IMG/VR virus record: IMGVR_UViG_3300044972_002389 | Span: 62,001 to 126,000 of that record | DNA length: 64,000 nt | Reading direction: 5' to 3' (one strand) | Shown here: one piece after another, positions 1-64,000 of the stretch | Layout: each line of letters starts with the position of its first letter | Numbering within the stretch: the first letter of the stretch is position 1 | Position numbers and translations under genes: made by a program | Notes under the pieces: model-generated | The model's database searches: none | What the model was told of the DNA's origin: nothing | What the model saw: the letters and a program-made list of their open reading frames with translations, nothing else

Positions 1-29
1 AAAAGCGACATGACTAGGTTTCAACTCAC

Positions 30-371
30 ATGGCTATAAACGAGATTCGCTGGCAAGACATCTTTGTGGAGAAGGTGCATGAGTTTGAAAAAGTGCTGCC
101 CATCTACAGGTGGTGCCTAGAAAGCTGGGGCAAAGAAGTGCCCGCCAATGCCTACACGTGGTTCAGGGTAGTGTTCTCAGCTGGTGAGCCCGGTGGTTGG
201 ACCAACAGTTGGCGAGACAGTGGCTTCAGCTTGATACACATGAACAGCAAGGTAATTGAAGACATCAAAGAGGACGCGGGAAGCTATCCGGACCTACTGA
301 AACGCTTCCCACTCTATGTTCTATTTTATAGCCAAGAGGCAGTAACTGAGTTTCGGTTGACCTGGCAATAA
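30..371 (+). CDS. Small hypothetical protein, probably of the 'F..E.D...F.L.W' C-terminal-motif family
   Basis: 113-aa ORF ending LFYSQEAVTEFRLTWQ, like the ends of ORFs at 59414-60359 and 63439-63639. Confidence 0.55.
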   Translation: MAINEIRWQDIFVEKVHEFEKVLPIYRWCLESWGKEVPANAYTWFRVVFSAGEPGGWTNSWRDSGFSLIHMNSKVIEDIKEDAGSYPDLLKRFPLYVLFYSQEAVTEFRLTWQ

Positions 372-374
372 GTT

Positions 375-1451
375 TTGACGCAACAGCAAACTATGTTAAA
401 AAAGTGTGTAACACAGGAGACTCTGGTGACTGACAAGCGAATTGGTTTTTGCTGTAAATTTGTATCTGAAACAGAGTTCAAAGACAAGAAGAGCGCAGCA
501 GAGTGGCACAGCCTCTACAACACAAAAGGCACAACTGTAACCTCACTGGAAAAGCTCACACGTACACAAGCCATTGACAAGCTGTGTGGCATTGTGCGCT
601 ACAACACTGAGGTACTTATGAGGCAGTTTCAGCTTGTAGGCAGTTGGCCACAAGAACTCCGAATGATGCGAATTGGCAGTGAGATTCTCCCTGCTCGCAC
701 ACACGCCAATTGGAGCTCTGCCTATCAAGAATCTGTGATGATTGAAGCACTGCGCGGATTTGGGGAGGTAGGCAAACTAGCACGTGACTTCGACATTCGA
801 CTCAGCACGCATCCTGGACAGTTCACTATGCTTGTGAGTCATGAGCCCGAGGTGGTGGAGCGTGCTATTGAAGACCTCGAGTACCACTCGGAGATTTTCC
901 GGCTCATGGGCTTTGATGGAAGTGATCAGCGACAGGAGATCAACATCCATGGTGGTGCCCGTCGAGACGATTTCCTTGATTACTTTCAACACAGCTTTGC
1001 TCGGCTGAGCAGTGACACAAAGCAATGGCTGAGTGTGGAGAATGATGAGTACAGTTACGGTCTCGATCATCTCTTGCCCTTGAAAGACAAGGTGAAGATC
1101 TGTCTCGACATCAACCACTACTGGATTCATCAAGGAACGTATCTCAGTCCAGATGACCCAAGGCTGACCCAGGTGATTGAAAGTTGGCGTGGTGCACGTC
1201 CAGAAATTCATGTGGCTTGGCCGCACGAAGATGTACTTCCCTCCCACAGCAACACAACCAGGCCAGACATTGCGTTGCTCGAGTCAAGTGGTATCAAACG
1301 AAGCAAGCTGCGTGCCCACAGCAAGCGACCTTGGAACAAGGCGTTGAACAGCTACTGTCTTGAGTTTTGGGATAGGATGGATCTCATGTGCGAAGCCAAG
1401 GAAAAGAATTTAGCTGCTAGAGAATTATATGACTATTCTCAAACACTATAA
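375..1451 (+). CDS. uvsE: UV-damage endonuclease (UvsE/UvdE family)
   Basis: Motifs RIGFCCK, MMRIGSEILP, RLSTHPGQFTML, INIHGG, LSVENDE, LDINHYW, HVAW, LRAHS and DLMCEAKEKNLA fit the UVDE TIM barrel; TTG start. Confidence 0.9.
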   Translation: MTQQQTMLKKCVTQETLVTDKRIGFCCKFVSETEFKDKKSAAEWHSLYNTKGTTVTSLEKLTRTQAIDKLCGIVRYNTEVLMRQFQLVGSWPQELRMMRIGSEILPARTHANWSSAYQESVMIEALRGFGEVGKLARDFDIRLSTHPGQFTMLVSHEPEVVERAIEDLEYHSEIFRLMGFDGSDQRQEINIHGGARRDDFLDYFQHSFARLSSDTKQWLSVENDEYSYGLDHLLPLKDKVKICLDINHYWIHQGTYLSPDDPRLTQVIESWRGARPEIHVAWPHEDVLPSHSNTTRPDIALLESSGIKRSKLRAHSKRPWNKALNSYCLEFWDRMDLMCEAKEKNLAARELYDYSQTL

Positions 1452-1454
1452 ATA
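1447..1454 (+). promoter_or_regulatory. T4-type late promoter TATAAATA
   Basis: Exact T4 late consensus upstream of aaggag SD and the ATG at 1495. Confidence 0.7.
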
Positions 1455-1494
1455 ACCACTTAAACCATCTTTTATACCAAGGAGCACATATGAG

Positions 1495-1875
1495 ATGAAA
1501 AACCTACCAAGCTGGGGCAAACATTTGGTCGTCGATGCAGCAGGGTGCAATGAAGCCATCAACGACAAAGAGACTGTAACCAAATGGGTTGACCAACTGG
1601 TTAACGATATTGATATGATTGCATTTGGTCGACCAGAGATTCATTGGTTCGCAGACCACGATGTTACTAAAGCTGGTATCAGTGCTGTGCAACTTATTAC
1701 TACATCGGCTATTGTATGTCATTTTGTACCTCACACTTGGACACTTCACCTAGACGTGTTTTCTTGTAAGGACTTTGATTCCAATATTGTGCTCAAGCTG
1801 TTGCAGGAATATTTTGGGGTGAAAGCTTGGAATATCAAGGAGTTTGAACGCGAAGCTCCTGACCTCAATAGCTGA
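1495..1875 (+). CDS. speD: Pyruvoyl-dependent S-adenosylmethionine decarboxylase-like proenzyme (SpeD/SpeH family)
   Basis: GKHLVVD..GC, GISAVQLITTS.I..H and LHLDVFSCKDF motifs; the autocleavage site reads TTSA instead of the usual ES(H/N). Confidence 0.8.
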   Translation: MKNLPSWGKHLVVDAAGCNEAINDKETVTKWVDQLVNDIDMIAFGRPEIHWFADHDVTKAGISAVQLITTSAIVCHFVPHTWTLHLDVFSCKDFDSNIVLKLLQEYFGVKAWNIKEFEREAPDLNS

Positions 1876-1897
1876 ATTATATTATAAGGAAAAAGTA

Positions 1898-2485
1898 ATG
1901 CTTATAGGTTATGCAAGGACTAGCACACATGAACAATCCGCAAGTCTAGAATCTCAAATTGCAGCATTGCAACAGGCTGGGTGTGAAAAAATCTTCGCAG
2001 AACAAACCAGTGCTGTTGGAAGTAGACCGCAGCTCACCGCAGCGATGTCATATATTCGTGAAAAAGATGTGTTTATGGTTACACGAGTAGACCGGTTGGC
2101 TCGAAGTACATCAGATCTTCTCAAAATTGTAGAAGATTTGGAAAAGCGAGAAATTGGCCTAATAGTGCAGAGCATGAACGGCATGGAATTAGACACACGA
2201 AATGCAATATCCAAGTTGATGCTGACTGTTTTAGGCGCAGTAGCAGAGTTTGAGCGTCAAATGATGCTTGAGCGGCAGCGAGAGGGCATCGCCAAGGCAA
2301 AGGCAGAGCGGCGCTACAAGGGCAGGGCGCCAACAGCACGCAGGCAGCTGGCTGAGATTCAGTCACTAAAATCCCAAGGGGTTGGTGCAAGTGAGATCGC
2401 AAGGCGGCTTAAGATCAATAGGTCAAGCGTTTATCGAGTGTTGGCACCAAACTCTGTTATCAGCCCACTGGTTCAAGGTAAGTAA
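1898..2485 (+). CDS. Serine recombinase (resolvase/invertase family) with C-terminal HTH
   Basis: N-terminal LIGYARTST (catalytic Ser), RPQL, VTRVDRLARS, AVAEFER..MLERQREGIAKAK..Y.GR and HTH SEIARRLKINRSSVYRVL; ATG 1898 follows aaggaa SD. Confidence 0.92.
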   Translation: MLIGYARTSTHEQSASLESQIAALQQAGCEKIFAEQTSAVGSRPQLTAAMSYIREKDVFMVTRVDRLARSTSDLLKIVEDLEKREIGLIVQSMNGMELDTRNAISKLMLTVLGAVAEFERQMMLERQREGIAKAKAERRYKGRAPTARRQLAEIQSLKSQGVGASEIARRLKINRSSVYRVLAPNSVISPLVQGK

Positions 2486-2504
2486 GTATAATGGCCACTG
2501 GTAC

Positions 2505-2768
2505 CTAATCTTCAACTATCAACAATTTCAAATCCCCTGAGCCCTTCAATAGTCTATGGAAGGTGTCTCGGGGGATTCTCACGACATCGCCGGGCTTGAG
2601 ATTGCAGGGCATGCAGTTGTCCATTTGAAGTTGCCAACCATTACCCTCAACCACTGTAATAAGTCTGTGACAGTGATCTCGATGCCACACTAGCTCATGA
2701 GAATCTACAGATTGAAAGAATGTTCTTTCCAAACCTTGAATTTGTTTCTTGTCACTGTAGGGATTCAT
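2505..2768 (-). CDS. Small cupin-fold protein
   Basis: WHRD...V.EG.GWQLQ and PGD...IP...FHRL.KG cupin-like motifs; ATG overlaps the upstream stop as TAATG at 2770-2766. Confidence 0.7.
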   Translation of the reverse strand: MNPYSDKKQIQGLERTFFQSVDSHELVWHRDHCHRLITVVEGNGWQLQMDNCMPCNLKPGDVVRIPRDTFHRLLKGSGDLKLLIVED

Positions 2769-3346
2769 TACCACCATTTGGCACTAATTGGACTCAATCC
2801 CAAGGATTTAGTATAGCGGGGAACTCTACACGCCCAGTATCCAGCCTTCATTTTGTCTGTTTTTTGTTCACAGTTGTGACGAGAAGCAAACGCTTTGCGT
2901 CGTTTGGGATCGCGGATTTTAACACTCAAACCTGACACATCACCAAAGGCAATTTTTTTGACCCTGCCTGTTTTGGGATTCTTGACGTAGACGTAATACT
3001 TTTTAGGACCGCCTCTCTTGGGCTTGTTAAGCTCAACAGCTTTTCCTTGATACTCAGCCTCATCAAGACTTTCTGGAGTTTCAAAAATACAATCCAACGG
3101 AACCATTCTGCCTTCATACACACCAAACGTGCCTAAATCACTCTCAATCATGTCCTGGTCAAGAGCGTGTTCCAAGAGTATATCTCCACAAGAAACACGA
3201 CGTCGCATCTCACAAAAAAACTCAAACCAAGCTGGGCTGTGAATACGGAATATGTTATCAACTAGCGGAACTTTGTTATCCTGGTGCCATTGAATGGCTT
3301 GATTTACACTTTCATTCAAAGGTTGCGTAAGGTCTTGAATTTTCAT
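2768..3346 (-). CDS. Two-module putative internal head protein (PLNES / SLDEA linkers; basic Cys-containing C-terminal module)
   Basis: Starts MKIQDL, has LNES and LDEA junctions like the proteins at 4833-12554, and follows a minus-strand TAAATA at 3377-3382. Confidence 0.7.
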   Translation of the reverse strand: MKIQDLTQPLNESVNQAIQWHQDNKVPLVDNIFRIHSPAWFEFFCEMRRRVSCGDILLEHALDQDMIESDLGTFGVYEGRMVPLDCIFETPESLDEAEYQGKAVELNKPKRGGPKKYYVYVKNPKTGRVKKIAFGDVSGLSVKIRDPKRRKAFASRHNCEQKTDKMKAGYWACRVPRYTKSLGLSPISAKWW

Positions 3347-3376
3347 TTGGTTTCCCAGATCTTGAAACGTTTGTGT

Positions 3377-3382
3377 TATTTA
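3377..3382 (-). promoter_or_regulatory. Late promoter core TAAATA (minus strand)
   Basis: tattta on the plus strand, upstream of the ATG at 3346. Confidence 0.55.
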
Positions 3383-4111
3383 GAAACCAAAATGCTCTTG
3401 TAAGATCTTGTCTATTTTGTGCAGTTGTTGAGTTACAGGCCCTAATAGGCAGTGAGTCCAGTGAGAAGGAACTATCGGAGGCAAGTAGCCGTCAATGTCC
3501 CGATTTAAATTTAACACGTTGATTACACTAGGACAATCCAACACTTTTGCGAAGTTATCAACAGGAACAACTGAGCCTGATGTTCCAATACACAGGAACA
3601 GGCTTTTGTCTGTAAGGCTGTCCAGTGTGTTGTAGAGATATTGGTATTTGGGTGCTGGTTCACCAAACAACACTACCGCAGGCTTGACATCAGTCAGGCT
3701 TTGGCAATTGGGACAACCTAGGGAGATGTTGTATCGAGTGTAGCCAATATTCCAAACATGGCCACAGTTTTCGCATTGCATTTCATCCAGCTGTCCGTGA
3801 ACATGCACAACAGGGATGCAACCAGCCTCCTCTAGCAAGAGGTCTGCATTTTGAGTTATCACTGTTGCACTGTATTTTCTCTGCCATTCTGCCACCTGTT
3901 TGTGGGCGGCGTTTGGCTGAAACTTCAGAAGCATTTCCCGTAAGTCGCTGTGAAATTCATTTACAATTTGAAAGTTTTGTCGCCAAGTGGCGTAATTACT
4001 GTAAACCAATGGATCATAACGGCTCCATAAACCTTCGCTATCTTCTCTAAATGTGGGGATGCCGCTTTCAGCACTCAAACCAGCGCCGCTAAAAATCAAT
4101 AATTGGGTCAT
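3380..4111 (-). CDS. Sir2/CobB-family NAD-dependent deacylase
   Basis: FSGAGLSAESGIPTFR, PNAAH, ITQNAD, HVHG, Zn ribbon CENC/CPNC, KPAVVLFGE, IGTSGSV; likely start MTQLLIF at 4111. Confidence 0.92.
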   Translation of the reverse strand: MTQLLIFSGAGLSAESGIPTFREDSEGLWSRYDPLVYSNYATWRQNFQIVNEFHSDLREMLLKFQPNAAHKQVAEWQRKYSATVITQNADLLLEEAGCIPVVHVHGQLDEMQCENCGHVWNIGYTRYNISLGCPNCQSLTDVKPAVVLFGEPAPKYQYLYNTLDSLTDKSLFLCIGTSGSVVPVDNFAKVLDCPSVINVLNLNRDIDGYLPPIVPSHWTHCLLGPVTQQLHKIDKILQEHFGF

Positions 4112-4197
4112 AATTTTGATTATGCAACAAATTTCTGGAGGGTTGCAATCCAATTCTCATGTTTACTGCCTTTGTATTGTGCTCACTGTCCAGACAA

Positions 4198-4203
4198 TAA
4201 ATA
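4198..4203 (+). promoter_or_regulatory. Late promoter core TAAATA
   Basis: Ends 4 nt before the ATG at 4208; heads the 4208-12554 plus-strand run. Confidence 0.6.
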
Positions 4204-4207
4204 TACT

Positions 4208-4846
4208 ATGCCATATTTGAATCATAATATCCCCGTTTTAACATGCCTAATACGTAACCAATACCTTTACAATCACACCAAAGGCCACGGCGAGTTCACT
4301 CCCTGTGATGTACACAGTGTCGCAAGTATGGAGAAACGCACGCCTTTATTTGAAGCATTTTTGGAAAATGGAGTGAACTGGACACGTCGACCCATAACTG
4401 CTTTTTGTTGGCGTAATGATGCACCAGTAAGACCACTTGCAGAACATGTTTATTGGGACTGTTTCAGTCATTATATTGATGTGCAGGTCCGGCAACGCAT
4501 GGCGGGGTTAAGGGCTACGTTGTTGGTTTACACTGGGGAACGTCGTCAAGGACAATACTGTATGACTTTAGACTGGGGTTGGGAAAACTCTGCTTTTACT
4601 GACACCAATTTCAGTGAAACGCCTGAACACAAATGCGCGCATTTGTTCAAAATGGATGAAGGAAACTATTATCTTTATCCCAACAATAGAATCATTTGGC
4701 ATGACAATGCTTGGGTGAAAAATCCTATAACCAGTAATCCTGGGTATCAAATAGACATGACAGTCTACAGTGTGGAGAACGCTGTGGACTTTTATACAGA
4801 TGACAGCTATATGACACATGTGGAGCCTGTAAATGAAGCTGGTTGA
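4208..4846 (+). CDS. Conserved phage hypothetical protein
   Basis: MPYLNHN...IRNQYLYNHTKGHGEF...PLFEAFLENGVNWTRRP resembles a family I recall from T4-like phages; function unknown. Confidence 0.75.
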   Translation: MPYLNHNIPVLTCLIRNQYLYNHTKGHGEFTPCDVHSVASMEKRTPLFEAFLENGVNWTRRPITAFCWRNDAPVRPLAEHVYWDCFSHYIDVQVRQRMAGLRATLLVYTGERRQGQYCMTLDWGWENSAFTDTNFSETPEHKCAHLFKMDEGNYYLYPNNRIIWHDNAWVKNPITSNPGYQIDMTVYSVENAVDFYTDDSYMTHVEPVNEAG

Positions 4847-7800
4847 TATTTTGGAAAACAAGGAGGACCAACAGAATCAAAAACCCAGTGTGTTCAGCCA
4901 GTGGGAAGACACTGACCCAAAGAATGACAAGCCGGAAGAGTCAAAAAATAATCCCAGTGAACTCTATCATAGCACTATACTAGACAATGCGCCTAATATC
5001 CTGCAATCAGGATATATAACAACCTCTATCTACAAAGATCCAGCCAAGGATATAGTGTTTGATTCTCGCTCTACAACACCCCATACATCACCAACTATAG
5101 CTGTTCTCACTTCTTGTGGGACACTGATGCAAACCTACAACGAACAAATTTCTCGCCAGCTAACGACGGCAAGCAGTCAACTGGGAACGCAAAGCAAAGC
5201 CTATCGAGCCTTGCGTGCCATCAGTCACGTTTTGGAATCACAGAAGCTTTTTGAAAACGATCCACAACTAGGTAACAACAGCATTTGGCTCTACACTGAA
5301 GGTTGCCAAAGTGCATTGCACATACTGCTCGACAACAAGACAGCAAAAATCACTTGGTTAGGTAGTTTGAATGGCACTGGTAGGCAACTTTTGGAGCAGG
5401 GGTTAGCACAAAGCCAGAAACAAGGTGCCTTACTCGCTGTTGTGAAACCCATCTGGAACAGCCACAAATTTTATGAGAAGATGGGATTTCAAGATCAAGG
5501 AACTGGTTATTGGAACTTACCTCTTGAGGAATCAGCTAATCAACTGGATCGCGCAGATCTAGAAGACTTATTGGGTGCAATCACATATGAGCAAGAAGAG
5601 ATTAACGACGCCAGCTATGATGCTGCGGGACCAAAGTATGAAAAACTTGACAAGGATTTCAAAGCCTTAGAGGCTGTTGCTTATGTGGTTAAAAATAACT
5701 TACGAGCACTTGACAATCCCAACTTGGGAAAAAATAGCATTTTCCTCTATAACTATACCCCAGATCTAGGCGTGTTCAGTGTAACTGCAATACATGTGGT
5801 GATTGAAAATCAAGTGGCGCATGTGAAATGGTTGGGCAGTTATGACAACAAACCTGGTGCTGGCAAAGCGTTGATGTTACAAGCCTTGACTATCGCAAAG
5901 AACAAAGGGGCCACCAAGAGCGTCGTAGAGGCCAAATGGGAAAGCGAAGGCTTTTATCACAAGCTGGGTTACGATGTGGAGAACAGAGGATCAAACAACC
6001 CATTTACAGGCACCAGTTTAGTCCAAATGGGAAAGAAGTTGGAAGAAGCTTGGACTGATGAAGACCAGCGTATGGTTCACAAAAATCCCACAATTCAAGA
6101 TTTGAAAAGGTTGGCACGCAACAACAAGTATCACAGTGCCAGATTTGTGATCTACAAAGATGGCAGTGTTGTGGCTGCGGATAGCGAACATTATACTCAC
6201 CACAGTGCTGCACCTGCCATGGGCGCTTGGGCTTTGAGAGGGTATGTGCAATACTTGGGTGGCAACGACTATGCCTATCGCAGCATGGAAGTCTACAGTC
6301 CCAAAAGTGTTGACCATCCTCTTTTCCGCAAGTGGGAATCTAGTGGTATAGAGAATGGCAATCCCTCTGTTGTTGAGGAAAAATGGACCAAAAAGTATAA
6401 GAAGAGTATCAACTGCTCTAATCCTCAAGGGTTCAGCCAACGTGCTCACTGTGCTGCTAGACGCAAACGACAAAAGGGCGGAAAGACAACTAGCAAGCCC
6501 TTGAATGAAAACAATAACGTAGAAATACACAACTATAAAAAGCTGGATCGCATCTTAGTTGCATTGTGTAACCTAGTTGACACCAGACGAAAGAAAAACC
6601 CTGACAAATACGGATGGGTAGCCGCAGGGTTGTTGGATCCCCGCAACCGTCTTGTAATAGGTTTCAGCACATTTGCCAATGACAAATGGTATCATGCTGA
6701 ACGATTGGCTATGAGGGCTTATCGTAAAAAATACGGAAGCATACCTGATGGCTGTATAATTGTAACCACATGCAGTCCATGCAGCGAGCAGATGCCAAGA
6801 TATGGTGAAAGTTGTACTGACCTAATCAACAAGAGTCCTGTCAAAAAAGTCTATTGCGGCTACTCTGATACAACTCAATCCCAAAGTCAACGCACTTTCA
6901 ATATTATGGTTACTGCTGATACAAACATACGAGAACGGTGCCAAAAATTTGCTGAAAACTTCATGGATTGGGAAGCGCAATATTTGGATGAAAGCTTGCG
7001 TGATTGGTTCAAACAAAAATGGGTGCGATTTGGGACAGATGGCAAGATCAGAGGCGACTGTGCTAGAGGCAGTGAAGGCGAAGGCAAGCCCAAATGCCTG
7101 CCACAGCGGAAGGCTTGGGCACTGGGCAAGAAAAAACGTGCAACTGCTGCTAGGCGCAAGCGTAGAGAAGATCCCAATCCTGAACGTGAAGGCAAGGCCC
7201 GGAACGTAGCCACAAAAGAAAGTGTTGGCTCTACAAAATTGGGAGATCTCTGCACTATCAAAACTAATTTTCCTGATGCTGACTTTTGGCTTGTGCGACG
7301 CAGTGATAGAACAAATGTGGGCACACCAGCCAAAGAATTCAGTCCCTATCATATTGGAATCAAAGTCACAGCTACTGAACAGCTGATGCCAGAATATCTC
7401 TACTATATGATGATGCATCTCCACAACCAAGGCTATTGGAACAGTCGAAGCATGGGCATGAGCAATCTTGTGCACATACGCACAGAAGATGTGAAAAACA
7501 TACAACTGGCTTTGACAGAGCATGAGCTGAAAGAAAACTCCAGTTGTCCACATTGCGGAGGCCAAATGGTTAACTACTCTATGCTCAGTGAAAAACAAGA
7601 TGCCTGCTACTACAAAGTCAAGAGTCGCTACAAAGTTTGGCCCAGTGCCTATGCCAGCGGTGCATTAGTGCAGTGCAGGAAAAAGGGTGCAAAAAACTGG
7701 GGCAAGAGCAAGACAAATGAAAGCATAAGCATTGATCAACAAGAGGAACATGGAGGTCTCGAAGCCTACATAACTGATACATCTACCCCACAATTGGTCA

Positions 7801-8561
7801 ATTATCTTGCAAGTGAAAATGCACCCGCCGACCTTGCAGAAAAATTGCAACGCAGATACAAAACAATAGCTGTGTTCAAAAACATATGGGTCGAGGAAGA
7901 TCATCAAGGGTCTGGAGTAGGTAGCTGGATTTTAGAGGCTGGTATTGGGGATGCAATAGACAACCAGGCTCATGCTGTCATTCTCACTGCTGTCTCAGAT
8001 GATCCCAAAAGACAATCACAACTTGAGAAATGGTATAAGTCTTATGACTTCAAAGAAATAGCTCGCAGTTCAACTGGGTATCCTGTGATGTTACTAGATT
8101 TAAACAAAGACCAGGTCTCAGAAGCTGCCCCGTGGCTCGGGCAGGGAGATGAGCCACTGCCCACTAAACTCTATCATGTCACAAGAACAAGAAACCGTTT
8201 GAGCATACGCCAGAGAGGACTTGTTCCCAAAACAAAGGAACATGATCATATATTGCGACAACCAGGTGTGTTTCTGTTTGAAACTTTTGAACAAGCTGAA
8301 GATTGGGCTTACTATTGGAGTCAAGATGAGGGCGAGAGTATGGATATATGGGAAATCAAGGTTCAAGATCCCAATGATCTAACTCCTGATCCAGCATTGG
8401 ATATTCAGCACGATTACGATGCATGGGTCATCTACAAGCCAATTCCTGCAGCCAATGTGAGGCTGAAATTTACGCAACGCTGGCCGGAACCTTGGGGAAA
8501 GCCTACTACAACGGTGAAAAAAATCCGCAACCTTGAAGAAGATCCTAATGAAACTGAATGA
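4833..8561 (+). CDS. 1242-aa modular protein: GNAT, GNAT, unknown, basic Cys module, Zn-deaminase, basic module, HsdS/TRD-like, Zn ribbon, basic module, GNAT, ART-like
   Basis: GNAT A/B motifs (GTGRQLL..FYEKMGF; GAGKALM..FYHKLGY; QGSGVGSWIL..WYKSYDF), HAE...SPC deaminase motif, LYHVT..GLVP ART-like motif; modules bounded by LEES, LEEA, VVEE, LNEN, LDES, TKES, LTEH, LSEK, TNES, VSEA. Confidence 0.85.
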   Translation: MKLVDILENKEDQQNQKPSVFSQWEDTDPKNDKPEESKNNPSELYHSTILDNAPNILQSGYITTSIYKDPAKDIVFDSRSTTPHTSPTIAVLTSCGTLMQTYNEQISRQLTTASSQLGTQSKAYRALRAISHVLESQKLFENDPQLGNNSIWLYTEGCQSALHILLDNKTAKITWLGSLNGTGRQLLEQGLAQSQKQGALLAVVKPIWNSHKFYEKMGFQDQGTGYWNLPLEESANQLDRADLEDLLGAITYEQEEINDASYDAAGPKYEKLDKDFKALEAVAYVVKNNLRALDNPNLGKNSIFLYNYTPDLGVFSVTAIHVVIENQVAHVKWLGSYDNKPGAGKALMLQALTIAKNKGATKSVVEAKWESEGFYHKLGYDVENRGSNNPFTGTSLVQMGKKLEEAWTDEDQRMVHKNPTIQDLKRLARNNKYHSARFVIYKDGSVVAADSEHYTHHSAAPAMGAWALRGYVQYLGGNDYAYRSMEVYSPKSVDHPLFRKWESSGIENGNPSVVEEKWTKKYKKSINCSNPQGFSQRAHCAARRKRQKGGKTTSKPLNENNNVEIHNYKKLDRILVALCNLVDTRRKKNPDKYGWVAAGLLDPRNRLVIGFSTFANDKWYHAERLAMRAYRKKYGSIPDGCIIVTTCSPCSEQMPRYGESCTDLINKSPVKKVYCGYSDTTQSQSQRTFNIMVTADTNIRERCQKFAENFMDWEAQYLDESLRDWFKQKWVRFGTDGKIRGDCARGSEGEGKPKCLPQRKAWALGKKKRATAARRKRREDPNPEREGKARNVATKESVGSTKLGDLCTIKTNFPDADFWLVRRSDRTNVGTPAKEFSPYHIGIKVTATEQLMPEYLYYMMMHLHNQGYWNSRSMGMSNLVHIRTEDVKNIQLALTEHELKENSSCPHCGGQMVNYSMLSEKQDACYYKVKSRYKVWPSAYASGALVQCRKKGAKNWGKSKTNESISIDQQEEHGGLEAYITDTSTPQLVNYLASENAPADLAEKLQRRYKTIAVFKNIWVEEDHQGSGVGSWILEAGIGDAIDNQAHAVILTAVSDDPKRQSQLEKWYKSYDFKEIARSSTGYPVMLLDLNKDQVSEAAPWLGQGDEPLPTKLYHVTRTRNRLSIRQRGLVPKTKEHDHILRQPGVFLFETFEQAEDWAYYWSQDEGESMDIWEIKVQDPNDLTPDPALDIQHDYDAWVIYKPIPAANVRLKFTQRWPEPWGKPTTTVKKIRNLEEDPNETE

Positions 8562-11442
8562 CCTATTGAACAAGCCTACCAGTAGCGTAGCTGAGCTGGC
8601 TAAAAAATACAAAGTGTCAACAGACTCTGTGGAGAAACAGCTGGCACAGGGCATCAAAGTGGAGATGGAACACACCCGGTTGCGGAGTGTGGCGCGAGAA
8701 ATAGCCTTGGATCACTTGGGTGAGGATCTTAACTATTACAAGAAATTGAGCAAACTTGAGAAAAAGCCTGCTCAAGAAGCTCTTCTGATAGAGCTGTTTG
8801 CCCTGCTAAATGAAGTAAAAATCGACAATGTGAGTGGCATTGGGGAAGTGCCTGACAATAAGAATGTGGATTATCTTGGCTTGAGAGTCGCGATGAAGCC
8901 CAGTGTATTTTTGAAATTGGCTAGCCCTTTGTCAAGAGAACATGCTGGGAGTGTGGATTATATCAAACAGCAACTAGATCAAGGGCAGGGAATGGCCAGT
9001 CCTTGGCTGGTCTTAGACATACCAATAGAATGGGAAAAAGGTCGTTATAATAAATCCGCAAGAGTAATTGGGCACGAAGGCCGCAACAGAATGTATGCGG
9101 TCCTAGAAACTGAAGGCGATGCACCTGTTGAAACTCATTTGTTTTTTGTCGGTGGATTGCGTGCTAGGCACATCAAACCTGAATGGATTGAAGCACTCAA
9201 CCTGCGTCTTGTACCACAGAGAGCAAACACTAGTGTATCTGGCCCGTTTTTTGAACTGCTGTTAAAGACTCAAAAAAGTCTCTCAGAAGAAAATGAAAAC
9301 AAAAGAGACACATACCGTGTAACCTGGAGAGGTAGATTGGGCGAATATGATCCCAATTATTTTGACATCAAAAGTGACCCACTTGAAGACGATGATGGCA
9401 AAGTCATCGCCGTAAAAGATCAGCTTGTTCCCAAATCTCATTTGCGTGCCAATTTAAACATAACTCCAAATCCCAACCTAGTGTATAGGGGCATGAGTAA
9501 TCATGAATTTCAAAATATCAAAAAAACAGGAGTGATACAAAGCAAAGGCGAGTATAACTTGGCTGGGCAACAGGGCTTAACCTATTTTTCAACTGAACCC
9601 AGGTCAGCTGAAACTTATGCTCATAGTTTTGCACCATGGAATCAAAAAGCCAACTGGGACAATCCAGCATGGGTAATTGCAGTGCCCAAACCTGATGAAT
9701 CAAAAATTGTGCATGTGCAAGGCACAGGATCACATGAAGTGGGAGTCAAAGGCTCTATACCAGCGAATCAAATAAGGGAGATATACCGAGGAAAGGTTGT
9801 AGAATACGATCCTGGTGTGCACAACCAAGTTGCACCATCAGCATGGCTGCATTGGGAGAAAATGCCTGTTGATACATTGTTAACAGAGCGCAAAGGTGCG
9901 CCTGGCACTCTCAAATCCAAAATCACCAGACTGTATGGCGGAGGTGTCACATGTGACAAAACACAAAAACTCAAAACACGCCAGGGTGCTACAACTCTAG
10001 ACAAACGCCAAGCCAACTGGTTTCAAAACAAACATTGCGGCGGAGCAACTAGAGTTGATGAAATCATAAGTGGTGAGCATATTCCAGGCGATTGGAAAAA
10101 ATATGGAAGCGGCGACGCAGAAATGTTTGAAACAGAGTTTGATCTTCAAGGATATAAGATCACAATAAGTGTGAGTCGGGATTGGGCCCAATCTGGTGCC
10201 TATGTGTTGATGAAGAAAAACATAGAGGCTGGAGCAAACCTGGTTGGCAGAGAAATAATATTCAGGGTAGATGGCGAAACTGATCCAACAGGCTTACTAG
10301 GCACAGGTGCAGCGAATGTAATTTCAATTGTTGTAGGAAAAATCATAGGACTACTACAAAATATAGAATGGGACTATTTGGTCTTCGCAGGTGCTGGGGA
10401 CAGTAGACAAAGAGTATATACTAAAATATTGAGTCAGATATCTCCAGGACTTGATTCAGAGCCAATGCAATTTGGAGATTGGTTCCTGCTGATCAAAAAC
10501 CATTTGTTGGCAGCAAAATCTCAAGAGCTGGATGAAGTTTTTAAAGGCAAGCCACTTCCTGGAGATTGGCAATCAATAAAGGGCGGTTCAACCCACTACA
10601 CTGAATTTGAATTTGCTGGCAGTGAAGTGCAAATAGCAGTCGTAAAAGACGCTTCTTATGAGCTTCAAACTATCTTGCAAAAGCAAGTGCCAGAAAACTG
10701 GGTTGGATATGAAGTGTCCTTCTCTGTAGATCACAGCATCTCTGTAACAGGTATGTTTGACCAAAAAAGTGCCCAATTATTTGATTTGATTATACGAAAA
10801 CTCAAATGGTTTTTCCAGACCCACAGCTGGGACTACATCAACTTCAGTGGGGATGAGCGCAGCCGCAACAAGCTCTATCTCCGGCTGGCAAAACAGTTGG
10901 CACCTGCTGATAGCACAGTGTTGCACACTAACAAAAGCTTTGCAATTGTCAAGCAGGACAAGCTTGCATCATTCACTAACTTGGACGAAAGTTTAAGTTA
11001 CAAAGGTTTGCGTCCTGGAGCAAATATTTGGTATGAGCCTGGCATGCAATATTCCCAATATAATTTATATCCAGGCAAAAGTATTGTGGGCCAGCGAGTA
11101 TACCATATGACCAATAAGCTTACAAGTATAATAAAGTCAGGCGGACTGAAACCAAAATATGATGAGACTGGTGCTAGAGAATTTGGCCGATATAGCACTG
11201 TGGAATATCCTTTCACTCCAGTTATTGCTATATTTTTTGATGTTGGTGAGCATGATTGGTTTGGCAAATACATCTTAAGTTGGGAAATAACACCTGAGGA
11301 TAAAACTGCACGAGCATATATGCCAGTAGATACCATGCAGCCTTCAGATAGAGATAATTTGCTGCCCAATTGTCAGGTAACACCTGTAAGTATTGATAGG
11401 ATTACTATCACAGATCTCAAAGGAAACCTTATAAAAGTATGA
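8548..11442 (+). CDS. ~964-aa modular protein: small helical domain, ParB-like, ART-like (YRG/YFST/E), basic Cys module, two copies of an unknown domain, ART-like (VYH/GLKP)
   Basis: Probable start MKLNDLLN at 8548 overlapping the previous stop; IGHEGRNR ParB-like motif; junctions LNE, LSEE, LTE, VDE, LDE, LDES. Confidence 0.85.
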   Translation: MKLNDLLNKPTSSVAELAKKYKVSTDSVEKQLAQGIKVEMEHTRLRSVAREIALDHLGEDLNYYKKLSKLEKKPAQEALLIELFALLNEVKIDNVSGIGEVPDNKNVDYLGLRVAMKPSVFLKLASPLSREHAGSVDYIKQQLDQGQGMASPWLVLDIPIEWEKGRYNKSARVIGHEGRNRMYAVLETEGDAPVETHLFFVGGLRARHIKPEWIEALNLRLVPQRANTSVSGPFFELLLKTQKSLSEENENKRDTYRVTWRGRLGEYDPNYFDIKSDPLEDDDGKVIAVKDQLVPKSHLRANLNITPNPNLVYRGMSNHEFQNIKKTGVIQSKGEYNLAGQQGLTYFSTEPRSAETYAHSFAPWNQKANWDNPAWVIAVPKPDESKIVHVQGTGSHEVGVKGSIPANQIREIYRGKVVEYDPGVHNQVAPSAWLHWEKMPVDTLLTERKGAPGTLKSKITRLYGGGVTCDKTQKLKTRQGATTLDKRQANWFQNKHCGGATRVDEIISGEHIPGDWKKYGSGDAEMFETEFDLQGYKITISVSRDWAQSGAYVLMKKNIEAGANLVGREIIFRVDGETDPTGLLGTGAANVISIVVGKIIGLLQNIEWDYLVFAGAGDSRQRVYTKILSQISPGLDSEPMQFGDWFLLIKNHLLAAKSQELDEVFKGKPLPGDWQSIKGGSTHYTEFEFAGSEVQIAVVKDASYELQTILQKQVPENWVGYEVSFSVDHSISVTGMFDQKSAQLFDLIIRKLKWFFQTHSWDYINFSGDERSRNKLYLRLAKQLAPADSTVLHTNKSFAIVKQDKLASFTNLDESLSYKGLRPGANIWYEPGMQYSQYNLYPGKSIVGQRVYHMTNKLTSIIKSGGLKPKYDETGAREFGRYSTVEYPFTPVIAIFFDVGEHDWFGKYILSWEITPEDKTARAYMPVDTMQPSDRDNLLPNCQVTPVSIDRITITDLKGNLIKV

Positions 11443-12554
11443 GAATTTACCATTTAGTGCCCTTAAAGAAGTTGCTAGAAGCTTATCAGCCATTGACAAC
11501 CAAATGGCAACAAGACAATGTGGGCTCAGTTTCAAGATATATTACAAGCTTTGAGTATGATGACCATTTAGTCGAACAAAGACTTACTCAAGATAAAAAT
11601 CAAAAAGACTTACAGGATGCATTGGCTGCCAGTGATTTAGAGCCCAATCCACAAGCCAAGGGCTATGTTTGGTTATGGACAGTGGATGGGGAAATAGAAC
11701 AAACTGGCACAATGGGCCTTAAGGCCATACCCTTGTGGAAAGAATTGGTGCGACGCCTCTTTGGTTGGCTTGGATCTCATGAATGGGACTACTTGACTTT
11801 TATTGGTGGACGCGGCAGCAGGAACAAGCTCTATAGCGCATTGGGTCAAATGTTGGCGCAGAGAGCTGGTGCCAAAGTATATTTTGATTTTGACACAAGT
11901 GACTTTGTTGTATATAAGCCCAGTGCAATAGTTCAACCAAAATTGCAAGAGGCTTTTGATTACCAACTTCCCCGGGATAAATGGAAGATAAAAACAGAAG
12001 GCGACAGCTATATTGATTTTTTGTTTGAAATTGATGGCAACGAATACGAGCTTCGAATGTCTCGATTGCAAGAGCCTCAGAAGAGGGGTATTTACGAGGT
12101 GGAATTTAGGCACACAGAGTATGGCATGGACATAAGTGGCACAGGTTCAGCCTTTAAAGTCTTCAGTGCTGTGTTTCAACTTCTCAAGTATGCTATTGAT
12201 CATCAAAAAACCTTACCTGTAAATGGACTTTGGTTCCAGGCTTGGGCCCCGAGCAGGAAAAAGCGTTATAAGAGTATGGCACCAAAATTAGCAAGACATC
12301 TGGGTTGGACTTGGGTAACCAAGCAAGAGAGTTTTCCCTACTCTCTCTCGCCAGGAACAGATGGCTACTTGATTCTCAAACCCAGTCTTGGCGAAACAGC
12401 TGGTGTGGGCAAGATAGTTAAAGGTGTGAACACTACCACCGATGTGGGACCTGATGCTGTTCAAAAACAAGCCCGGAAATTTCTCAACAAAGTCACAGCA
12501 GGAGGAGTTCCTCCTCAAACTCAAAGCAATGGCAAATTTCCCTCGGTTAAATAA
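11439..12554 (+). CDS. 371-aa modular protein with two more copies of the unknown 'TG...SR.KLY' domain and a short basic tail module
   Basis: WDYLTFIGGRGSRNKLY and GLWFQAWAPSRKKRY parallel the two domains at 10063-10980; junctions LLEA, LQEA, LGET. Confidence 0.8.
   Translation: MRIYHLVPLKKLLEAYQPLTTKWQQDNVGSVSRYITSFEYDDHLVEQRLTQDKNQKDLQDALAASDLEPNPQAKGYVWLWTVDGEIEQTGTMGLKAIPLWKELVRRLFGWLGSHEWDYLTFIGGRGSRNKLYSALGQMLAQRAGAKVYFDFDTSDFVVYKPSAIVQPKLQEAFDYQLPRDKWKIKTEGDSYIDFLFEIDGNEYELRMSRLQEPQKRGIYEVEFRHTEYGMDISGTGSAFKVFSAVFQLLKYAIDHQKTLPVNGLWFQAWAPSRKKRYKSMAPKLARHLGWTWVTKQESFPYSLSPGTDGYLILKPSLGETAGVGKIVKGVNTTTDVGPDAVQKQARKFLNKVTAGGVPPQTQSNGKFPSVK
12548..12553 (+). promoter_or_regulatory. Late promoter core TAAATA
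   Basis: Overlaps the previous stop; 7 nt before the ATG at 12561. Confidence 0.55.
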
Positions 12555-12560
12555 GCTGAA

Positions 12561-13556
12561 ATGGCAACTTTGTATAGTTTTGGTATGGATCCCACACGGT
12601 GGTACAGCAGGGCATTATATGCCTTCTCTACCAATGAATTAGGCTGGACTACAGGCAATAGTCCAGTCAATGGACTGGGCAGCATACAATCCATGGCGTA
12701 TGGAAACAATACGTGGGTTGGTGCTACAAATTTTGGAGACTTCACAGTAAGTGGTGATGGTGTAAATTGGTATTCCTACACTCCTGAAAACAAAAGTTGG
12801 CTTGTTAACAAAATCACATGGGGACAAGGATTGTTCACAGTTGTGGGACATGAAAAAAACTTCAGTAACCTTGCAGAAACTGGATTTGTCGCAGTGTCTG
12901 GAAATGGTGGTCCAGCAACTTGGGTCAGAAAATTTGTCAGTTATCAAGAACCCATGACTTTGTTTGATATCAAACACTTGGGCCTAGGAAAATGGATTGC
13001 TGTGGGCTGCACAAATCATCTGCGACAGCCTGTGGTAATCTATAGTGAAGACAACACTGACTCTTGGACAAGAATACTACTTCCAGATATTATCCCTGGC
13101 GGTATTTACAGTATTGAAGCCCACGTAGGAAGTAGTGTAAAAGTTTGGCTGGGCGGCAAAGGCTGGATAGCCTATACCAACGATTTTCAAACCACAAGCA
13201 CAGAATGGACATTGTTTGATAATTTAAAAGATCAAGGCAAATCCAAACCATTTACGCGGTTATTATACCGATCCACACTGGGCAAAGAAGCTATTGTTGC
13301 ACTGTCAGGATCTACAGTTTGGTTCAACGACACAGCTTTGAATTGGCGGAGCACTACACAAGAGGGCTATAGATTCCAGGACGTAGCTAATTTCCAAAAC
13401 CCCTTAACAAGCCAAGAGTCATTTAACTTTTCTGTTGGAGGCATGTTGAACCAGTACACTGGATTCAAAACTCCTTGGCAAGCCCAGAGCACACAAGAAT
13501 TCTCCCTCATTGGATATAACAATGGAGTCCAAGCCAGCAGCCTTATTGTTGTTTGA
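12561..13556 (+). CDS. Putative virion protein with beta-propeller/BNR-like repeats
   Basis: Repeated blade-like motifs (MAYGNNTWVG, VSGDGVNW, ITWGQGLFTVVG, YSEDNTDSWT); late promoter upstream. Confidence 0.6.
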   Translation: MATLYSFGMDPTRWYSRALYAFSTNELGWTTGNSPVNGLGSIQSMAYGNNTWVGATNFGDFTVSGDGVNWYSYTPENKSWLVNKITWGQGLFTVVGHEKNFSNLAETGFVAVSGNGGPATWVRKFVSYQEPMTLFDIKHLGLGKWIAVGCTNHLRQPVVIYSEDNTDSWTRILLPDIIPGGIYSIEAHVGSSVKVWLGGKGWIAYTNDFQTTSTEWTLFDNLKDQGKSKPFTRLLYRSTLGKEAIVALSGSTVWFNDTALNWRSTTQEGYRFQDVANFQNPLTSQESFNFSVGGMLNQYTGFKTPWQAQSTQEFSLIGYNNGVQASSLIVV

Positions 13557-13580
13557 CACATGTGCTGTCTGCCACACAAT
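13553..13580 (+). promoter_or_regulatory. Sigma70-like promoter TTGACA-N16-CACAAT
   Basis: Heads the replication gene block; same 16-bp spacing as other early promoters in the window. Confidence 0.5.
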
Positions 13581-13612
13581 CATGGCATACAACAAACGTG
13601 GAGCAAAAGTAG

Positions 13613-13888
13613 ATGGGTATCGGCACTCTAGGACCAAATGATCGCTCAAAGATTATGGCCCTTGTGAATTCAGGTATTGATGTGTTGCGCGAGATTGCTA
13701 CCCTCAAAGAGGGACTAAAAGACCAAGTGGGATCAGTAAGTGAGGAACTGGATATTGACAAAAAGATCCTAAACATGGCTATCCGAACCGCCTACAAGAT
13801 GAGCCAGCAGAATCAAGACACTTTGAACGATCTTCAAACACAGCTGGACAGTGTTGAAGAAGTGCTAAAAGCAGCAGGTGTTTCCTAA
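13613..13888 (+). CDS. Small helical dsDNA-binding protein (T4 DsbA-like)
   Basis: KIMALVNSG..VLREI..LKEGLKD.V..V.EEL.I.KKILN.AIR.A.K pattern; ggag SD; upstream of the polymerase. Confidence 0.55.
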   Translation: MGIGTLGPNDRSKIMALVNSGIDVLREIATLKEGLKDQVGSVSEELDIDKKILNMAIRTAYKMSQQNQDTLNDLQTQLDSVEEVLKAAGVS

Positions 13889-14168
13889 GGCTGCACTCAA
13901 AGCAAGGATACATTTTTATAGATCTTTGACTCAAAGATCTAAATGGATTGTAATGTTTTTTTTGGAGATTTTAGGTACAGCCAGCATACTGCTGGCTGTC
14001 GCCGTTTAAGCCTTTCAAATATTACCTTTGAGCACATTGTATTTGTTTTGGTTGTTTGGCAGTGTAGCCTTGACCATCAGCAGTATTTTGCGTAAGAATC
14101 TATTACTCGCTGTAATGATGTTGTTTTATACAGGGTTGAATTTATATGGATTATGGAGTTTTGGATGA
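13878..14168 (+). pseudogene. Small membrane-protein gene with an in-frame TAA
   Basis: GTG 13878 frame gives hydrophobic FFLEILGTASILLAVAV, TAA at 14007-14009, then AFQILPLSTLYLFWLFGS...LYGLWSFG to TGA 14166-14168, which overlaps the polymerase ATG as ATGA. Confidence 0.65.
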
Positions 14169-16921
14169 CGTATGTTGATGCTATTTTGGAGAAAGACAAA
14201 CACTGTATTCAAGTTGTGGAGCGTGTAAACCACAAACGAGTCTACAACACATATCCCAGCAAATACGTAATGTATTTTCCCAGTGAGCGTGGAAAATACA
14301 CTAGCATTTATGGTGAACGGCTGGATAAATTTGAAACCAATCGTTGGGAAGAGTTTCAAAGAGAGTGTCGCTTGGTTCCAAAAACACAACAATATGAAAG
14401 TGATAGCAATCCCATTTTCCGTTGTTTTTATGAACATTACAAAAATACAGCAAGTCCACAGTTGCATGTGGCGTTTTTTGACTTGGAAACTGATTTTGAT
14501 CCTGATCGGGGCTTCTCGTCAACTGACGAGGCGTTCAATCCCATTACAGCAGTATCTGTATATTTGAGTTGGCTGGGCAAAAACTTTACTCTTGTCCTCA
14601 AACCCAAAACACTCACAGTAGAGCAAGCATCAGCAGTTGTGGACAAATTTGAAGACACTGTGCTGTGTAGCAATGAAACTGAGCTATTGGATGTGTTTCT
14701 CACCCTCATTGAGGATGCAGATGTTCTCACAGGTTGGAATTCAGAGGGTTATGATATTCCCTATTTGCACAATCGTATCATTCAAATTTTGAGTAAGGAG
14801 CACACTAAAAGGCTGTGTCTCTGGAACAAATTTCCCAAGAAAAGGGAGTATGAAAGCTATGGCAAGCCCACTATTACTTTTGATCTAGTGGGCAGAGTCC
14901 ATCTTGACTATCTGCAACTGTACCGCAAGCATACCTATCACGAGATGCACAGTTATCGACTGGACTTTGTGGGCGAGTATGAAGTGGGCGACAAGAAGAT
15001 AGCTTACGAAGGCAGCTTGGACAAGCTCTATAACGAAGACTTTGAAAAGTTCATTGCCTATAACAGGCAAGACGTTATGCTGTTGGTGAAAATTGATCGC
15101 AAGCTGAAATTCATTGATCTAAGCAATGATCTAGCACACACAAACGGAGTGTTGATCCAAACAACAATGGGGTCAGTACAGCTTATTGACAATGCCATTA
15201 CTAACGAAGCACATGATCTTGGCTTATGTGTTCCTACTCGACGTAGAGACAATCCTGAAATCATGAAAGACGATCAGGGTGAAGACATTGAGCCCAATGG
15301 TATTGCTGGTGCATATGTGGCTGACCCAGTTGAAGGCATGCACAAATGGATTGGCGGTGTAGACATCAACAGTCTATATCCCAGTGCTATTCGAAGTTTG
15401 AACATGAGCAAGGAAACAGTAGTGGGGCAAATCCGCCCTGTGGGTAATGATCGTTTGATTCAACACAGGATGCAAAAGGAAAAACGCACTTTTGCTGACA
15501 GTTGGAACGAGATGTTTGGCATTATTGAGTATAACCAAGTGATGAATAGGGAAATGGTTATGCTGACTGTGGACTTTGAAGACGGCACCACTGTGGAACT
15601 CAGTGCTGACGAACTGTATCAATGGATTTTTGAAAATCCCAAAAAGCAAATGACGCTCAGTGCCAATGGCACTATTTTTGATCTCAACAAGGAAGGTGTG
15701 GTACCAGGCTTGCTGGCCCGCTGGTATGGTGAGAGAAAGGAGTTGCAGGCAGAAGCCAAAGCATGTTTCAAAAAAGCTGATGAAGAACCTAATCCCTCTA
15801 AGAAGAGTGAGTATCAAGAAAAAGCTGATTTTTATGACAGAAGGCAGTTGATTAAGAAAATTTTGCTAAATTCACTTTATGGAGCTATCGGAAATTCTAG
15901 CTCATCGTGGTTTGACAACCGTATTGCACAAAGTACTACTTTAACAGGTAGATGTATCGTCAAACACATGGGTAGTAAGATCAATGAGGTAATATCAGGG
16001 AAATATCACTACAAAGGTGATGCTGTCATATATGGCGACACCGACAGCATTTATTTTAGCGCATATCCAGTAATGAGCCAGCTTGAAGACTTCAAAAGCT
16101 TTGATTGGAGTCGTGAAGCAGTGGTGCAACTGTATGATCAAGTTGCAGACATCACTAACCAAAGCTTTCCTGGATTTATGAAACAGGCATTCAATGTACC
16201 TGAATCCAGGAGTGTGATCAAAGCTGGCCGTGAACTAGTAGCAAGCCATGGATTGTTCATTACCAAAAAACGGTATGCTGTGATGATCTACGACAAAGAA
16301 GGCAAGCGAAAGGATGTAGATGGCAAGCCAGGTGAGATCAAAGTTATGGGGCTTGATCTCAAGAGAAGTGATACACCAAAACCAGTCCAGGACTTCTTGA
16401 GTGAGATTTTAACTTTGGTTTTGACTGAGGTTGACAAAGACAGCATTTTCACGCGCATCAAGGAGTTCCGCACAGAGTTCAGCCAATGGCCCAGCTGGGC
16501 AAAAGGCAGCCCCAAAAGGGTGAATAACCTTACTCAATATGGCATGATTAAGAAAGCTCAGGAAAGCGTTGACCTCAACAAAGACACTGGGAAAAGAAAA
16601 ACTATTCCGGGCCATGTCCTTGCGAGCCTAAACTGGAACCTATTGTGTGAGATCTACAACGATTATGGATCAATGCGAATTCAAGACGGGCAAAAGGTGA
16701 TTGTCTGTAAGCTGAGATCAAACCCTTTGGGTATGACATCTGTTGCATACCCTGTAGATCAACTGTATCTTCCTGATTGGTTCAAGTCTATGCCTTTTGA
16801 CAACGCTCTTATGGAGGCCACAATTTTGGACAAGAAACTGGAAAACTTGTTGGGTGTATTGCACTGGAATCTTGAAGATGCCAAAAACAACGAAACTTTT
16901 GACAGCATGTTTAGTTTTTGA
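14165..16921 (+). CDS. Family B DNA polymerase (T4 gp43-like) with 3'-5' exonuclease
   Basis: ExoI FFDLET, ExoII GWNSEGYDIPY, ExoIII YNRQDV, DINSLYPS, KKILLNSLYG, YGDTDS, KKRYA; start MTYVDA at 14165; no intein seen. Confidence 0.97.
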   Translation: MTYVDAILEKDKHCIQVVERVNHKRVYNTYPSKYVMYFPSERGKYTSIYGERLDKFETNRWEEFQRECRLVPKTQQYESDSNPIFRCFYEHYKNTASPQLHVAFFDLETDFDPDRGFSSTDEAFNPITAVSVYLSWLGKNFTLVLKPKTLTVEQASAVVDKFEDTVLCSNETELLDVFLTLIEDADVLTGWNSEGYDIPYLHNRIIQILSKEHTKRLCLWNKFPKKREYESYGKPTITFDLVGRVHLDYLQLYRKHTYHEMHSYRLDFVGEYEVGDKKIAYEGSLDKLYNEDFEKFIAYNRQDVMLLVKIDRKLKFIDLSNDLAHTNGVLIQTTMGSVQLIDNAITNEAHDLGLCVPTRRRDNPEIMKDDQGEDIEPNGIAGAYVADPVEGMHKWIGGVDINSLYPSAIRSLNMSKETVVGQIRPVGNDRLIQHRMQKEKRTFADSWNEMFGIIEYNQVMNREMVMLTVDFEDGTTVELSADELYQWIFENPKKQMTLSANGTIFDLNKEGVVPGLLARWYGERKELQAEAKACFKKADEEPNPSKKSEYQEKADFYDRRQLIKKILLNSLYGAIGNSSSSWFDNRIAQSTTLTGRCIVKHMGSKINEVISGKYHYKGDAVIYGDTDSIYFSAYPVMSQLEDFKSFDWSREAVVQLYDQVADITNQSFPGFMKQAFNVPESRSVIKAGRELVASHGLFITKKRYAVMIYDKEGKRKDVDGKPGEIKVMGLDLKRSDTPKPVQDFLSEILTLVLTEVDKDSIFTRIKEFRTEFSQWPSWAKGSPKRVNNLTQYGMIKKAQESVDLNKDTGKRKTIPGHVLASLNWNLLCEIYNDYGSMRIQDGQKVIVCKLRSNPLGMTSVAYPVDQLYLPDWFKSMPFDNALMEATILDKKLENLLGVLHWNLEDAKNNETFDSMFSF

Positions 16922-16922
16922 A

Positions 16923-16972
16923 AGGTTGACAACGGAGCTATATGTCAAGTAGATTTGACAAAAGTCAACCTT
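16923..16972. repeat. Nested TTGAC/GTCAA inverted repeats after the polymerase gene
   Basis: AGGTTGAC (16923-30) matches GTCAACCT (16964-71), enclosing TTGAC-N13-GTCAA and TTGAC-AAAA-GTCAA. Confidence 0.6.
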
Positions 16973-16984
16973 AAGGAATAATTC

Positions 16985-17359
16985 ATGAATATTTTTTCTG
17001 CCTTATACGAACGCATACGACGGATGTTTGGGCCTGATCAAACACCAGTTTCAACTACTCTTGCACCCAGGACAGAACCAATCCAGCCAATAGTTGTGAC
17101 ACCCGCTGGAAATCCTGTGCCACCCAGCTCAGAGAAGGCAGCCCTTGTAATTGAAAAAGGTGCATACCAACCAATCACGTCTAGTCCAACAGATCCACCA
17201 GTGTTGCAGCAACCTGCCCCTGTAATTACTGCCAAACAAGAGCCATCACAGGAACCTCCCCCAGCTAAAACAGGGAAAAAGCCAAAAGCTACAACAGCCC
17301 TTAAGGAACCCAAGGCGCCTAGTCAACGCAAGGCACCAGCCAAAAAGAAAACTAATTAG
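16985..17359 (+). CDS. Pro/Lys-rich, probably disordered hypothetical protein
   Basis: aaggaa SD; P/T-rich middle and basic tail KAPSQRKAPAKKKTN. Confidence 0.65.
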   Translation: MNIFSALYERIRRMFGPDQTPVSTTLAPRTEPIQPIVVTPAGNPVPPSSEKAALVIEKGAYQPITSSPTDPPVLQQPAPVITAKQEPSQEPPPAKTGKKPKATTALKEPKAPSQRKAPAKKKTN

Positions 17360-17368
17360 CCAATTCTA

Positions 17369-18001
17369 GTGAGCCCTCTCTTTGGAACCTCTCTTGAAGA
17401 GAGGGCTCAACTCTTACGGTATAAGTCCTACCCTCCAACTTCACCGGCTTCTTGGAACTCACCAACAAGCACCCCCACTAGCACCTTAGTGTTCGTTACT
17501 GGCCATGTGTGTCTAGATTCAGTAGTGGACGACTTTCATGAAGTCGACAGCATAATTGAAGCTGAAGATTTGCTGTTTTCACAAGCAAACACTGTGGTGG
17601 AAAAATACGATGGATTGCCATTTGCACTCCGTAGACAGTCAACCTTATTAGGGCATCAAAATCGTCGAGGCTGTGGTAATCTCATTTTCACAACTCCGGA
17701 GATACGTGCCCAAATACCAGACAATCAACTGTATATTGATGACAGCAATTCCTGTAAACAAGTGGGCTGTTGGTACTCAGCAGGCGTGTTGCGCAAATTT
17801 GACAAACAAGGCAGTCAAATATTTGTTAGTGATCGGGTACCCGAGCACACTGCCTATGTGGCATACAAAGGTTCAAGTGATTTAGACAGCGTTGCACTCC
17901 TGTTCAAAAAAGAAGATCAAATGCGACTGTGGTGTCCCTTAAGAGTTGACATACCCGTGAGCATCGCTCACTATATTACAAAGGTTGTGTTTGACAACTG
18001 A
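17369..18001 (+). CDS. Truncated paralogue of the C-terminal part of a gp23-type major capsid protein
   Basis: RRGCGNLIFTTP, QVG, IFVS and AYVAYKGSSDLDSVALL echo the gp23-family segments I recall (RRGAGN..V.SP, VGTL, VYV, LIGYKGSSE.DA..FY); only 210 aa. Confidence 0.55.
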   Translation: MSPLFGTSLEERAQLLRYKSYPPTSPASWNSPTSTPTSTLVFVTGHVCLDSVVDDFHEVDSIIEAEDLLFSQANTVVEKYDGLPFALRRQSTLLGHQNRRGCGNLIFTTPEIRAQIPDNQLYIDDSNSCKQVGCWYSAGVLRKFDKQGSQIFVSDRVPEHTAYVAYKGSSDLDSVALLFKKEDQMRLWCPLRVDIPVSIAHYITKVVFDN

Positions 18002-18019
18002 CTCAATTGTGGAAAAATT

Positions 18020-18223
18020 ATGAAATCCCAAAAAACTCGAATATATGAGCCTACTGAACTCAAAACTTTATTTGAAGCATTGAACAGTGCACCACCTTGG
18101 CTAAGTCGAAGGTTCATACTCAAGAACATGATGGGTTGGACTGATGATGATTTGAAACAAAATGCCATCCTGGTTGACGAAGAGACAACACAACGCAAAA
18201 TGGGTAACAAAGGGAGTTATTGA
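18020..18223 (+). CDS. 67-aa protein resembling the C-terminal helix region of gp20-type portal proteins
   Basis: WLSRRFILKNMMGWTDDDLKQNAILVDEE resembles the portal C-terminal (Y/F)LS.RF.LK..LG.T.EE...N..L..EE. Confidence 0.5.
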   Translation: MKSQKTRIYEPTELKTLFEALNSAPPWLSRRFILKNMMGWTDDDLKQNAILVDEETTQRKMGNKGSY

Positions 18224-18978
18224 AAATGACAGCAACAGCTATTAAGGATGCAATTTCTGATCTTGCAAAGAACGTGATCAGTACTGGCTTTTACGAAAAA
18301 ATCAAGGTGTCTGGTGGCGCCAAAACCAGCACCATTGAGGCTATTGACAAAGACAAACAAGTGATTCTCAAGGCTGAAACTTTGCATCCTGTGGACGGCT
18401 GGGCTGGAGAATTTGGCCTTGCCAATCTAGGCTTGCTCAACAGCATTGTGAATGATTCCGAGTTTGCCCACAAAGACAGCAAGCTTGAACTAGTGCTTAC
18501 TGAGCGTGAAGGTGTAGACGTTCCCACTGAGATGCACTACACAAACAAGAGCAATAGTTTCATCAATTATCGCTTCCTAGCAAAAAACATGGTCCCAGAT
18601 CAACCCAAGTACATGGAACCACAGTGGGACGTGAAAATCAAACCCAGCAAAAGCAACATTCAACAGTTCAATTGGGCTGCTGGCAGTCTCAGCAGCTACG
18701 AGCAATACTTCATTCCCAAGACAGTTGATGGTAACCTCAAGTTTTTCATTGGAGATGAAGGTGCAGCTACTCAACGCGGCGGTGTAGTGTTTGCTACAGG
18801 GGTTACGGGCGAGTTTGAAAGCTCACACAAATGGCCTATTGCTCTTGTATCTGCACTTTTGAAGCTGGTTGATGGTGCTGATGCTGAAATGAGCTTCTCC
18901 GTCAAGGGTGCTATTCAGCTCAAGCTCAATACTGGCATTACCACATACAAGTATGTGCTGCCAGCAAAGCTGCGCTAA
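18220..18978 (+). CDS. DNA polymerase sliding clamp (gp45-like, jumbo-phage type)
   Basis: 252 aa; IEAIDKDKQVILKA, GEFGLANLG.LN and SVKGAIQLKLNTGITTYKYVLPA fit large-myovirus clamps; next to the polymerase. Confidence 0.7.
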   Translation: MKMTATAIKDAISDLAKNVISTGFYEKIKVSGGAKTSTIEAIDKDKQVILKAETLHPVDGWAGEFGLANLGLLNSIVNDSEFAHKDSKLELVLTEREGVDVPTEMHYTNKSNSFINYRFLAKNMVPDQPKYMEPQWDVKIKPSKSNIQQFNWAAGSLSSYEQYFIPKTVDGNLKFFIGDEGAATQRGGVVFATGVTGEFESSHKWPIALVSALLKLVDGADAEMSFSVKGAIQLKLNTGITTYKYVLPAKLR

Positions 18979-18988
18979 TAGGACACAG

Positions 18989-19014
18989 TGGGCACCCCAC
19001 AGTGCCCATTTTTT
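18989..19014 (+). terminator. Rho-independent terminator
   Basis: TGGGCAC-CCCACA-GTGCCCA followed by TTTTTT. Confidence 0.75.
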
Positions 19015-19025
19015 GGAGACTGCTT

Positions 19026-19556
19026 GTGCCAGTTGAACACGAACGCAAAATGCTCCTGCGACCTGAAAGCCCGCAGGAGCTACTACGACATTTGAAACGC
19101 CAACCCCTTGTGCAAACCTTTGAAATAACACAGGGTTATATCAACAAAAGTGCAAGAATTCGACATGTGGTACCACACAATGGTGATGCAGAAACGCATT
19201 GGTTCACTTTCAAAACCAAGGTTACTGGAAATACAGTGGAGATCGAAACAGAAATTTCAATCCACGACTATCACAAACTTTTCTTGATAGCTAAACCCGT
19301 AATCCACAAAACTCGCTGCAAGTTTCAAGAAGGGTTGAACTGTTGGGACGTGGATTTTTTCAAAAATCCCAAAAGCGGCGACATTTATTTGAGCATGGCA
19401 GAAGTGGAAATGCCAGAATTTGAGTTAGACCTTCCTGAGGTTCATCCTCTCTTACAGGAGAATTTTTGGCGCTGGATTGACGCAAACGACAAGAGGTTTC
19501 AGAACAAGAATCTTAGTAACTATAAAAAAGTTTTGATGAACCTGAAAGGTCTATAA
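19026..19556 (+). CDS. CYTH-domain protein (adenylate cyclase/triphosphatase-like)
   Basis: EHERK, ITQGY, ARIR, EIETEI, IHKTR, WDVDFF, MAEVE; GTG start after ggag SD. Confidence 0.85.
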   Translation: MPVEHERKMLLRPESPQELLRHLKRQPLVQTFEITQGYINKSARIRHVVPHNGDAETHWFTFKTKVTGNTVEIETEISIHDYHKLFLIAKPVIHKTRCKFQEGLNCWDVDFFKNPKSGDIYLSMAEVEMPEFELDLPEVHPLLQENFWRWIDANDKRFQNKNLSNYKKVLMNLKGL

Positions 19557-20344
19557 TGCCAAACAGCAAATATCGTAGCATCTTCATAAGCGATACGCAT
19601 CTTGGTAGTCGTGCATGCCAAGCTGAGCTACTTGTGGAGTTTTTGAAACACAACTCCTGCCAAAATCTATACCTCGTTGGTGACATATTTGATTTGTGGA
19701 AATTGAAAAGCAGCAAATTCTGGCCACAAACACATAGCAATGTGGTTCGAAGAATTCTCACTGCGGCCAAGAGAGGCACACAGGTGAGATATGTTTTAGG
19801 TAATCATGATGAGTACCTTCGAGCATGGATTCCAGACATACACACTTTTGGCAACATTGAGCTGGGCAATGCCTTTGAACATCACTCTGTTCATGGGCAG
19901 AGATTTTTGGTAACACACGGTGATTTGTTTGACGGTGTAATTCGATATCACAAATGGCTTAGCTTGATGGGCGACAAAGCACACAGTTTTTTACTGTGGT
20001 TGAACACACATTTGAATCATATGCGCCGGTTTTTTGGAAAAGATTATTGGAGTCTAAGTTCATACCTTAAAACAAACACGAAACAAGCTGTTGCATTTAT
20101 CACCAAATACGAGCAACATGTAGTACAATATGCTCGGGACGAAGCATTTCATGGAGTAATTTGTGGCCATATTCATTCTCCATCGTTGAAAACGTTTGAG
20201 GATGGGTTTGTGTATATGAATTGTGGTGATTTTTGTGAAACTGTGTCAGCTTTGGTTGAAAACTTTGATGGCTCAATAGAGCTACTGGTTTACGACACTG
20301 AAACAAAAAGTATGATGACGAAAAACACATGGAGCCTTGAATGA
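19556..20344 (+). CDS. LpxH-like metallophosphoesterase, resembling the PlcP phospholipase C clade
   Basis: YRSIFISDTHLG.R.CQAE, LYLVGDIFD.W, GNHDE, HGD.FD, ICGHIH, YMNCGDFCE; directly upstream of an Agt-like GT4. Confidence 0.85.
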   Translation: MPNSKYRSIFISDTHLGSRACQAELLVEFLKHNSCQNLYLVGDIFDLWKLKSSKFWPQTHSNVVRRILTAAKRGTQVRYVLGNHDEYLRAWIPDIHTFGNIELGNAFEHHSVHGQRFLVTHGDLFDGVIRYHKWLSLMGDKAHSFLLWLNTHLNHMRRFFGKDYWSLSSYLKTNTKQAVAFITKYEQHVVQYARDEAFHGVICGHIHSPSLKTFEDGFVYMNCGDFCETVSALVENFDGSIELLVYDTETKSMMTKNTWSLE

Positions 20345-21333
20345 GACTTGTGATTGTTGATGACAACTGCCAAGACCAAGTGAATGGTGTTGTAACTACA
20401 ATGAATGCAGTGAAAAAACAAATGTTTTCTCGAGGCATACAGAATCTCATTCACATCACTCCTGATCAAATGATGTCTATGCCTGCATTGGTATATCCAG
20501 GTGCTCGCATACCATTGAATTTTTGGAATTTGAAAAAAAGAATAGAGGCGTATGAACCCACACACTTGCACATTTGTACAGAAGGTGTGCTGGGCTTAAC
20601 TGCTAGGCAATTTTTTCAAAACAAAAATTGGCGCTACACAACTAGCTTTCACACAAGATGGGATCACTATCTCAAGGAAAAATTTGGTGTGCCGGCCCTC
20701 AAAACCATGAGGTATCTCAAATGGTTTCATCAAAATAGTGCAGCAACTTTGGTCAACACTCCTACTATGCAAAGAGAGATGGTGTCGCTTGGCCTGTCTC
20801 AAGCCATCACATGGTCACGGGGAGTCAACACCCAACTGTTTCAATTTAATGACCGCAAGTGTGACACCAAGCCCACATTGTTGAGTGTTGGTCGAATCAG
20901 TGCTGAGAAAAATTTAGAGGTGTTTTGTAGCCTATCAGCAGAAAAATACAATCTAGTGTGTGTTGGTGATGGCCCTGATCTCAAGCGGTTACAGAACAAA
21001 TACCCCTGGGTGACATTTACTGGGCAATTGAGCGGTAAGCAACTGGTACAGCAGTTCCAAAATGCTGACTGCTTTGTTTTCACCAGCAAAAGTGACACGT
21101 TTGGGTTGGTTATGATTGAAAGCATGAGTGTTGGTACTCCTGTTGCAGCATTTCCTGTGCAGGGTCCAATAGATGTTGTAGATGATGGGGTGACTGGTGT
21201 GCTAAATGAGGATATTCAGACAGCTATCTCGCAATGTTTGACATTGAGTCGAAAAACTGTTTTTGAAGGCAGCAAGCGATGGAGTTGGGAAAAAACAACT
21301 GATATCTTTGTTGATACGCTGGTACCCAAATGA
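20341..21333 (+). CDS. GT4 glycosyltransferase, resembling Agt glycolipid synthases
   Basis: QVNGVVTT, HICTEG.LG, TTSFHTR, SRGV, VGRISAEKNL, VGDGP, DTFGLVMIESM..GTPVAAFP. Confidence 0.88.
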   Translation: MRLVIVDDNCQDQVNGVVTTMNAVKKQMFSRGIQNLIHITPDQMMSMPALVYPGARIPLNFWNLKKRIEAYEPTHLHICTEGVLGLTARQFFQNKNWRYTTSFHTRWDHYLKEKFGVPALKTMRYLKWFHQNSAATLVNTPTMQREMVSLGLSQAITWSRGVNTQLFQFNDRKCDTKPTLLSVGRISAEKNLEVFCSLSAEKYNLVCVGDGPDLKRLQNKYPWVTFTGQLSGKQLVQQFQNADCFVFTSKSDTFGLVMIESMSVGTPVAAFPVQGPIDVVDDGVTGVLNEDIQTAISQCLTLSRKTVFEGSKRWSWEKTTDIFVDTLVPK

Positions 21334-21557
21334 AACATAAAAAAACCATTCCATCAAATTTTCCCACTCTCAAATGTGTTGCATGCGGCACAAGCTGTGA
21401 GCCTTACAGGAAATACGTTTGTGACAATGATGGGGCAGTAGTCCATACTCAAAGTGACATTTGGCCAGAATATTTCCGTGACATGGGGACCACCCGTATT
21501 GAGTTTTGTAGTGCACAATGTGGCCTCAAATATTGCACAGTAAATCAATTGGTGTAG
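21330..21557 (+). CDS. Small Cys-rich (zinc-binding-like) protein
   Basis: CVAC near the N-terminus and EFCSAQC near the C-terminus. Confidence 0.55.
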   Translation: MKHKKTIPSNFPTLKCVACGTSCEPYRKYVCDNDGAVVHTQSDIWPEYFRDMGTTRIEFCSAQCGLKYCTVNQLV

Positions 21558-21613
21558 CGGTTGATTTAGCTGACTACAGCATATAATCTGAACACATAAC
21601 AAAGAGAGAAATA

Positions 21614-21985
21614 ATGACAGAACCAACTACAAGAAAAATCTACGTGACTTTTCAACGTGAAGGGATTCACAAGTATCCAGCAGCTGGAACTGACCCCTCC
21701 CTTGCAGATGTAAATTTTCTTCAATATCCGCATAGGCACATGTTTCATTTCAAGGTTGGAATTGGCGTCAATCACCTAGACCGAGACATTGAATTTATCA
21801 TTTTCAAGCGTTGGCTGGAAAGTCTCTATGGTGATGGTGTGATCCAACTGGATTTCAAAAGCTGCGAGATGATCGCCGAAGACCTCTACGCCCAAATCTC
21901 TGCTCGCTATCCAGGTCGTGCAGTGAGCATTGACGTTAGTGAAGATGGTGAGAATGGGGCTGTGCTAGCCTGGGACGCTGCATAA
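21614..21985 (+). CDS. T-fold QueD paralogue with LxxxHRHxF signature (DpdL-like)
   Basis: FLQYPHRHMFHF, DRDIEFI, SCEMIA and VSEDGENGA; lacks the canonical QueD C-x3-HGH motif; two genes upstream of dpdA. Confidence 0.8.
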   Translation: MTEPTTRKIYVTFQREGIHKYPAAGTDPSLADVNFLQYPHRHMFHFKVGIGVNHLDRDIEFIIFKRWLESLYGDGVIQLDFKSCEMIAEDLYAQISARYPGRAVSIDVSEDGENGAVLAWDAA

Positions 21986-22000
21986 CCACCAAGGATTGCT

Positions 22001-22062
22001 ATACAAAGTATTTGAGCGCCAGGAGATCGAGATAGGATTGTGCTGGCTCAAATACTTTGTAT
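22001..22062. repeat. Perfect 17-bp inverted repeat with a 28-nt spacer
   Basis: ATACAAAGTATTTGAGC (22001-17) and GCTCAAATACTTTGTAT (22046-62). Confidence 0.9.
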
Positions 22063-22155
22063 TGGCGATAACCTTATAATTTTCAATGCTATAATTGTCA
22101 AAAACTCCTGTGGTTTATATACTATCTCTATTAGAGAATATTTGAAGGATCAAAA

Positions 22156-23244
22156 ATGCCCAATGTATTTGTATGGCCTATCGAGCCATTGGATAATCGC
22201 TACACCCAACAATGGTATCACGAGATTCCGTTGCGGCTCCAAGAAATAGTTGGAAATGCAGCAAAAGTAATCCAACTTGATGGGGTCCAAAACACTACAA
22301 GCACCACATCTGGTGCATTTTTGAATTTCAGCGACACCAACAGATGGAAAAGCACTCAACTGGTTGAGTTTCTCAACAAACATGATGCTGGAGAAACAAC
22401 TCCAAATGATGTGCATTTGTTCACTGACGCTTGGAATCCAGTGATTCTGCAAGTCAAGTATATGAATGATCTCATGGGATATAATTGGAACATACAAGGT
22501 TACTGGCATGCTGGAGCATACGATCCCACTGATATCCTTGGATATAAAATGAGCAAACCGTGGCCCTGGCTAGCTGAGCAGGCACTGTTTCATGCCTGCG
22601 ATGAGAATTGGTATGCAACAGATTTTCATAAAAAAATGTTTTTGAGCAATCTGGGCATCAGCAATGAATATCATCACAAAGCCAAAACTAGTGGGCAACC
22701 ACACTCTGCTATTGTCAAACAAATGCAAGATATTATGCAGGACAGCCGAGAGAGGAAACAGGGCGTTATTTGGCCACACCGTTACAATCCAGATAAGCAG
22801 CCTGAAATTGCTGAAGATCTCTCCAACAGCATGAAACAGCCTTGGTGTATTACACAAAAAATGAATCTCAACAAAAGCAGTTATTACGAAAAGCTGGCTG
22901 ACTGCCAAGTAATTTTTTCCTGTAGCTTGCATGAAAACTTGGGCATCAGTGTAATGGAAGCTGTGCTGGCAGATGTGATCCCAGTGCTGCCCAATCGGTG
23001 CAGCTACAGCGAAATGTATCATCCTGATTTTCTCTATCCCAGCAACTGGACTCAAGATTGGGAAAGTTATCAAACACACAAACAACAATTGACTGAATTT
23101 ATTCAGTACAGATTGAATCACCCCAAAAAGTTCAGTAGGCAGTTGGAAAAGCAAAAGAAAGTGCTCTTACAAAAATATCTTTCAGCTAGCGTAATGTTTG
23201 AAAACATCAGCAACACAGTTGCTAGATCAACCACAGTAAAGTAA
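22156..23244 (+). CDS. GT-B fold glycosyltransferase within the deazaguanine cluster
   Basis: LFTDAWNP, YWHAGAYDP, WPHRY.PDKQPE and SLHENLGISVMEA (E-x7-E) with PVLP...SY.EM. Confidence 0.8.
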   Translation: MPNVFVWPIEPLDNRYTQQWYHEIPLRLQEIVGNAAKVIQLDGVQNTTSTTSGAFLNFSDTNRWKSTQLVEFLNKHDAGETTPNDVHLFTDAWNPVILQVKYMNDLMGYNWNIQGYWHAGAYDPTDILGYKMSKPWPWLAEQALFHACDENWYATDFHKKMFLSNLGISNEYHHKAKTSGQPHSAIVKQMQDIMQDSRERKQGVIWPHRYNPDKQPEIAEDLSNSMKQPWCITQKMNLNKSSYYEKLADCQVIFSCSLHENLGISVMEAVLADVIPVLPNRCSYSEMYHPDFLYPSNWTQDWESYQTHKQQLTEFIQYRLNHPKKFSRQLEKQKKVLLQKYLSASVMFENISNTVARSTTVK

Positions 23245-23253
23245 GATATATCT

Positions 23254-24912
23254 ATGACAAAACTTTCCAGCCCCAACCCACATTTGAAAAAAATTGATCA
23301 AAACATGCAACCTGTGGTGGGTAGAGACATGTGGACCACCAACAAGGACTATGCTATTTTTCTTCCTTCAATCTCAGCGATCTATGTGCGACTAGTAAGT
23401 CAGCCCAACGCTCGCACAGTCAAGGGGCTGCCGGGTGGATTGCAGGATTTGGACTTTCTGCAAACCAATACCAACTTATTTTATTATCCCACTGCACTCT
23501 ACAGCAGCGGTCACAGTTATTGGGATCCTGCTCAAAGTGATATCCAAGAAGCTATGGTGCAAAAGCGAGACAAAAACGCCTCAGTAATTGTGGGCGACAG
23601 TGGTGGTTATCAGATTGCTACTGGCGTTCTCAAATGGCCTTGGCAGAAAAAAGAAAAGCAAACTGATCAAGACTGGATGAAGGACAAAGACGCCATTAGG
23701 ATGAAAATCCTACGCTGGCTTGAACACACTTGTGACTACAGTATGGTATTAGATGTCCCCACAGGCAGCTTGTTGAAGTTTGGTAACGATCCCATCACAG
23801 GTGAGAACCTACATCCTGGGGTTAAGAACTTTAGAGACTGTCTTGAAAGCAGTATGGAGAATCACAACTTTTTCATCAAAAATCGTCGGGAAGGTAGTAC
23901 ACAATTTTTGAATGTGTTGCAGGGGCGCAATCAAGAAGAAGGTGACATTTGGTGGGACGTTGTGAAAGATCTTCCTTTTGAAACCTGGGCATTCAGTAAT
24001 GTGCAAGCCAGCAACTTTGCTATAAATCTCCGTCGGATCATTATCATGCGAGATGGCAAGTATTTGGATAACAGAGATTGGATCCATTATCTAGGCAATG
24101 GCAAAATCAAGGCAGGCTGCGCTCTTACTACACTTCAACGAGTGTGGAGAAAGCACATCAACGAGCGTACAACTCTCAGTTACGATGCAGCAAGTCCTTT
24201 TGTGAACGTAGCAAAAGGCAACATCTACTACAGTTGGGAAGTAAGTCCGCAAAGCATTGCATATAAAAACAACTCGTTGCCAGACAAAAAAGAGCTTAAG
24301 GGCAGTCAAGAACTGTTTCAAGACTGGATCAATCGCCACAATCAAAAACATGCTGTTCGCGAAAGCAGCATTGGCAAGCGGATCACCATTGGTGATATCT
24401 GTGTCAAAGGTTATGAAGATCTCAATTTCAAAAAACAAGCTTTTTCACAAAAAGAGTTTGAAAGCTTGTTGTATCAACAAAGCTTGGAAGGCGTTCATGG
24501 CGAGAAGTTTCGCTACAGTGATGAATACAAACATTATCTTATGCATGAGCACACTGACCACGGCAGCGGCATGTTTGATTGGGGCAAGAAAGAGTTTAAG
24601 GACCATGAAAAGTATCAGGTCAAATGGCCCAGCAGCATGGATGGTCTCAGCTATGTGCTGGGCATGAGCCACAATGTTGAGCTTCATATTGAAGCTATTC
24701 AACATGCATGTGCAATGCAAGACCTGCCAATGGAGGAGAGGAAACATCACATCAGCGAAGACTTGATTGAATTTGCTGGGGGACTTTGTGAAGAGATCTT
24801 CACTAGTGAAAAACCCATGCAACTGATTGAAAAACATTCTGCTATGTTAGCCAAAATCACAGGAATGAACGCTGATAACAACATTGTCATGGATTTTGAT
24901 GAATTTGAATAG
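23254..24912 (+). CDS. dpdA: DpdA-like DNA base-exchange transglycosylase (TGT fold)
   Basis: TGT motifs IVGDSGGYQI, MVLDVP, NVLQG, IHYLG, SYDAASPF; next to folE and a T-fold gene. Confidence 0.8.
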   Translation: MTKLSSPNPHLKKIDQNMQPVVGRDMWTTNKDYAIFLPSISAIYVRLVSQPNARTVKGLPGGLQDLDFLQTNTNLFYYPTALYSSGHSYWDPAQSDIQEAMVQKRDKNASVIVGDSGGYQIATGVLKWPWQKKEKQTDQDWMKDKDAIRMKILRWLEHTCDYSMVLDVPTGSLLKFGNDPITGENLHPGVKNFRDCLESSMENHNFFIKNRREGSTQFLNVLQGRNQEEGDIWWDVVKDLPFETWAFSNVQASNFAINLRRIIIMRDGKYLDNRDWIHYLGNGKIKAGCALTTLQRVWRKHINERTTLSYDAASPFVNVAKGNIYYSWEVSPQSIAYKNNSLPDKKELKGSQELFQDWINRHNQKHAVRESSIGKRITIGDICVKGYEDLNFKKQAFSQKEFESLLYQQSLEGVHGEKFRYSDEYKHYLMHEHTDHGSGMFDWGKKEFKDHEKYQVKWPSSMDGLSYVLGMSHNVELHIEAIQHACAMQDLPMEERKHHISEDLIEFAGGLCEEIFTSEKPMQLIEKHSAMLAKITGMNADNNIVMDFDEFE

Positions 24913-24932
24913 CAATAACACAATTTTTGTGT

Positions 24933-24940
24933 TATAAATA
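24933..24940 (+). promoter_or_regulatory. T4-type late promoter TATAAATA upstream of folE
   Basis: Exact consensus, followed by a 75-nt structured leader. Confidence 0.7.
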
Positions 24941-25015
24941 GTCTGCTACATTACGGTAGCAAATTGGTGGAAACACCCGTTGTGCATAAACGACAGATGC
25001 TTTGAAAGGAAAGAT

Positions 25016-25696
25016 ATGAGCTATAATCGCACAAAATGTGATCCTGAACTGGGTCGCAAAGTACATGAATACCTAGTTTCCAAAGGGGTTGAAACCCCAA
25101 CAGTGGAAAATTCCCTAAGCCGCACAGACAAAATTGATATTATTGAACGCAAGTTCAAGGACATCATGGAAACAATGGGCTTGAATCTATCAGATGATAG
25201 TTTGGCTGAAACGCCGACACGAGTGGCTCGCATGTTTATCCAGGAACTTTTTTGGGGTCTTGATTGGGAAGCTTTCCCCAAGTGCACCACTGTTGCCAAC
25301 AAAATGGGCTATGATGAAATGGTGTGTGAACGAAATGTCACTGTCAAAAGTGCCTGCGAACATCACTTCATTGTGATTGATGGTGTAGCAACTGTGGCTT
25401 ATATTCCCAAAGAAAAGGTATTGGGCCTAAGCAAGATCAATCGAATTGTCGAATACTTTAGCCGCCGACCACAAATTCAAGAGCGTTTGACTGAGCAGAT
25501 CTTTCATGCAATGGAATATATCCTGGAAACCGATAGCATTGCTGTCGTCATTCACGGCAAGCACTATTGCGTAAGTCATCGTGGCGTTGAAGATGATTGC
25601 AGCAGCACAGTTACCAGCAAGCTGGGTGGTGCGTTCAAACAGGATCCCAGTGCTCGTGCTGAATTTATGAAGATGGTTGACTTGACCTCTCTCTAA
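25016..25696 (+). CDS. folE: GTP cyclohydrolase I
   Basis: LAETPTRVARMF, VKSACEHHF, GLSKINRIVEYFSRRPQIQERLT, HYCVSHRGV, RAEF; aaggaaag SD. Confidence 0.95.
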   Translation: MSYNRTKCDPELGRKVHEYLVSKGVETPTVENSLSRTDKIDIIERKFKDIMETMGLNLSDDSLAETPTRVARMFIQELFWGLDWEAFPKCTTVANKMGYDEMVCERNVTVKSACEHHFIVIDGVATVAYIPKEKVLGLSKINRIVEYFSRRPQIQERLTEQIFHAMEYILETDSIAVVIHGKHYCVSHRGVEDDCSSTVTSKLGGAFKQDPSARAEFMKMVDLTSL

Positions 25697-25735
25697 TACA
25701 ACAGTTATTGTAACAGAGAATTTTTAGGTCAAAAT

Positions 25736-26020
25736 ATGAAAATCATCAACAGTAGATATAGAGAGTGGAATGTGTTGCCCGAGAGTGTTCGGGCAATACT
25801 CATTCACAATCAATTACTCCTTAGCTTCGAAGAGCTTTACAAGCCATCCAACCAACGTTATGAACCCAGTTATGAACTGTTGTTCAATTGGTGTGTGGAA
25901 AATTGCACCAATATTTGGTCCACAGAAAAAATCAGCTATGAGAGTTTTCGGTTCAGTTTTTGGGCTGTGGAAGATCAAGCTCGTTTTATAGAGTTTTTGC
26001 AATCGCCCAGAGGTTCCTGA
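25736..26020 (+). CDS. Small hypothetical protein, probably of the 'F..E.D...F' family
   Basis: LFNWCVENC...FSFWAVEDQARFIEFL. Confidence 0.55.
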   Translation: MKIINSRYREWNVLPESVRAILIHNQLLLSFEELYKPSNQRYEPSYELLFNWCVENCTNIWSTEKISYESFRFSFWAVEDQARFIEFLQSPRGS

Positions 26021-26475
26021 TGGCCTCTAATATTTTTAAGGTAACCAGTGTCTGTCAAGGCAGTGTAACCGGTATCACAGTGAATAACCTTGGATCAGGT
26101 TACACGGTTGGTACGTTACTGACATTTGGTAGCAGTAATGCCAGGCCTACTCAAGCATTGCGAGTTGACAATGACTATGGCGAAACCATCTTAAGCATCA
26201 GCATACAAGGTGAGGTCACTTGGCATCAAAACCATCCCACTAAGGCAGCATCTAAGTTGGTAGACAGTTTGCAGAACTGCATTGACATAAAAGCCGCTGG
26301 GGAAGTAGCTATAGCAAGAAGTTATCTACAAGGGGTTAAAAAGTGTTTGAGGATAGCTAAACAAGTTTCCCATGAGGACCTGATTAGGCCATTGGAAACA
26401 GAAGTTGAGCATAGAGAAGGGAAACTCACTTGGCAGGCGTTAAACAACAGTTTGGAGAATCAAAATGACACATGA
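26020..26475 (+). CDS. Hypothetical protein
   Basis: ATG overlaps the previous stop as TGATG; the N-terminal VTGITVNNLGSGYT resembles a repeat motif of phage structural proteins. Confidence 0.6.
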   Translation: MASNIFKVTSVCQGSVTGITVNNLGSGYTVGTLLTFGSSNARPTQALRVDNDYGETILSISIQGEVTWHQNHPTKAASKLVDSLQNCIDIKAAGEVAIARSYLQGVKKCLRIAKQVSHEDLIRPLETEVEHREGKLTWQALNNSLENQNDT

Positions 26476-27046
26476 AACCAGTAAAGCTGTTATGAGAAGG
26501 CTCTCTGACAGCAGATTTATTACTCGATATTTCGTAGGCAATGGCATTGACATTGGTGCTGGGGATGACCCAGTCAGCAATTACAAAGATTTTTTTCCAG
26601 GAATGCAGCAGGTGAGAAATTGGGACCTACCTGATGGTGATGCGCAGTTGATGGCAGGTGTAGCTGACAACAGTTTTGATTGGTTACTCAGCAGCCATTG
26701 TCTTGAGCACATGAGAGACCCTACAGAAGCTATGAGAAACTGGAGCAGAATTTTGCAACCAGGTGGGCATATGGTCCTATTGGTTCCAGATGAAGACCTT
26801 TATGAACAAGGGGTTTTTCCCAGTCGTTTCAACTGGGATCACAAAACTACTTGGACAATTCAAAAAAATCTCAGCTGGAGTCCTGTTTCTGTAAGCTGCA
26901 CAAGTTTCCTAGCCAACTTTCCCGAACTCACTATCTTGAAGCTTGAGCTTTTGGATGCCAGTTATCGATACCATATTCAAAATCAAGATCAAACACTGAC
27001 ACCCATTGGTGAATCAGCTATCGAAATCATTCTTAGGAAAAAGTGA
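26465..27046 (+). CDS. Class I SAM-dependent methyltransferase
   Basis: GNGIDIGAGDDP (motif I), WDLPDGDAQ, SFDWLLSSHCLEHM, ILQPGGH. Confidence 0.88.
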   Translation: MTHETSKAVMRRLSDSRFITRYFVGNGIDIGAGDDPVSNYKDFFPGMQQVRNWDLPDGDAQLMAGVADNSFDWLLSSHCLEHMRDPTEAMRNWSRILQPGGHMVLLVPDEDLYEQGVFPSRFNWDHKTTWTIQKNLSWSPVSVSCTSFLANFPELTILKLELLDASYRYHIQNQDQTLTPIGESAIEIILRKK

Positions 27047-27091
27047 CAATCTTGCACGACTCTGGTATAGTTTTGAAATAGTTTTCTTGGG

Positions 27092-27889
27092 TTGATTGTG
27101 CTGAAAAACTTCATAACCTATGCCACTGCTGGTGATATAATATACAGTCTTTGTGCAGTAAAAATCCTTGGGGGTGGCAACATTTACCTCAAATTGGGAT
27201 ACCTTGATGAGTTTTGCCGAAATGTGTTGGGTTGGTACAATCAGCCCTTCACAGGCAGAATAAGTGAAAAAGATTTTCAAAACATTGAAAGCCTGTTGTT
27301 ACACCAAAGTTATTTGCATGAAGTGCAAATCTATACCAACCAGCACATTGATTATGATTTAGCAGCTGAAAATTGGAAATTCATATTACCTTCTGGTTGG
27401 CAAGGTAATCAAACTCAAGCCTATGCCTTGGGACTGGGATGGGATATGACTGACGTTCAATTGCAGCACCAGTTGTTGAGAGAGCCTTGGCTCACACAGG
27501 TTAGCCCAATCCTTATCCCCAATCGACCCATAGTAATCAATCGAACACCTAGACATAGAGACAACAGTGCTACACAAAAATGGATGGATTTTATCAAACA
27601 AGGTCTGTGCAAGCAGGCTGTGTTTGTGGGCACACCTAGAGAACATCAAGAGTGGCAAACAGAGTTCAAGGAGACTATTGACTATTTTCCTACCCTAGAT
27701 CTGTTGCATTTGGCACAGGTAATTCAAGGTTGTGAAATGTTCATTGGCAATCAAAGTGCGCCATTGGCTATAGCGATAGGTTTGGGCAAAAGCTATTGGT
27801 GCGAAGGCAATCGGGATACAAAAACACAAACTCCTCTAGGAGGCGGGGGCGATTGTTGGTTTGACCGCATAAATGGAAATTATTTTTGA
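27092..27889 (+). CDS. GT9 (heptosyltransferase)-like glycosyltransferase
   Basis: AGDIIYSL at the N-terminus and LLHLAQVIQGCEMFIGNQSAP.AIA.GLGK at the C-terminus. Confidence 0.7.
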   Translation: MIVLKNFITYATAGDIIYSLCAVKILGGGNIYLKLGYLDEFCRNVLGWYNQPFTGRISEKDFQNIESLLLHQSYLHEVQIYTNQHIDYDLAAENWKFILPSGWQGNQTQAYALGLGWDMTDVQLQHQLLREPWLTQVSPILIPNRPIVINRTPRHRDNSATQKWMDFIKQGLCKQAVFVGTPREHQEWQTEFKETIDYFPTLDLLHLAQVIQGCEMFIGNQSAPLAIAIGLGKSYWCEGNRDTKTQTPLGGGGDCWFDRINGNYF

Positions 27890-28593
27890 TCGGGCAACAC
27901 ATGTATGGACTGCTGGTTGTTTACAACAACAATTTCTCAGAACTTTCAAAAATAACCTTGGACAAAAACAAAAAGCTGTATGCTCAGAGACACAATTATC
28001 ATCTGTTTGAAAAAACCACTTGGACCAGTCACTTTGACAGAATCCATGCGGTGTTGGAACTTTTTGACACACACCCACATCTCAGTTGGCTTTGGTATAC
28101 TGATACTGATGTTTTGATCACCAACTTCAAAACAACCATACAAGAAAAAACTAGTGACACACATGATTTACTCATCTCAACTGATGTAAATGGCCTCAAT
28201 ACAGGCAGCATTTTATTTCGTAACTCAAGTCAGTGTCGGTCATTACTGCACGAGTTATTGAAAGTGGAAAAAGAAGCTTTGCAACATTGGGACTCAGAAC
28301 AGTGGGCATTGAATCAGTTATTTGGGTTCCCCGGCACACACCACCCAAGTTACCCGCAAGGCGAGTCTTTGAAAATTCCACATCCTTGGGACAAAACGAT
28401 TCAAGTTGTGCCTCAACGAATGTTAAACAGCTATGATTACAACCTATATCCTTATATACCAAAACCTGCCTTGGACAAACTGTTGACAGATGGCTCATGG
28501 CAGCCAGGCGATTGGGCTGTGCATTTTCCTGGTGTAAGTGAATCAGAAAAAATAAATTTGTGCAACAGTTGGCAAAACAAAATACTGTTGTAA
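27886..28593 (+). CDS. GT34/GMA12-like GT-A glycosyltransferase
   Basis: KKLYAQRHNY, WLWYTDTDVLITN (DxD), D.NGLNTGSIL, EQWAL, DWAVHFPG. Confidence 0.75.
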   Translation: MIGQHMYGLLVVYNNNFSELSKITLDKNKKLYAQRHNYHLFEKTTWTSHFDRIHAVLELFDTHPHLSWLWYTDTDVLITNFKTTIQEKTSDTHDLLISTDVNGLNTGSILFRNSSQCRSLLHELLKVEKEALQHWDSEQWALNQLFGFPGTHHPSYPQGESLKIPHPWDKTIQVVPQRMLNSYDYNLYPYIPKPALDKLLTDGSWQPGDWAVHFPGVSESEKINLCNSWQNKILL

Positions 28594-28611
28594 CTGCCAA
28601 AGGACAAAAAA

Positions 28612-29484
28612 TTGAAAGTATATGATTGTTTTACTTTTTTCAATGAGTTAGATCTACTTGAAATACGCCTTGAAGAGCTATGGGACGTTGTTGACTATTT
28701 TGTGTTAGCTGAATCAAATGTTACACATACTGGCATGTTCAAGCCCTTGTATTTTGATCTAAACAAACAACGCTTTGAAAAATATGCCCAGAAAATTCGT
28801 CACATTGTTGTTGATGACATGCCTGGCGGTGAAGACAACCTTTGGTTCAGAGAAAATCATCAACGCAGATGTCTTGCTCGAGGACTAGGAGACAAAAGCC
28901 CTGATGATTTGATCATTGTAACTGATGCCGATGAAATTCCTCGAGCATCAGTAGTTTCTAGCATAAAACATGATAGTCAGCACACTCGTTGGATTTTGTT
29001 TGCTCCACAGTATTTGTATAAATTAAATTACATGAGAATCAAAACCACAAATGGGGTAGATTGGCAAGCTGGTCCAAGTATTATTGTCTCAAAGTCTCAA
29101 GACTTTACTGACCCTCAAACAGAACGAACATTTACGTTTCCATGGGTTGGGTTGCCTGATGGCACAGCCTTTGTTGCGCATGGAGGTTGGCATTGGAGCT
29201 CATTGGGAAACAATCAGCATTGTATTCAAAAGATCAACAGTTTTGTTCATACAAATGAGAATATACCTGAAATAGTCGAAAACTTTGACATTGACAGATT
29301 TATAGCCACAAAAGGTAGCCATCACACCCCAGGACAGTTTTTTGAAACAGTGGAATTGAACAACTATTTTCCCAATTTTGTCTTATCCAATGCACAAAAA
29401 TTCTCGCAACATGTTGCACCTGGGTTAGGTGTCAAAACAAGTGATATCTATCCTTTTGATACCCAACACACTTACAGAACATAA
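28612..29484 (+). CDS. GT17 (beta-1,4-GlcNAc transferase)-like glycosyltransferase
   Basis: VYDCFTFFNELDLLEIRL, VDYFVLAESN.TH.G..KPLYF, ENHQR, VTDADEIP, GGWHWS. Confidence 0.88.
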   Translation: MKVYDCFTFFNELDLLEIRLEELWDVVDYFVLAESNVTHTGMFKPLYFDLNKQRFEKYAQKIRHIVVDDMPGGEDNLWFRENHQRRCLARGLGDKSPDDLIIVTDADEIPRASVVSSIKHDSQHTRWILFAPQYLYKLNYMRIKTTNGVDWQAGPSIIVSKSQDFTDPQTERTFTFPWVGLPDGTAFVAHGGWHWSSLGNNQHCIQKINSFVHTNENIPEIVENFDIDRFIATKGSHHTPGQFFETVELNNYFPNFVLSNAQKFSQHVAPGLGVKTSDIYPFDTQHTYRT

Positions 29485-29500
29485 CAAGGGAGAAATAAAA

Positions 29501-30085
29501 ATGGACATGAGCCTTGAACAAATGCTGGCCCAAACAGGTAAGCGCCAAGCCAGCTTTGAAATAATGATAAATCATCTAAAACAAACTGCCAATCCGTTGA
29601 TTGTTGAAACTGGATGCAGTCGCAGCCTACAACATGGATTCCACGGTGATGGTTTCAGTACAATAATTTTTGACAAGTATGTGGAAACTTTTTCTGGGCA
29701 ACTATTGACAGTTGATTTGGATGAGTCTCATGTGAATTTTTCTCGCTCACAAGTGTGCTCAAACACACAAATTTTTTGTCAAGACAGTGTTGTTTGGTTA
29801 CGAAATTTAAGTCAAAAGTTGCAGGCAGAAAACCGTCAGATAAACTTACTCTATCTCGACAGTTTTGATTTTTACCCAGACAATCCTCATCCCAGTAGTT
29901 TTCATCATATGAAAGAATTGACTGCAATTTGGAGTTGTTTGGGTCCAGGCACAATGATTGCTGTGGACGATAATTTTGGTGACTCTTCTTCTCGGATAGG
30001 CAAAGGCAAGTATGTGGAAGAATTCTTTCAAAACATTTGTGTGCCGCTTGTATATGACGGCTATCAACTAGTTTGGCAGCTTTAA
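29501..30085 (+). CDS. Class I SAM-dependent methyltransferase (Methyltransf_24-like)
   Basis: IVETG, TVDLD, CQDSV..L, LLYLDS, IAVDDN, GKG; aagggag SD. Confidence 0.75.
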   Translation: MDMSLEQMLAQTGKRQASFEIMINHLKQTANPLIVETGCSRSLQHGFHGDGFSTIIFDKYVETFSGQLLTVDLDESHVNFSRSQVCSNTQIFCQDSVVWLRNLSQKLQAENRQINLLYLDSFDFYPDNPHPSSFHHMKELTAIWSCLGPGTMIAVDDNFGDSSSRIGKGKYVEEFFQNICVPLVYDGYQLVWQL

Positions 30086-30147
30086 CACAAGCTCCTTGAC
30101 TTGTCTGCATGGTTACAACAAAATTATAACAAATAGGAGAATCTAGG

Positions 30148-31029
30148 ATGTTTGGACGCAATGAGCTGGTTGGTGAACGTTACTTCAAAAATGCAGAAGA
30201 TGAACTTTTTGTAACTAGTATTTTCACCACATTTCAGGGAGAAGGCCCATATCGAGGCGAGCCTGCTGTGTTTGTTAGGCTAGCCAAGTGCAATCTCCAA
30301 TGTTCATTTTGTGATACTTTCTTTGATGATGGTGATTGGATGACAATCCAAGAGATTGACTCCAAAATCGCAAAGAGCATCTCTGACAGCTTCAATGGTA
30401 ATACCCCTCTTTGGGCTGATGTTGTGTATGGGGGTCCAGGAAGTGATCCTGTAAAGAAACGCAACATGGTTCTCGTGCTTACTGGCGGTGAGCCCATGCT
30501 ACAAAAAAACATTGTTCCATTTTTAGAGCATATGAATACCCAGTTTGCCCGAACGCAAATTGAAAGCAACGGCACTATCGTCCAGAACATTCCTCAGGAA
30601 ACTACCTTAGTAGTAAGTCCCAAGTGCAGTGAAAAAAATGGCCGTCCGGTGAAATATCTTGAACCACGAGCAGAAATGCTAGGAAGAGCAGACTGTTTGA
30701 AATTTGTAATGAGTGCAGATTCTGATACTCCTTACAATAATGTCCCTGACTGGGCACACAACTGGCGGGACCAAACTGGTAAGAAGGTGTTTGTAAGTCC
30801 CATGAACATTTACAACCATGAACCGCAGAAAAGCAAGCAAATTCGAGCTGAGAAAAATCAAATTAGTCTTGAAGAACGCAGTATTGTGGATGAAGTTGTG
30901 AGTTTTTGGACGCCAGGGCTTATCAATATGCAAACTGCTCAAGCCAATCACGAACACGCTGCTCGTTATTGTGTCCAGAACGGATTCGTCTTTAATATGC
31001 AATTGCATTTATTTGGAAGTTACGCCTAA
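30148..31029 (+). CDS. queE: 7-carboxy-7-deazaguanine synthase (radical SAM)
   Basis: IFTTFQGEGPY.G.PAVFVRL, CNLQCSFCDT (CxxxCxxC), LTGGEPMLQ, IESNGT, VSPK, MQLH. Confidence 0.93.
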   Translation: MFGRNELVGERYFKNAEDELFVTSIFTTFQGEGPYRGEPAVFVRLAKCNLQCSFCDTFFDDGDWMTIQEIDSKIAKSISDSFNGNTPLWADVVYGGPGSDPVKKRNMVLVLTGGEPMLQKNIVPFLEHMNTQFARTQIESNGTIVQNIPQETTLVVSPKCSEKNGRPVKYLEPRAEMLGRADCLKFVMSADSDTPYNNVPDWAHNWRDQTGKKVFVSPMNIYNHEPQKSKQIRAEKNQISLEERSIVDEVVSFWTPGLINMQTAQANHEHAARYCVQNGFVFNMQLHLFGSYA

Positions 31030-31031
31030 GC

Positions 31032-31298
31032 ATGAGCATACCTGTCAGATTTGATTGGTATTCAGATAGTGGCGAGCTGTTGGTGGCCAACCGGGGATTC
31101 TTCACCATCTCGTATGGTCAGGATCCCCACAATCTCTCCACGCTAGCTAGTAGGGTGGCTGAGTGTCCTATTTCAGAGCACCAAAAATACATCCATCCCC
31201 AAGTGAGGTATGCAGTGCCACTTTCAGCACCCGACTACATGTTTGATCTACAAGATCTCAGTTATGTGCTACCAAACAACTTCAAGGAAAAAACATGA
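31032..31298 (+). CDS. Hypothetical protein
   Basis: 88-aa ORF filling the gap; ATGA overlap with the next gene. Confidence 0.55.
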   Translation: MSIPVRFDWYSDSGELLVANRGFFTISYGQDPHNLSTLASRVAECPISEHQKYIHPQVRYAVPLSAPDYMFDLQDLSYVLPNNFKEKT

Positions 31299-31915
31299 GC
31301 AAGAATCTAAAAATCCCCTTTGGCCTTTGGCCAGGAAGTTGGGGTCTACGAGGTCGCACAAGACAAATTGCAGAAGCCGAATACACTATGCAGGGTCTTG
31401 ACCTTGAGTTACGCTTGATTGAAATAAATGAGGAAGATCCTCTTCAGAAAGAGATCAAAACTCTCAAATCCAAAAAGAAATATGGGCAACTTACTGAGTA
31501 TGAGTTTGACCAGCAAATATGCATGCTGACTACTGAAGAAACCAGTGTTGATCGTGCAATAGCCCTGTTGGATGTTGAACTCAAACACAACAAAATTGAT
31601 CGCAATGAGCATGAGAAGCAAACAGCTGAGGCCAAAAAAGAGCCTTGGGTAGCTATGCCCAACATCAGTTGGGACCCCACTGATCCGTCACGAAGCTTTT
31701 TTGAATTGGATTACAACAGTTATTTTGTGGAATTTCTCCGCAACCACGGTTATGAAGGTGCCAGTGAGCAAGAAGTAGTGGAAAAGTGGTTAACAGATGT
31801 TTGTCGAGCCGTAGCCTCAGATTTGGGCGAACAAGATGATGCATTTGTTGCCACTGCTATACCAACTAACCGGAGAGCAAGGCGACCTAACAAACAGAAG
31901 ACTGAATACAGTTGA
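31295..31915 (+). CDS. Conserved jumbo-phage hypothetical protein
   Basis: IPFGLWPGSWGL.G, KKEPWV, FFELDYN..FVEFL...GY.G..E.E.V.KW. Confidence 0.7.
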   Translation: MSKNLKIPFGLWPGSWGLRGRTRQIAEAEYTMQGLDLELRLIEINEEDPLQKEIKTLKSKKKYGQLTEYEFDQQICMLTTEETSVDRAIALLDVELKHNKIDRNEHEKQTAEAKKEPWVAMPNISWDPTDPSRSFFELDYNSYFVEFLRNHGYEGASEQEVVEKWLTDVCRAVASDLGEQDDAFVATAIPTNRRARRPNKQKTEYS

Positions 31916-31939
31916 CACACTGCCTAGCCTTGCTAGAGT
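31912..31939 (+). promoter_or_regulatory. Sigma70-like promoter TTGACA-N16-TAGAGT
   Basis: Upstream of ggag SD and the TTG start at 31965. Confidence 0.6.
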
Positions 31940-31964
31940 TGTGTCATATAGTGGAGATAGAACT

Positions 31965-32945
31965 TTGAGCACTTATGTAATTGTAGATCTGCAAAATTTG
32001 GCGATGCGTGTTCGATATGGTGTAAGAGCTCCAGATTTCAATGCACAAGTGGGCTTGGCCATGCACATTATTTTCACCAGCATCAAAAAGGTGTGGAACG
32101 ATTTCAATGGGTCACATTTAGTGTGCTGCCTCGAAAGCAGGAGTTGGCGACGGGATTTTTACCAGCCTTACAAAGCTCATCGCCGAGTAGCTGCTGGACA
32201 GCGCACAGCGGATGAACAGGAAGAAGATCGAGTGTTTTATGAAGCTCTTGATGACTTCATTAAGTTCGTAAGCTCGCGTACCAATGCAACAGTGTTGAAG
32301 GCGCCACAAGCTGAAGCAGATGATCTCATTGCACGTTGGATCCAATTGCATCCGGGTGATGATCATGTGATTGTCAGCACTGACAGTGACTTTCAACAAC
32401 TGCTAGCCACGAATGTTAAAATTTACGATGGTATCAGTGCGTTGCTCTATACCATAAACGGAATTTACGACAAAGATGGCAATCTTGCGCACAACAAGAA
32501 GGGCGAGGCACTACCAGTGCCTCATCCTGAATGGATTTTGTTTGAAAAATGCATTAGGGGTGATGCCAGTGATAATGTCATGAGTGCATTCCCAGGTGTG
32601 CGGAAGAAAAAGATGTTGGAAGCATTTGAAAACAAAGTGTCCCAAGGCTATTCCTGGAACAATCTCATGCTCAGCACGTGGACAGACCACAACGGAGAAG
32701 AGATTCGAGTTCGTGACGCATATGAAAGAAACTGTACTCTTGTTGATCTCACCGCTCAGCCTCAAGAGTTTGTGGAAACTTGGGATACTTGCATCAAAAA
32801 TGCAGTAAACCAACCCCGTAAGGCACAAGTGGGCATTGCATTGCTGAAATTTGCAGCACAGTGGGGTTTGATGCGGATTGAAAAAACAGCCTCAGATTAC
32901 AGTGTGTGTTTCAGTAGTGAATATCAAGGACACTTGACCGAGTAA
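31965..32945 (+). CDS. rnh: T4 RNase H-like 5'-3' exonuclease (FEN fold)
   Basis: IVD..N, SWRRDFYQPYKAHR, EADDLIA, IVSTDSDF.QL, GDASDNV. Confidence 0.9.
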   Translation: MSTYVIVDLQNLAMRVRYGVRAPDFNAQVGLAMHIIFTSIKKVWNDFNGSHLVCCLESRSWRRDFYQPYKAHRRVAAGQRTADEQEEDRVFYEALDDFIKFVSSRTNATVLKAPQAEADDLIARWIQLHPGDDHVIVSTDSDFQQLLATNVKIYDGISALLYTINGIYDKDGNLAHNKKGEALPVPHPEWILFEKCIRGDASDNVMSAFPGVRKKKMLEAFENKVSQGYSWNNLMLSTWTDHNGEEIRVRDAYERNCTLVDLTAQPQEFVETWDTCIKNAVNQPRKAQVGIALLKFAAQWGLMRIEKTASDYSVCFSSEYQGHLTE

Positions 32946-32953
32946 ATAAGGCT

Positions 32954-33508
32954 ATGGATTTGGATTTTCAAAACATCTGGAACATCCTAGTCTCATGTCA
33001 ACCTCCTGAGATCACACACTTTCAACAAAAGAGCCATCCTGGCCGCGGATGGTGGTTAAAGACGTGTGTACCACTTATTGGTGAACCAGACCTATACAAA
33101 ATTTGGAGTCGCATCATCAAAAACAACAATCGTTTGGTTTGTATTACTAGTGAAAGTTTTGATTGGCAACAGGCCCCAATTCCAAATACTGCTAGCATTT
33201 GGTGCCGCGATGGTATAGATATAACCCTAAAAATAGCAGATGGTGTTTTTGACTACAACATATTGCCTTTTGAAAATTCATTTAACCAACATGGAAACTC
33301 CTTAAGAAAACAATTGCTTAAATTCAACGAATCTTATCCAGGGGCACTAGCACCTGATGAGTTGACAAAGCTGGTTGCTGTTGCAGACTTGATGTGTAAC
33401 TGGCAGACAGAAACACAAGCGAAGGCCCGTAGGGCAAAGTTCAAGGTAGTTGACAATGAAGAAAATCTCAGCCAAACCCATCAGTGCACAAAGTTGGATG
33501 TTGACTGA
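32954..33508 (+). CDS. Hypothetical protein
   Basis: 184-aa ORF starting 5 nt after TAAATA (32943-48). Confidence 0.6.
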   Translation: MDLDFQNIWNILVSCQPPEITHFQQKSHPGRGWWLKTCVPLIGEPDLYKIWSRIIKNNNRLVCITSESFDWQQAPIPNTASIWCRDGIDITLKIADGVFDYNILPFENSFNQHGNSLRKQLLKFNESYPGALAPDELTKLVAVADLMCNWQTETQAKARRAKFKVVDNEENLSQTHQCTKLDVD

Positions 33509-33932
33509 ATGGGGGAATAGAGTTGGAGTGCTCAGTGCCCAGGATGGATCTTACACGCTCCTAAGCAGCCAAACAACTGAAACATTCTCTAGTCAAGAGG
33601 CGTTGGAAAAGTCGCTGGGGTGGCACATCACTTTTGAGCAACTGGAAGCAAAGGAAGAACCTTTGGACAAAATTGGCGTTTGGCCAATCAAGCATACGAA
33701 TCCACAAAATGTCCAAGACTCTCCTTTTGTTACCTATTCAAAAACAGCACACAGCAAAAGTAGATTTGCAGCTGGATATTGGGGCATTCACTATAGTCAT
33801 GGCTGGAGTCCCAGTTTTTGTCCCAAGATGGAAACTGTAGAAAACGCCCCTACTGTGGGGCCATTTTCCAGCAAGTTGGAACTCAATACAGTGCTCAACA
33901 AAAAACAAAAAGAGGGACAAAAACAGCCATGA
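33456..33932 (+). CDS. Conserved phage hypothetical protein
   Basis: SKS.FAAGYWGI....GWSPSFCPK...GPF motif. Confidence 0.65.
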   Translation: MKKISAKPISAQSWMLTEWGNRVGVLSAQDGSYTLLSSQTTETFSSQEALEKSLGWHITFEQLEAKEEPLDKIGVWPIKHTNPQNVQDSPFVTYSKTAHSKSRFAAGYWGIHYSHGWSPSFCPKMETVENAPTVGPFSSKLELNTVLNKKQKEGQKQP

Positions 33933-34174
33933 GCAGCAACTTTTCCAGTGATCCCATCAATCAGTTTGTGAAACTGGTGAACACTGCTCGCGACTACAAC
34001 TCAAAAGAGATTCGCATGTCAAGAGAAGACGCGGAAAGTTTGGCCTTGAGCTTAACTGCATTGTTGGCTCGCGATGTAAATCTTGCACAAAAAGTGATGG
34101 AACTACAAGAAAAACTTGTGGGGCAACTGCAATCAACCCCACGCAATCTAGATCTCAATGGAGGCACGTTCTGA
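33929..34174 (+). CDS. Small helical hypothetical protein
   Basis: I.QF.K.V....N.KEIRM...DA and terminal L.LNGGTF; ATGA overlap. Confidence 0.6.
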   Translation: MSSNFSSDPINQFVKLVNTARDYNSKEIRMSREDAESLALSLTALLARDVNLAQKVMELQEKLVGQLQSTPRNLDLNGGTF

Positions 34175-34866
34175 TGTTGATGAAGCCTGTGGTTGATCCC
34201 TTATTCCAAACTTTGATTGCTCGAATGCCTCCTTTGAGTATTACTGAAGGGCCTTGGATTGCTGGCGGCGCGGCACGCAAACTTTGGGAAAACAATCCCT
34301 GGACTACTGGTGACTTAGATGTGTTTTTCACCAGCGGGGAACAGCTGGCCACTTGGAAAAAAATCTTTGAAACCTCTCTTATGGTGAATGTGCAGGAGGA
34401 GTTTGAAAAAGAAACTGAATGCATGGAACAAGAAGACAACACCTTCACAGTAGAGCTTTTCAACAACTTCAAATGCCTACAGACCAAACCCAAAAACAAG
34501 TTTTACGTTGCACACCAAAGTGATAATGCCATCACTTATCGGATGCCAGGTGATTCCCCGCTCACAGGAATAACAGTGCAAATGATCAAACGCCGCTTTG
34601 GAGAAAGTGTAGAGAAGGTTTGGGACAGCTTTGACTTCCACAATTGTGAGTTTGCCACAGATGGGAAAACACTGCTGGCTTCAGAATCTGCTGCTTGGGG
34701 CAGCCTTTCTGGAGAGCTGCTCTTGAAAGACTCTGACAACACCCGCAACTTGCCCTTGAGAACCTTGAAATATCATTTGCATGGTTTTGAAGCCAGCAAA
34801 GAATTGCTATTGACTGCGGTAGAGCAACTTACAAAGGGAGGAGTAACATGGGACAACGATTACTAG
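34174..34866 (+). CDS. Nucleotidyltransferase-fold protein (poly(A) polymerase/CCA head-like)
   Basis: GPWIAGGAAR, GDLDVFF, VQMI and FDF..CEFA motifs. Confidence 0.75.
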   Translation: MLMKPVVDPLFQTLIARMPPLSITEGPWIAGGAARKLWENNPWTTGDLDVFFTSGEQLATWKKIFETSLMVNVQEEFEKETECMEQEDNTFTVELFNNFKCLQTKPKNKFYVAHQSDNAITYRMPGDSPLTGITVQMIKRRFGESVEKVWDSFDFHNCEFATDGKTLLASESAAWGSLSGELLLKDSDNTRNLPLRTLKYHLHGFEASKELLLTAVEQLTKGGVTWDNDY

Positions 34867-35261
34867 ACTTCCAGCATTCAGATTTGGAATGCCTCCGAAT
34901 CGCCAGCGATTTGGGTGAAAGTGTCCTGGTAGACCGGTTGCCAACCTCAGAGGGCACCACTTGCGTAATTGCTGCTGGCAGCCTTTTGTTCACATCTCGC
35001 AGTTTCACCACATTTTGGATGTGGCTATGCATGGGTGGCAAATGGTATCAAGCAAACATCTGCAAAGATGGTGAACATGAGCTGATCCGTGATATGCGAC
35101 TGTTAAATCCCAATGTCTATGCTCATGTGTGCAAAGACACTCAGTTTGTGCCTGAGCGTTTTCTCAGCTTTCTCTTCAGTATTCTCAGCAAAAAACTCAA
35201 GAACATGACCCATGAGGAGCGTTTTGCCACTTTCAAGCGAGTGGTTTACGAGGTGGACTGA
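34848..35261 (+). CDS. Hypothetical protein
   Basis: 137-aa ORF overlapping the previous gene in the operon. Confidence 0.5.
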   Translation: MGQRLLDFQHSDLECLRIASDLGESVLVDRLPTSEGTTCVIAAGSLLFTSRSFTTFWMWLCMGGKWYQANICKDGEHELIRDMRLLNPNVYAHVCKDTQFVPERFLSFLFSILSKKLKNMTHEERFATFKRVVYEVD

Positions 35262-35314
35262 CTGAGAAAACTCACGACTCATAAATATTGCACACCAGAA
35301 ACAAGGCAATAGTC

Positions 35315-35617
35315 ATGAGTCGTCCCAAGCCCAAAGTGTTGTTGAGCTACACTGATCCCAAGACATTTCAGAGCGAACAGATTATTGCGGCCAAGGCAAT
35401 TTATGCTGTATTTTATGATGGAACCCCCATCAACCTCAAGAGTGTCAATACACTGCATGACGATTCAAATCCAAAATATCGTAGGGTCACTTTTCCAGAA
35501 AGTCCTGGGCATGCCTTCAATCTTGCTGATAAACTTAACAAAATGTTCAAAACAACTAAATTTGAAGTGTTTGAGTTTTCCCAAGGTGTTAAGATATCTA
35601 GACCTCCCAAGGTGTAA
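35315..35617 (+). CDS. Conserved phage hypothetical protein
   Basis: MSRPKPKVLL...AIYAVFY.G.PINLK...PKYRRVTF...GHAFNLA.KLN.MF; TAAATA at 35282-87. Confidence 0.7.
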   Translation: MSRPKPKVLLSYTDPKTFQSEQIIAAKAIYAVFYDGTPINLKSVNTLHDDSNPKYRRVTFPESPGHAFNLADKLNKMFKTTKFEVFEFSQGVKISRPPKV

Positions 35618-36013
35618 GTGACCCAATTACAGCGGGCAATCTGGGAAGATTTTTGCGAGCAGATCAACCCAGATGCAACTGAGCAAGCTTTTCCAGAAAA
35701 CCTTGTGGAAGGTGGTTTTGAAGGTTTTTGTAAAATTCTGTTTGTAAATTGGAGCAGCACACGCCCTAGTTTTCGGTTAACATCAACAGGGCTTCTGATC
35801 CTTTGTAGGATGTACCAATTTTGGGAATTTGATATCAGCAAACAGCCTTTCAACACATTTAATATTCCAAAGGTTCACATCCATCTGTATAGGAGTGTGA
35901 AAAGCCCTTATCACTATGATCAAAAACGGTTTGTAGTTTTTCATTCTGAGCGTGCTATGGAACTGGAGATGGCGGGTGGCAATATACTGACGTGGGCTGA
36001 AATGTTCGGATGA
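35618..36013 (+). CDS. Conserved phage hypothetical protein
   Basis: SFRLT..G and KSPY motifs; GTG start immediately after the previous stop. Confidence 0.6.
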   Translation: MTQLQRAIWEDFCEQINPDATEQAFPENLVEGGFEGFCKILFVNWSSTRPSFRLTSTGLLILCRMYQFWEFDISKQPFNTFNIPKVHIHLYRSVKSPYHYDQKRFVVFHSERAMELEMAGGNILTWAEMFG

Positions 36014-36021
36014 TTTTTGTG

Positions 36022-36049
36022 TTGACGTAAAAAATACCTGCCATATATT
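36022..36049 (+). promoter_or_regulatory. Sigma70-like promoter TTGACG-N16-TATATT
   Basis: Upstream of aagga SD and the moxR-like ATG. Confidence 0.7.
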
Positions 36050-36086
36050 CAGCTGGTAATACACAACAGCAAGGACACACGCAGAC

Positions 36087-37301
36087 ATGGCTAAGGCAGC
36101 TCAAGAGAAAATCCAGACAATCACTACTGTCAGTCCCAGCAAGCTGAAGGTGATGATCGATCACGTGACGCGTAGGAAGCGACCTCTCTTCATCGCCGGC
36201 CCTCCTGGCATTGGCAAGAGTGACATTGTTGCAGAGGTTGCTCGTGCTCAGAAGCGCCCACTGATTGACATTCGACTTCCCCTACTTGAGGCCACTGACA
36301 TTCGAGGCATTCCGCACCTCGCAGAAGTGACTATCCGCGATGCAGAAGGCAACGTGGTAAAGAATGAGCACAACGTTCCACTGACAGAGAAGATTTTCAA
36401 GTGGAGCAACCCTACCGATCTGCCCACTGATCCCAACAGCCGCGCAATGGTGTTTTTTGATGAGATGAGCGCAGCACCACCCTCTGTGCAGGCTGCCACA
36501 TATCAGCTGATCCTGAACCGGCGCATTGGCAGTTACCAGCTGCCTGATGATGCAGTGATGGTTGCTGCTGGTAACCGAGTGCGTGACAAGGGTGTGGCCT
36601 ACAACATGCCAACTCCGCTGGCAAATCGCTTCATCCATGCAACGCTGGCTGTGGACTTTGATGACTGGCAGGAATGGGCTATGATGAATCGCATCCACGA
36701 GCATGTGGTGGGTTACCTCAGCTATCAGCCCAATGATCTCTTTGACTTTGATCCCCGTCGCGAAAGCTATGCGTTTGCTACCCCACGTAGCTGGAGCTTT
36801 GTCAGCGAACTGCTGTATGAGCCCCAACTGGATGGCAGCTACCGCGAGACGGATCTGCCAGCAGATGTGCTTGGCGATCTCATCAAGGGCACTGTAGGTG
36901 AGGGTCCTGCCCTGAAGTTCCTCAGCTATCGTCGACAAGCAGCTAACCTACCCCGTGCACGCGACATCCTTGATGGCACAGTCACCAAGCTGAACGTGAA
37001 GCAGATGGACATTTGCTATGCACTGACCACTGCACTGGTGTATGAGCTCACAGATGATGTCAAGAAAGCTGAGAGTAATAAGCAGAATGGTGTGAAGAAT
37101 TCGCACGATGACATGTATAAGAGCGCCGATCGCTTCTTCCAGTTCATGATGGACAACTTTGAACCGGAGATGGTTGTAATGGGTGCTCGGTCGTTTATGG
37201 CAACTACACGTGACCACCCCATCAAGCCAAATCAACTGAGTTCATGGAAAGTTTTTGTGAAACAATATTCGTCACTTATTCCGAGCATGAACGCAAACTA
37301 A
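36087..37301 (+). CDS. MoxR-family AAA+ ATPase
   Basis: Walker A GPPGIGKS, Walker B VFFDE, sensor AAGNR, PLANRF and ATPRSW. Confidence 0.92.
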   Translation: MAKAAQEKIQTITTVSPSKLKVMIDHVTRRKRPLFIAGPPGIGKSDIVAEVARAQKRPLIDIRLPLLEATDIRGIPHLAEVTIRDAEGNVVKNEHNVPLTEKIFKWSNPTDLPTDPNSRAMVFFDEMSAAPPSVQAATYQLILNRRIGSYQLPDDAVMVAAGNRVRDKGVAYNMPTPLANRFIHATLAVDFDDWQEWAMMNRIHEHVVGYLSYQPNDLFDFDPRRESYAFATPRSWSFVSELLYEPQLDGSYRETDLPADVLGDLIKGTVGEGPALKFLSYRRQAANLPRARDILDGTVTKLNVKQMDICYALTTALVYELTDDVKKAESNKQNGVKNSHDDMYKSADRFFQFMMDNFEPEMVVMGARSFMATTRDHPIKPNQLSSWKVFVKQYSSLIPSMNAN

Positions 37302-37321
37302 ACTCAGCTACTAGAGTTACC

Positions 37322-37368
37322 AAGAACAAGGGTGCAGCGTTGTGGAGCACTGCACCTTTGTTCTTTTT
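37322..37368. terminator. Bidirectional hairpin terminator
   Basis: AAGAACAA-G-GGTGCAG pairs with CTGCACC-T-TTGTTCTT, then T-run; between convergent units. Confidence 0.75.
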
Positions 37369-37509
37369 AGCTACTGCGTTCCTTTCATATGCACTAGCAA
37401 GGTTGCGATCCTCAAAAGGATTTATGATACCTCAAGCCAAATCAACTTTCTACGTGTAAGGTTGTTTGTGAATCAGTCTTCCCCGCGTGCACGTCTATAG
37501 CACCATAGG

Positions 37510-37542
37510 TGAAAACGGAGGACAATATGCCCTCCGTTTTCA
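37510..37542 (-). terminator. Hairpin at the end of the minus-strand fibre/glycan operon
   Basis: TGAAAACGGAGG (37510-21) and CCTCCGTTTTCA (37531-42), 12-bp perfect stem just past the stop at 37562. Confidence 0.7.
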
Positions 37543-37561
37543 TGTTTTTGCATAACTTAAA

Positions 37562-37870
37562 TTATCCGTTCAAAATGGTCTTGATACGTGTAATGAGATC
37601 TTCGTTGCGCCAAGTGTCCCTTATAGCATCATACGCATCATTGTCCCACACTGTAATCCCTCGACGACTGCTTCCTCTTGTTTGCGTGCTGCCATCTGGT
37701 CTTGTGTCAGTAACAAATGGCCCAAGCTCAATCTCAGCCCGCACAGAACGGTTCACAATGCTTTCATAAATTTCAGCAATAACAAACTCATTTGTTACTA
37801 CTCTTTCACTTAAAACAATTTCAGTAGTTATTGTTTGTGGATCAATAATTGATCCCACTGTCTCACTCAT
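37562..37870 (-). CDS. Small late protein (possibly fibre-associated)
   Basis: aaggag SD and exact TATAAATA at 37895-37902 on the minus strand. Confidence 0.7.
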   Translation of the reverse strand: MSETVGSIIDPQTITTEIVLSERVVTNEFVIAEIYESIVNRSVRAEIELGPFVTDTRPDGSTQTRGSSRRGITVWDNDAYDAIRDTWRNEDLITRIKTILNG

Positions 37871-37894
37871 GTTTTTTTCTCCTTGGATATAACA

Positions 37895-37902
37895 TATTTA
37901 TA
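37895..37902 (-). promoter_or_regulatory. T4-type late promoter TATAAATA (minus strand)
   Basis: tatttata on the plus strand. Confidence 0.7.
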
Positions 37903-38773
37903 TAACTTTATTGAACTCTAGTGCAGTTAGCAAGGATTTTATTATGTCGTTGAAACGGCATTCGTTAAGTAACCCGTGTAATTGATATTTTTCAATAATA
38001 GATGTTGGTTGTCCTGAACTCATACACAAGTCGTGTAAATCTTCTCCCCATTTCTCAATAAAAGTTTGCATATACAACCGGTTACGCAGTTGAGTTTCAG
38101 CTAAGGTTTCCGCCCCGTTCCAACTACTGCAACCGTTGAAGTGTAGCAAATAACTGCTGCAATATTTGATTTCAAAGCCTTTTTGAAGTAGGCGCAATCT
38201 ATAGTCCACATCTTCACCTCCCATGTTGAACGCTTCATCAAAGCCTCCAACTTCTTGGTAAATTAGACGTGGAATTCTACATACATAGGTGGGCATGAGA
38301 AGGCGCTCAAAAGGTGCTGGTGACCGTGCAGCATGTGTGTGAGCAGCTACATTCAAATGTAGAAATCTACCACCAAATTGCTGTAGATTTAAGGTAGGGT
38401 CAAAGCCATAAAAATGAGTTTGATTACAACTGGGAATGCTCACTGTCCTGTCATTTATCACTAGACGGGTAGCCCACTTGGGGGTAAAAACAACATCATT
38501 GCTGAGGAAAACTAAATCTGCATATTGTTCATCAGCCCATCTCAGCAATTGATTGATATTTGTGCTAAAATTCTGAGGGTTTGAATTCACATATACTAGG
38601 TTGGGATCAAAACAGTCCAAATGCCAGTTTTTAGTCCATTCTCCGTCGTTGTCAATCAACACAAACCTATCTTCTGCAGATAATTTTGTGTGTTTGAAAA
38701 AACTTGTAAGGGCTACATGTGTATATTGGTTGCTGCTTGCAACAGTTATCATCCCATATAAGGTGCCTGCCAT
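37898..38773 (-). CDS. GT2-family glycosyltransferase
   Basis: VLIDND, NFSTNINQ, VFLSNDVVF, VGGFDEAF..GGEDVDY.LR, LHF. Confidence 0.85.
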   Translation of the reverse strand: MAGTLYGMITVASSNQYTHVALTSFFKHTKLSAEDRFVLIDNDGEWTKNWHLDCFDPNLVYVNSNPQNFSTNINQLLRWADEQYADLVFLSNDVVFTPKWATRLVINDRTVSIPSCNQTHFYGFDPTLNLQQFGGRFLHLNVAAHTHAARSPAPFERLLMPTYVCRIPRLIYQEVGGFDEAFNMGGEDVDYRLRLLQKGFEIKYCSSYLLHFNGCSSWNGAETLAETQLRNRLYMQTFIEKWGEDLHDLCMSSGQPTSIIEKYQLHGLLNECRFNDIIKSLLTALEFNKVI

Positions 38774-38779
38774 TTATAA

Positions 38780-39216
38780 TTGCTTTCTTGTAGGTGTATG
38801 AAACTTCCAGTGTTGCATACTTTTGTTAAAAGATCTGCTATATGCGTGAATCTAGAGGATATTTTGTAATTCTAAGCTGTTTCATTACCAAAAAATCATA
38901 AGGTAATTACAGATCCTACAACACAGTCGTCAAGTCTCTTGGAGAATTGGTAGTAGCGACCACTTTTTTTGGACTGTATGCTATCCAATATCAAACTCAT
39001 TGTGAGTATTTGCCGGCGTCGATCTCAAGTTATTTGTGCAACCACACCAACAGGGCTGTTGATGTCTCTTATAAGGATGTGCACAAAACTATGCAAAGGA
39101 TCACTTATAGTGGCAGAGAACTTTGGATTTTGTTTAATTATGCTGTTGAGCAGTGGGCTACCTGCTCCAGGTAACGCACTGCTCAAGTGAAACTCTTTTA
39201 AATTTACTGTTTGCAT
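38780..39216 (-). pseudogene. Decayed sulfotransferase gene
   Basis: FHLSSALPGAGSPLLNSIIKQNP resembles the sulfotransferase 5'-PSB loop (LPRSGSTLL...QNP); in-frame TGA at 39027-25, then DRRRQIL..ILDS remnants and further stops/frameshifts. Confidence 0.7.
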
Positions 39217-40901
39217 ACTAACATTCCCAGATCGGGAAGATACAGGTAGTGGATATCACAGTTGAAGATTGTTATCAAGGCGTCTACCAGTGTTTCCACC
39301 AATGGCTGCCCAGCTAGATTGAAACTAGTGTTAAACAGCAACGGTGTTTCGGTTTGTTGCCGAAAAGCATCTAGCAGCTGATACAAATGCAAGTTTTGCT
39401 CGCTGGTGACAGTTTGTACTCTGCAGGTGCCATCCACATGTGTAACTGCAGGAATCAACTCTCTTTGGCTTTCCTTCACATTTACAGCATACATCATGTA
39501 AGGGCTTTCATTGAGATTGCGCATGTCAAACCAGTCATTTGCATGTTCTGCCATCACACTCGCAGCAAAAGGGCGGAACCATTCACGATTTTTAACTTGG
39601 TTAACAATATCCTTGCCGTTGGTTACTCGAGGATCAAAAAGAATGCTTCTGTTGCCTAGTGCACGAGGCCCACCTTCACTAGCGCCTTGAAACAAAGCCA
39701 CAATATTGCCTTCTGCCAGCAGTAGTGCCACTTCAGCAGGTGATGTGTCTCTCATGCTGATACCTTCAACAGAAGCAATAGTGGTTTCAATCTGATTATA
39801 GTCTGGCAACACACTCAAGTAGAGATGAGAGAGTGGTTGAGGTGTAGTATCTTGGCTCAGAACATAATAAGCATGCCGAGCTAAACCAATGGCTGTTCCA
39901 CCATCATGTGCAATGGGATCAATGTAAAACTCAATATTAGGGAAACGTTCTAGATATTTGTAGTTGGCAACACAGTTGAGTGCATAACCACCACTGATTA
40001 CAATGCGATTTTCTCCAGTAATGTCAATAGCACGCTCAATCAACTTCACCATCTGCTCTTCAGTTTCTTTCTGCACATGGTAGGCTAGATTCTTGTCTTG
40101 ATCTCGCACTAATTCAAAGTTATTATGCCAGTCACTTGGTTGTGTGTATCTACGCAAGTAAGGAAATCTATTCTCGTCAATGTGTGCGCCGGTGGGATAT
40201 CGAGGAATCAACAAGTTCTTGTTGCCTTTATTGTTGATGAAAAAGGCAGGAATGTTGCTGTCTTCTTGGCCATAAGGAGCTAGTCCCATGGTCTTCCCAG
40301 CTTCAATAGCCCCAAATCCTAAATAATCACTTACACTCTCGTATGCCTTAACAATAGTAACATTATTATCAAATTCTTGGATACCGTTGTCGTAGTAGAG
40401 GCTGGTTTCCGCACCGTCACTGTATCTTTTGTAAACTGCGTTGAACTCATGTGGATAGCTGCAATGATAGATGCTTTCAGTTTCAAAACCCCCAGTAAGT
40501 GGTAGTCCTTCTCCCATGCTTTCTTGCACATAGCTTCCGGCCCCATCTACGACCAAGGCGCATGCTGTTTCAAAACCACTGCCATAGAAGGCATTAGCTG
40601 CATGACCCAAGTGATGTAGATGGCCCATTAGGGTAACTTGCACATTAGGACTGAATTTGCGAGCTAATGCAGCATAGGCATTCTCGTTAGTCCAAGGAAG
40701 AGTAACCCAATTAGTGGTGGTCCCACCAATGATCAAGTGGTCTACCAAATGATTAGTTAGTACCCATAGCATGGCTCTAAATGGATTACCGTCATACTTT
40801 AGGCGACTCCATCGTTCTTCCTCGCTATAAAACAGCAACTTACCGTCTTCAACAAGCGCCACACTGCTGTTGTGACCGGGATTGATGGCCATTATTTTCA
40901 T
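39204..40901 (-). CDS. O-carbamoyltransferase (NodU/CmcH/TobZ family)
   Basis: GHNSS, HHLGHA..AF, VVDGAG, AGKTMGLAPYG, SGGYALNC, HDGGTAIG, E.GPRALGNRSIL, KNREWFRPFA, HVDGTCR.QTV, NTSFNLAG.PL. Confidence 0.95.
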   Translation of the reverse strand: MKIMAINPGHNSSVALVEDGKLLFYSEEERWSRLKYDGNPFRAMLWVLTNHLVDHLIIGGTTTNWVTLPWTNENAYAALARKFSPNVQVTLMGHLHHLGHAANAFYGSGFETACALVVDGAGSYVQESMGEGLPLTGGFETESIYHCSYPHEFNAVYKRYSDGAETSLYYDNGIQEFDNNVTIVKAYESVSDYLGFGAIEAGKTMGLAPYGQEDSNIPAFFINNKGNKNLLIPRYPTGAHIDENRFPYLRRYTQPSDWHNNFELVRDQDKNLAYHVQKETEEQMVKLIERAIDITGENRIVISGGYALNCVANYKYLERFPNIEFYIDPIAHDGGTAIGLARHAYYVLSQDTTPQPLSHLYLSVLPDYNQIETTIASVEGISMRDTSPAEVALLLAEGNIVALFQGASEGGPRALGNRSILFDPRVTNGKDIVNQVKNREWFRPFAASVMAEHANDWFDMRNLNESPYMMYAVNVKESQRELIPAVTHVDGTCRVQTVTSEQNLHLYQLLDAFRQQTETPLLFNTSFNLAGQPLVETLVDALITIFNCDIHYLYLPDLGMLVCKQ

Positions 40902-41833
40902 CAGCGTGTTTTCCTTTCAATATCTGCAACAATCTTTTGATAGATGTCGTCTAGTTCTTTGGTTGAGAATTTCATTGTGCCTTCATTCAGCCTATTGCTG
41001 AGATTTACGTCCAGACCAGCAATACGAATAGGACTATATTTCCTAGCAGCAGGCTTTTCAATTATTTGAAAGTAATCTGGATAGCTGGTGTTCTTGGGAA
41101 ACGTACTCCCAATAATTACTGTGCCTGGTACTCCAGAGGCTCTAGCAATATGCTGGCCTACACTGTCACATCCTACAAAATAGTCAGAGTTGGCAACTAG
41201 AGCTGACCAAACTCTTAAATCAGCAGTGTATTTGGCACTCCAGTTGTCGTCTTTCAATTGAAAGTCAGGCTCGCCAAAAAAGATCATGTTGTATTTTTGA
41301 TTAAGACGCCGGCTCAGGCTCAAATAGTCGTTTGAGCTTAAGCTTCTGCTTTCTTCGTCAATCACTGTGGCACGATCCAGTTTGGCACCACGGCCAAAGG
41401 GTTGAAATACAATAGTTTTGTTCTTTTTGCTCACACTTTTGAGATCAGCTATGGTATTCTTGGCTACTAGAGTTTCTTGTTGATTGAATGCCAAGCGTGG
41501 TGGCAATAAATCACTGTGATCTGTAGTTTGGTTGATTTCCCTGTCAAAAGCTTCAGCCAAACTTATCTCTTGCCTAAAATATGCTGGGATACGATAAGGC
41601 TCCGGGGTTACTATTTGATCAGCATTCTTGACTACGTTGTCAAAAACACCTTTTGTATCAAGATTGTAGGTGCGATCTTGCAGCTCGGGAATACCCCAGT
41701 ATAAGAAATCCCATGCCCCAACCAACACAGCCCATTCGCTGTTGGGATGCAATCGACCGTATTTGATTAATGCAGGAATAGCGGTGATTACTCTACCAGC
41801 ACCACCGTCTATCCAAAATATCTTTTTTGTCAT
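40901..41833 (-). CDS. GT9-like glycosyltransferase
   Basis: IDGGAGRVI.AIPA at the N-terminus and LRVWSALV...DYFVGCDSVGQH.A; start MTKKIF after gagg SD. Confidence 0.7.
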   Translation of the reverse strand: MTKKIFWIDGGAGRVITAIPALIKYGRLHPNSEWAVLVGAWDFLYWGIPELQDRTYNLDTKGVFDNVVKNADQIVTPEPYRIPAYFRQEISLAEAFDREINQTTDHSDLLPPRLAFNQQETLVAKNTIADLKSVSKKNKTIVFQPFGRGAKLDRATVIDEESRSLSSNDYLSLSRRLNQKYNMIFFGEPDFQLKDDNWSAKYTADLRVWSALVANSDYFVGCDSVGQHIARASGVPGTVIIGSTFPKNTSYPDYFQIIEKPAARKYSPIRIAGLDVNLSNRLNEGTMKFSTKELDDIYQKIVADIERKTR

Positions 41834-41955
41834 TCTAGTTCCTCGAAGCTTCAAGATATTATAAGGCAAATTGACTATTTTTGCCAAAATTTAAGATTCA
41901 TCTGCCTATAATAGACTAAAAAGCTGTTGAGAACTTGACCAACACTTGTAGGTAG

Positions 41956-42654
41956 TCACAATTGCCGGCCTTTTGTCTGTCCCAGCCCTGTGTACCATTG
42001 TAGGAAGTCACCCTGATATTGCTTATAGCCGCCGTGCTTGCAAGTGATTGTGGTGTCAAGATATATGGGAAATCCGCCTTCCTGAAGTTTTTCAAACATA
42101 CGTATGTCCTCACTCATAAGACCGGTGTTGGTAACTATCACATCACAGATCATTCGGCGTTGCTTCATGTCTTTGGGATCAATATAGGCTTGACTGGTGT
42201 TCCACAAATGGTTTATAGCTTGTCGACTCATGCGTGCAAATCCTGTGCCCAAGCCATCAACTTCCATCAAACCAGTTTGCGGGTCAATAGGGCGTTTAGT
42301 CATTTGTCTTACAACATATTCTGGACGATCCCCTTTTTTGGGATATGTGCCACCCACAACATCTACAGGATGATCCAGTAGTTTAAAAAACTGTTGCGGG
42401 GTCCATTCAATATCTTGATCAATCCATACGAGATCATCAACACCGATCTCATATGCTAATTGCAAGGTGTCATTTCTAGCTCTTTGAATCAATGCATCGA
42501 AGCTGACCCATAAGGGTAAAAGTTCAATGTTTCTTTTTTCAGCAGCTTTAGTAGTATAAAATAAACTGCTAGTGTAGCTGACCTCTACCTTGCCATCATA
42601 GCTAGGGGTGCCTATCATTACTCTGCGACGAGTTGATTGATTAAAATTTGCCAT
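41956..42654 (-). CDS. GT-A fold glycosyltransferase-like protein
   Basis: IGTPSY, LIQRARN, VWIDQDI (DxD), VVGGTYP, LGTGF, SEDI, CKH.G. Confidence 0.78.
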   Translation of the reverse strand: MANFNQSTRRRVMIGTPSYDGKVEVSYTSSLFYTTKAAEKRNIELLPLWVSFDALIQRARNDTLQLAYEIGVDDLVWIDQDIEWTPQQFFKLLDHPVDVVGGTYPKKGDRPEYVVRQMTKRPIDPQTGLMEVDGLGTGFARMSRQAINHLWNTSQAYIDPKDMKQRRMICDVIVTNTGLMSEDIRMFEKLQEGGFPIYLDTTITCKHGGYKQYQGDFLQWYTGLGQTKGRQL

Positions 42655-43526
42655 TCGTGTATTCTAGTGTTCCAACTGTAGAGTTTGTCAAATAATAATG
42701 CTTGATTTTGCCATTGAGGGTTATTTGAATCATATTTGCTCAATTGGTTATCAAGAGATTTAGCAAAGGCTGCTGACAATACCCGTTTGTTGGTAGTATA
42801 GTCTACAAAACAAGCACTTTCGCCAAGGGTTTCTTCAAGAGCACCAAGTCGAGTGGTGACCACCTGGCACCCAGCACTAGCAGCCTCTATTGCTGAGATG
42901 CAGCTGGTTTCTGGGAAAGTGCTGGGATATACCCATAAGTGACTGCCTTGCAATCTCTTTCTCACAGCTTGATTGAGCCCGTAACCAACATACTGGATTT
43001 GAGTGTGCTGGCGACAGCGATCAAACAAAGACTGATAGCCTCTCATGGTGCTGTCACTGAAACCTTTGCCATAGATAATGGTGCTGCTGTAAACTGTGAG
43101 ACGCCAGTTTTGATATTGCAGTTGGTCTACAGCATCCAGCAACACATCAAGTCCTCTCCAAGGAGTGCTGGTGTAGATCATTTCAATTTGCTGAGAGGCG
43201 GGTTTGAGTTGCCAATTGAAAGAGTGTATGGCATTGCGGATCACAACTGTTTTGTTTGGATCTATGCCAAAATAGTTTATCCATTTTATACGTTGCCATT
43301 CACTTACAAATATCCAGCAAGCAACAGCCTGTTGAAACTGTGGATTAGCCGCACCTTGACTGGCCTCTTGGTCGGTGTCGAGATGCTGCCAAACAACGTT
43401 CTTTTTGTTGGGATCTATTTGATGTAAGCTGCAATTGCTTACTATGAGATTCAACGATGTTGGCCAACCTCCCAGTTGTTGAGAGAGATTGGCCATCATG
43501 AGTTCAGTGCCACCGCGTGGGATCAT
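42618..43526 (-). CDS. GT-B (GT4-like) glycosyltransferase
   Basis: PRGGTE, IFVSEWQ, IRNAI, IYTSTPWRGL, YPSTFPETSCISAIEA..AG. Confidence 0.85.
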   Translation of the reverse strand: MIPRGGTELMMANLSQQLGGWPTSLNLIVSNCSLHQIDPNKKNVVWQHLDTDQEASQGAANPQFQQAVACWIFVSEWQRIKWINYFGIDPNKTVVIRNAIHSFNWQLKPASQQIEMIYTSTPWRGLDVLLDAVDQLQYQNWRLTVYSSTIIYGKGFSDSTMRGYQSLFDRCRQHTQIQYVGYGLNQAVRKRLQGSHLWVYPSTFPETSCISAIEAASAGCQVVTTRLGALEETLGESACFVDYTTNKRVLSAAFAKSLDNQLSKYDSNNPQWQNQALLFDKLYSWNTRIHEWQILINQLVAE

Positions 43527-43537
43527 AAGCCTAAAGT

Positions 43538-46500
43538 CTACACACCTTTGGCAGTGAGTGCAAGTTCAAGAGCTGTCACACGCTGATTGAGCTGATCGTT
43601 GCTTTCAGCCAACTCTTGCACAGCTCGAATCAACACAGGGAACACGTTAGCTACTGTGGCTTCAAGCTTCTCTGGGTTGTCCTCAAGCACCAAATGCAGC
43701 CAGTCTTGTAGATTATATCGATTGCTGACTTCCAGTACTTCTTGAGCAATAAATCCAGCGCTCTTGACCCCTACTCGGCTGCCATCTCTAGTATTCCATG
43801 TGAATTTTACTGGACGTAGATCACGTATCAGCTGCAATCCCAAAGGAATATCTTCGATGTCAGTTTTGTCTCTAGCATCAGACAAAGCAGTAATAGTAGT
43901 TACCTGAGCTCGCAGTGTAGTAATGCTGGAATCACCAAAAGTTATTGTGTTGTTGCTGGTTGCTGTTGCTCCACTTGCACCGCATCCCAAAAACACGTTG
44001 TTACTGCCATTTGTGTTGCTCGTACCTGCTGATCGTCCTATTGCAGTGTTGTTTGTGCCATTGGTATTCTGCTGTAGGGCAGCGCCGCCAATTGCTATGT
44101 TTGAATTGGTGGTATTGTTCCTTAGAGCACATGCCCCCAATGCAATGTTGTCACTGCCACAAAAGTTAGTGCCAAGGGCATCAAAGCCCAGGCCTATATT
44201 ATTGATACCACTTGTATTAAATTGGAGTGCCCAACAACCAACTGCAATGTTATTGCTACCAGTTGTATTGCATCGTAGAGCACAAGCACCGATAGCTGTA
44301 TTATTACTACCATTTTGGTTGCAACAAAGCGCAGCTAGGCCAAATGCCATGTTAAATAGCCCAGTGCTGCTGGTATTGGATGTGCCTATTTTATAACTGC
44401 TAGTGCAGTCCAAACACGCATATCCACAACAGCCCACAGGGTTGCCGTTTATAGCAAATCCATTCCCATCTATAGCCAGTCGCAGACAACTGCCAGCAGC
44501 AATCAGCACACAAGATACACTGCCTGCTGCTGGTGTTACATTGCCAATTACCGTGTTGTTGAACCCAGTTGTGATCAGACTTCCAGCGTTTTGGCCAATT
44601 GCTATGTTACATGTTCCAGTGGTGTTGGCAGTCAGCGCACCAATACCCAGTGCTATGTTACCAGTCCCAGTAGTATTCTGCTGTAGGGCAGCGCCGCCAA
44701 TTGCTATGTTTGAATTGGTGGTATTGTTCCTTAGAGCACATGCCCCCAATGCAATGTTGTCACAGCCACCAGGGTTAATTCCAAGGGCATCAAAGCCCAT
44801 GCCTATGTTATTGTTACCACTTGTATTAAATTGGAGTGCTAAACAACCAACTGCAATGTTGTGACACCCGCTAGTATTGCATCGTAGAGCAGACGCACCG
44901 ATAGCTGTATTGCTACAACCATTACGGTTGCAACAAAGCGCAGCTAGGCCAAATGCCATGTTAAATAGCCCAGTGCTGCTGGTATTGGATGTGCCTATTT
45001 TATAACTGCTAGTGCAGTCCAAACACGCATATCCACAACAGCCCACAGGGTTGCCGTTTATAGCAAATCCATTCCCATCTATAGCCAGTCGCAGACAACT
45101 GCCAGCAGCAATCAGCACACAAGATACACTGCCTGCTGCTGGTGTTACATTGCCAATTACCGTGTTGTTGAACCCAGTTGTGATCAGACTTCCAGCGTTT
45201 TGGCCAATTGCTATGTTACATGTTCCAGTGGTGTTGGCAGTCAGCGCACCAATACCCAGTGCTATGTTACCAGTCCCAGTAGTATTCTGCGATAGGGCAA
45301 AGTAACCAATTGCTATGTTGCAACCGGTGGTGTTTGAGCAAAGGGCCAATGCCCCCAATGCTATGTTGTCACTTCCATTCAAGTTAGTGCCTAGGGCATT
45401 AACTCCCATGCCTATGTTATTGCAACCTAGTGTGTTGAATTGAAGTGCCAAACAACCAATTGCAATATTATGAGACCCGTTCTGGTTGCATCGTAGAGCA
45501 GACGCACCGATAGCTGTATTGCTACAACCAGTTAAATTACAACAAAGCGCCCCTTGGCCAAATGCCATGTTAAATGTCCCAGCACTGCTGGACATAAATG
45601 TGCCTATTTTATAACTGGAAGTGCAGTCCAAACATGCATATCCACAGCTACCAATAGATGCTCCATTAACATAAAGCCCAGTTCCGTCTACTCGCAGTCG
45701 TTCACATGCGCCAGCACCAATCAATACAGTGCAAACCAAACCCCCGGTGCCAGACAAATTGCCAATTACCGTGTTGTTGAACCCAGTGGTTATTAGGGAG
45801 CCAGCGTTTTGGCCAATTGCTATGTTACATGTTCCAGTGGTGTTGGCAGTCAGCGCACCAATACCCAGTGCTATGTTAAATGTGCCATTGGTATTCTGCT
45901 GTAGGGCAGCGCCGCCAATTGCTATGTTTGAATTGGTAAGATTGTTCCTTAGAGCACATGCCCCCAATGCAATGTTGTCACAGCCACCAGGGTTAATGCC
46001 AAGGGCATCAAAGCCCATGCCTATGTTATTGTTACCAGTTAGGTTTAATTGGAGTGCCAAACAACCAACTGCAATGTTATTGCTACCAGCAGTATTGCAT
46101 CGTAGAGCAGACGCACCGATAGCTGTATTGCTACTACCATTACGGTTGCAACAAAGCGCACCTAGGCCAAATGCCATGTTATATAACCCAGTGCTGCTGG
46201 ACATAAATGTGCCTATTTTATAACTGCTAGTGCAGTCCAAAGACGCATATCCACAGCTACCAATAGATGCCCCATTAACATAAAGCCCACTTGAGTCTAC
46301 TTTCAGTCGTTCACAACTGCCAGCACCAATCAATACAGTGTTATTCAAACCCGTAGTGCCAGACAAATTGCCAATTATTGTGTTGTTGCACCCAGTTGTG
46401 ATCAGACTTCCAGCGAGTTGGCCAATTGCTATGTTACATGTTCCAACGGTGTTTGCACCTAGCGCACCAATACCCAGTGCTATGTTAAATGTGCCACTGC

Positions 46501-49500
46501 AATTCTGCTGTAGGGCAGCGCCGCCAATTGCTATGTTTGAATTGGTCTGATTGTTCCTTAGAGCACATGCCCCCAATGCAATGTTGTCACTGCCACCAGA
46601 GGTAGTGCCAAGGGTGCCAAGGGCATCAAAGCCCATGCCTATGTTATTGTTACCACTTGTATTAAATTGGAGTGCCAGACAACCAACTGCAATGTTATTG
46701 CTACCAGTTGTATTGCATCGTAGAGCAGACGCACCGATAGCTGTATTATTACTACCATTTAGATTAAGACAAAGCGCAGCTAGGCCAAATGCCATGTTAT
46801 ATAACCCAGTGCTGCTGGACATAAATGTGCCTATTTTATAACTGCTATAGACGTCCAAACACGCATATCCACAGCTACCAATAGATGCCCCATTAACATA
46901 AAGCCCACTTGAGTCTACTTTCAGTCGTTCACAACTGCCAGCACCAATCAATACAGTGTTATTCAAACCCGTAGTGCCAGACAAATTGCCAATTATTGTG
47001 TTGTTGCACCCAGTTGTGATCAGACTTCCAGCGAGTTGGCCAATTGCTATGTTACATGTTCCAACGGTGTTTGCACCTAGCGCACCAATACCCAGTGCTA
47101 TGTTAAATGTGCCACTGCAATTCTGCTGTAGGGCAGCGCCGCCAATTGCTATGTTTGAATTGGTCTGATTGTTCCTTAGAGCACATGCCCCCAATGCAAT
47201 GTTGTCACTGCCACCAGAGGTAGTGCCAAGGGTGCCAAGGGCATCAAAGCCCATGCCTATGTTATTGTTACCAGTTAGGTTAAGTTGGAGTGCTAAACAA
47301 CCAACTGCAATATTGTGACACCCGCTAGTATTGCATCGTAGAGCAGACGCACCGATAGCTGTATTGCTACAACCATTTCGGTTACAACAAAGCGCACCTT
47401 GGCCAAATGCCATGTTAAATGTCCCAGTGCTGCTGGTATTGAATGTGCCTATTTTATAACTGCTAGTGCAGTCCAAACACGCATATCCGCAACAGCCCAC
47501 ACCGCTGCCGTTTATAGCAAATCCATTCACATCTATAGCCAGTCGCTGACAACTGCCAGCAGCAATCAGCACACAACATACACTGCCGGCTGCTGGTGAC
47601 AAATTGCCAATTATTGTGTTGTTGAACCCAGTTGTGATCAGACTTCCAGCGAGTTGGCCAATTGCTATGTTACATATTCCAGCGGTGTTTGCAGTCAGCG
47701 CACCAATACCCAGTGCTATGTTAAATGTGCCACTGGTATTCTGCTGTAGGGCAGCGCCGCCAATTGCTATGTTTGAATTGGTAATATTGTTCCTTAGAGC
47801 ACATGCCCCCAATGCAATGTTGTCACTGCCATTAAAATTAGTGCCAAGGGCATCAAAGCCCATGCCTATGTTATTGTTACCACTTGTATTAAATTGGAGT
47901 GCCAAACAACCAACTGCAATGTTATTGCTACCAGTTGTATTGCATCGTAGAGCACTCGCACCGATAGCTGTATTGCTACAACCATTTCGGTTACAACAAA
48001 GCGCACCTTGGCCAAAAGCAAAGTTGTTTGTTCCTGTACTGACTGTAAGGCCGTTACCAACCTTATAGCTGGCATAGATGTCCAAATTGGCAGTAGTAGC
48101 CGCAACACCTGTTAAAGCAGCGCCGCAACCAAAATAACATCTTGCACACACGTCCCCTGTGCCGTTGTTGACAACCAAACAGTTTGCGTCAACTCTTAGT
48201 CTTTCGTTTGTTCCAGCGCCTATCAACACTGTGTTCACACAATCAGCTGTGCCAGCCAAGTTACCAATTACTGTATTACTGCACCCAGTTGTTATTGAAA
48301 AACCTGCACAAACGCCTATACCAATGTTGCTGTTACCAGTTGTGTTGCAGTTCAGGGCCATGAATCCAAGTGCTGTATTGAAACAGCCTATAGTATTTGA
48401 CTTAAGACTATTCCCGCCAACCGCAGTATTGCACAAACCTATTGTGTTAGCTGTAAGGCTGCAAGTGCCTATACCAACATTTTCCACTCCTGTGGTATTG
48501 GCGTCTACAGCATAAGCCCCAATTCCAATGTTGTTAAAGCCTGAGGTATTAGCCCCCAATGCAAAGGCACCAAAACCTATGTTTTGGCATCCTATTGTAT
48601 TGTTTTGAAGTACTTGCTCACCAACCGCAGTGTTGTAGCCACCAGTTGTAGTCCTTCTCAAGGCAAAATGTCCCAGAGCCACATTGGCTGTTCCCTGTGT
48701 GCCACTTACGCAACAAAGAGCCCCGTTACCAACACCAATGTTACCACACGGCCCGCCTCCTAACATCATGGTGTCAATGCCTATTGCGATATTACTGCGC
48801 CCAGTTGTGCTTGCACACATGCTGCTGCTGCCAAATGCCAAGTTTTGACATCCAAAACCGTTGTTGACCAAAGCTAGACAACCAACTGCAATGTTATCTG
48901 CTCCAGTAGCAGTAGTATTGCCAGCATTATATCCCAACTGCACATTCGACCCAACAGGAGTGTTGGCATAAACTGTCCCCAAACTTGTGGGAGTAGCAGC
49001 AGACACACTTCCGCCGCTAATGCCAGTTAAACCAGCACCACAGCCAAAGAAGCAGCGAGCACACACATCACCAGTGCCATTGTTTACAACTAGACAATTG
49101 GCGTCAACACGGATACGTTCAGTAGCCCCTGCGCCAATCAATACAGTGGCGGTGAGGCCAGCACAACCTGATAAATTACCTATAATAGTATTGCTGGTTC
49201 CGGTTGTGATATTACCCCCACTGCTGTTGCCAATTGCTATATTACATGCACCAGTAGTTGTGTTGAGTAGCGAAAGAACACCAATGCCAATGTTGCAGTT
49301 GCCAGTATTAGCGGCCAAAGCACATCTGCCCATTGCAATGTTACGAACTCCTACTGTATTGCTGGCCAAAGCAAATGGCCCAACAGCAACGTTGCTACCA
49401 CCCGATGTGTTTGCAGCTAGTGAGCATGCGCCAAGAGCAATATTGCATGCTCCAATGGTGTTGGCACATGATGCGTAGTGGCCGATAGCTGTATTCAAGG

Positions 49501-50674
49501 TTCCTGTTGTGTTGGCAGAGAGGGCAAACGATCCAAATGCAGCATTGTCTGAACCAACTGAGCTGCTGCACATGCTGGAGAATCCCAAAGCAATATTGTT
49601 GCAGCCTGTGGTGTTGCAGCGCAAAGCATTTGAGCCCACAGCGATGTTCCATAAGCCGTTAGTGAGTCCTCCCAGGGCACTGCTGCCAACAGCTACGTTG
49701 TCTGATCCACTCACACTATTGAACAGGGCACAGTCACCAACAGCAATGTTCCGACTGCCACTGGTGTTGTTAAACAAACTGTTGTTGCCAACAGCAATGT
49801 TCAAGTTGCCTTGGGTATTGCAACGCAAGGCGCTTGTGCCCAGTGCAGTATTGTAGCTGCCTGTTGTGTTGCACAACAGGGTGGCTTCACCAAATGCGGC
49901 ATTGAAGCTGCCAGTGGTATTAGTGCACAGACTGTTCCGCCCAACAGCCACATTCATTTGGCCCACAGTGTTGGCATATAGTGCACACCGCCCTACAGCC
50001 ACGTTCCAATTGCCAGTTGTGTTTGAGAACAACGCGTCGCTGCCAAGGGCAGTATTTTCTTGCCCAATCGTATTGGATTTGAGCGCGTCTACCCCCACGG
50101 CAGTGTTTTGAACGCCAGTTGTGTTATTGCTGAGCGCCAAACAACCAATAGCAATATTTTCTGTGCCTGTGCTGGTTGTGCTGCCTGCACAGTATCCTAT
50201 TGCAGTGTTGGAGTTGTTGCTTGTGAGGCCATACACAGTTCCCAATTGAATTGGAGTTGCTGCTGAAACTGCCCCGCCAGAAATGCCAGTTAAACCAGCA
50301 CCACAACCAAAGAAGCAGCGGGCACACACATCACCAGTGCCATTGTTGACAACTAGACAATTGGCGTCAACACGCAATCTCTCAGTTGTGCCAGCACCAA
50401 TCAGCACAGTGTCAACGAGGCCTGGGGTACCAGCCAACTGCCCAATCACTGTGTTGGCACAGCCTGTTGTGATGCTACCACCAGCATAGACACCTAGACC
50501 CATGTTCAGAGAGCCGGTTGAGACAGCCAGAAGAGCCCCACCACCAAAAGCTGTATTGCTAACACCTGTGTTGAGATTACAAAGTGCATTGATACCCACG
50601 GCTGTGTTAAGTGCAGTCGTATTGCATCCTGTACTATTGGGAATCACTATATTCCCACAAATTTTTATCGCCAT
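43538..50674 (-). CDS. 2378-aa Cys-rich repeat fibre/adhesin with C-terminal intramolecular chaperone (peptidase S74)
   Basis: Many ~14-aa N-x-A-(I/V)-G-x-x-A-L-x-x-N-x-x-G repeats (YadA/Hep_Hag-like) separated by neck motifs; C-terminal SDARDK..I..I..GL..I..LRPV.F.W and GFIAQEV (Ser codon at 43882-80). Confidence 0.88.
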   Translation of the reverse strand: MAIKICGNIVIPNSTGCNTTALNTAVGINALCNLNTGVSNTAFGGGALLAVSTGSLNMGLGVYAGGSITTGCANTVIGQLAGTPGLVDTVLIGAGTTERLRVDANCLVVNNGTGDVCARCFFGCGAGLTGISGGAVSAATPIQLGTVYGLTSNNSNTAIGYCAGSTTSTGTENIAIGCLALSNNTTGVQNTAVGVDALKSNTIGQENTALGSDALFSNTTGNWNVAVGRCALYANTVGQMNVAVGRNSLCTNTTGSFNAAFGEATLLCNTTGSYNTALGTSALRCNTQGNLNIAVGNNSLFNNTSGSRNIAVGDCALFNSVSGSDNVAVGSSALGGLTNGLWNIAVGSNALRCNTTGCNNIALGFSSMCSSSVGSDNAAFGSFALSANTTGTLNTAIGHYASCANTIGACNIALGACSLAANTSGGSNVAVGPFALASNTVGVRNIAMGRCALAANTGNCNIGIGVLSLLNTTTGACNIAIGNSSGGNITTGTSNTIIGNLSGCAGLTATVLIGAGATERIRVDANCLVVNNGTGDVCARCFFGCGAGLTGISGGSVSAATPTSLGTVYANTPVGSNVQLGYNAGNTTATGADNIAVGCLALVNNGFGCQNLAFGSSSMCASTTGRSNIAIGIDTMMLGGGPCGNIGVGNGALCCVSGTQGTANVALGHFALRRTTTGGYNTAVGEQVLQNNTIGCQNIGFGAFALGANTSGFNNIGIGAYAVDANTTGVENVGIGTCSLTANTIGLCNTAVGGNSLKSNTIGCFNTALGFMALNCNTTGNSNIGIGVCAGFSITTGCSNTVIGNLAGTADCVNTVLIGAGTNERLRVDANCLVVNNGTGDVCARCYFGCGAALTGVAATTANLDIYASYKVGNGLTVSTGTNNFAFGQGALCCNRNGCSNTAIGASALRCNTTGSNNIAVGCLALQFNTSGNNNIGMGFDALGTNFNGSDNIALGACALRNNITNSNIAIGGAALQQNTSGTFNIALGIGALTANTAGICNIAIGQLAGSLITTGFNNTIIGNLSPAAGSVCCVLIAAGSCQRLAIDVNGFAINGSGVGCCGYACLDCTSSYKIGTFNTSSTGTFNMAFGQGALCCNRNGCSNTAIGASALRCNTSGCHNIAVGCLALQLNLTGNNNIGMGFDALGTLGTTSGGSDNIALGACALRNNQTNSNIAIGGAALQQNCSGTFNIALGIGALGANTVGTCNIAIGQLAGSLITTGCNNTIIGNLSGTTGLNNTVLIGAGSCERLKVDSSGLYVNGASIGSCGYACLDVYSSYKIGTFMSSSTGLYNMAFGLAALCLNLNGSNNTAIGASALRCNTTGSNNIAVGCLALQFNTSGNNNIGMGFDALGTLGTTSGGSDNIALGACALRNNQTNSNIAIGGAALQQNCSGTFNIALGIGALGANTVGTCNIAIGQLAGSLITTGCNNTIIGNLSGTTGLNNTVLIGAGSCERLKVDSSGLYVNGASIGSCGYASLDCTSSYKIGTFMSSSTGLYNMAFGLGALCCNRNGSSNTAIGASALRCNTAGSNNIAVGCLALQLNLTGNNNIGMGFDALGINPGGCDNIALGACALRNNLTNSNIAIGGAALQQNTNGTFNIALGIGALTANTTGTCNIAIGQNAGSLITTGFNNTVIGNLSGTGGLVCTVLIGAGACERLRVDGTGLYVNGASIGSCGYACLDCTSSYKIGTFMSSSAGTFNMAFGQGALCCNLTGCSNTAIGASALRCNQNGSHNIAIGCLALQFNTLGCNNIGMGVNALGTNLNGSDNIALGALALCSNTTGCNIAIGYFALSQNTTGTGNIALGIGALTANTTGTCNIAIGQNAGSLITTGFNNTVIGNVTPAAGSVSCVLIAAGSCLRLAIDGNGFAINGNPVGCCGYACLDCTSSYKIGTSNTSSTGLFNMAFGLAALCCNRNGCSNTAIGASALRCNTSGCHNIAVGCLALQFNTSGNNNIGMGFDALGINPGGCDNIALGACALRNNTTNSNIAIGGAALQQNTTGTGNIALGIGALTANTTGTCNIAIGQNAGSLITTGFNNTVIGNVTPAAGSVSCVLIAAGSCLRLAIDGNGFAINGNPVGCCGYACLDCTSSYKIGTSNTSSTGLFNMAFGLAALCCNQNGSNNTAIGACALRCNTTGSNNIAVGCWALQFNTSGINNIGLGFDALGTNFCGSDNIALGACALRNNTTNSNIAIGGAALQQNTNGTNNTAIGRSAGTSNTNGSNNVFLGCGASGATATSNNTITFGDSSITTLRAQVTTITALSDARDKTDIEDIPLGLQLIRDLRPVKFTWNTRDGSRVGVKSAGFIAQEVLEVSNRYNLQDWLHLVLEDNPEKLEATVANVFPVLIRAVQELAESNDQLNQRVTALELALTAKGV
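44317..45290. repeat. Direct repeat in the fibre gene, ~365 bp at offset 609
   Basis: 44317-44681 matches 44926-45290 as far as I could read; the antisense ORFs at 44403 and 45012 translate identically over that span. Confidence 0.85.
46244..47273. repeat. Direct repeat in the fibre gene, ~410 bp at offset 618
   Basis: 46244-46655 matches 46862-47273; the antisense ORFs 46338-46550 and 46956-47168 are identical. Confidence 0.85.
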
Positions 50675-50778
50675 AGTGGATTACACCTTGTTTTCGTTTT
50701 CAGAGTTCTTTCCTGCACTACAACAAAAATGGCTGAACCATCTTCGCTCTCCCCTGCTGGATCAAACTCGGCTACCCC

Positions 50779-50784
50779 TATTTA
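50779..50784 (-). promoter_or_regulatory. Late promoter core TAAATA for the fibre operon
   Basis: tattta on the plus strand, about 105 nt upstream of the fibre ATG. Confidence 0.55.
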
Positions 50785-50882
50785 CGGAATGGTCTTGGAG
50801 CTAGGTAGTTGATTACCGTTTTGCCTCTACCTTTTTAAGGTGTCCTGACACCGTCGGGAAAAATTTTTTCCCAAATTTCCAC

Positions 50883-50910
50883 GTGACTTAAGAGTTTTTG
50901 GTTGTATATT
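50883..50910 (+). promoter_or_regulatory. Sigma70-like promoter GTGACT-N16-TATATT
   Basis: Upstream of aaggagg SD and the VWA ATG; palindrome GGGAAAAA-T-TTTTTCCC at 50856-72 nearby. Confidence 0.6.
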
Positions 50911-50947
50911 ATGCTGAATATGCCACTACGCAAGGAGGCCACTTATT

Positions 50948-52210
50948 ATGTCTATCGCCAATGACGATTCAGCTATGACCAAGATCCGCAAGGCTCGATT
51001 GAAGTTGATGTTCACCCATCCTTTTTTCGGAACATTGGTCATGAACCTTCCGGTTAAGGACGCAACTGATGCTGGATGGTGCCCGACTGCTGCGGTTGAT
51101 GGTCGATATATCTACTACAACCGAAATTTCATCAACGACCTATCAGTTGATGAAGTGCTGTTTGTTTTTGCGCACGAGTGCTACCATTGTATCTTTGATC
51201 ACTTTGGTCGACGCAGCCATCGTGATCCGCAGTGGTTTAACATGGCCAATGATTACGTTATAAACGGCCTACTTGTGCAAGACAAGATTGGCAAAATGCC
51301 AGAAAAAAAGGTAGAAGTTAAAGACGCTGATGGCAAATCCACCCAGCGTGTTGGCCTCTACGACAGCAAGTATCTGGGCTGGACGTCAGAAAAAGTCTAT
51401 GACGACCTTGTAAAGCGCAAGGTGAAGAAACAGCTTACTCTCGACGTGCACATTGAGATGGGCAAAGATGCCCAAAACTCAGATGGGCAAAAAAGCAACC
51501 AAGGCATTCCTGTTGAGATTGATGAGGAAAGCCTCAAACAGCTTCGAGCTGAGCTCAAAGACAAGGTTCTGCAAGCTGCCAATGCCTCTGCTGGAAATCT
51601 TCCAGCCAGCATTGCACGTCTTGTGGACCATCTTGTGGAGCCCAAGATCAACTGGCGTGACTTCATTCGCGAGACTATTCAAAGCCAACTCACAAGCGAC
51701 TACACCTACCGGCGCCCCAATCGTCGCCATCATGGTGGTGATGTGGTGTTTGCCAGCCTGGAGCGTGAGGAAACTGTGGATGTGGAGGTCAGCATTGACC
51801 AAAGCGGCAGCATCTCTGCTGACATGGCACGCGACTTTCTAAGTGAAGTTTTGGGGATAACTTCACAATATGATAATTTCCGGCTTGCAGTCAGCACCTT
51901 TGATACCCGGCTCTATAATCGCCAGGAGTTTACTCCAGAAAACATTGAAGAGCTGCTGGAGTATGAGCCCATGGGTGGCGGCGGAACCGACATTTCTGTG
52001 GTTATTAGATCACTCAAGGAAATGAATGTTGAGCCCAAGGTATTGATCATCTTCACAGATCTTGAATCAAGTGAGTTTGGCGAGCCCAATTTCTGTCCCG
52101 TTGTTTGGCTTGTCAACAATCCTTGGAACAAGAATATCGTTCCGCCGTTTGGTACCTGGGTGCGGTTCACAAAAGAAGAAGGGGTGGCTGAAACAGGAGA
52201 TGCAGGCTAG
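50948..52210 (+). CDS. HExxH metallopeptidase-like + VWA protein (DUF2201-type MoxR partner)
   Basis: PTAAVDG..IYYN, FAHECYHC (HExxH), N.A.D..IN; MIDAS IDQSGS, GGGGTD, IIFTD. Confidence 0.9.
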   Translation: MSIANDDSAMTKIRKARLKLMFTHPFFGTLVMNLPVKDATDAGWCPTAAVDGRYIYYNRNFINDLSVDEVLFVFAHECYHCIFDHFGRRSHRDPQWFNMANDYVINGLLVQDKIGKMPEKKVEVKDADGKSTQRVGLYDSKYLGWTSEKVYDDLVKRKVKKQLTLDVHIEMGKDAQNSDGQKSNQGIPVEIDEESLKQLRAELKDKVLQAANASAGNLPASIARLVDHLVEPKINWRDFIRETIQSQLTSDYTYRRPNRRHHGGDVVFASLEREETVDVEVSIDQSGSISADMARDFLSEVLGITSQYDNFRLAVSTFDTRLYNRQEFTPENIEELLEYEPMGGGGTDISVVIRSLKEMNVEPKVLIIFTDLESSEFGEPNFCPVVWLVNNPWNKNIVPPFGTWVRFTKEEGVAETGDAG

Positions 52211-52221
52211 ATAATTGCCTC

Positions 52222-52251
52222 AATAGGCGGAAGTTATTTCCGCCTATTTTT
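52222..52251. terminator. Bidirectional terminator
   Basis: AATAGGCGGAA-GTTAT-TTCCGCCTATT plus T-run, overlapping the HNH stop. Confidence 0.8.
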
Positions 52252-53169
52252 AGCACTTGCAGACATTTTTCTTTTTGACTCGTCAGAATGTTTGAGACCT
52301 TGTCTGCTTTCACTGATTTTCTTTTTTGTCTCATCCGAAAGCTTGCGACCTTTGTTATTTTCGCTGATTTTCCTTTTTGTTTCTTCAGATTGAGTTTTAC
52401 CCTTTTTAATCTCGCTCATTTTCTGTTTTGACAAATCGCTGTGTTTCTTTCCTTTGAACGGGTTAACCATTCCGTTGGTGTAATTCTGCTTGTTTTTTTG
52501 ACGTGATTTTTCTTTTACTTCTTCGCTGCGCGGAATGCCACGGAGTTTACTGACCTTGCCCATATTGATTTGGGATAATAAGGCTCTAGTTTGCTCGGAT
52601 ACAATACGACCCTTCAATTTAGCTGCGCGTTTAGCCACTAATTCTAGTGGCTGTTTTTTACCTTTCAAAGCTTCTGATCTTTTTCTATTGGACTCCTCTG
52701 AGGGAGTTCTGCCTTTGCTACTTTCTCCTATCTTCTTGCAGGTTTCTGGTGAATGTTTTCTGCCTGTCCTGACTTGTGATACCATCTTTCTGCACTTCTC
52801 ATATAGAGATGCAGTAACAAAATGTGAATTTGTTCGATAACCTACCATATAATTCAGTGCATAAATCATTTTAGCTTTCGCTGAGTCAGTAGATACTATA
52901 TAAATCAATAGTTGATGACATAACAAATGTTCTCTTGCTGTGAGGCGAACTAAATTCGAAGGGTCATTTGAATTTCCTTCAATCCATCCTCTTGTACCCT
53001 TCCGATTACGATGTAAAAAGAAAGAGTCAGGGACTATGTGATGTTGTTCTGTATACCCAACAAGTTGACGAATTCTTGCTGATTCAATTATACTGTAATA
53101 CCATTGAGTGTATTTGTTGTCTAAATACGGATGGTTGATAGGCAAAGATACCCTAGGCAATAATTTCAT
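52234..53169 (-). mobile_element. Free-standing HNH homing endonuclease with ~9 NUMOD3-type repeats
   Basis: YTEQHHIVP...NLVRLTAREHLLCHQLL nuclease domain, then repeats such as KHSPETCKKIGES, TQSEETKRKISEN, KHSDESKRKMSAS; gaaggag SD; TAAATA at 53234-39. Confidence 0.88.
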
Positions 53170-53283
53170 GCTGAATGCTCCTTCATAGCGTTTAGAGCGG
53201 TCGGAGAGGTTAGAGGCTCGCGGACCGCAATTGTATTTAGTGTCAATTTTGACACGTACACACATAATTGTACAAACTCTGCT

Positions 53284-53553
53284 ATGAGCACCAACATATC
53301 AACCCAACTTGAAGAACTGGCTGTGGGCATTGTCACCAGAGTCAGTGAAATGCTGTATGTGGCCAGCAAAGATCTTGAGCCCAGCAAGCGGGAAAAGATC
53401 GTAGAGATGATTGAAAACCAACTGCCTACAGTGGTTGTCAACACTCTCTTCCGAACAGAGGCTCTTCACACACCAAAAGGCATTGATCATCTCAGAGAGA
53501 ATATCGAAGATTATTCAATGCAGTTCACACAAATGTTCATCAGGAACGATTGA
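53284..53553 (+). CDS. Small helical hypothetical protein
   Basis: 89-aa ORF with coding-like composition. Confidence 0.6.
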   Translation: MSTNISTQLEELAVGIVTRVSEMLYVASKDLEPSKREKIVEMIENQLPTVVVNTLFRTEALHTPKGIDHLRENIEDYSMQFTQMFIRND

Positions 53554-53615
53554 GCTTAAATAGGGGTGTGACCCAACCCCTCACTGTTTGTCTCAAATTT
53601 CCACGAGACTGTTCC

Positions 53616-53876
53616 ATGACACTGCTAAGAATAGCAGTACTGGAAACTCAAATCACAAACACATATGAAAATGTAGGTTTCCGCAAACAGGAAACAATTT
53701 ATGACATTGACGTCACCATAGAGTTTAACTCAGTTGGTGACCAAATACATTGGGAATTTACCAATTCCTCCTTGACACAAGTGGCTGGCATGTTATTTTG
53801 GCCCCATGAGCAAGAAAACAACAGCTTATTTTTCCATAGACATCGAAACCGATGGACCCTGTCCAGGACTCAATAG
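53616..53876 (+). CDS. Small hypothetical protein (3' end runs into the next promoter and gene)
   Basis: After TAAATA (53557-62) and a hairpinned leader; IEFNSVGDQIHWEFTN resembles the small-protein family end, then the frame overlaps the next gene by 71 nt. Confidence 0.4.
   Translation: MTLLRIAVLETQITNTYENVGFRKQETIYDIDVTIEFNSVGDQIHWEFTNSSLTQVAGMLFWPHEQENNSLFFHRHRNRWTLSRTQ
53772..53799 (+). promoter_or_regulatory. Sigma70-like promoter TTGACA-N16-TATTTT
   Basis: Ends 6 nt before the ATG at 53806. Confidence 0.55.
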
Positions 53877-54384
53877 TATGTTGAGCTTGGGTTGTGTGGC
53901 TTTTGATGAACAGGGCAACAATCTTGACACCTACTATGTGAACTTGAATCTGTTGCCTGAGGCCAAACCAGACCCCAAAACAATGGATTTCTGGGCACAA
54001 CATCAAAAATATTATGATGAGACGCGAGTGTGGTGTCAAAGCCCAGAGGAGGCTATGCCCCATTTCAGTCAGTGGGTGGCAAGTTTTCCTGGTAGTCCAG
54101 TGGCAGTGTGCATGCCCAGTGGATTTGACTTCACTTGGGTGTATTACTATCTCATGCGTTTCACAGGGAAAAGTGTGTTCAGTTTCAGTGTGTTAGACAT
54201 GAAGACCATGGCCATGTGCATGCTGCGGCTGCCTTACCGTGAGAGTGTGAAAAGGAATTGGCCACGACATTGGTTTAGCAAGTTGCCGCACACTCACAAC
54301 GCTCTTGCAGATTCGCTCGAGCAGGCTGAGACCTTCAAACTCATGCTGAAGGATTTGATGGGAAGTGATGATGAGAAAGCTTGA
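53806..54384 (+). CDS. DEDDh 3'-5' exonuclease (Rv2179c-like exoribonuclease)
   Basis: SIDIETDG, SMLSLG, FDF, LDMKT and HTHNALADS. Confidence 0.85.
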   Translation: MSKKTTAYFSIDIETDGPCPGLNSMLSLGCVAFDEQGNNLDTYYVNLNLLPEAKPDPKTMDFWAQHQKYYDETRVWCQSPEEAMPHFSQWVASFPGSPVAVCMPSGFDFTWVYYYLMRFTGKSVFSFSVLDMKTMAMCMLRLPYRESVKRNWPRHWFSKLPHTHNALADSLEQAETFKLMLKDLMGSDDEKA

Positions 54385-54667
54385 CCGATGGCAGTGCATT
54401 GATGCTGGTGGGCACTGGCGCTACCCATTAGCCGACAATTTCCTCAACCATCATTTGGAGAACATTTTCCACCAGTATGGTGGTCGCAAAGGGTGGCTAC
54501 AACACTATTTTCCTGAACTTTGGTGTTGGCTAGAGTTGAATGTGCCGCATTATGAGTGGGATATAGGCTACAAGATACCTTTTGAAACCCTTGATTTGTT
54601 GCTGGTCTATAATGTGAGACCTCTGTTTGAAGCTGCCTGGGAGGATCAGATCCTTGACACCGTTTGA
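54368..54667 (+). CDS. Paralogue 1 of a three-gene array
   Basis: FPELWCWLE motif shared with the next two ORFs. Confidence 0.65.
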   Translation: MMRKLDRWQCIDAGGHWRYPLADNFLNHHLENIFHQYGGRKGWLQHYFPELWCWLELNVPHYEWDIGYKIPFETLDLLLVYNVRPLFEAAWEDQILDTV

Positions 54668-54959
54668 CTACAACCCCCCTTATAGTCGAGGAGATGGTGT
54701 GTTTGTGTATCCATTGGCTAACAATCTCACCAAACATGAAAAAGTCCTGGCTACAAGGAACGCACACTCAAGACTTCTGTTGTTTCAAGAAAATTTCCCT
54801 GATCTCTATACCTGGTGTATCTTGAATTTAGATGGTGAAGAGTGGGACTTAGTGACTGCCTGGGACACAAGCACCAATTGGCAATTTGAGCTGCTGTTGG
54901 GAGAAAGGGCCTTTGAGAGATTTCAAGCTGCTTGGGGAGAAGATGATGAGGCAGCTTGA
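54627..54959 (+). CDS. Paralogue 2 of a three-gene array
   Basis: FPDLYTWCILN; start codon uncertain. Confidence 0.6.
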   Translation: MKLPGRIRSLTPFDYNPPYSRGDGVFVYPLANNLTKHEKVLATRNAHSRLLLFQENFPDLYTWCILNLDGEEWDLVTAWDTSTNWQFELLLGERAFERFQAAWGEDDEAA

Positions 54960-55257
54960 TCCCATTCGTGCCACTCGGCGTTTTGCCAATGGTTTTTTCT
55001 ATACTCTCTCTGATGATCTTGATGAGAATGAAACAACACAAGTTACTAAAGATGAAACTGAGAGAATGCGGTTTTTCCAGACACATTGGCCTGATCTCTA
55101 CACCTGGCTGATGTTGAACAGTAATGAGGAACACTTGAGTTTGTATTACAGAGGGATCTATCCCAATGTGAGTTTTATATTGGCAATCTATTTTGATGAT
55201 GCACTCTATTTCAACAGTGCATTCAGGAATCGAATAGAGTTTGTAGATATACTATAA
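54943..55257 (+). CDS. Paralogue 3 of a three-gene array
   Basis: WPDLYTWLMLN; ATG overlaps the previous stop. Confidence 0.65.
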   Translation: MMRQLDPIRATRRFANGFFYTLSDDLDENETTQVTKDETERMRFFQTHWPDLYTWLMLNSNEEHLSLYYRGIYPNVSFILAIYFDDALYFNSAFRNRIEFVDIL

Positions 55258-55259
55258 AC

Positions 55260-55790
55260 ACCTGATTATACAATTGGGTATTTCCTGGTTGGCTCAGAGA
55301 ACATACTCTCCCTGAGCAAGTCAGGGAGATAAAAGCTTTCCCGGCAGTACGCAGAGACTGGGTTTTGATGCTGTATGTCTACAGAAGTGGTTACTCGGTA
55401 CTTCTTGATCCTTGGGGATCCACATCCTATCTCGAACAAAAATTGTTCAGTAGCGGCAAAAAACTGGAGGAGACCCAATCAACCTCCAGTTTTCCTGATC
55501 GTTGTCAATGCACAGACAGAGCGATCCATTTGAACACAGTGCCTCACACTGCGAAGATGATTTGAGCCTATTCTGTGACTGGGCTTGTTATTCCGGGTTC
55601 GCGCTGGAGAGTTTCTTTGCATAACAGACAGCGGTGCTTCCCGGTCCGGTGGGCAGAGTTCCACCGACTTGTTTGCGTTCCTGACAGGTCACCTGTCCCT
55701 TCCGCCAGCGGATGCCATTTACCGCCATATCAATACTGCTGTTGCTCATATGTTAAGCTCCAAGGCGCATTCATGCTATCAAAATCACCA
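55260..55790. ncRNA. Candidate structured non-coding RNA(s) or replication/regulatory element
   Basis: No convincing ORF; at least eight hairpins and a central bidirectional terminator at 55460-55493. No family recognised. Confidence 0.4.
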
Positions 55791-55799
55791 ACTTTTCTG

Positions 55800-55827
55800 T
55801 TGACTTGGTAGGAGAGTGTTATATTGT
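55800..55827 (+). promoter_or_regulatory. Sigma70-like promoter TTGACT-N16-TATTGT
   Basis: Upstream of aagga SD and the TTG start at 55852. Confidence 0.5.
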
Positions 55828-55851
55828 TGAGTCAATGAGAAAGGACTCCAA

Positions 55852-56211
55852 TTGAATATAGTGGCCTTATTTTTGTCAGTGTTCTTTTGGTCACAAGTGG
55901 CTATAATGGCCATTTGTGTGGGCCTCATGCTTCCCCTGATAATTTGGTATGAGTGGCGCAAGGGCAACGATCTCACATATGAACAGTTTTTCAAACTGTT
56001 GATTTTGTTCTCTGCAATGGGCGCCACCGGACTTGGGTTGGTATTGTTGGCGCTTATCTTGTGGAAATTTCCACCAGACAGTGTGGAATTGTTGGGCCAA
56101 TATCAACCCAACAGCATTTACGAGCCAGTTGGCTCTCAAACCCTTATGCTGCCAGGCAGCCGGAGTGCCAAAACAATGCGAGCATTGCTTAGCTCAAGTG
56201 AGGATTCTTGA
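55852..56211 (+). CDS. Small two-TM membrane protein (paralogue A)
   Basis: Two hydrophobic segments; WR.G.D and GSRSAKT.RAL shared with the next ORF. Confidence 0.7.
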   Translation: MNIVALFLSVFFWSQVAIMAICVGLMLPLIIWYEWRKGNDLTYEQFFKLLILFSAMGATGLGLVLLALILWKFPPDSVELLGQYQPNSIYEPVGSQTLMLPGSRSAKTMRALLSSSEDS

Positions 56212-56504
56212 ACATGGACGCAGTTATTTTTTGGATAGTAATGTATTTTGGAACAGGTTTCTTAGTTGGAGTGATAGGTGGAGCTGTTTCAATTTGGGAA
56301 AAATGGCGGCAAGGCGATGATGTACTGCTATGCGATCTCTTTGATCTCGTTGGGGCAATGATGGTATGCTTGTTCGTATGGCCGGCCGTAATCTGGATGG
56401 TGATTGTAGACGTCACAAAAAGCAAGTTCAAAATCAACAAAAACAGCGTTGTGCTCAAAGGTAGCAGGAGTGCCAAAACCTATCGAGCATTGACTGAGGA
56501 ATAG
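56208..56504 (+). CDS. Small two-TM membrane protein (paralogue B)
   Basis: Same motifs; 4-nt (TTGA) overlap with paralogue A. Confidence 0.7.
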   Translation: MNMDAVIFWIVMYFGTGFLVGVIGGAVSIWEKWRQGDDVLLCDLFDLVGAMMVCLFVWPAVIWMVIVDVTKSKFKINKNSVVLKGSRSAKTYRALTEE

Positions 56505-56506
56505 CT

Positions 56507-56512
56507 TAAATA
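56507..56512 (+). promoter_or_regulatory. Late promoter core TAAATA
   Basis: 4 nt before the ATG at 56517; no SD. Confidence 0.6.
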
Positions 56513-56516
56513 TCTC

Positions 56517-57116
56517 ATGAAGATAAATGAGATCACACAACGCATAGTTTGGCACAGCAGCCATGTTCCTGATATTCAAGAGTTTAGGTTTTTAACACAT
56601 CTTGGAACCTGGGCTGCTGCTGTTGAACGTGCGTTGCAAAAAGATTTTTATACCGACATGCTCATGGCCGATCTGGGCCCAAAAACCTACATGTATCAAG
56701 TCAACATAGATGCCTGTGAGCGAGGCATTAGAATCAAGGACGATCCTGATTATGGTGATCCCTGGGATCACATTGCCTACAACTGGGATCGCATGCCAAC
56801 GGAAATACAAACCAACATATCAAAAGATGCTCCTTATCATGAGCTGGCAGAAAAGCTTCCTGATATGTTCAAAAGCCTAGGCATTGACTATCTTTGGTAC
56901 TACAACCGAATTGAAAGTCCACGCAGCAAAAGCTATATTGCACTCAACCCCAAATGTTTCAAAATAATAGACATTCATGCATACGCTCCGCGCGAGCTAC
57001 TTTTAGCTGATCCGAGAGTGATTGATTTACAGGTAAGGCGCGGAATGTGGGCCAAATCAACAGCTCAGAAAATCAAAAGCATCCTTCGAGCCCGAGACCC
57101 AAACATCAAATTTTAG
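56517..57116 (+). CDS. Late protein with MKINEI N-terminus and ART-like fold
   Basis: VWHSS...THLGT..AA.ER, YQV.I, Y.N..E...S.SYI.LNP resembles ART-like phage domains; N-terminus like the modular proteins. Confidence 0.6.
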   Translation: MKINEITQRIVWHSSHVPDIQEFRFLTHLGTWAAAVERALQKDFYTDMLMADLGPKTYMYQVNIDACERGIRIKDDPDYGDPWDHIAYNWDRMPTEIQTNISKDAPYHELAEKLPDMFKSLGIDYLWYYNRIESPRSKSYIALNPKCFKIIDIHAYAPRELLLADPRVIDLQVRRGMWAKSTAQKIKSILRARDPNIKF

Positions 57117-57117
57117 G

Positions 57118-57145
57118 TTGACTCTAGTGTAAACTTTGTTACTGT
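57118..57145 (+). promoter_or_regulatory. Sigma70-like promoter TTGACT-N16-TACTGT
   Basis: Followed by (AGTAAC)x3 and agga SD. Confidence 0.55.
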
Positions 57146-57176
57146 AGTAACAGTAACAGTAACAGGAACATTTCAC

Positions 57177-57362
57177 ATGTTTGACCATAAGCAACAAGTT
57201 TTAGCTGCACTCGAGGCAGCACGAGCGAGAATTGATTCAGAGGATTGGCATGGAGAATGTGTATGCCTTCACAGGACACTAGGACGATGCCCTTGCCATG
57301 AGGATCATCAAACTCTGTTGATTCAGTTGGAAGCTGCCATCAAAACCATGCAAACTGTTTGA
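57177..57362 (+). CDS. Small Cys/His-motif protein
   Basis: ECVCLH....RCPCH. Confidence 0.55.
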   Translation: MFDHKQQVLAALEAARARIDSEDWHGECVCLHRTLGRCPCHEDHQTLLIQLEAAIKTMQTV

Positions 57363-57374
57363 CAGGAGACTGGG

Positions 57375-58262
57375 ATGCTGCTGCACACATTAGTTGACCG
57401 AAAACTCATACACCCGCCCAAGTGGTTGCCCGACAACACTCAATTTCTGGGCTATGCTGGTAGTGCTGCCTATGGTGTCAGCAACGACACGAGTGACATG
57501 GACTGCTTTGGCTTCTGCATCCCGCCCCGTGAGATTGTGTTCCCCTTCACCGACGGCGGCAGGGTGTATGGCTTTGGCACACAGGAACAGCGGTTTCGAG
57601 TGTGGAGCGAGCATCACATTCAGCTGCCGGATCAACGGAAAGAGTTGGACTTTTCTATTTATAATATCGTTGATTTTATGCAACTGGCGATGGAAAATAA
57701 TCCAAATGTTTTGGACGTTCTCTTTCTTCCCCGCCGCTGCATTCTCCACAGCACCAAAATCGCAGAGCATGTGAGAGAGCATAGGAAAGAGTTCCTCCAC
57801 AAAGGAGCTATGGGAAAACTTCGGGGATACGCATTTTCACAAATTTCAAAAATTCGCAACAAAACCAACAGCAGCAATCCCAAAAGAGCTGCCACTATTG
57901 CTGAACACGGATGGGATCTGAAGTTTGGAGTGCATGTAGTGAGGCTCATGCTGCAATGCGAGCAGATCCTGGTAGAGCATGACCTTGACATTGAGCGCAA
58001 CAGCGAGGTGCTCAAGAGCATTCGGCGAGGTGAGTGGACACTAGAGCAGCTGGACAGTTGGTTTGATGTCAAGGAAAAATCTCTAGAGACACTACATGCC
58101 AACAGCACGTTGCGAGATAAGCCAGATGAGAAGAGGATCAAACATCTACTTCTTGACTGTTTGTCAATGCACTATGGCCCTCTCACCACCGGTGTCAAGC
58201 GAGAAACTGGTGTTGATCAACTGGTAAATGAGCTGCAAACTGTGCTGGATAGATATCGATAA
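57375..58262 (+). CDS. DNA polymerase beta-superfamily nucleotidyltransferase (RlaP/YcgL-like)
   Basis: GSAAYG...TSDMDCFG (G-S...DxD), NPNVLDVLF, GYAFSQ, K...H..RL, I.RGE; aggag SD. Confidence 0.85.
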   Translation: MLLHTLVDRKLIHPPKWLPDNTQFLGYAGSAAYGVSNDTSDMDCFGFCIPPREIVFPFTDGGRVYGFGTQEQRFRVWSEHHIQLPDQRKELDFSIYNIVDFMQLAMENNPNVLDVLFLPRRCILHSTKIAEHVREHRKEFLHKGAMGKLRGYAFSQISKIRNKTNSSNPKRAATIAEHGWDLKFGVHVVRLMLQCEQILVEHDLDIERNSEVLKSIRRGEWTLEQLDSWFDVKEKSLETLHANSTLRDKPDEKRIKHLLLDCLSMHYGPLTTGVKRETGVDQLVNELQTVLDRYR

Positions 58263-58270
58263 GGTCTAGG

Positions 58271-58298
58271 TTGACAAGATCGTCAACCGTGCTATATT
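58271..58298 (+). promoter_or_regulatory. Sigma70-like promoter TTGACA-N16-TATATT overlapped by palindrome GGTTGAC-N6-GTCAACC
   Basis: Palindrome at 58269-58288; aaggag SD downstream. Confidence 0.7.
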
Positions 58299-58322
58299 CC
58301 CTACACAAAAAAGGAGCCACAC

Positions 58323-58667
58323 ATGAGTTACCTCCGTAAGCGTATGATGGAGCAAACCGAACTTTTGCGCACTGTGGACTTCAGCACAGTAGCTAATTAC
58401 CAGGTGATGAAACGAGTGTATCACCAGCTGGTGAGCCAGCACCATTTCCCAGGCGATCTAGCCGCCGAAATCTCCGCTAGCATGCAGATCAATGTAAGTG
58501 ATGCTGCACTACTTGATGAGGAGTTCATCACAGCCATCATCACCAGCACATGTGTGGCAGCGAGCCGACTGTATCGCCAACTGGAGATTGATTTTGGAGT
58601 CAATCGTGCCAACGTGATGCTGACGAGCCTCACCGGTCAGTTCAGCATCACTTACGACGTGCCATGA
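58323..58667 (+). CDS. Hypothetical protein
   Basis: 114 aa; strong SD and promoter. Confidence 0.7.
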   Translation: MSYLRKRMMEQTELLRTVDFSTVANYQVMKRVYHQLVSQHHFPGDLAAEISASMQINVSDAALLDEEFITAIITSTCVAASRLYRQLEIDFGVNRANVMLTSLTGQFSITYDVP

Positions 58668-58873
58668 TCCTTGACGTTGCCATGCTGGTGATTGCAGCTG
58701 GCTTTTGGTACACAGGCTACCTTCTGTGGACCATGAGGCAGGGGTTCAAAGCGTCAGCAAGCTTGGCTCTGCTATGTGGGTTTTTCAGCTTCTTGGCCTT
58801 TTGGGCAGTGGTTGAGTGGTTGCCGTTGGCAGCGGGCCTGTTTTGTCTATTCACTCTAGTCATGTTGAGTTGA
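58664..58873 (+). CDS. Small hydrophobic membrane protein
   Basis: Mostly hydrophobic; ATGA overlap. Confidence 0.6.
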   Translation: MILDVAMLVIAAGFWYTGYLLWTMRQGFKASASLALLCGFFSFLAFWAVVEWLPLAAGLFCLFTLVMLS

Positions 58874-58876
58874 GCC

Positions 58877-59410
58877 ATGGATGACAAGTTTCGCAAGATA
58901 CTGGAACGAGCGCTGCATCCCAGCACCATGGAGGGCGAGTGGGACTCGGCTTTCCGTGCAGCACGTCGCATGGTTGGGGCCAGCAGCTTGGACAAGCTGT
59001 TGGGTGCTGCCTCGCAGCCACAGGTGCGGGAGGTGGTGCGTGAACGTGTGGTGTATCGGGAACCCAACTACAGCCACAGCATGGAAGTCAGTCTCAAGAT
59101 CTCTGCTCGTTGGCAGCACAGCTTCATGGAAACCATCTGGAAGGACGCCCAGAGTGGTGGCTTGAAGATTGAGATCTTGCACCTGCGATGCCGAGACAAA
59201 ACCTTGAACAGCGGCTTGGACATGCGCGTGAAGGTGCACGGTAGTGCAAGTGGTTTGGCATGGTGGAATGGTCGAGTGGACGATTATTTAGCGGAGATGA
59301 ACAGCAAGAACAAGAACAACACGAGGCCTACAGGTCCAGATGTAGCTGGTGAAACCATCCCCAAAAAGCCTGGATTTTGGCAGCGTTTGGCGAACGTCCT
59401 TCGGGGATAA
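58877..59410 (+). CDS. Hypothetical protein with DUF2786-like N-terminus
   Basis: KFRKILERA...T.EGE...AF.AA resembles the DUF2786 helix pair. Confidence 0.55.
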   Translation: MDDKFRKILERALHPSTMEGEWDSAFRAARRMVGASSLDKLLGAASQPQVREVVRERVVYREPNYSHSMEVSLKISARWQHSFMETIWKDAQSGGLKIEILHLRCRDKTLNSGLDMRVKVHGSASGLAWWNGRVDDYLAEMNSKNKNNTRPTGPDVAGETIPKKPGFWQRLANVLRG

Positions 59411-59413
59411 CCG

Positions 59414-59671
59414 GTGAGGAAGCTCACTCCAGATACTGCGGTGAACCGCCGGCAATTTCCCTACTTTGTGCGAGTCGTCAACGTGAGTAATTTTTCGCAC
59501 TACACGGAAATTTGCAGCTGGACTAAACAGCGTTGGGGCTCACCAAGTAGACTCCACAAAGACGCATTGTGGGCATGTCAGATTGAAACAAGCACTGCTG
59601 GAGAGCAGGAGATGTGGATTTGGTTCCGGCATGAAGATGACATGGTGCTGTTCTCTCTCACTTGGTGCTAG
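59414..59671 (+). CDS. Array paralogue 1 (ends WFRHEDDMVLFSLTWC)
   Basis: C-terminal motif shared with the next three ORFs. Confidence 0.7.
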   Translation: MRKLTPDTAVNRRQFPYFVRVVNVSNFSHYTEICSWTKQRWGSPSRLHKDALWACQIETSTAGEQEMWIWFRHEDDMVLFSLTWC

Positions 59672-59677
59672 GGCAAC

Positions 59678-59887
59678 ATGACAGACGTTGAAAGAGAACT
59701 AATCAACCTTGGGTTTGATATCCTCAAAGGCTGGCACAGTTGTCGACTGAGCAGTCCGTTGCCTGATCAAAAATCCGTTTACAACTGGCTCAACACTACA
59801 GATGGCGGACGCTATTGGGTTGGTGTCATCTCCATTTATTTTGAACGAGAAGAAGACATGATCCTGTTCCAGCTCACATGGTGTTGA
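59678..59887 (+). CDS. Array paralogue 2 (ends YFEREEDMILFQLTWC)
   Basis: Shared motif. Confidence 0.75.
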   Translation: MTDVERELINLGFDILKGWHSCRLSSPLPDQKSVYNWLNTTDGGRYWVGVISIYFEREEDMILFQLTWC

Positions 59888-59903
59888 TTGGTAGGAAGAA
59901 TAA

Positions 59904-60125
59904 ATGATCGATATTGATCAACAATACCCCAGCGACTACCACACTAACCACACTAAAATCCAGGAATGGCATAGCTGTTCTATTCGCCAATTTGTTGGGC
60001 CTGATCGACATACCATCCTCCAGTGGCTCAAAACAACAGATGGTGGCCGCTTTTGGGAGGGCGGAACTCGAGTATGGTTTGAGAGAGAAGAAGACATGAT
60101 CTTGTTCACGCTCACGTGGTCATAG
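59904..60125 (+). CDS. Array paralogue 3 (ends WFEREEDMILFTLTWS)
   Basis: Shared motif; WL.TTDGGR.W also shared with paralogue 2. Confidence 0.75.
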   Translation: MIDIDQQYPSDYHTNHTKIQEWHSCSIRQFVGPDRHTILQWLKTTDGGRFWEGGTRVWFEREEDMILFTLTWS

Positions 60126-60128
60126 CCC

Positions 60129-60359
60129 GTGCACGATATCGACAACGACTATCTCGCCAAAGGTCACAACCAGAGACGTGACTACAGCATGCTGGACCAA
60201 TGGCATCTCTGCCAAGTGAATTTCTCCGCCGTTAACGGAGACAAGATGTTTAGTTGGCTTGACGCAGCACCTGGGGAACGGTATTATTGGACACGAGCTG
60301 GTAACATTTGGTTTGAGAGGGAAGAAGACATGCTCTTGTTCAAGCTCACATGGTGTTGA
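60129..60359 (+). CDS. Array paralogue 4 (ends WFEREEDMLLFKLTWC)
   Basis: Shared motif. Confidence 0.75.
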   Translation: MHDIDNDYLAKGHNQRRDYSMLDQWHLCQVNFSAVNGDKMFSWLDAAPGERYYWTRAGNIWFEREEDMLLFKLTWC

Positions 60360-60481
60360 GGGATGCAAGCCGGCAAAGTGTCAGAGCATGGCACGCTTTT
60401 GCTCCCTGTTGCCATTCAAAGACGTGATAGTGATCAGCTGTTTCCATCGTGCATAAAGCCTTGTTTGCTGTCAAACAAGGG

Positions 60482-60509
60482 TTGACACCCTGCCTAAATC
60501 TGCTATACT
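60482..60509 (+). promoter_or_regulatory. Sigma70-like promoter TTGACA-N16-TATACT
   Basis: Preceded by hairpin CCTTGTTTG-CTGT-CAAACAAGG; gagg SD downstream. Confidence 0.7.
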
Positions 60510-60536
60510 CACCACACAAGGAAAGAGGACAAGTTG

Positions 60537-60917
60537 ATGAGCAACAAGCGAGCACTAGTTAAGCTGGGTCAGTTTATGATGCAGAGTGCTAGTAATTTTA
60601 AGTGCGATGTGACCTTCAACAAGTGGGCACGAGTAGGACAAGCACTTACTGAGCTGGACAGAATTTTTGCGCCGCAACTGCGCGAGTTTCCTGTAGAGGA
60701 CCAACTGGTGGTGAAGTCTGCTGCGGCTGTGATGATGGGCAAGCTTGAAATGCCTGATATGCTGGTGCCTCGCGAGAGTATTCCTCGACGCACGCGTCGT
60801 GCTCGCATGACCCGGGTTATGAGCAAGAAGGAGCCCAAGGCTGCCAAGCCAACACTGTCCCAAGACAGTGTGGCGCCTCGCAAGCGTGGTCGACCCCGTA
60901 AAGTGGTGGCTGCATGA
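60537..60917 (+). CDS. Basic protein with a C-terminal AT-hook-like motif
   Basis: Arg-rich PRRTRRARMTR and terminal RKRGRPRK. Confidence 0.7.
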   Translation: MSNKRALVKLGQFMMQSASNFKCDVTFNKWARVGQALTELDRIFAPQLREFPVEDQLVVKSAAAVMMGKLEMPDMLVPRESIPRRTRRARMTRVMSKKEPKAAKPTLSQDSVAPRKRGRPRKVVAA

Positions 60918-61123
60918 GCCACTCTCTGCAAGCGGGCTGCGATGAAAACACCCTCAACCATATCACAATGGTGCTGAGTGAGCTGAGCAAGCATTTTGAT
61001 GTGAGTTTCCGTCATGCAGCAATGCGAGCTGTGGGGTTGGAACTGATCTCTCAGGACCAATGGGTGGCACTCCAAGAACTAGCCAAGAGCGAAGCTGTTC
61101 ATCAAGCTTTGATGAAAGAATAG
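60914..61123 (+). CDS. Small hypothetical protein
   Basis: ATGA overlap. Confidence 0.55.
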   Translation: MSHSLQAGCDENTLNHITMVLSELSKHFDVSFRHAAMRAVGLELISQDQWVALQELAKSEAVHQALMKE

Positions 61124-61134
61124 GAAAACTGCAC

Positions 61135-61293
61135 ATGCGAGTTTTGTATCTAGACTGGGACCCTGCCACTCGGTGCTACTTTGCTGTTACCAGCCAGGGC
61201 AGCCGCATTACATTGAAAAGCTCAACTGAGCCTGACGCAGATGCTGAGGCTTCTCAACTGGAAGCTGATGAAATGGTTCACGATGAGTTCTGA
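61135..61293 (+). CDS. Small acidic hypothetical protein
   Basis: agga SD; acidic C-terminus. Confidence 0.5.
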   Translation: MRVLYLDWDPATRCYFAVTSQGSRITLKSSTEPDADAEASQLEADEMVHDEF

Positions 61294-61522
61294 ACGAAAA
61301 GTGCTGTATCAGCGGAATACTATGGGCTATTGGATCTTGCAGCATCCATCAGGTTTGTATCCTGCTGATACAGCACAGGGTTTTTGGAGTAATCACCAGG
61401 TGGAAGCCATGAGATTCCTCACAAAAGAGGAAGCCAACGCCTGTGCTGAGTATCTCTCCACGAGCGTTATAAGCGGTATCAAATGTGACAGTCTCTTGGT
61501 GGAGCCGCTGTTTCAGATGTGA
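61283..61522 (+). CDS. Small hypothetical protein
   Basis: W....A.RF...EEA pattern; overlaps the previous stop. Confidence 0.55.
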   Translation: MSSERKVLYQRNTMGYWILQHPSGLYPADTAQGFWSNHQVEAMRFLTKEEANACAEYLSTSVISGIKCDSLLVEPLFQM

Positions 61523-62241
61523 ACATCAGGGTTGTAGTTGGCATTGTGACAGAGATCATGCCACTGAGTTTGAGTGTCATCTCTATAAGCTTTGCCACCA
61601 CCCTTCTCTTCTACAGCTAACATTGGGTAGATAAGGGCCCTGCGGCCGCTTTTGGTGATAGTCCAGTCAGCATTGTTTGAAATGCTATAATGAGGATCAA
61701 TCAAAGTTTTCCATTGGTGAACTGGGTCCTCAAATGTGTCTACAGCCCATTGAGCATGACGTCGGCGTATCATATACATTTGAGTACCATAAACATTGAA
61801 TTCAAAGCTGTGATACGTGTAGGGCTGACTGATAATTGGCATAGTGGCCTCTACTCTAGAGATGGTTTCAGGCCTTAGGTATCCCAGCATCAATATATCC
61901 AAATCAAGCTTCTGGAAATTGGCTACCACACAAGGCAATTCTTCAGCAAAGTCTCGGCGGATCATAACATCATCCTCCACTACTATACAAATTTCGTCAC
62001 CTGAATAGATAAACTTTTTGAGAATCTTCATGTGACCAGCCATGCAACTCCAAGCCAGCTCGCTCCATTTGTTTTCTTTTTTGATCCTTTCTTTTTGCCA
62101 GTTATCTGGTGCCAGTGTGGGGTGCGATGCAGCAACACTCTCCACAAGAGAGATGTCTAGCCCCACTTGCTCAAACCGGTGTCGCATGCGTTCTGCTTTG
62201 CTGAGATTGCGAAAAGTTAGGCAATAGATCGTGGGAATCAT
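61513..62241 (-). CDS. GT25 (LPS biosynthesis-type) glycosyltransferase
   Basis: IYCL....ER..RM..RF, SC.AGH...LKKF, IVVEDDV, GTQMYMI, P.L.VE. Confidence 0.85.
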   Translation of the reverse strand: MIPTIYCLTFRNLSKAERMRHRFEQVGLDISLVESVAASHPTLAPDNWQKERIKKENKWSELAWSCMAGHMKILKKFIYSGDEICIVVEDDVMIRRDFAEELPCVVANFQKLDLDILMLGYLRPETISRVEATMPIISQPYTYHSFEFNVYGTQMYMIRRRHAQWAVDTFEDPVHQWKTLIDPHYSISNNADWTITKSGRRALIYPMLAVEEKGGGKAYRDDTQTQWHDLCHNANYNPDVHI

Positions 62242-62283
62242 AATCCATAGTAGTTGACGTTGTGGAAAATCACAAATAACTTG

Positions 62284-62311
62284 TTGACAAAGATGTCGTC
62301 TGTCCTACACT
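62284..62311 (+). promoter_or_regulatory. Sigma70-like promoter TTGACA-N16-TACACT
   Basis: Upstream of ggag SD and the ATG at 62335. Confidence 0.65.
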
Positions 62312-62334
62312 GGAAGGATATGGAGAATCTTACA

Positions 62335-62757
62335 ATGGGTAAATCAACAAGTTGTGGTGTGGTGATAACTGACGGGAACAAGTTGGTTGTTGGGCATGTA
62401 ACACGTGGTAAATGGTGGGACCTACCTAAAGGAGGCATGAACCCTGGAGAAAGCTTTCTTGAAGCTGCACTGAGGGAACTAAATGAAGAAACTGGTTTGG
62501 TAGTGGAAGACACCTCAGCCCTTACGCCTCTGGGCGTGTTCCTATATAAGCCAAAAAAGGATCTAGTGCTGTATCTTTGGAAGGTCGAACAAATGCCAGA
62601 CCCCACTTCCCTAGTCTGCAAGAGCACGTTTAAAGACTCCAAAGGTCGTGATGTCAAAGAATTGGATCAATTTAAAGTAGTCACCTGGCAAGAAGCTGCA
62701 AACTTAGTCAATCCAGATATGCAAAAAGTATTGAAAAAAGTAGAGAAGGAAATTTAA
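62335..62757 (+). CDS. NUDIX hydrolase
   Basis: Nudix box WDLPKGGMNPGESFLEAALRELNEETGL. Confidence 0.93.
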   Translation: MGKSTSCGVVITDGNKLVVGHVTRGKWWDLPKGGMNPGESFLEAALRELNEETGLVVEDTSALTPLGVFLYKPKKDLVLYLWKVEQMPDPTSLVCKSTFKDSKGRDVKELDQFKVVTWQEAANLVNPDMQKVLKKVEKEI

Positions 62758-63053
62758 TGACACGAGATCAATTTGTTGAAAAACTGTTGTCTGGTGAAGT
62801 CAACCTAGTGTTTGAGAAACGAGATGGCTCTCACCGAAAAATGAAGGCCACATTATCTGAACAACTTGTGCCGCAAGTATCCACGACGCAAGTATCAACC
62901 AATAGAAAGTCAAAGGGGCAAAACTTGAATCTAGTGGTCCTCTGGGATCTAGATAAGGGAAATTGGCGCAGTCTGAGGTTTGATAGTCTGCTGTCTGTTA
63001 ATGGAATAGACATGTCTCAACTCATCAAAAATACTGAACGCTCCACAAATTGA
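62757..63053 (+). CDS. WYL-like (SH3-fold) phage protein
   Basis: V.F.K.DG..R.M.ATL...V..WDL....WRS.RFD. Confidence 0.75.
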   Translation: MTRDQFVEKLLSGEVNLVFEKRDGSHRKMKATLSEQLVPQVSTTQVSTNRKSKGQNLNLVVLWDLDKGNWRSLRFDSLLSVNGIDMSQLIKNTERSTN

Positions 63054-63160
63054 GATTGAGGTATGTGTTTTGAGCATGCCTGTCTGGTAGCTATGCAACT
63101 TGTTGATCGCATAAATCTAGTGTAAATATTGCAGTGCAACATAGAGAAAGAGAGAAAGCA

Positions 63161-63340
63161 ATGTTTACTACACTTATCCGCGCTATTTTTGGCGACGTTT
63201 CAACCCACAACAGCAACATGAACCTGCGTTGGTCCAGCAACACTGAACTAGCCAATTATTTCCGCGCAGAGTACAAGGAAAATGCTCCAGAAGCATATGA
63301 CTACTTCATGTGCACAGGCAAGGGCAACTTTGCTGGCTGA
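63161..63340 (+). CDS. Small hypothetical protein
   Basis: Follows TAAATA at 63123-28 and precedes a terminator. Confidence 0.55.
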   Translation: MFTTLIRAIFGDVSTHNSNMNLRWSSNTELANYFRAEYKENAPEAYDYFMCTGKGNFAG

Positions 63341-63366
63341 GTGCTAGCCCACATCTAAGATAGTGC

Positions 63367-63394
63367 AAAAAGCCCGGTGTATTCCGGGCTTTTT
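63367..63394. terminator. Bidirectional terminator
   Basis: AAAAAGCCCGG-TGTATT-CCGGGCTTTTT. Confidence 0.85.
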
Positions 63395-63438
63395 CCTTGA
63401 CATCGTAAGCAGCTATTTGGTAGTGTGATTACACTGGC

Positions 63439-63639
63439 ATGACACTTTCTCATTGTTACAACACACGGCTAATCAGGATGAGTATTCAAGAAGCCAACAG
63501 TCGTATCTGTTGGTGTGCTGATAATTTTGGTGACCGGGATATCAAGTGGACTGTGCGATGCCACGACAGAAGTCGTTATGAATGGTGGTTTACAAATAAG
63601 GATGATTTAATTTGGTTTGGCCTTGTTTGGGAAAGTTGA
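63439..63639 (+). CDS. Small protein of the 'F..E.D...F.L.W' family
   Basis: WCADNFG...WWFTNKDDLIWFGLVW. Confidence 0.65.
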   Translation: MTLSHCYNTRLIRMSIQEANSRICWCADNFGDRDIKWTVRCHDRSRYEWWFTNKDDLIWFGLVWES

Positions 63640-63700
63640 CTGAACAACAGGGTGTGTTAAGTTTCAGATTGTTGAAACACTCGTGTATGGAGTAGGAAAA

Positions 63701-63979
63701 ATGAACACTCGCGTTTCTGAGTCTCAGCGTCGGGAAAATTCTCGAGCTATTGCTCGTAGGGATAAATGGCGTCAACAATATGTGGTTGTGGTGAAGGCTA
63801 TTCGTGAACTCAAAAGCCAAACTCGCGGCCGGCCATATGATCCGGTGATCAAAGTGCAACTGCGTACAATGAGGCAGCTGGCTTGCGACATGATGTTTGA
63901 ACGGACGCATTACATCCGTTTTGATCTGGTGAATACAGCATATCCTTATGCAGCTACAACACTGGAACAAGCTGCATGA
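63701..63979 (+). CDS. Basic hypothetical protein
   Basis: agga SD; TTGACT-N16-TAAGTT at 63636-63663. Confidence 0.6.
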   Translation: MNTRVSESQRRENSRAIARRDKWRQQYVVVVKAIRELKSQTRGRPYDPVIKVQLRTMRQLACDMMFERTHYIRFDLVNTAYPYAATTLEQAA

Positions 63980-64000
63980 ACAAAGAAACTGTGTTAATGC

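Follow-up and report, generated by a model that had tools for sequence, protein, structure and literature searches.

Candidate cargo polyproteins with a prohead-protease-type motif at their module junctions in a T4-superfamily jumbo phage

Packaged and polyvalent proteins of described phages

The packaged proteins Alt and IPI-III of phage T4 carry a short N-terminal leader, which ends in aliphatic-x-Glu and is cut after the Glu by gp21 (MEROPS S77). The capsid-targeting sequence (CTS) of T4 comprises 10 residues, and its positions 8 and 10 are determinants of processing; both ends of Alt are cut, and core proteins receive many cuts (PMC9026906). The internal proteins of T-even phages are diverse defence proteins with the CTS as their sole common part (PMC3012670). 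The proteases of phiKZ and SPN3US likewise cut after Glu, and the S80 substrates of giant phages have a three-residue cut motif, some of them being ejected with the DNA (PMC5694885). Polyvalent proteins combine many effector-type domains (GNAT, ART, deaminase, ParB-like) in one polypeptide and are extensively shuffled; delivery with the DNA is predicted for them, and processing by their own embedded zincin-like metallopeptidase has been proposed (PMC5512222).

The three adjacent reading frames described here are located in a 64-kb stretch of phage DNA, referred to as the window. ORF1 (4833-8561) encodes 1242 aa, ORF2 (8548-11442) 964 aa counted from its ATG, and ORF3 (11439-12554) 371 aa. Neighbouring ends overlap by 14 nt between ORF1 and ORF2 and by 4 nt between ORF2 and ORF3. 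Together they hold about 20 enzyme and DNA-binding modules, among them three GNAT domains, a cytidine-deaminase fold, ART-like and ParB-like folds, DUF5661, four copies of DUF6934 and three invariant Lys-rich mini-modules.

ORF1-3 resemble T4 Alt and IPI-III in the short leader ending in aliphatic-x-Glu, after which cleavage is predicted here, in the diversity of cargo with the leader as sole common part, and in having basic Lys-rich components and an ART-type enzyme. In T4, however, every cargo has its own small gene and a single propeptide (two cuts in Alt), whereas ORF1-3 have 7-12 modules per polypeptide and an internal site at every joint. They are without sequence homology to the T4 packaged proteins, and we infer their cleavage and packaging. 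With polyvalent proteins they share the many effector-type domains and the extensive shuffling; the number of distinct conflict domains, most of them enzymatic, lies in the range of 2 to at least 15, and homology to a recognised polyvalent protein was found. An embedded zincin-like metallopeptidase or autopeptidase and a virion-gene neighbourhood, two further marks of this class, were not found. No peptidase family was matched in ORF1-3 in Pfam, NCBIfam or PHROGs, HExxH is absent from their sequences, and the joints bear the head-protease motif instead. The ejection and inner-body proteins of phiKZ, 201phi2-1 and SPN3US (gp175/gp245, MEROPS S80) are also jumbo-phage head proteins cut after Glu, but what they lose is a single long propeptide, or the cuts are confined to a few (S/A/G)-x-E or A-x-E sites; they do not consist of unrelated enzyme modules in series, and they belong to a separate phage lineage. 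Picorna-like viral polyproteins, single products from which a viral protease releases several functional proteins at a short conserved motif, are alike in function only, since ORF1-3 are read as accessory cargo and not as a replication or structural set. The known kinds involved are polyvalent proteins and T4-type packaged proteins, and ORF1-3 are a variant in which modules are chained by the head-protease motif. On balance, we consider it probable that a T4-superfamily jumbo phage uses ORF1-3 as polyvalent cargo polyproteins, which are cut by its head protease, packaged and injected.

Modules of ORF1-3

All modules are encoded on the plus strand, and a slash is written after the Glu at which a junction is placed. 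ORF1 starts with MKLVDILE (aa 1-8, 4833..4856), a putative propeptide or capsid-targeting leader ending in I-L-E; leaders of this type also start many homologues and head-core proteins of the clade member L134. A low-complexity N-terminal part with GNAT-1 follows (aa 9-233, 4857..5531), ending in LEE233/S and recognised by Pfam FR47 and Acetyltransf matches, with the motif in 3 of 4 junction contexts. GNAT-2 (aa 234-405, 5532..6047; Pfam Acetyltransf_10, 38.9 bits) ends in LEE405/A, with 4 of 4 junction contexts. The next module has an alpha/beta fold (aa 406-516, 6048..6380) and was delimited by breakpoints, junction contexts and AlphaFold. The sequence-only reading had placed a VVEE site here; the junction is real, but its true position is V514-E515-E516/K517, i.e., VEE516/K. 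A Lys-rich helical mini-module (KWTKKYKK..., aa 517-559, 6381..6509, pLDDT 82-91) ends in LNE559/N and is found in about 125 homologues, with the motif at 47 of 48 N-junctions and 31 of 33 C-junctions. It is followed by a cytidine/dCMP-deaminase-fold domain (aa 560-720, 6510..6992) ending in LDE720/S, which was matched by Pfam PF00383 (38.7 bits) and in Foldseek by RibD deaminase (E=4e-7), as well as TadA and T4 dCMP deaminase. AlphaFold dips at 514-516, 557-561 and 719-723 part the confident domains of ORF1.

In the basic Trp/Cys module (LRxWFKxKW..., aa 721-796, 6993..7220) the alignment columns are nearly invariant and the N-junction is present in 47 of 47 contexts. Its end, TKE796, is doubtful as a cut site, the corresponding residues being TxK in 62 of 89 homologues. 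Homology breakpoints delimit the following module (aa 797-896, 7221..7520), which ends in LTE896/H. A CPHCGG zinc-knuckle-like peptide (aa 897-920, 7521..7592) ends in LSE920/K, and its junction was found in 21 of 21 independent and 59 of 59 distinct contexts. The basic DUF5872-like module (aa 921-963, 7593..7721) ends in TNE963/S, where Glu is kept in 47 of 55 homologues but P3 is K, T or S, which is non-aliphatic and atypical. GNAT-3 (aa 964-1097, 7722..8123; Pfam Acetyltransf_7, 51.9 bits) ends in VSE1097/A; it is cleanly missing in four relatives (L005, L010, L011 and L014), and the edges of the deletion are TNE and VSE. The last module (aa 1098-1236, 8124..8540) gave a faint Tpt1/KptA (ART-superfamily) signal, and the weakly conserved LEE1236 is a possible C-terminal cut.

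ORF2 has a MKLxDLL start as well, but without conservation of VAE16, the first motif that follows. DUF5661 (aa 1-89, 8548..8814; Pfam, 44 bits) ends in LNE89/V and occurs alone or in different fusions in many phages. The next module has a ParB/sulfiredoxin-like fold (aa 90-247, 9288 being its last nucleotide and 8815 its first; pLDDT 86-96, BFVD matches to ParB/Srx) and ends in LSE247/E; Ralstonia phage RsoM2USA has a stand-alone homologue of 165 aa with the leader MQTFKQFLSE. An ART-like module with an R...S-T...E pattern (aa 248-447, 9289..9888) ends in LTE447/R. It is 46% identical to part of a "large polyvalent protein" of phage Pag-Yong1, and its fold gave weak matches to CARDS toxin and a T4-type "RNA polymerase ADP-ribosylase". 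A small basic Cys-containing module (aa 448-505, 9889..10062), based on homology breakpoints, junction contexts and AlphaFold dips, ends in VDE505/I. Two DUF6934-type repeats (aa 506-663 and 664-814, 10063..10989), each with [LV]DE before and after, were recognised by repeat alignment and by PF22028 on record in homologues; their pLDDT is 63-91 with dips at 656-661, and LDE814 is kept in 16 of 16 cases. The C-terminal module (aa 815-964, 10990..11439) is of low AlphaFold confidence. Segments of ORF2 with pLDDT below 50 (70-88, 240-248, 446-452, 499-503, 656-661 and 810 onwards) fall on all six of its sites.

ORF3 opens with a leader (aa 1-14, 11439..11480) ending in LLE14/A. Its length, like that of the ORF1 leader with ILE8, lies in the range expected of a CTS-like propeptide with the motif at its end (about 7-20 residues). 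Two DUF6934-type modules (aa 15-171 and 172-319, 11481..12395) end in LQE171/A and LGE319/T and align with gp135 of PA5oct, a stand-alone homologue which starts MHLFE and carries the annotation of virion protein on the basis of ESI-MS/MS. The small C-terminal module (GVGxxVKGVNTT..., aa 320-371, 12396..12551) is preceded by [LV]xE in 5 of 5 independent contexts and is also found in Phosso.

All 20 tetra- and tripeptides listed as junctions in the sequence-only reading were found at their exact nucleotides. Independent evidence places about 17 of the 20 at module boundaries.

Homologues and the junction motif

The search gave 924 homologues of varied Pfam content (PARP, ParB, NUDIX, sigma-70, nucleotidyltransferase), and PF18760 (ART-PolyVal) is on record in one of them, P0146. 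In relatives, ORF1 is divided into two genes before VEE/KWTKK and ORF2 is divided before LNE/VKIDN, while in L011 and L014 the ART-like module sits in the ORF1-like gene rather than in ORF2. The anticipated turnover at L-x-E junctions was thus observed as gains, losses, swaps from ORF to ORF and splits exactly there. These splits and reshuffles, together with the AlphaFold dips, bear out that the ORFs are strings of separable modules.

Modules which head a gene bear a leader of 4-16 residues ending in the junction motif, e.g., MKLWDFLQE, MLLFDLLE, MSSVNQLSE, MLAE, MQTFKQFLSE and MHLFE. The suggested likeness of the N-termini held up: [LIVMF]xE ends at residue 4-12 in 44 of 78 distinct homologue N-termini versus 46 of 310 control ORFs (15%; Fisher p=4e-13). 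A single shared packaging signal is doubtful, because the leaders of some stand-alone modules are as short as 4-5 residues.

Only three small basic modules are common to nearly the whole set of more than 900 homologues. This would fit proteins that are packaged and cut by the head protease, but whose products are mainly internal head components, Lys-rich and DNA-binding or charge-neutralising, or core- or scaffold-like, with enzyme modules that are passengers or act in the producing cell or the capsid and are not injected effectors. The internal proteins of T4 are basic and their lysines contact DNA (PMC3012670), and in cyanophage S-RIM2 a homologue is located among structural genes. We nevertheless regard this explanation as unlikely, as the variable modules consist of enzymes typically aimed at the host (GNAT, deaminase, ART-like, ParB-like) and shuffle rapidly like conflict proteins, and T4 packaged proteins are ejected too.

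The overall density of the motif is ordinary, and its placement alone is non-random. [LVT]xE occurs 47 times in the 2577 aa of ORF1-3, i.e., 18 per 1000 versus 14.6 per 1000 in other ORFs of the window; as it is not enriched overall, the sequence-only reading had chosen 20 of 47 sites. Breakpoint clusters in relatives, counted strictly within ±4 residues of a site, fall on sites in 10 of 22 cases versus 4.2 expected (p=0.004). The sequence ahead of these modules where they occur in other proteins gave 144 independent contexts drawn from more than 120 homologues; Glu occupies P1 in 138 (96%) of them and L, V, I, M or T occupies P3 in 137 (95%), with P2 free to vary, versus a background of 0.0245 per position (2.5%); these statistics overstate independence because the motif is inherited along with each module. 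The selected sites were in this way borne out by independent evidence of boundaries. Copies of the motif away from junctions are poorly conserved among homologues. Counted against this picture, L-x-E junctions are not strictly kept in a T4-like cyanophage homologue of the basic modules.

The same motif marks capsid maturation in the clade indicated by the DNA polymerase of the window phage. A Peptidase_S77 gene adjoins Gp23 in this clade, and L-x-E or L-F-E stands at the gp23 cleavage position of the major capsid protein in 80 of 80 cases (best 80 loci, IMG/VR). LTE/A of T4 gp23 is aligned with LME/N in Atu_ph07 and LRE/S in pEa_SNUABM_47. Head-core proteins of L134 start MFINNLFE, MNKYEQLIE and MALLLKE, and the motif reaches 79 per 1000 aa in its scaffold versus 0-4 per 1000 in tail-like ORFs. 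The window phage was not found among these best 80 loci, and its own Peptidase_S77 and Gp23 were not found in approximately 119 kb (the 64-kb window, 37 kb to the left and 18 kb to the right). Taken together, the alignments support the assignment of the junction motif, conserved between unrelated flanks, as a T4-type prohead-protease motif.

If the polyproteins worked uncut, [LIV]xE would be a structural linker or helix cap, or would have arisen incidentally from recombination at short stretches of conserved DNA. The density of the motif, without an overall rise, agrees with this; so does full-length delivery of N4 vRNAP and ArdC-type polyvalent proteins (PMC5512222), and the cleavage of ORF1-3 is itself predicted. 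However, more than 10 unrelated module families have an identical P3 and P1 preference with P2 free, stand-alone modules follow leaders of 4-10 residues that close with the motif, and the motif is identical to the capsid maturation site of the clade. In addition, the homologous ART-like module of Pag-Yong1, a non-T4-like phage, is without the motif at its borders, and the motif is therefore not intrinsic to the fold. We consider uncut function distinctly unlikely.

Genomic setting and proposed processing

ORF1-3 are surrounded by replication and modification genes (SIR2, resolvase, ligase, glycosylation genes, DNA polymerase), and virion, packaging or head genes were not met in their neighbourhood, which counts against packaging. 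A late promoter had been proposed before the run. The T4-late-promoter-like motif CAATAAATAT is indeed present at 4194..4203 on the plus strand, but it precedes the gene upstream of ORF1, and its distance of 5 nt to the first ATG of that gene counts against it. In L011 this decamer recurs 35 nt before a split polyprotein gene, and a perfect TATAAATA stands 33 nt before the fibre operon of that phage. The proposal is supported in part, and CAATAAATAT may act as a late promoter. The gene context and the distance from head genes would suit ordinary unpackaged intracellular enzymes cut in the cytoplasm by a host or different phage protease, but this is very unlikely, given that the combination of Glu at P1 and an aliphatic P3 characterises S77 prohead proteases, active inside proheads (PMC9026906), that the PA5oct homologue is annotated as a virion protein, that leaders resemble those of the L134 head-core proteins, and that late-promoter-like motifs stand at canonical spacing before the split genes of relatives.

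For cargo polyproteins cut by the head protease, we propose the following course. The proteins of ORF1-3 would be made late, and the short N-terminal leader, perhaps together with the basic modules, would bring them into the prohead core. The linkers between modules appear to bear the S77 recognition motif (aliphatic P3, any P2, Glu P1), at which the head protease would divide the polyproteins during maturation, yielding about 20 pieces. On infection these would exit together with the DNA and act on the host, like Alt and the internal proteins of T4.

The head-protease motif at the joints suggests that many host-takeover proteins are loaded into the capsid as few cleavable polyproteins. We also put forward, as a tentative generalisation which may well not hold, that T4-superfamily jumbo phages share a "plug-and-play" cargo system which is general and has so far not been described. 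If so, there would be hundreds of such polyproteins, in which each module brings its own head-protease site and three invariant Lys-rich modules are the common anchor by which whatever enzyme is fused to them enters the DNA-filled capsid. The head protease would then have a second role in setting free an injected arsenal, and fission or fusion at an L-x-E joint would suffice to add, drop or exchange an effector.

Phage and genomic setting of the polyprotein genes

The window comes from a jumbo phage, represented in IMG/VR by identical contigs of up to 328,603 bp. Its family-B DNA polymerase was nearest (46%) to those of Agrobacterium phage Atu_ph07 and Sinorhizobium phage Phosso; those of the Rak2-like phages came next. 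All of these are jumbo phages of "group 2.2", a group with gp23-type capsids and phage sigma factors (PMC7824862). A near-identity DNA search with the ORF1-3 region gave no match among isolated phages. The three genes, ORF1 (4833-8561), ORF2 (8548-11442) and ORF3 (11439-12554), overlap at their ends, with a SIR2/resolvase/ligase region on one side and the DNA polymerase on the other, and are not part of a head module. Further gene content of the window includes 7-deazaguanine, glycosylation and replication genes, as well as a 2378-aa fibre-like protein (43538-50674, minus strand), which is highly repetitive, with up to 23 repeated stretches, and matches PHROG "tail spike / virion structural protein" families. 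The genes for GTP cyclohydrolase and a QueE-like radical-SAM protein (24980-25696 and 30148-31029) and those for several glycosyl-, carbamoyl- and methyltransferases point to DNA modified with 7-deazaguanine and to an extensive glycan chemistry in this phage. Genes of mobile-element type, i.e., UvdE-like endonuclease, resolvase/invertase, and HNH and homing endonucleases, are dispersed (375-1451, 1844-2485 and 50948-53265).

No protease or capsid gene of the phage's own was found in the window, nor in the adjoining 37 kb on its left and 18 kb on its right. An alignment-based scan of IMG/VR for the major capsid protein (MCP) likewise missed it among the best 80 clade MCP loci listed, which all belong to other members of the clade of jumbo phages around Atu_ph07, Phosso and the Rak2-like phages, and none of these loci shares genes with the window. 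One candidate, from a sample series numbered close to that of the window phage, was rejected; it probably belongs to another phage, since it was present on no contig of 0.2-1 Mb. In Rak2-like phages the MCP is located about 5 kb upstream of the polymerase, and synteny with these phages, Phosso and Atu_ph07 gave no usable prediction of its position.

Placement of the motif at module borders

All motif copies listed in the sequence-only reading were located where it had put them. The motif was found at 18 per 1000 residues in ORF1-3 vs. 14.6 per 1000 in the other ORFs, and a global excess was therefore rejected; the claim depends on the position of the copies. Three independent lines, i.e., gene breaks in relatives, sequence contexts in homologues and AlphaFold models, place these copies at module borders.

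Firstly, diverged metagenomic relatives break their genes at motif sites. In two relatives (L011 and L014) the ORF1 equivalent consists of two genes, the second of which opens with a short leader followed by LEE/KWTKK (slash, putative cut), while the ORF2 equivalent is split and a gene opens with MKLWDFLQE/VKIDN where the window has LNE/VKIDN. The ART-like module of ORF2 is in the same two loci placed behind ORF1 residue 511. The third GNAT module is absent in relatives, with a gap reaching exactly from TNE to VSE, and in L043 five ORF1 modules are permuted. In a strict test of BLAST breakpoints a motif coincided with 10 of 22 clusters (4.2 expected; p=0.004), and control tripeptides gave no excess in the same test.

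Secondly, a search of 5.8 billion proteins returned 924 multi-domain homologues, many of them on contigs of 200-460 kb. The residues directly upstream of each module were taken from every homologue and related flanks were collapsed, leaving 144 independent contexts. Glu occupied P1 in 138 of these, and P3 was Leu (95), Val (20), Ile (15), Met (4) or Thr (3); P2 was free and P4-P7 were acidic or polar. The background frequency of the motif is 0.0245. Motifs at junctions were kept in 54-100% of aligned rows, while copies inside modules were poorly conserved. Thirdly, AlphaFold models built on the homologues have low-confidence stretches between confident domains at all six ORF2 junctions, and at three junctions in the well-modelled part of ORF1.

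Individual sites needed correction. The site read earlier as VVEE is actually VEE516/K. TKE796 was also proposed, and is probably no cut site, judging from the homologues, because 62 of 89 have TxK there. At TNE963 the Glu is retained, with a polar residue at P3. The predicted cuts would fall after E233, E405, E516, E559, E720, E920 and E1097 in ORF1, after E89, E247, E447, E505, E663 and E814 in ORF2, and after E14, E171 and E319 in ORF3.

Module identities and known polyvalent proteins

Pfam matches above thresholds comprised three GNAT acetyltransferase domains, DUF5661 and a cytidine/dCMP-deaminase domain, the last being confirmed in ORF1 by fold search (E=4e-7). Repeat alignment and homologue annotation revealed four DUF6934-type copies. 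Fold searches against viral models added a ParB/sulfiredoxin-like module, encoded by a gene of its own in Ralstonia phage RsoM2USA, and the ART-like module, in which Arg, Ser-Thr and Glu form an Arg / Ser-Thr / Glu pattern; structural homologues in Atu_ph07 were also among the matches. The ART-like module shares 46% identity with part of the "large polyvalent protein" encoded by Planktothrix phage Pag-Yong1, and has weak similarity to a T4-type RNA-polymerase ADP-ribosylase and the CARDS toxin. Three small modules rich in Lys, Trp and Cys (ORF1 517-559, 721-796 and 921-963) are near-invariant and occur in almost all homologues. For most modules neither single-module Pfam searches at a lenient threshold nor a search of PDB chains with the sequences of three modules gave anything usable. 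Foldseek found no significant match in PDB for the ORF2 model, and for ORF1 the deaminase was the sole domain recognised. T4-like cyanophages also have the three basic mini-modules, combined in one 456-aa protein (Synechococcus phage S-RIM2, L144 4605-5975); its gene is located among structural genes, with the small terminase subunit on one side and a virion protein on the other, and its junctions do not follow L-x-E strictly.

ORF1-3 correspond to the definition of polyvalent proteins except for the embedded peptidase and the neighbourhood of virion genes. The processing of polyvalent proteins has so far reportedly been attributed to their own metallopeptidases; an embedded autopeptidase was rejected here, as neither a peptidase domain nor HExxH was found in ORF1-3. 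Pag-Yong1, a 65-kb phage of another type, carries the same ART-like module without the aliphatic-x-Glu motif at its borders, and the motif is thus a property of the lineage and not of the fold. In Pag-Yong1 the pentapeptide RESAR borders the counterpart of ORF2 248-447 on either side (residues 1093 and 1297; L001 3-8321) and occurs nowhere else in that 2772-aa protein; it may be a junction or processing motif of that phage's own, or have been left by the insertion of a module. The literature searched gave no description of polyvalent proteins with a prohead-protease motif at their joints.

Leaders, probable link to the head protease and possible late expression

T4 gp23 is cleaved after LTE65. 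The aligned position is LME in Atu_ph07 and LRE in a Rak2-like phage, and L-x-E in all of the best 80 clade capsid genes listed from IMG/VR. One clade member has its head genes in the order known from T4: portal, small core proteins, Peptidase_S77, scaffold and Gp23. In the head module of this member (L134 6844-11173) the small core proteins, protease and MCP all open with leaders of 7-9 residues ending in aliphatic-x-Glu, the core proteins starting with MFINNLFE/, MNKYEQLIE/ and MALLLKE/. The scaffold of this module contains 29 motifs in 366 aa, or 79 per 1000 residues, vs. 0-4 per 1000 in the tail-like proteins downstream. The leaders of the polyproteins, which fall into MKLxDLLE and MSNILKGLNE classes, match these core leaders in type, and the similarity of N-termini remarked on in the sequence-only reading held statistically, with leaders enriched (44/78 homologues vs. 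46/310 control ORFs, p=4e-13).

The T4 capsid-targeting sequence (CTS) is ten residues long; positions 4 and 7 determine targeting, and positions 8 and 10 determine processing. In T4, Alt is processed at both termini, and the core proteins undergo multiple cleavages (PMC9026906). The internal proteins of T-even phages, which have the CTS as their only common part, are varied and counter host defences (PMC3012670). The polyprotein leaders and motif agree with these published rules; ORF1-3 resemble CTS cargo in leader and motif and differ from it in being polyproteins. An Asp at position 10 of the T4 CTS blocks its cleavage. A stand-alone relative of the repeated module, PA5oct gp135, starts with MHLFE, and its annotation as a virion protein is based on ESI-MS/MS. 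Since some stand-alone modules have leaders of just 4-5 residues, it is doubtful that the leader alone is the packaging signal, and the basic modules may serve instead. At 2768-3346 and 3380-4153 (both minus strand) lie the gene for a 192-aa protein and the adjoining gene for a SIR2-family NAD-dependent deacylase. The former protein starts with MKIQDLTQPLNE, a leader ending L-N-E at residue 12, has CTAAATA 30 nt upstream of its gene, and is a further candidate for packaging.

A perfect TATAAATA is found elsewhere in the window's own phage (L148 9962-9969), 33 nt upstream of a small 85-aa gene heading six RCC1-repeat, fibre-like genes in a row; Peptidase_S74 and Phage_tail_APC genes precede these. 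T4-type late promoters are therefore probably in use. A motif like the late promoter assigned to the polyproteins by the sequence-only reading is present as CAATAAATAT at 4194-4203, but it precedes the gene upstream of ORF1, 5 nt from its first ATG. The identical decamer and similar TAAATA motifs were present 30-36 nt upstream of polyprotein genes in three relatives (L011, L042 and L043). Late expression is only suggested by such motifs; in the window, the true start of the gene upstream of ORF1 is uncertain. A clade late-promoter consensus upstream of MCP genes was not derivable, as these directly follow the scaffold gene.

We consider it reasonably likely that the ORF1-3 products are cleaved by the head protease, packaged and injected. 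If true, this would join polyvalent proteins with the T4 capsid-targeting and gp21 maturation system, until now handled apart, and the three near-invariant small basic modules, present in over 900 proteins, would become candidate packaging anchors. Packaged cargo could then be predicted in metagenomic phage genomes by looking for short leaders and aliphatic-x-Glu joints, a simple sequence rule, and a large, fast-evolving set of host-takeover enzymes carried in jumbo-phage capsids would be explained.

What the first reader, a model, noticed from the sequence alone, without database searches (positions are those of the whole stretch)
6501..6995. Zn-dependent deaminase module inside the polyprotein
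Seen: HAE (6693-6701) and CSPC (6771-6782) with a further Cys 10 residues later, bounded by LNEN and LDES. Known: HxE...PCxnC is the CDA/TadA/RibD deaminase signature. Inference: an injected deaminase could edit host tRNA/mRNA/ssDNA or destroy nucleotide immune signals before phage genes are expressed.
Basis: partly seen in the sequence, partly recalled or inferred. Interest (0 to 1): 0.62.

Follow-up and report, generated by a model that had tools for sequence, protein, structure and literature searches.

The report
Phage polyprotein carries a deaminase cassette
The segment encodes an intact zinc deaminase of a family found almost only in viruses. It sits as one cut-out-able cassette in a 1242-residue multi-enzyme protein of a huge T4-like phage, probably loaded into the capsid and released into the host, but its substrate is unknown.

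Summary
HAE (6693-6701), CSPC (6771-6782), a Cys at 6813-6815, and the borders LNEN (6501) and LDES (6984) are all in frame in ORF 4833-8561 (1242 aa).

**Deaminase identity**
- Residues 560-720 pass Pfam PF00383 (42 bits, cut-off 25).
- They fold confidently (pLDDT 90.5) into a deaminase fold, Z 15 to both TadA and the RibD deaminase domain.
- H621, E623, P649-C650 and C661 are invariant in 36 relatives. The first Cys of CSPC is not conserved.
- The family has 382 loci in IMG/VR but only one, on a 4-kb MAG contig, among 185,579 prokaryote species.
- It is not RibD: no reductase or GTP cyclohydrolase II is present. It is not the housekeeping dCMP deaminase, which the phage encodes separately.

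**New point: the borders are protease-type junctions**
- In dozens of unrelated architectures the cassette is flanked by hydrophobic-x-Glu junctions (16/17 upstream, 43/57 downstream; p about 1e-8).
- Module gains and losses among near-identical phages break at such sites.
- The same phage encodes a T4 gp21-type prohead protease, which cuts after that motif.

**Most likely reading:** a capsid-loaded effector polyprotein, processed by the prohead protease. Packaging, cleavage and substrate are inferred, not shown.

The parts
4833..8561 (+). ORF of 1242 aa (P0001): modular polyvalent protein of about 11 cassettes
   Evidence: An identical ORF occurs on IMG/VR contigs up to 328.6 kb.
4833..4856 (+). 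N-terminal 8 residues ending I-L-E: possible short propeptide or capsid-targeting tag (inferred)
   Evidence: Only 8 of about 248 ORFs of the record start with this kind of tag, and both adjacent polyproteins are among them. T4 propeptides are 7-65 residues long (PMC9026906).
5256..6047 (+). Two GNAT acetyltransferase cassettes (aa 142-233 and 234-405), each ending L-E-E
   Evidence: Pfam PF08445, PF13673 and PF13508. P0097 begins at about residue 402.
6048..6380 (+). Cassette of unknown function (aa 406-516), ends V-E-E
   Evidence: No Pfam hit. The 612-aa relatives start at about residue 510, and P0096 carries a PARP-like insertion here.
6381..6509 (+). Small basic Cys-containing cassette (aa 517-559), ending in the upstream junction L557-N-E559 (6501-6509)
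   Evidence: The same cassette lies upstream of the deaminase in P0002 and P0097-P0100 but downstream of it in L019, L029 and L039.
6510..6992 (+). Deaminase cassette (aa 560-720). Downstream junction L718-D-E720 at 6984-6992
   Evidence: PF00383, 42.4 bits. AF2 pLDDT 90.5. Foldseek and VIA-align matches to RibD and TadA. Family alignment A1.
6693..6701 (+). H621-A-E623: zinc ligand and catalytic Glu
   Evidence: Invariant in 36 sequences. Aligned to the HAE of RibD 2hxv.
6777..6815 (+). P649-C650 ... C661: the two Cys zinc ligands, with a 10-residue insert that holds the invariant R656
   Evidence: The insert aligns with the PC-x8-C of RibD.
6993..7220 (+). Basic Cys-containing cassette (aa 721-796)
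   Evidence: phrog_23735 and phrog_12753. Homology breakpoints at about residues 803-814.
7221..7535 (+). Cassette of unknown function (aa 797-901), ends L-K-E
   Evidence: No Pfam hit. Part of phrog_727.
7536..7721 (+). CxxC element plus DUF5872-like cassette (aa 902-963)
   Evidence: PF19197, weak. phrog_3477 and phrog_38880.
7722..8123 (+). Third GNAT cassette (aa 964-1097), ends V-S-E. Absent from close relatives
   Evidence: PF13508 and PF00583. L014, P0096, P0097 and L015 lack residues 965-1091.
8124..8558 (+). C-terminal cassette (aa 1098-1242) with weak Tpt1/KptA and DUF7002 similarity
   Evidence: PF01885 at E 0.012 and PF22531 at E 0.19. The fold attempt failed at pLDDT 54.6. Stand-alone homologues are P0124-P0126.
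8548..11442 (+). Second adjacent modular protein (about 964 aa) with an N-terminal DUF5661 and the same kind of N-terminal tag

Best explanation
Window 6510-6992 encodes a catalytically intact zinc-dependent hydrolytic deaminase of the cytidine/deoxycytidylate-deaminase superfamily. H621, C650 and C661 hold the zinc and E623 is the proton shuttle. It belongs to a family that is essentially restricted to viruses. Its nearest sequence relative is the RibD deaminase domain, and by fold it is equally close to TadA.

It is one of about eleven cassettes strung together in a 1242-aa polyvalent protein of a huge T4-like phage (about 400 kb by completeness estimate). The cassettes are joined by hydrophobic-x-Glu junctions, which is the specificity of T4 gp21-type prohead proteases, and the phage encodes such a protease.

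Proposed mechanism (inferred):
1. The precursor is incorporated into the prohead core.
2. The prohead protease cuts it after E559 and E720, and at the other junctions, into separate small enzymes.
3. These are ejected with the DNA.
4. The freed roughly 19-kDa deaminase converts an amino group to a carbonyl on a nucleobase of a nucleotide-type substrate in the newly infected cell, as part of host take-over or counter-defence.

Shown: the motifs, the fold, family conservation, virus restriction, junction conservation, and presence of the protease. Inferred: cleavage, packaging, ejection and substrate.
For: **Deaminase identity**
- PF00383 scores above its cut-off.
- The catalytic residues are invariant in 36 sequences.
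- The AF2 model has pLDDT 90.5 and pTM 0.86.
- Foldseek's best match is the RibD deaminase domain 2hxv, E 6e-8. VIA-align gives Z 15.1 for TadA, RibD and ADAT2 alike.
- Relatives differ by 8 synonymous and 0 non-synonymous codons.

**Virus-restricted family**
- 382 loci in IMG/VR against 1 in the genomes of 185,579 prokaryote species.
- The ESM Atlas clusters are 98-100% viral.

**Cassette behaviour**
- The module occurs alone (155-290 aa).
- It also occurs inside proteins of 690-1900 aa with varying partners: GNAT, PARP-like, DUF5661, Amidoligase_2, cytidylyltransferase-like and ParB_N.

**Junctions**
- [LIVMF]-x-E precedes the module in 16 of 17 non-redundant junctions (null 0.27, p 6e-9).
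- It follows the module in 43 of 57 (null 0.39, p 8e-8).
- Module gains and losses among 83-98% identical relatives break at residues 405, 516, about 963 and 1097, each a Glu junction.

**Protease**
- G001 carries the identical ORF and is collinear with the window's record.
- It has the gene order head maturation protease, scaffold-like protein, major head protein. The protease matches PF03420 at 79.7 bits and phrog_207 at E 2e-56.
- The scaffold-like protein has 6.5 such sites per 100 aa, against about 2 elsewhere.

**Literature**
- T4, phiKZ and SPN3US prohead proteases cut C-terminal to Glu at short x-X-E motifs.
- T4 Alt and the internal proteins are head-packaged, processed and ejected (PMC5694885; PMC9026906).
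- Polyvalent phage proteins are predicted to be virion-delivered (PMC5512222; PMC9503650).
Against: - There is no direct evidence of cleavage, packaging or ejection. No cultured relative and no virion proteome exist, and tblastn found no match in 50,697 deposited phage records.
- The gene lies among replication and auxiliary genes (Sir2, UvdE, resolvase, PolB), not next to head genes.
- No T4-type late promoter motif stands before it.
- [LIVMF]-x-E is a common tripeptide (27 in this protein). About a quarter of downstream junctions lacked a hydrophobic P3 in my count.
- The N-terminal tag is short and its role is a guess.
- Fold comparison cannot separate nucleic-acid from small-molecule deaminases.
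Confidence: 0.5

Rival explanations
1. The protein is an uncleaved, cytoplasmic multi-domain enzyme made after infection. The Glu-ending junctions are only flexible linkers, and the deaminase works while tethered to its neighbours.
For: The gene sits among replication and auxiliary genes, not head genes. Polyvalent proteins as first described need not be cleaved (PMC5512222). No experimental cleavage data exist.
Against: Junctions with hydrophobic P3 and Glu P1 recur across many non-homologous neighbour cassettes. Cassette order is free, and cassettes are gained and lost exactly at these sites. The phage encodes the matching protease. Most stand-alone versions also carry a short M-K-hydrophobic-x-E leader before the module start.
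Confidence: 0.25
2. It is a nucleotide-pool enzyme: a second dCMP/dCTP or other nucleotide deaminase that feeds phage DNA synthesis or base modification, regardless of packaging.
For: The nearest sequence relatives act on free nucleotide-like substrates: RibD, with dCMP deaminase 1vq2 weakly. The invariant Arg in the PC...C insert and the RibD-like G-x-x-D-P loop fit a phospho-ribosyl substrate (the role of these residues is from memory of RibD structures and is a lead only).
Against: The same phage lineage already has a canonical dCMP deaminase (G002, PF00383 72.7 bits, phrog_174 E 1e-34), and G003 and G004 hold both kinds. The module lacks the second zinc insert and the PCxxC spacing of dCMP deaminases (features from PMC3239186).
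Confidence: 0.2
3. It is a polynucleotide editor: a TadA-like or toxin-like deaminase acting on host tRNA, mRNA or ssDNA after injection.
For: VIA-align Z 15.1 to TadA with and without RNA (6l2m, 2b3j) and to ADAT2. There is a long conserved C-terminal helix as in TadA. A weak MafB19-like toxin deaminase hit appears at E 1e-3, below cut-off.
Against: At sequence level RibD, not TadA, is the best match, and the PC-x10-C insert is absent from TadA. No nucleic-acid-binding domain is consistently attached.
Confidence: 0.15
4. It is a true RibD: an auxiliary riboflavin-biosynthesis gene.
For: JGI's automatic name is 'pyrimidine deaminase RibD-like protein'. The best PDB hit is RibD.
Against: TIGR00326 scores 17 bits against a cut-off of 156. 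No RibD_C reductase and no GTP cyclohydrolase II occur in five related records, one of them complete, and the controls were positive. The His that marks the RibD insert is not conserved (PMC3239186).
Confidence: 0.02

Closest known systems
RibD/RibG deaminase domain (e.g. PDB 2hxv, 4g3m, 3zpg)
   Same: HAE and PC...C motifs with an insert between the two Cys ligands. A G-x-x-D-P loop follows strand 4. It is the best sequence match (E 2e-7 with the family profile) and the best Foldseek match.
   Different: There is no reductase domain and no riboflavin genes in the phage. The insert is 10-14 residues long and lacks the conserved His. Helix 4 is reduced to a loop. Identity is about 22%.
TadA / ADAT2 tRNA adenosine deaminases
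   Same: Same fold at Z 15 over about 136-139 residues, with a long C-terminal helix.
   Different: TadA has PCxxC without an insert. There is no significant sequence match, and nothing shows RNA binding.
Phage dCMP deaminase (T4 Cd, PDB 1vq2; cyanophage S-TIM5 4p9e)
   Same: Same superfamily, and phage-encoded.
   Different: The match is much weaker (E 7e-3; TM about 0.46-0.48). The second zinc site is absent. The same phage lineage has a separate canonical dCMP deaminase.
T4 Alt and internal proteins IPI-III (head-packaged, gp21-processed, ejected effectors)
   Same: A gp21-type protease is present. Junctions are hydrophobic-x-Glu. There is a short N-terminal leader ending in such a motif. 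Effector-type enzymes are included (PMC9026906).
   Different: In T4 each effector is a separate gene that loses only terminal propeptides. Here many effectors appear concatenated and would be released by internal cuts. No deaminase is known among T4 head proteins. None of this has been tested experimentally here.
Polyvalent proteins of phages and conjugative elements (Iyer et al. 2017, PMC5512222)
   Same: Many unrelated effector domains (GNAT, ART-like) sit in one polypeptide of a portal-terminase phage, and the protein is predicted to be virion-delivered.
   Different: The main text of that survey and of the 2022 NAD-ADPr survey lists no nucleotide deaminase domain in such proteins. Neither describes regular prohead-protease-type junctions between the domains.

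Membership tests
CDA superfamily (PF00383, cytidine/deoxycytidylate deaminase zinc-binding region) | H(C)xE motif supplying a zinc ligand and the catalytic Glu | tested here: met
   H621-A-E623, invariant in 36 sequences.
CDA superfamily (PF00383, cytidine/deoxycytidylate deaminase zinc-binding region) | PC-x(n)-C motif supplying two Cys ligands | tested here: met
   P649-C650 and C661 are invariant. C647 is not conserved.
CDA superfamily (PF00383, cytidine/deoxycytidylate deaminase zinc-binding region) | Score above Pfam's gathering cut-off | tested here: met
   38.7 bits (whole protein) and 42.4 bits (module) against 25.
CDA superfamily (PF00383, cytidine/deoxycytidylate deaminase zinc-binding region) | Three-layer alpha/beta/alpha deaminase fold | tested here: met
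   AF2 pLDDT 90.5. Foldseek probability 1.0 to RibD, TadA and dCMP deaminase. VIA-align Z 15.
CDA superfamily (PF00383, cytidine/deoxycytidylate deaminase zinc-binding region) | Zinc binding and hydrolytic deamination | not testable with these tools
   Needs protein, metal analysis and enzyme assays.
RibD (riboflavin) deaminase | Insert within the PC...C motif | tested here: met
   10 residues here against 8 in 2hxv, aligned by HMMER.
RibD (riboflavin) deaminase | Conserved His in that insert (Iyer et al. 2011, Table 1) | tested here: not met
   The position is Q653 here and varies (H, Q, T, R, K, Y) in relatives. The feature is taken from PMC3239186.
RibD (riboflavin) deaminase | Pathway partners: RibD_C reductase and GTP cyclohydrolase II | tested here: not met
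   Neither PF01872 nor PF00925 is found in G000-G004, which include a complete 360.7-kb genome. Controls were positive.
RibD (riboflavin) deaminase | Equivalog model TIGR00326 above its cut-off | tested here: not met
   17 bits against 156.35.
dCMP deaminase (T4 Cd / ComEB) | Bihelical zinc-binding insert between strand 2 and helix 2, and PCxxC spacing | tested here: not met
   Only a short turn precedes HAE, and the spacing is PC-x10-C. The feature list is from PMC3239186.
dCMP deaminase (T4 Cd / ComEB) | Acts as the phage's dCMP deaminase | tested here: not met
   A separate canonical dCMP deaminase is present in G002, G003 and G004.
TadA/ADAT2 tRNA deaminase | PCxxC without insert, and significant sequence similarity | tested here: not met
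   The similarity is at fold level only. There is no TadA hit by sequence at E<=1.
Polyvalent proteins (Iyer et al. 2017) | Several unrelated effector-type domains in one polypeptide of a phage or mobile element | tested here: met
   Three GNATs, the deaminase, a weak Tpt1/ART-like domain, a DUF5872-like domain and others.
Polyvalent proteins (Iyer et al. 2017) | Delivery in the virion | not testable with these tools
T4-type prohead-processed head proteins (Alt, IPs) | Phage encodes a gp21-type (Peptidase_S77) prohead protease | tested here: met
   G001 is the same phage, with exact collinear matches. It gives PF03420 at 79.7 bits and phrog_207 at E 2e-56, next to scaffold-like and major head proteins. 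The window's own 223-kb record is truncated before that region.
T4-type prohead-processed head proteins (Alt, IPs) | Cleavage motif hydrophobic-x-Glu at the ends of the mature part | tested here: met
   L557-N-E559 and L718-D-E720 in the window. Across relatives, 16/17 upstream and 43/57 downstream.
T4-type prohead-processed head proteins (Alt, IPs) | N-terminal capsid-targeting sequence | tested here: inconclusive
   The first 8 residues end in I-L-E, and a similar tag occurs in 8 of about 248 ORFs.
T4-type prohead-processed head proteins (Alt, IPs) | Observed cleavage and presence in virions | not testable with these tools
   Needs proteomics or in vitro protease assays.

The most novel reading that the evidence does not exclude
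Huge T4-like phages use prohead-protease-cleavable 'cassette' polyproteins as a plug-and-play way to load many small effector enzymes into the capsid. The virus-specific RibD/TadA-like deaminase cassette is a new kind of ejected counter-defence enzyme. It would inactivate a nucleotide-based host immune molecule by deaminating its base, for example cyclic or ADP-ribose-derived signals or antiviral nucleotide analogues.
Probability: 0.12. Interest if true: 0.85.

Novelty: new variant of a known kind. Interest (0 to 1): 0.6.

Why it matters
If the cassette model holds, it extends the T4 Alt / internal-protein paradigm. Effectors would no longer be one per gene but concatenated and shuffled as cassettes, released by the head protease. 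That would explain the many orphan multi-domain giants in huge-phage genomes.

It would also add a deaminase to the list of virion-delivered enzymes. Neither survey of polyvalent or NAD-ADPr phage effectors that I read lists one. The family is compact (about 160 aa), virus-specific and has hundreds of natural variants. Its substrate, whether a nucleotide, a signalling molecule or a nucleic acid, is therefore of interest both for phage-host conflict and as a possible enzyme tool.

If the module is instead merely a second nucleotide-pool deaminase, the finding is ordinary.

Tried and rejected
- **Deposited phages.** Megablast of the ORF and tblastn of the module against 50,697 deposited phage records found no match, so no cultured relative could be used.
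- **Protease in the window's record.** PF03420 was not found in the window's own 223-kb record. This is explained by truncation, because the collinear 328.6-kb record has it.
- **Head-gene fragments in the window.** Gp23 and portal Pfam models gave only weak fragments. They were not used.
- **Late promoter.** The T4 late-promoter octamer has 4 matches against 1.3 expected, none upstream of the ORF. It says nothing about timing.
- **Context of stand-alone homologues.** Neighbours on 440-kb and 350-kb contigs are mostly unannotated, so nothing could be inferred.
- **C-terminal cassette.** The fold of aa 1098-1242 from a 6-sequence alignment reached pLDDT 54.6, too poor to search. Its ART/Tpt1-like nature rests only on sub-threshold Pfam hits.
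- **Unknown cassettes.** Pfam found nothing for aa 1-145, 406-520 or 800-905.
- **Searches not run.** I did not run the large representative-protein search, because relatives were already plentiful.
- **Riboflavin and housekeeping dCMP deaminase readings.** Both were considered and rejected.
Full report
**1. Where the finding lies**

The window is bases 61942-125941 of a 223-kb IMG/VR virus record with an estimated completeness of 54%. It has about 44% G+C.

The finding lies in ORF 4833..8561 on the + strand, 1242 aa, stored as P0001. Its neighbours are:
- a UvdE endonuclease, a resolvase/invertase and a Sir2 protein;
- a phrog_3704 protein whose stop overlaps the ORF's start;
- a second large modular protein downstream with an N-terminal DUF5661;
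- a T4-type family-B DNA polymerase.

Further on, the window holds a 2378-aa repetitive virion structural protein, a carbamoyltransferase and homing endonucleases.

**2. Observation check**

The motifs are not chance. Pfam PF00383 (dCMP_cyt_deam_1) matches residues 586-676 with 38.7 bits on the whole protein and 42.4 bits on the excised module, against a gathering cut-off of 25.

**3. What the module is**

*Relatives.* A word-based search with residues 556-722 returned 93 stand-alone relatives of 154-293 aa and 44-62% identity, all carrying PF00383. Several lie on contigs of 150-440 kb.

*Conservation.* In an alignment of the module with 35 of them (A1), the following are invariant: H621, E623, P649, C650, C661, an Arg in the insert between the two Cys, the V-Y-x-G-x-x-D-x-x-Q stretch after strand 4, and a Cys in the last helix. 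The first Cys of CSPC alternates with Leu and is therefore not a ligand.

*Fold.* AlphaFold2 on this alignment gives a confident model, pLDDT 90.5 and pTM 0.86, with the order helix, two strands, HAE helix, strand, second-ligand helix, two strands, long C-terminal helix.
- Foldseek's best solved matches are the RibD deaminase domain (2hxv, E 6e-8, TM 0.66), Mycoplasma TadA, other RibD/RibG entries and human dCMP deaminase.
- VIA-align ties TadA, RibD and ADAT2 at Z 15.1. Guanosine and cytosine deaminases follow at Z 14.
- So the fold is certain, but the substrate class cannot be read from it.

*Sequence.* RibD is the nearest solved relative: E 4e-4 with the single sequence and 2e-7 with the family profile. 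It shares the unusual insert between the PC and the second Cys.

*Selection.* Close relatives differ in the module by 8 synonymous and no non-synonymous codons.

**4. What it is not**

It is not a riboflavin enzyme.
- The RibD equivalog model scores 17 bits against 156.
- The His that marks the RibD insert is not conserved (feature list from PMC3239186).
- Five related phage records, one of them complete at 360.7 kb with terminal repeats, contain neither the RibD reductase domain nor GTP cyclohydrolase II. Both searches rang in the control genomes.

It is not the phage's housekeeping dCMP deaminase.
- Record G002 carries the identical 1242-aa ORF and also encodes a separate canonical dCMP deaminase (PF00383 72.7 bits, phrog_174 E 1e-34).
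- G003 and G004 likewise hold both kinds.

**5. Distribution**

A pattern-plus-tblastn scan found 382 loci in IMG/VR. It found a single locus, on a 4-kb contig of a metagenome-assembled archaeal genome, among one genome each of 185,579 prokaryote species.

The nearest ESM Atlas clusters are 98-100% viral. BFVD's nearest entries are uncultured Caudovirales proteins already auto-named as deaminase-domain proteins. The family is therefore essentially virus-restricted, has been named by pipelines, and is uncharacterised.

**6.

*Varying partners.* Searching for long proteins that contain the module gave 28 proteins of 690-1900 aa. The partner Pfam domains vary: GNATs, a PARP-like domain, DUF5661, Amidoligase_2, a cytidylyltransferase-like domain and ParB_N. 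Seventy-seven more ORFs came from IMG/VR loci.

*Junctions.* In almost every case the residues just before the module start and just after its last helix form a hydrophobic-x-Glu tripeptide, although the neighbouring cassettes are unrelated.
- Upstream examples: L-N-E, V-S-E, L-S-E, L-A-E, V-T-E, V-I-E.
- Downstream examples: L-D-E, L-N-E, I-N-E, I-S-E, I-K-E, L-R-E.
- After reducing redundancy, 16 of 17 upstream junctions have [LIVMF]-x-E within the last 16 residues. Random windows of the same proteins give 0.27 (p 6e-9).
- Downstream, 43 of 57 have it within 22 residues, against 0.39 (p 8e-8). Several 'misses' are F-L-N-E junctions that my parser cut through.

*Free order.* The same small cassettes appear on either side of the deaminase in different phages.

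*Gains and losses.* Relatives 83-98% identical to the window's protein differ by whole cassettes:
- one lacks residues 965-1091 (the third GNAT);
- one starts at about residue 402;
- three start at about residue 510;
- one has a PARP-like cassette inserted after residue 516.

Each breakpoint falls at a Glu-ending junction: 405, 516, about 963 and 1097. Combined with Pfam and PHROG matches, this gives the eleven-cassette map listed under parts. The deaminase cassette is residues 560-720, nt 6510-6992.

**7. The matching protease**

Prohead proteases of T4 (gp21), phiKZ and SPN3US all cut C-terminal to Glu in short x-X-E motifs. T4 Alt and the internal proteins are loaded into the prohead core through short N-terminal sequences, trimmed by gp21 and ejected with the DNA. 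T4 propeptides are as short as 7 residues (PMC5694885; PMC9026906).

The window's own record lacks a Peptidase_S77 match because it ends too early. Record G001 (328.6 kb) carries the identical ORF, and three 60-base probes taken from G001 match the window's record exactly, with a constant 60-bp offset. G001 encodes, in T4 order:
- a head maturation protease (PF03420 79.7 bits, phrog_207 E 2e-56);
- a 401-aa scaffold-like protein;
- the major head protein (phrog_138 E 1e-97).

The scaffold-like protein has 26 [LIVMF]-x-E sites, or 6.5 per 100 aa. Its neighbours have 1.5-3.3. This is what one expects of a core protein that is chopped up by such a protease.

The polyprotein starts with eight residues ending I-L-E. 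Only 8 of about 248 ORFs in the record have this kind of start, among them both adjacent modular proteins. About half of the stand-alone deaminases in the alignment carry a five-to-eight-residue M-K/R-hydrophobic-x-E leader before the module start.

**8. Most likely mechanism, and its limits**

I conclude that the segment encodes an active-site-complete zinc deaminase that is one cleavable cassette of a virion-destined effector polyprotein.

*Shown:*
- motif, fold, conservation and purifying selection;
- virus restriction;
- cassette mobility and junction conservation;
- presence of the cognate protease type.

*Inferred:*
- actual cleavage, capsid loading and ejection;
- everything about the substrate.

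The invariant Arg in the PC...C insert and the RibD-like D-P loop hint at a phospho-ribosyl-bearing substrate. That rests on my memory of RibD structures and is only a lead.

The surrounding cassettes and neighbours have an NAD/ADP-ribose flavour: Sir2 next door, weak Tpt1/KptA and PARP-like matches, and cytidylyltransferase-like fusions in relatives. This fits the virion-delivered NAD-ADPr effectors discussed in PMC9503650. But cassettes of a cleaved polyprotein need not work together.

Three points count against packaging:
- the gene lies among replication and auxiliary genes;
- no late-promoter motif is visible;
- there is no proteome.

**9. Comparison with the literature**

The 2017 survey of polyvalent proteins (PMC5512222) lists GNATs, ARTs, kinases, peptidases and many nucleic-acid enzymes. 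It mentions deaminases only in passing, in connection with the fold. The 2022 NAD-ADPr survey does not mention deaminases at all. The 2011 deaminase survey lists dCMP deaminases as the viral members and describes toxin deaminases delivered by secretion systems.

In the papers I could search, I found no description of regular prohead-protease-type junctions between cassettes of such proteins. I therefore rate the finding as a new variant of known kinds, namely the CDA deaminases together with polyvalent and head-packaged effectors. It is not categorically new.

**10. Things that did not work or were not done**

I did not pursue it by other tools and did not use read laying, so there is no expression evidence.
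- The fold of the C-terminal cassette failed at pLDDT 54.6.
- I did not run the large representative-protein search, because relatives were already plentiful.

Noticed in passing
window 8548-11442 (+): A second modular protein of about 964 aa lies directly downstream. It has an N-terminal DUF5661, the same M-K-L-x-D-L-L start and several Glu-ending junctions. It also contains stretches resembling ParB-like and ART-like motifs and a C-terminal Y-H-x-T module like the one at the C-terminus of P0001.
   Followed up: partly
P0001 residues 965-1091 and ~516; relatives L014, L015/L016/L042, P0096, P0097: Phages 83-98% identical in this protein differ by presence or absence of whole cassettes (third GNAT, N-terminal GNAT pair, a PARP-like insert). 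Cassette turnover is therefore fast at the population level.
   Followed up: yes
window 6381-6509 and 6993-7220; loci L019, L029, L039; proteins P0002, P0097-P0100: Small basic Cys-containing cassettes of about 40-75 aa recur on either side of the deaminase in different phages. They have no Pfam family. One downstream type in relatives is DUF6321 (PF19846). They could be DNA-binding internal-protein-like pieces.
   Followed up: partly
window 3380-4153 (-) and 4209-4846 (+): A Sir2-family protein (PF02146, E 3e-37) is transcribed divergently from a phrog_3704 protein. The stop of the phrog_3704 gene overlaps the polyprotein's start by 14 bases, so the two are probably co-transcribed.
   Followed up: no
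L093:9419-10624 (G001): A 401-aa protein lies between the head protease and the major head protein. It has 26 [LIVMF]-x-E sites (6.5 per 100 aa), consistent with a gp22-like scaffold that is degraded by the protease.
   Followed up: partly
G000 ORFs at window 2768-3346 (-), 56517-57116 (+), and G000:213826-216045 (-): Only 8 of about 248 ORFs start with M-K/R-x(1-4)-D/E-hydrophobic. Besides the two polyproteins, these include a phrog_7595 protein and a 739-aa protein. They may share an N-terminal targeting tag.
   Followed up: no
window 17369-18200 (+); G000:143804-143983: Short ORFs give weak partial matches to the T4 Gp23 and portal Pfam models (18-28 bits). They may be fragments or distant paralogues rather than the real head genes, which lie beyond the end of this record.
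   Followed up: no
window 43538-50674 (-): A 2378-aa highly repetitive virion structural / tail-spike-like protein (phrog_23837, phrog_4636; 11-23 matched stretches).
   Followed up: no
window 39204-41887 (-), 50948-53265: A Nol-like carbamoyltransferase with a conserved unknown partner (phrog_8954), plus an HNH endonuclease and a homing endonuclease side by side.
   Followed up: no
L089 (JAGWGO010000152.1, 4184 bp): The only prokaryote-genome hit of the deaminase family is a 4-kb contig binned into a Thaumarchaeota MAG. It is probably a viral contig mis-binned, or a hint about hosts.
   Followed up: no
P0102, P0113-P0120 (relatives): In at least nine architectures the deaminase cassette shares a polypeptide with a cytidylyltransferase-like (NMNAT-type, PF01467) domain. 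This recurrent pairing might bear on the substrate.
   Followed up: no

What the first reader, a model, noticed from the sequence alone, without database searches (positions are those of the whole stretch)
7212..7520. Stand-alone type I R-M specificity-subunit (HsdS TRD)-like module
Seen: TKLGDLCTI...LMPEYLYY...G....I..EDVKNIQL between TKES and LTEH. Known: KLGD(V/I)C, L.P.YLYY.L and I...DL..I.IP are conserved HsdS segments. Inference: a half HsdS delivered with the genome could be a dominant-negative anti-restriction decoy or could shield recognition sites.
Basis: partly seen in the sequence, partly recalled or inferred. Interest (0 to 1): 0.65.

Follow-up and report, generated by a model that had tools for sequence, protein, structure and literature searches.

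The report
Mini-TRD module in phage multi-effector protein
The flagged stretch is a real, stripped-down copy of the DNA-reading domain of restriction-enzyme specificity subunits. It is not a separate gene but one module of a 1,242-residue multi-effector protein of a jumbo phage, and it belongs to a large uncharacterised family also carried as a small gene on many conjugative plasmids.

Summary
The resemblance is real. Residues 802-892 of the ORF at 4833-8561 (nt 7236-7508) fold with high confidence (pLDDT 94.7). The best 14 structural matches are all target-recognition domains (TRDs) of HsdS, type II S subunits or TRD-bearing methyltransferases (Z 9.6-4.0), and unrelated folds score 3.1 or less. 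A family profile aligns to an HsdS TRD profile (hhalign 96%, E 4e-9).

The segment is not stand-alone: it is an internal module of a 1,242-aa protein with three GNATs and a deaminase, whose modules come and go between near-identical relatives. It is not half an HsdS either. It lacks about 47 N-terminal TRD residues and the coiled-coil helices. No hsdM or hsdS was found in the 223-kb record.

The family has 379 clusters. It occurs fused to polyvalent-protein effector domains, never to a methyltransferase, and as a 95-aa gene on 269 plasmids, where a strand-helix-HTH gene follows it.

The module is basic, and one loop evolves fast. My best reading is a methyltransferase-independent DNA-recognition module of an early counter-defence protein. 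That function is inferred. The decoy idea is untested.

The parts
4833..8561 (+). 1,242-aa multi-domain ('polyvalent'-type) ORF that contains the finding
   Evidence: Single open frame. Pfam/PHROG domains. The identical ORF is present on five other IMG/VR contigs, L002-L006.
7236..7508 (+). Mini-TRD module (aa 802-892), the core of the finding
   Evidence: Domain borders come from 379 homologous clusters and from loci that match only q796/802-892/893. TRD fold: Z 9.6. hhalign to HsdS TRDs: E 4.4e-9.
7440..7475 (+). Fast-evolving loop of the mini-TRD (aa 870-881), between the long helix and the last-but-one strand
   Evidence: 8 of the 11 amino-acid differences from the close relative L007 fall here. 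Module dN/dS is 0.44, against 0-0.07 in the flanks.
5250..5522 (+). GNAT acetyltransferase module 1 (about aa 140-230)
   Evidence: FR47 187-227 and phrog_1249 181-230.
5700..6047 (+). GNAT acetyltransferase module 2 (about aa 290-405)
   Evidence: Acetyltransf_10 342-402, E 1e-9.
6588..6860 (+). Cytidine/dCMP-type zinc deaminase module (aa 586-676)
   Evidence: PF00383, E 9.5e-10.
6993..7211 (+). Small basic Cys-containing module directly upstream of the mini-TRD (aa 721-793)
   Evidence: phrog_23735 3-75/81, E 2.9e-11.
7521..7724 (+). Cys-rich stretch plus DUF5872-like module directly downstream (aa 897-964)
   Evidence: phrog_3477 and phrog_38880 917-971; weak PF19197. This lies where HsdS would have its coiled-coil helix.
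7725..8105 (+). GNAT module 3 (aa 965-1091), a cassette that is absent from close relatives
   Evidence: Acetyltransf_7 1012-1075, E 9.8e-14. Exactly this stretch is missing in L007-L010.
8106..8558 (+). C-terminal module (aa 1092-1242) with weak Tpt1/KptA- and DUF7002-like matches
   Evidence: PF01885 E 0.012 and PF22531 E 0.19, both below cut-off.
8533..11442 (+). Adjacent 969-aa second multi-domain ORF, overlapping the end of the first
   Evidence: DUF5661, E 2.5e-11; weak DUF6934. Both families also occur in mini-TRD fusion proteins elsewhere.

Best explanation
SHOWN. Residues 802-892 of the ORF 4833-8561 are a minimal (about 92 aa) target-recognition-domain fold, remotely homologous to the TRDs of HsdS and of type IIG/BREX methyltransferases. 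Compared with canonical TRDs, about 47 residues between the first strand and the core hairpin are missing, and so are the coiled-coil conserved regions. The module sits inside a multi-effector protein (three GNATs, a deaminase, small basic/Zn modules) of an uncultivated jumbo phage whose polymerase is nearest to Atu_ph07. Cassettes of this protein are gained and lost between near-identical relatives. The module belongs to a large mobile-element family found solo, at protein termini or internally. It is fused to polyvalent-protein effectors and never to a DNA methyltransferase.

INFERRED. The module works without a methyltransferase as a nucleic-acid (most likely DNA) recognition or binding unit. 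It either tethers the effector array to DNA or occupies DNA or sites early in infection, as part of a counter-defence or take-over protein. Its specificity would lie in the variable loops, above all aa 870-881, which diverge fast.
For: Fold and homology. Internal position and architecture. Cassette gain and loss: in L007/L008/L010 about 455 aa are inserted at aa 511; in L007-L010 aa 965-1091 are deleted; the rest stays 90-98% identical. Family size and mobility: 379 clusters; in 80 viral loci the module is N-terminal in 33, solo in 23, internal in 21 and C-terminal in 3. Fusion partners are ART-PolyVal (9), GNAT, NUDIX, SleB-type and GH19 wall hydrolases, ParB_N, sigma-70 region 4, ArdA (1) and DUF6321, and none is a methyltransferase. 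Only 1 of 120 neighbouring genes is a methyltransferase. The own 223-kb record holds no Methylase_S or N6_Mtase. DNA-binding leaning: DNA recognition is the only role established for the TRDs among the solved matches. The family is basic, with median net charge +3 and pI 9.2. It co-occurs with DNA-binding modules: sigma r4 and ParB_N, and the Xre-HTH partner of the plasmid forms. Arms-race or specificity signal: 14 non-synonymous against 8 synonymous differences in the module, against 3 and 14 in its flanks (Fisher p 0.008), clustered in one loop.
Against: There is no direct evidence of DNA binding. The missing N-terminal sub-region is, by residue numbering, where R26 and K31 lie; PMC11754733 names these as DNA-binding residues of the T. 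tengcongensis HsdS TRD1. Part of the canonical DNA interface may therefore be gone. The family is unusually conserved for TRDs (mean column identity 50%), which could point to one constant, possibly protein, ligand. The gene lies among replication and metabolism genes, not next to head genes, so virion delivery is unsupported here. The dN/dS contrast rests on one allele pair and small counts.
Confidence: 0.5

Rival explanations
1. HsdS decoy. The mini-TRD docks onto host HsdM/HsdR, or onto another TRD-dependent enzyme such as a type IIG enzyme or BREX PglX, and poisons or misdirects it. This would give anti-restriction without any DNA binding.
For: It is a true TRD homologue. One family member is fused to ArdA, and the pKPC_UVA01 copy lies 1.6 kb downstream of an annotated antirestriction gene. 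The fast-evolving loop and the high core conservation would suit a protein target.
Against: It lacks the coiled-coil conserved regions, which from established knowledge are the main HsdM docking platform. It is basic rather than a DNA mimic. Co-folding with EcoKI HsdM gave no verdict, which counts neither way. For the orphan half-HsdS Esub1, HsdM binding could not be shown even with its helices (PMC11754733).
Confidence: 0.15
2. In-cis specificity module. As in methyltransferase-TRD enzymes, the mini-TRD positions nucleic acid for the catalytic module beside it, here the zinc deaminase 125 residues upstream. That would make a targeted DNA or RNA base deaminase.
For: The deaminase (aa 586-676) and the mini-TRD (aa 802-892) are neighbours in one chain. 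In every solved catalytic enzyme among the matches, the TRD works beside a base-flipping domain.
Against: Only 1 of 89 multi-domain family members carries a deaminase, and partners vary freely. The module also exists solo. A separate basic module lies between the two. The deaminase looks like a dCMP/cytidine type.
Confidence: 0.1
3. Protein-protein adaptor, or the toxic half of a two-gene module. The fold has been re-used for a non-nucleic-acid ligand. In plasmids the 95-aa protein and its HTH partner would form a toxin-antitoxin-like or Acr-Aca-like pair, and in phages the module would be one more effector.
For: There is a strict gene pair with an Xre-HTH protein on plasmids. The partner's fold matches include HigA, MqsA and Aca proteins. 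TA and partition genes are often nearby.
Against: Xre-HTH folds are ubiquitous and the Z values are middling. The phage clade containing the window's module has no partner. No toxicity data exist.
Confidence: 0.15
4. Chance resemblance or non-coding artefact.
For: Pfam Methylase_S does not match by HMMER.
Against: 379 homologous clusters, pLDDT 94.7, Z 9.6 with only TRDs at the top, hhalign E 4.4e-9, and the identical ORF on five further contigs.
Confidence: 0.01

Closest known systems
HsdS / Methylase_S (PF01420) target-recognition domain of type I R-M systems
   Same: Same fold (Z 9.4 to 1yf2; TM 0.82-0.85 to Methylase_S clusters) and detectable profile homology. It shares the core hairpin motif, the YL.Y helix and the last strand.
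   Different: About 92 aa instead of about 150. Some 47 residues after the first strand are missing. There are no coiled-coil conserved regions and no second TRD. It has no hsdM/hsdR partner, is never fused to a methyltransferase, and scores below Pfam's threshold.
Esub1 of Streptococcus pyogenes (PDB 8VSQ), an orphan half-HsdS
   Same: A TRD-fold protein encoded away from any type I system and proposed to bind DNA on its own (Z 7.0; PMC11754733).
   Different: Esub1 keeps a full-size TRD plus the dimerising helix, and it is a host protein targeted by a phage protein. The module here is smaller, has no helix and is encoded by mobile elements.
Polyvalent proteins of phages and conjugative elements (Iyer, Burroughs, Anand, de Souza, Aravind 2017; PMC5512222)
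   Same: Many unrelated effector domains in one chain and cassette-like shuffling. The domain repertoire is shared: GNAT in this protein, and ART-PolyVal, ParB_N, NTases and wall hydrolases in family members. The family occurs in both phages and plasmids.
   Different: The main text of that paper contains none of the terms 'TRD', 'HsdS' or 'target recognition'. No Pfam LPD model matches this module. Virion packaging or a link to MuF, portal or T4SS is not seen for this ORF.
DUF6943 (PF22105)
   Same: The nearest named family. 45 of 121 family members give weak matches, and an Atlas cluster that carries DUF6943 superposes at TM 0.90.
   Different: The window's module scores 14.7 bits against a cut-off of 27. 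DUF6943 proteins are about 130 aa, and the Atlas cluster that carries DUF6943 is mostly bacterial, Cyanobacteriota commonest. The function of DUF6943 is also unknown.
ArdA / Ocr DNA-mimic anti-restriction proteins
   Same: Possible shared purpose: early protection of incoming DNA from type I enzymes. One family member is fused to ArdA.
   Different: ArdA and Ocr are very acidic DNA mimics of an unrelated fold. This module is basic (pI about 9) and has the fold of the enzyme's own DNA reader.

Membership tests
HsdS / Methylase_S (type I specificity subunit) | TRD fold | tested here: met
   VIA Z 9.6-6.0 to TRD-bearing 7eew and to five HsdS structures (1yf2, 1ydx, 3okg, 7bst, 2y7h), with 79-91 of 95 residues aligned. 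Foldseek PDB, BFVD and Atlas agree.
HsdS / Methylase_S (type I specificity subunit) | Sequence match to PF01420 at or above the gathering score | tested here: not met
   No PF01420 hit for the segment at E up to 10, nor for any of 121 family members at E up to 1. No hit in the whole record. Only profile-profile homology: hhalign 96%, E 4.4e-9.
HsdS / Methylase_S (type I specificity subunit) | Coiled-coil conserved regions following each TRD | tested here: not met
   The model has no long helix. Solo members are 92-95 aa and stop 2-4 residues after the last strand. In this ORF a Cys-rich, DUF5872-like module follows instead.
HsdS / Methylase_S (type I specificity subunit) | Two TRDs per chain, or one TRD plus a dimerising helix (half-S) | tested here: not met
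   There is one copy in the ORF and one in the 223-kb record, and no helix.
HsdS / Methylase_S (type I specificity subunit) | Genetic linkage to hsdM (and hsdR) | tested here: not met
   No N6_Mtase in the record. No methyltransferase among the fusion partners of 89 relatives. One methyltransferase among 120 neighbouring genes. The record is only about 54% complete, so absence from the whole phage is not proven.
Polyvalent proteins (Iyer et al. 2017) | Two to fifteen unrelated domains in one polypeptide of a phage or conjugative element | tested here: met
   At least nine modules, including three GNATs and a deaminase, in a phage record.
Polyvalent proteins (Iyer et al. 2017) | Modules recombine freely; the same domain is seen solo and in many architectures | tested here: met
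   Cassette insertion and deletion between relatives that are 90-98% identical. Solo, terminal and internal forms. Varied fusion partners.
Polyvalent proteins (Iyer et al. 2017) | Delivered into the recipient with the DNA (virion-packaged or T4SS substrate) | not testable with these tools
   Only indirect evidence: relatives are fused to SleB-type and GH19 wall hydrolases and to ART-PolyVal. This ORF lies beside replication genes, not head genes.
DUF6943 (PF22105) | Score at or above Pfam's gathering threshold | tested here: not met
   14.7 bits against a cut-off of 27. Best family member E 1.8e-4.
DNA-mimic anti-restriction proteins (ArdA/Ocr) | Strongly acidic surface that mimics DNA | tested here: not met
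   Family median net charge +3 and pI 9.2; the window's module is +1 with pI 7.9.

The most novel reading that the evidence does not exclude
Mini-TRDs are an unrecognised, widespread class of mobile-element proteins that act on TRD-dependent defence enzymes (type I, IIG/IIL, BREX) or on the sites those enzymes read. Phages would deliver them early inside polyvalent proteins. Plasmids would express them from a self-regulated two-gene cassette whose second protein supplies the missing HsdS junction strand and helix fused to an HTH, in effect a split, re-purposed half-HsdS.
Probability: 0.2. Interest if true: 0.8.

Novelty: new variant of a known kind. Interest (0 to 1): 0.6.

Why it matters
In the solved catalytic enzymes, TRDs work beside a methyltransferase domain or subunit. 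Here a pared-down TRD has left that partnership and spread through phages and conjugative plasmids. The plasmids include IncX-type and KPC-carrying plasmids of Enterobacterales and many Pseudomonas plasmids, where it is annotated only as 'hypothetical protein'. If it binds DNA or defence enzymes, it would be a new and easily testable player in how incoming DNA establishes itself. It also adds a domain to the polyvalent-protein repertoire. Finally, the plasmid cassette offers a tractable E. coli model for a module first seen in an uncultivated jumbo phage.

Tried and rejected
1. Complex prediction of EcoKI HsdM (T1MK_ECOLI) with the enterobacterial plasmid solo mini-TRD scored 0.16 against a mark of 0.34, so there was no verdict. 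This is no evidence for or against binding.

2. HMMER-level searches gave nothing useful. These were Pfam on the segment at E up to 10, phmmer and a family profile against PDB sequences, and NCBIfam. The only result was weak DUF6943 matches.

3. tblastn of the window's module and of the plasmid form against 50,697 GenBank phage records found no match. The family is known so far only from metagenomic viruses, plasmids and bacterial contigs.

It worked with a 26-row subset.

5. The look-up of encoding contigs for two solo representatives returned only contigs under 1.4 kb, with no useful context.

6. The neighbourhood scan of 120 flanking genes showed no consistent partner for the phage forms.

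7. Literature: no paper mentions DUF6943, PF22105 or WP_000777021. The polyvalent-protein paper, the BREX domain survey, the accessory-gene screen and the supplements of the leading-region paper do not describe this module. PMC5651777, the HsdS-DNA structure paper, is not held, so DNA-contact residues could not be mapped residue by residue.

8. Whether the plasmid gene lies in the leading region could not be settled. In pSL483 it sits about 8 kb behind the relaxase operon. By analogy with RP4 (my own knowledge) that would be the trailing side.

9. Internal repeats between the N- and C-terminal 'LYH.T' stretches are too weak to call.
Full report
WHAT IS AT THE COORDINATES. Window 7212-7520 encodes residues 794-896 of one long + strand ORF, 4833..8561, 1,242 aa. 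It has no start or stop of its own, so 'stand-alone' is wrong for this window. The window is part of a 223-kb IMG/VR virus record estimated to be about 54% complete. Its family-B DNA polymerase (14153-16921) is closest, at 46-47% identity, to the 470-490-kb jumbo phages Atu_ph07 and Phosso.

IS THE RESEMBLANCE TO HsdS REAL? By plain HMMER it is not visible. Pfam Methylase_S does not match the segment even at E 10, and the only hint is a sub-threshold DUF6943 match. Nothing relevant appears among PDB sequences either.

An exhaustive HMMER search of 1.84 billion representatives found 379 clusters at E 0.001 or better, 240 of them at 1e-10 or better. This defines a sharp domain of about 92 residues, ORF residues 802-892. 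An AF2 model built on 121 of these homologues is very confident, with pLDDT 94.7 and pTM 0.84.

Foldseek's top PDB rows are HsdS of M. genitalium, the BsaXI S subunit and the V. vulnificus type I methyltransferase. The Foldseek-independent search of 48,161 chains puts only TRDs in ranks 1-14. These are 7eew (Z 9.6), HsdS 1yf2 (9.4), BsaXI S (8.2), PacII S (7.9), HsdS 1ydx, CamA, Esub1, HsdS 3okg, EcoR124I and EcoKI HsdS, M.BseCI, M.TaqI, PglX and BpuSI. They align 79-93 of 95 residues at rmsd 1.9-3.3 A. Unrelated folds follow at Z 3.1 or less, apart from the MmeI TRD, also at Z 3.1. BFVD and the ESM Atlas give the same answer.

I then built a profile of 15 HsdS TRDs taken from four bacterial genomes. 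hhalign of the family against it gives probability 96% and E 4.4e-9. It pairs the family's core hairpin, its YL.Y helix and its last strand with the corresponding HsdS motifs.

WHAT IT IS NOT. It is not half an HsdS. The hhalign match covers HsdS profile columns 68-145 only. Between the first strand and the core hairpin, canonical TRDs have about 47 residues, and this family has six. This agrees with the structural alignments, which match about 89 residues within HsdS TRD spans of 125-150 residues.

The coiled-coil conserved regions are absent. From established knowledge of type I enzymes, these regions hold HsdS together and dock HsdM. The model has no long helix. Solo family members are 92-95 aa and end a few residues after the last strand. 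In this ORF the next residues are a Cys-rich, DUF5872-like module. The record contains no Methylase_S, no N6_Mtase and only this one copy of the module.

THE HOST PROTEIN. The ORF carries three GNAT modules, a cytidine/dCMP-type zinc deaminase (aa 586-676), small basic Cys-containing modules on both sides of the mini-TRD, and terminal modules with weak Tpt1/KptA-like matches. The identical ORF occurs on five other metagenomic viral contigs (L002-L006).

Relatives that are 90-98% identical elsewhere show cassette changes. L007, L008 and L010 carry an extra stretch of about 455 aa inserted at residue 511. L007-L010 all lack exactly residues 965-1091, the third GNAT. The next ORF (8533-11442, 969 aa) is of the same kind.

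This is the anatomy of the 'polyvalent proteins' described by Iyer et al. 2017 (PMC5512222) for phages and conjugative elements. None of the terms TRD, HsdS or 'target recognition' occurs in the main text of that paper.

THE FAMILY. In 80 viral loci the module is N-terminal in 33, solo in 23, internal in 21 and C-terminal in 3. Among 89 multi-domain representatives the co-resident Pfam domains are ART-PolyVal (9), DUF6321, GNAT, NUDIX, GH19, sigma-70 region 4, PcfJ, ArdA (1), SleB-type wall hydrolase, ParB_N and Pol-beta NTases. None is a DNA methyltransferase. Of 120 flanking genes only one is a methyltransferase.

No cultured phage in GenBank gave a tblastn match. The solo form is on 269 PLSDB plasmids: Pseudomonas 89, Enterobacter 40, Klebsiella 38, Salmonella 29, Citrobacter 18 and Escherichia 11. 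Examples are pSL483 and pKPC_UVA01. It is always annotated 'hypothetical protein'. One UniRef cluster name, however, reads 'Restriction endonuclease subunit S'. It also occurs in 16 bacterial genome contigs from several phyla. NCBIfam has no model for it.

A SIDE DISCOVERY THAT BEARS ON FUNCTION. In the plasmid-type subfamily the 95-aa gene is followed, usually 45-60 nt later, by a conserved gene of 136-150 aa. This holds for 25 fetched loci and for 8 of 8 annotated plasmids; in pSL483 one membrane-protein gene intervenes.

The partner's model (pLDDT 90) has three parts. It starts with a short strand and a 24-residue helix, and it ends in an Xre-type HTH domain. The first 17 columns match the HsdS TRD/coiled-coil junction motif (hhalign 66%, E 5.6e-5, a short match). 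The HTH domain has Z 7.8-4.9 to AcrIF24, Aca10, Aca1, R-M controller proteins and HigA. All listed rows align to the same C-terminal part of the model and nearly all are Xre/cI-type HTH proteins or domains, but the Z values are middling.

The plasmid cassette therefore looks like a split, re-purposed half-HsdS joined to an HTH. On a tree, the partner-linked forms fall mostly in one clade: 16 of 19, with support 88/82 and a core at 98/90. The window's module falls in a phage clade of fused forms. The partner is absent from the window's record.

HOW IT PROBABLY WORKS. Shown: the fold, the homology, the truncations, the modular context, and the absence of a methyltransferase partner. The function is inferred, from three points.

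First, DNA recognition is the only role established for the TRDs in the solved enzymes. Second, the family is basic, with median net charge +3 and pI 9.2, unlike DNA-mimic anti-restriction proteins. Third, it travels with DNA-binding modules: sigma region 4, ParB_N, and the HTH partner.

The module is also the fastest-evolving part of the protein. Against L007 it has 11 amino-acid changes, 8 of them in residues 870-881, and dN/dS of 0.44. The flanking deaminase, basic and DUF5872-like modules are 99-100% identical, with dN/dS 0-0.07, at similar dS (Fisher p 0.008 on one allele pair). That loop aligns with the stretch just before the last-but-one strand of HsdS TRDs.

I therefore favour a methyltransferase-independent DNA-recognition or DNA-binding module, with specificity in its variable loops, working in an early take-over or counter-defence protein. 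My confidence in that mechanism is about 0.5; in the identity of the module it is about 0.9.

Three points count against it. The missing sub-region is, by residue numbering, where R26 and K31 lie, which PMC11754733 names as DNA-binding residues of the T. tengcongensis HsdS. The core is unusually conserved for a TRD. And nothing shows virion packaging of this ORF, which sits beside Sir2-like, ferredoxin-like and replication genes.

RIVALS. It is weakened by the missing coiled coils. The single co-folding job gave no verdict.

A deaminase-targeting role in cis (about 0.1) is weakened by the free variation of fusion partners.

A protein-adaptor, TA-like or Acr-Aca-like role (about 0.15) is suggested only by the plasmid cassette.

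Chance is excluded.

NOVELTY. The fold is known. The variant appears undescribed in what I could search: a minimal, helix-less, methyltransferase-free TRD that circulates as a cassette in polyvalent proteins and as a two-gene module on plasmids. I rate it a new variant of a known kind, with interest 0.6.

Noticed in passing
L087:3549-4821 (Enterobacter contig); also L098, L119-L121, L123-L126 and 25 loci listed: Plasmid and bacterial solo mini-TRD genes (95 aa) form a conserved two-gene cassette with a 136-150-aa partner. The partner has an N-terminal strand plus a 24-residue helix that resembles the HsdS TRD/coiled-coil junction, then an Xre-type HTH. The cassette is found on IncX-type, pKPC_UVA01, Pseudomonas, Aeromonas and Thiothrix plasmids.
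   Followed up: yes
L007:4466-8927, L008, L009:4880-8212, L010 versus window 4833-8561: Close relatives of the ORF differ by whole cassettes. L007, L008 and L010 have about 1.37 kb inserted at residue 511. L007-L010 all lack the third GNAT (residues 965-1091). The flanks stay 90-98% identical.
   Followed up: yes
window 8533-11442 (+): A second multi-domain ORF (969 aa) overlaps the end of the first. It has an N-terminal DUF5661 and weak DUF6934-like stretches. An R-S-E-like stretch near residue 320 may be an ADP-ribosyltransferase; this was not verified.
   Followed up: partly
window 4956-5100 and 8106-8558 (+): Both ends of the 1,242-aa protein carry a similar 'LYH.T...G' stretch. The C-terminal one has weak Tpt1/KptA and DUF7002 matches, so these may be ART-fold modules. 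BLASTP between the two ends is marginal (E 0.007).
   Followed up: partly
window 7599-7721 (+): The DUF5872-like stretch just downstream of the mini-TRD is 72-78% identical at the nucleotide level to hypothetical genes of about 90 Synechococcus and Prochlorococcus T4-like cyanophages. It is the only part of the ORF with DNA-level matches in GenBank phages.
   Followed up: no
window 375-1451, 1844-2485, 3380-4153 (-), 4103-4846: Upstream genes are a UvdE UV-endonuclease, a serine resolvase/invertase, a Sir2-like NAD-dependent deacetylase and a PHROG 'ferredoxin' family protein whose end overlaps the start of the big ORF.
   Followed up: no
window 43538-50674 (-), 39204-40901 (-), 36087-37301, 50948-52210: A 2,378-aa fibre-like protein with a C-terminal S74 intramolecular chaperone, a carbamoyltransferase, an AAA_5 ATPase, and a DUF2201 metallopeptidase/VWA protein.
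   Followed up: no
L099:33440-37045 (pSL483, NC_011148.1): The MOBP relaxase-region gene of this plasmid is annotated as an 'LPD7 domain-containing protein' of about 1,200 aa. That makes it a polyvalent-protein-type domain on the same plasmid that carries the solo mini-TRD.
   Followed up: no
L096 (Candidatus Pacearchaeota MAG contig) and L090 (Capnocytophaga gingivalis): Family members turn up in an archaeal (DPANN) MAG contig and in a Bacteroidota contig. The Capnocytophaga copy groups with the enterobacterial plasmid forms on the tree. This may be contamination or wide transfer and was not examined.
   Followed up: no
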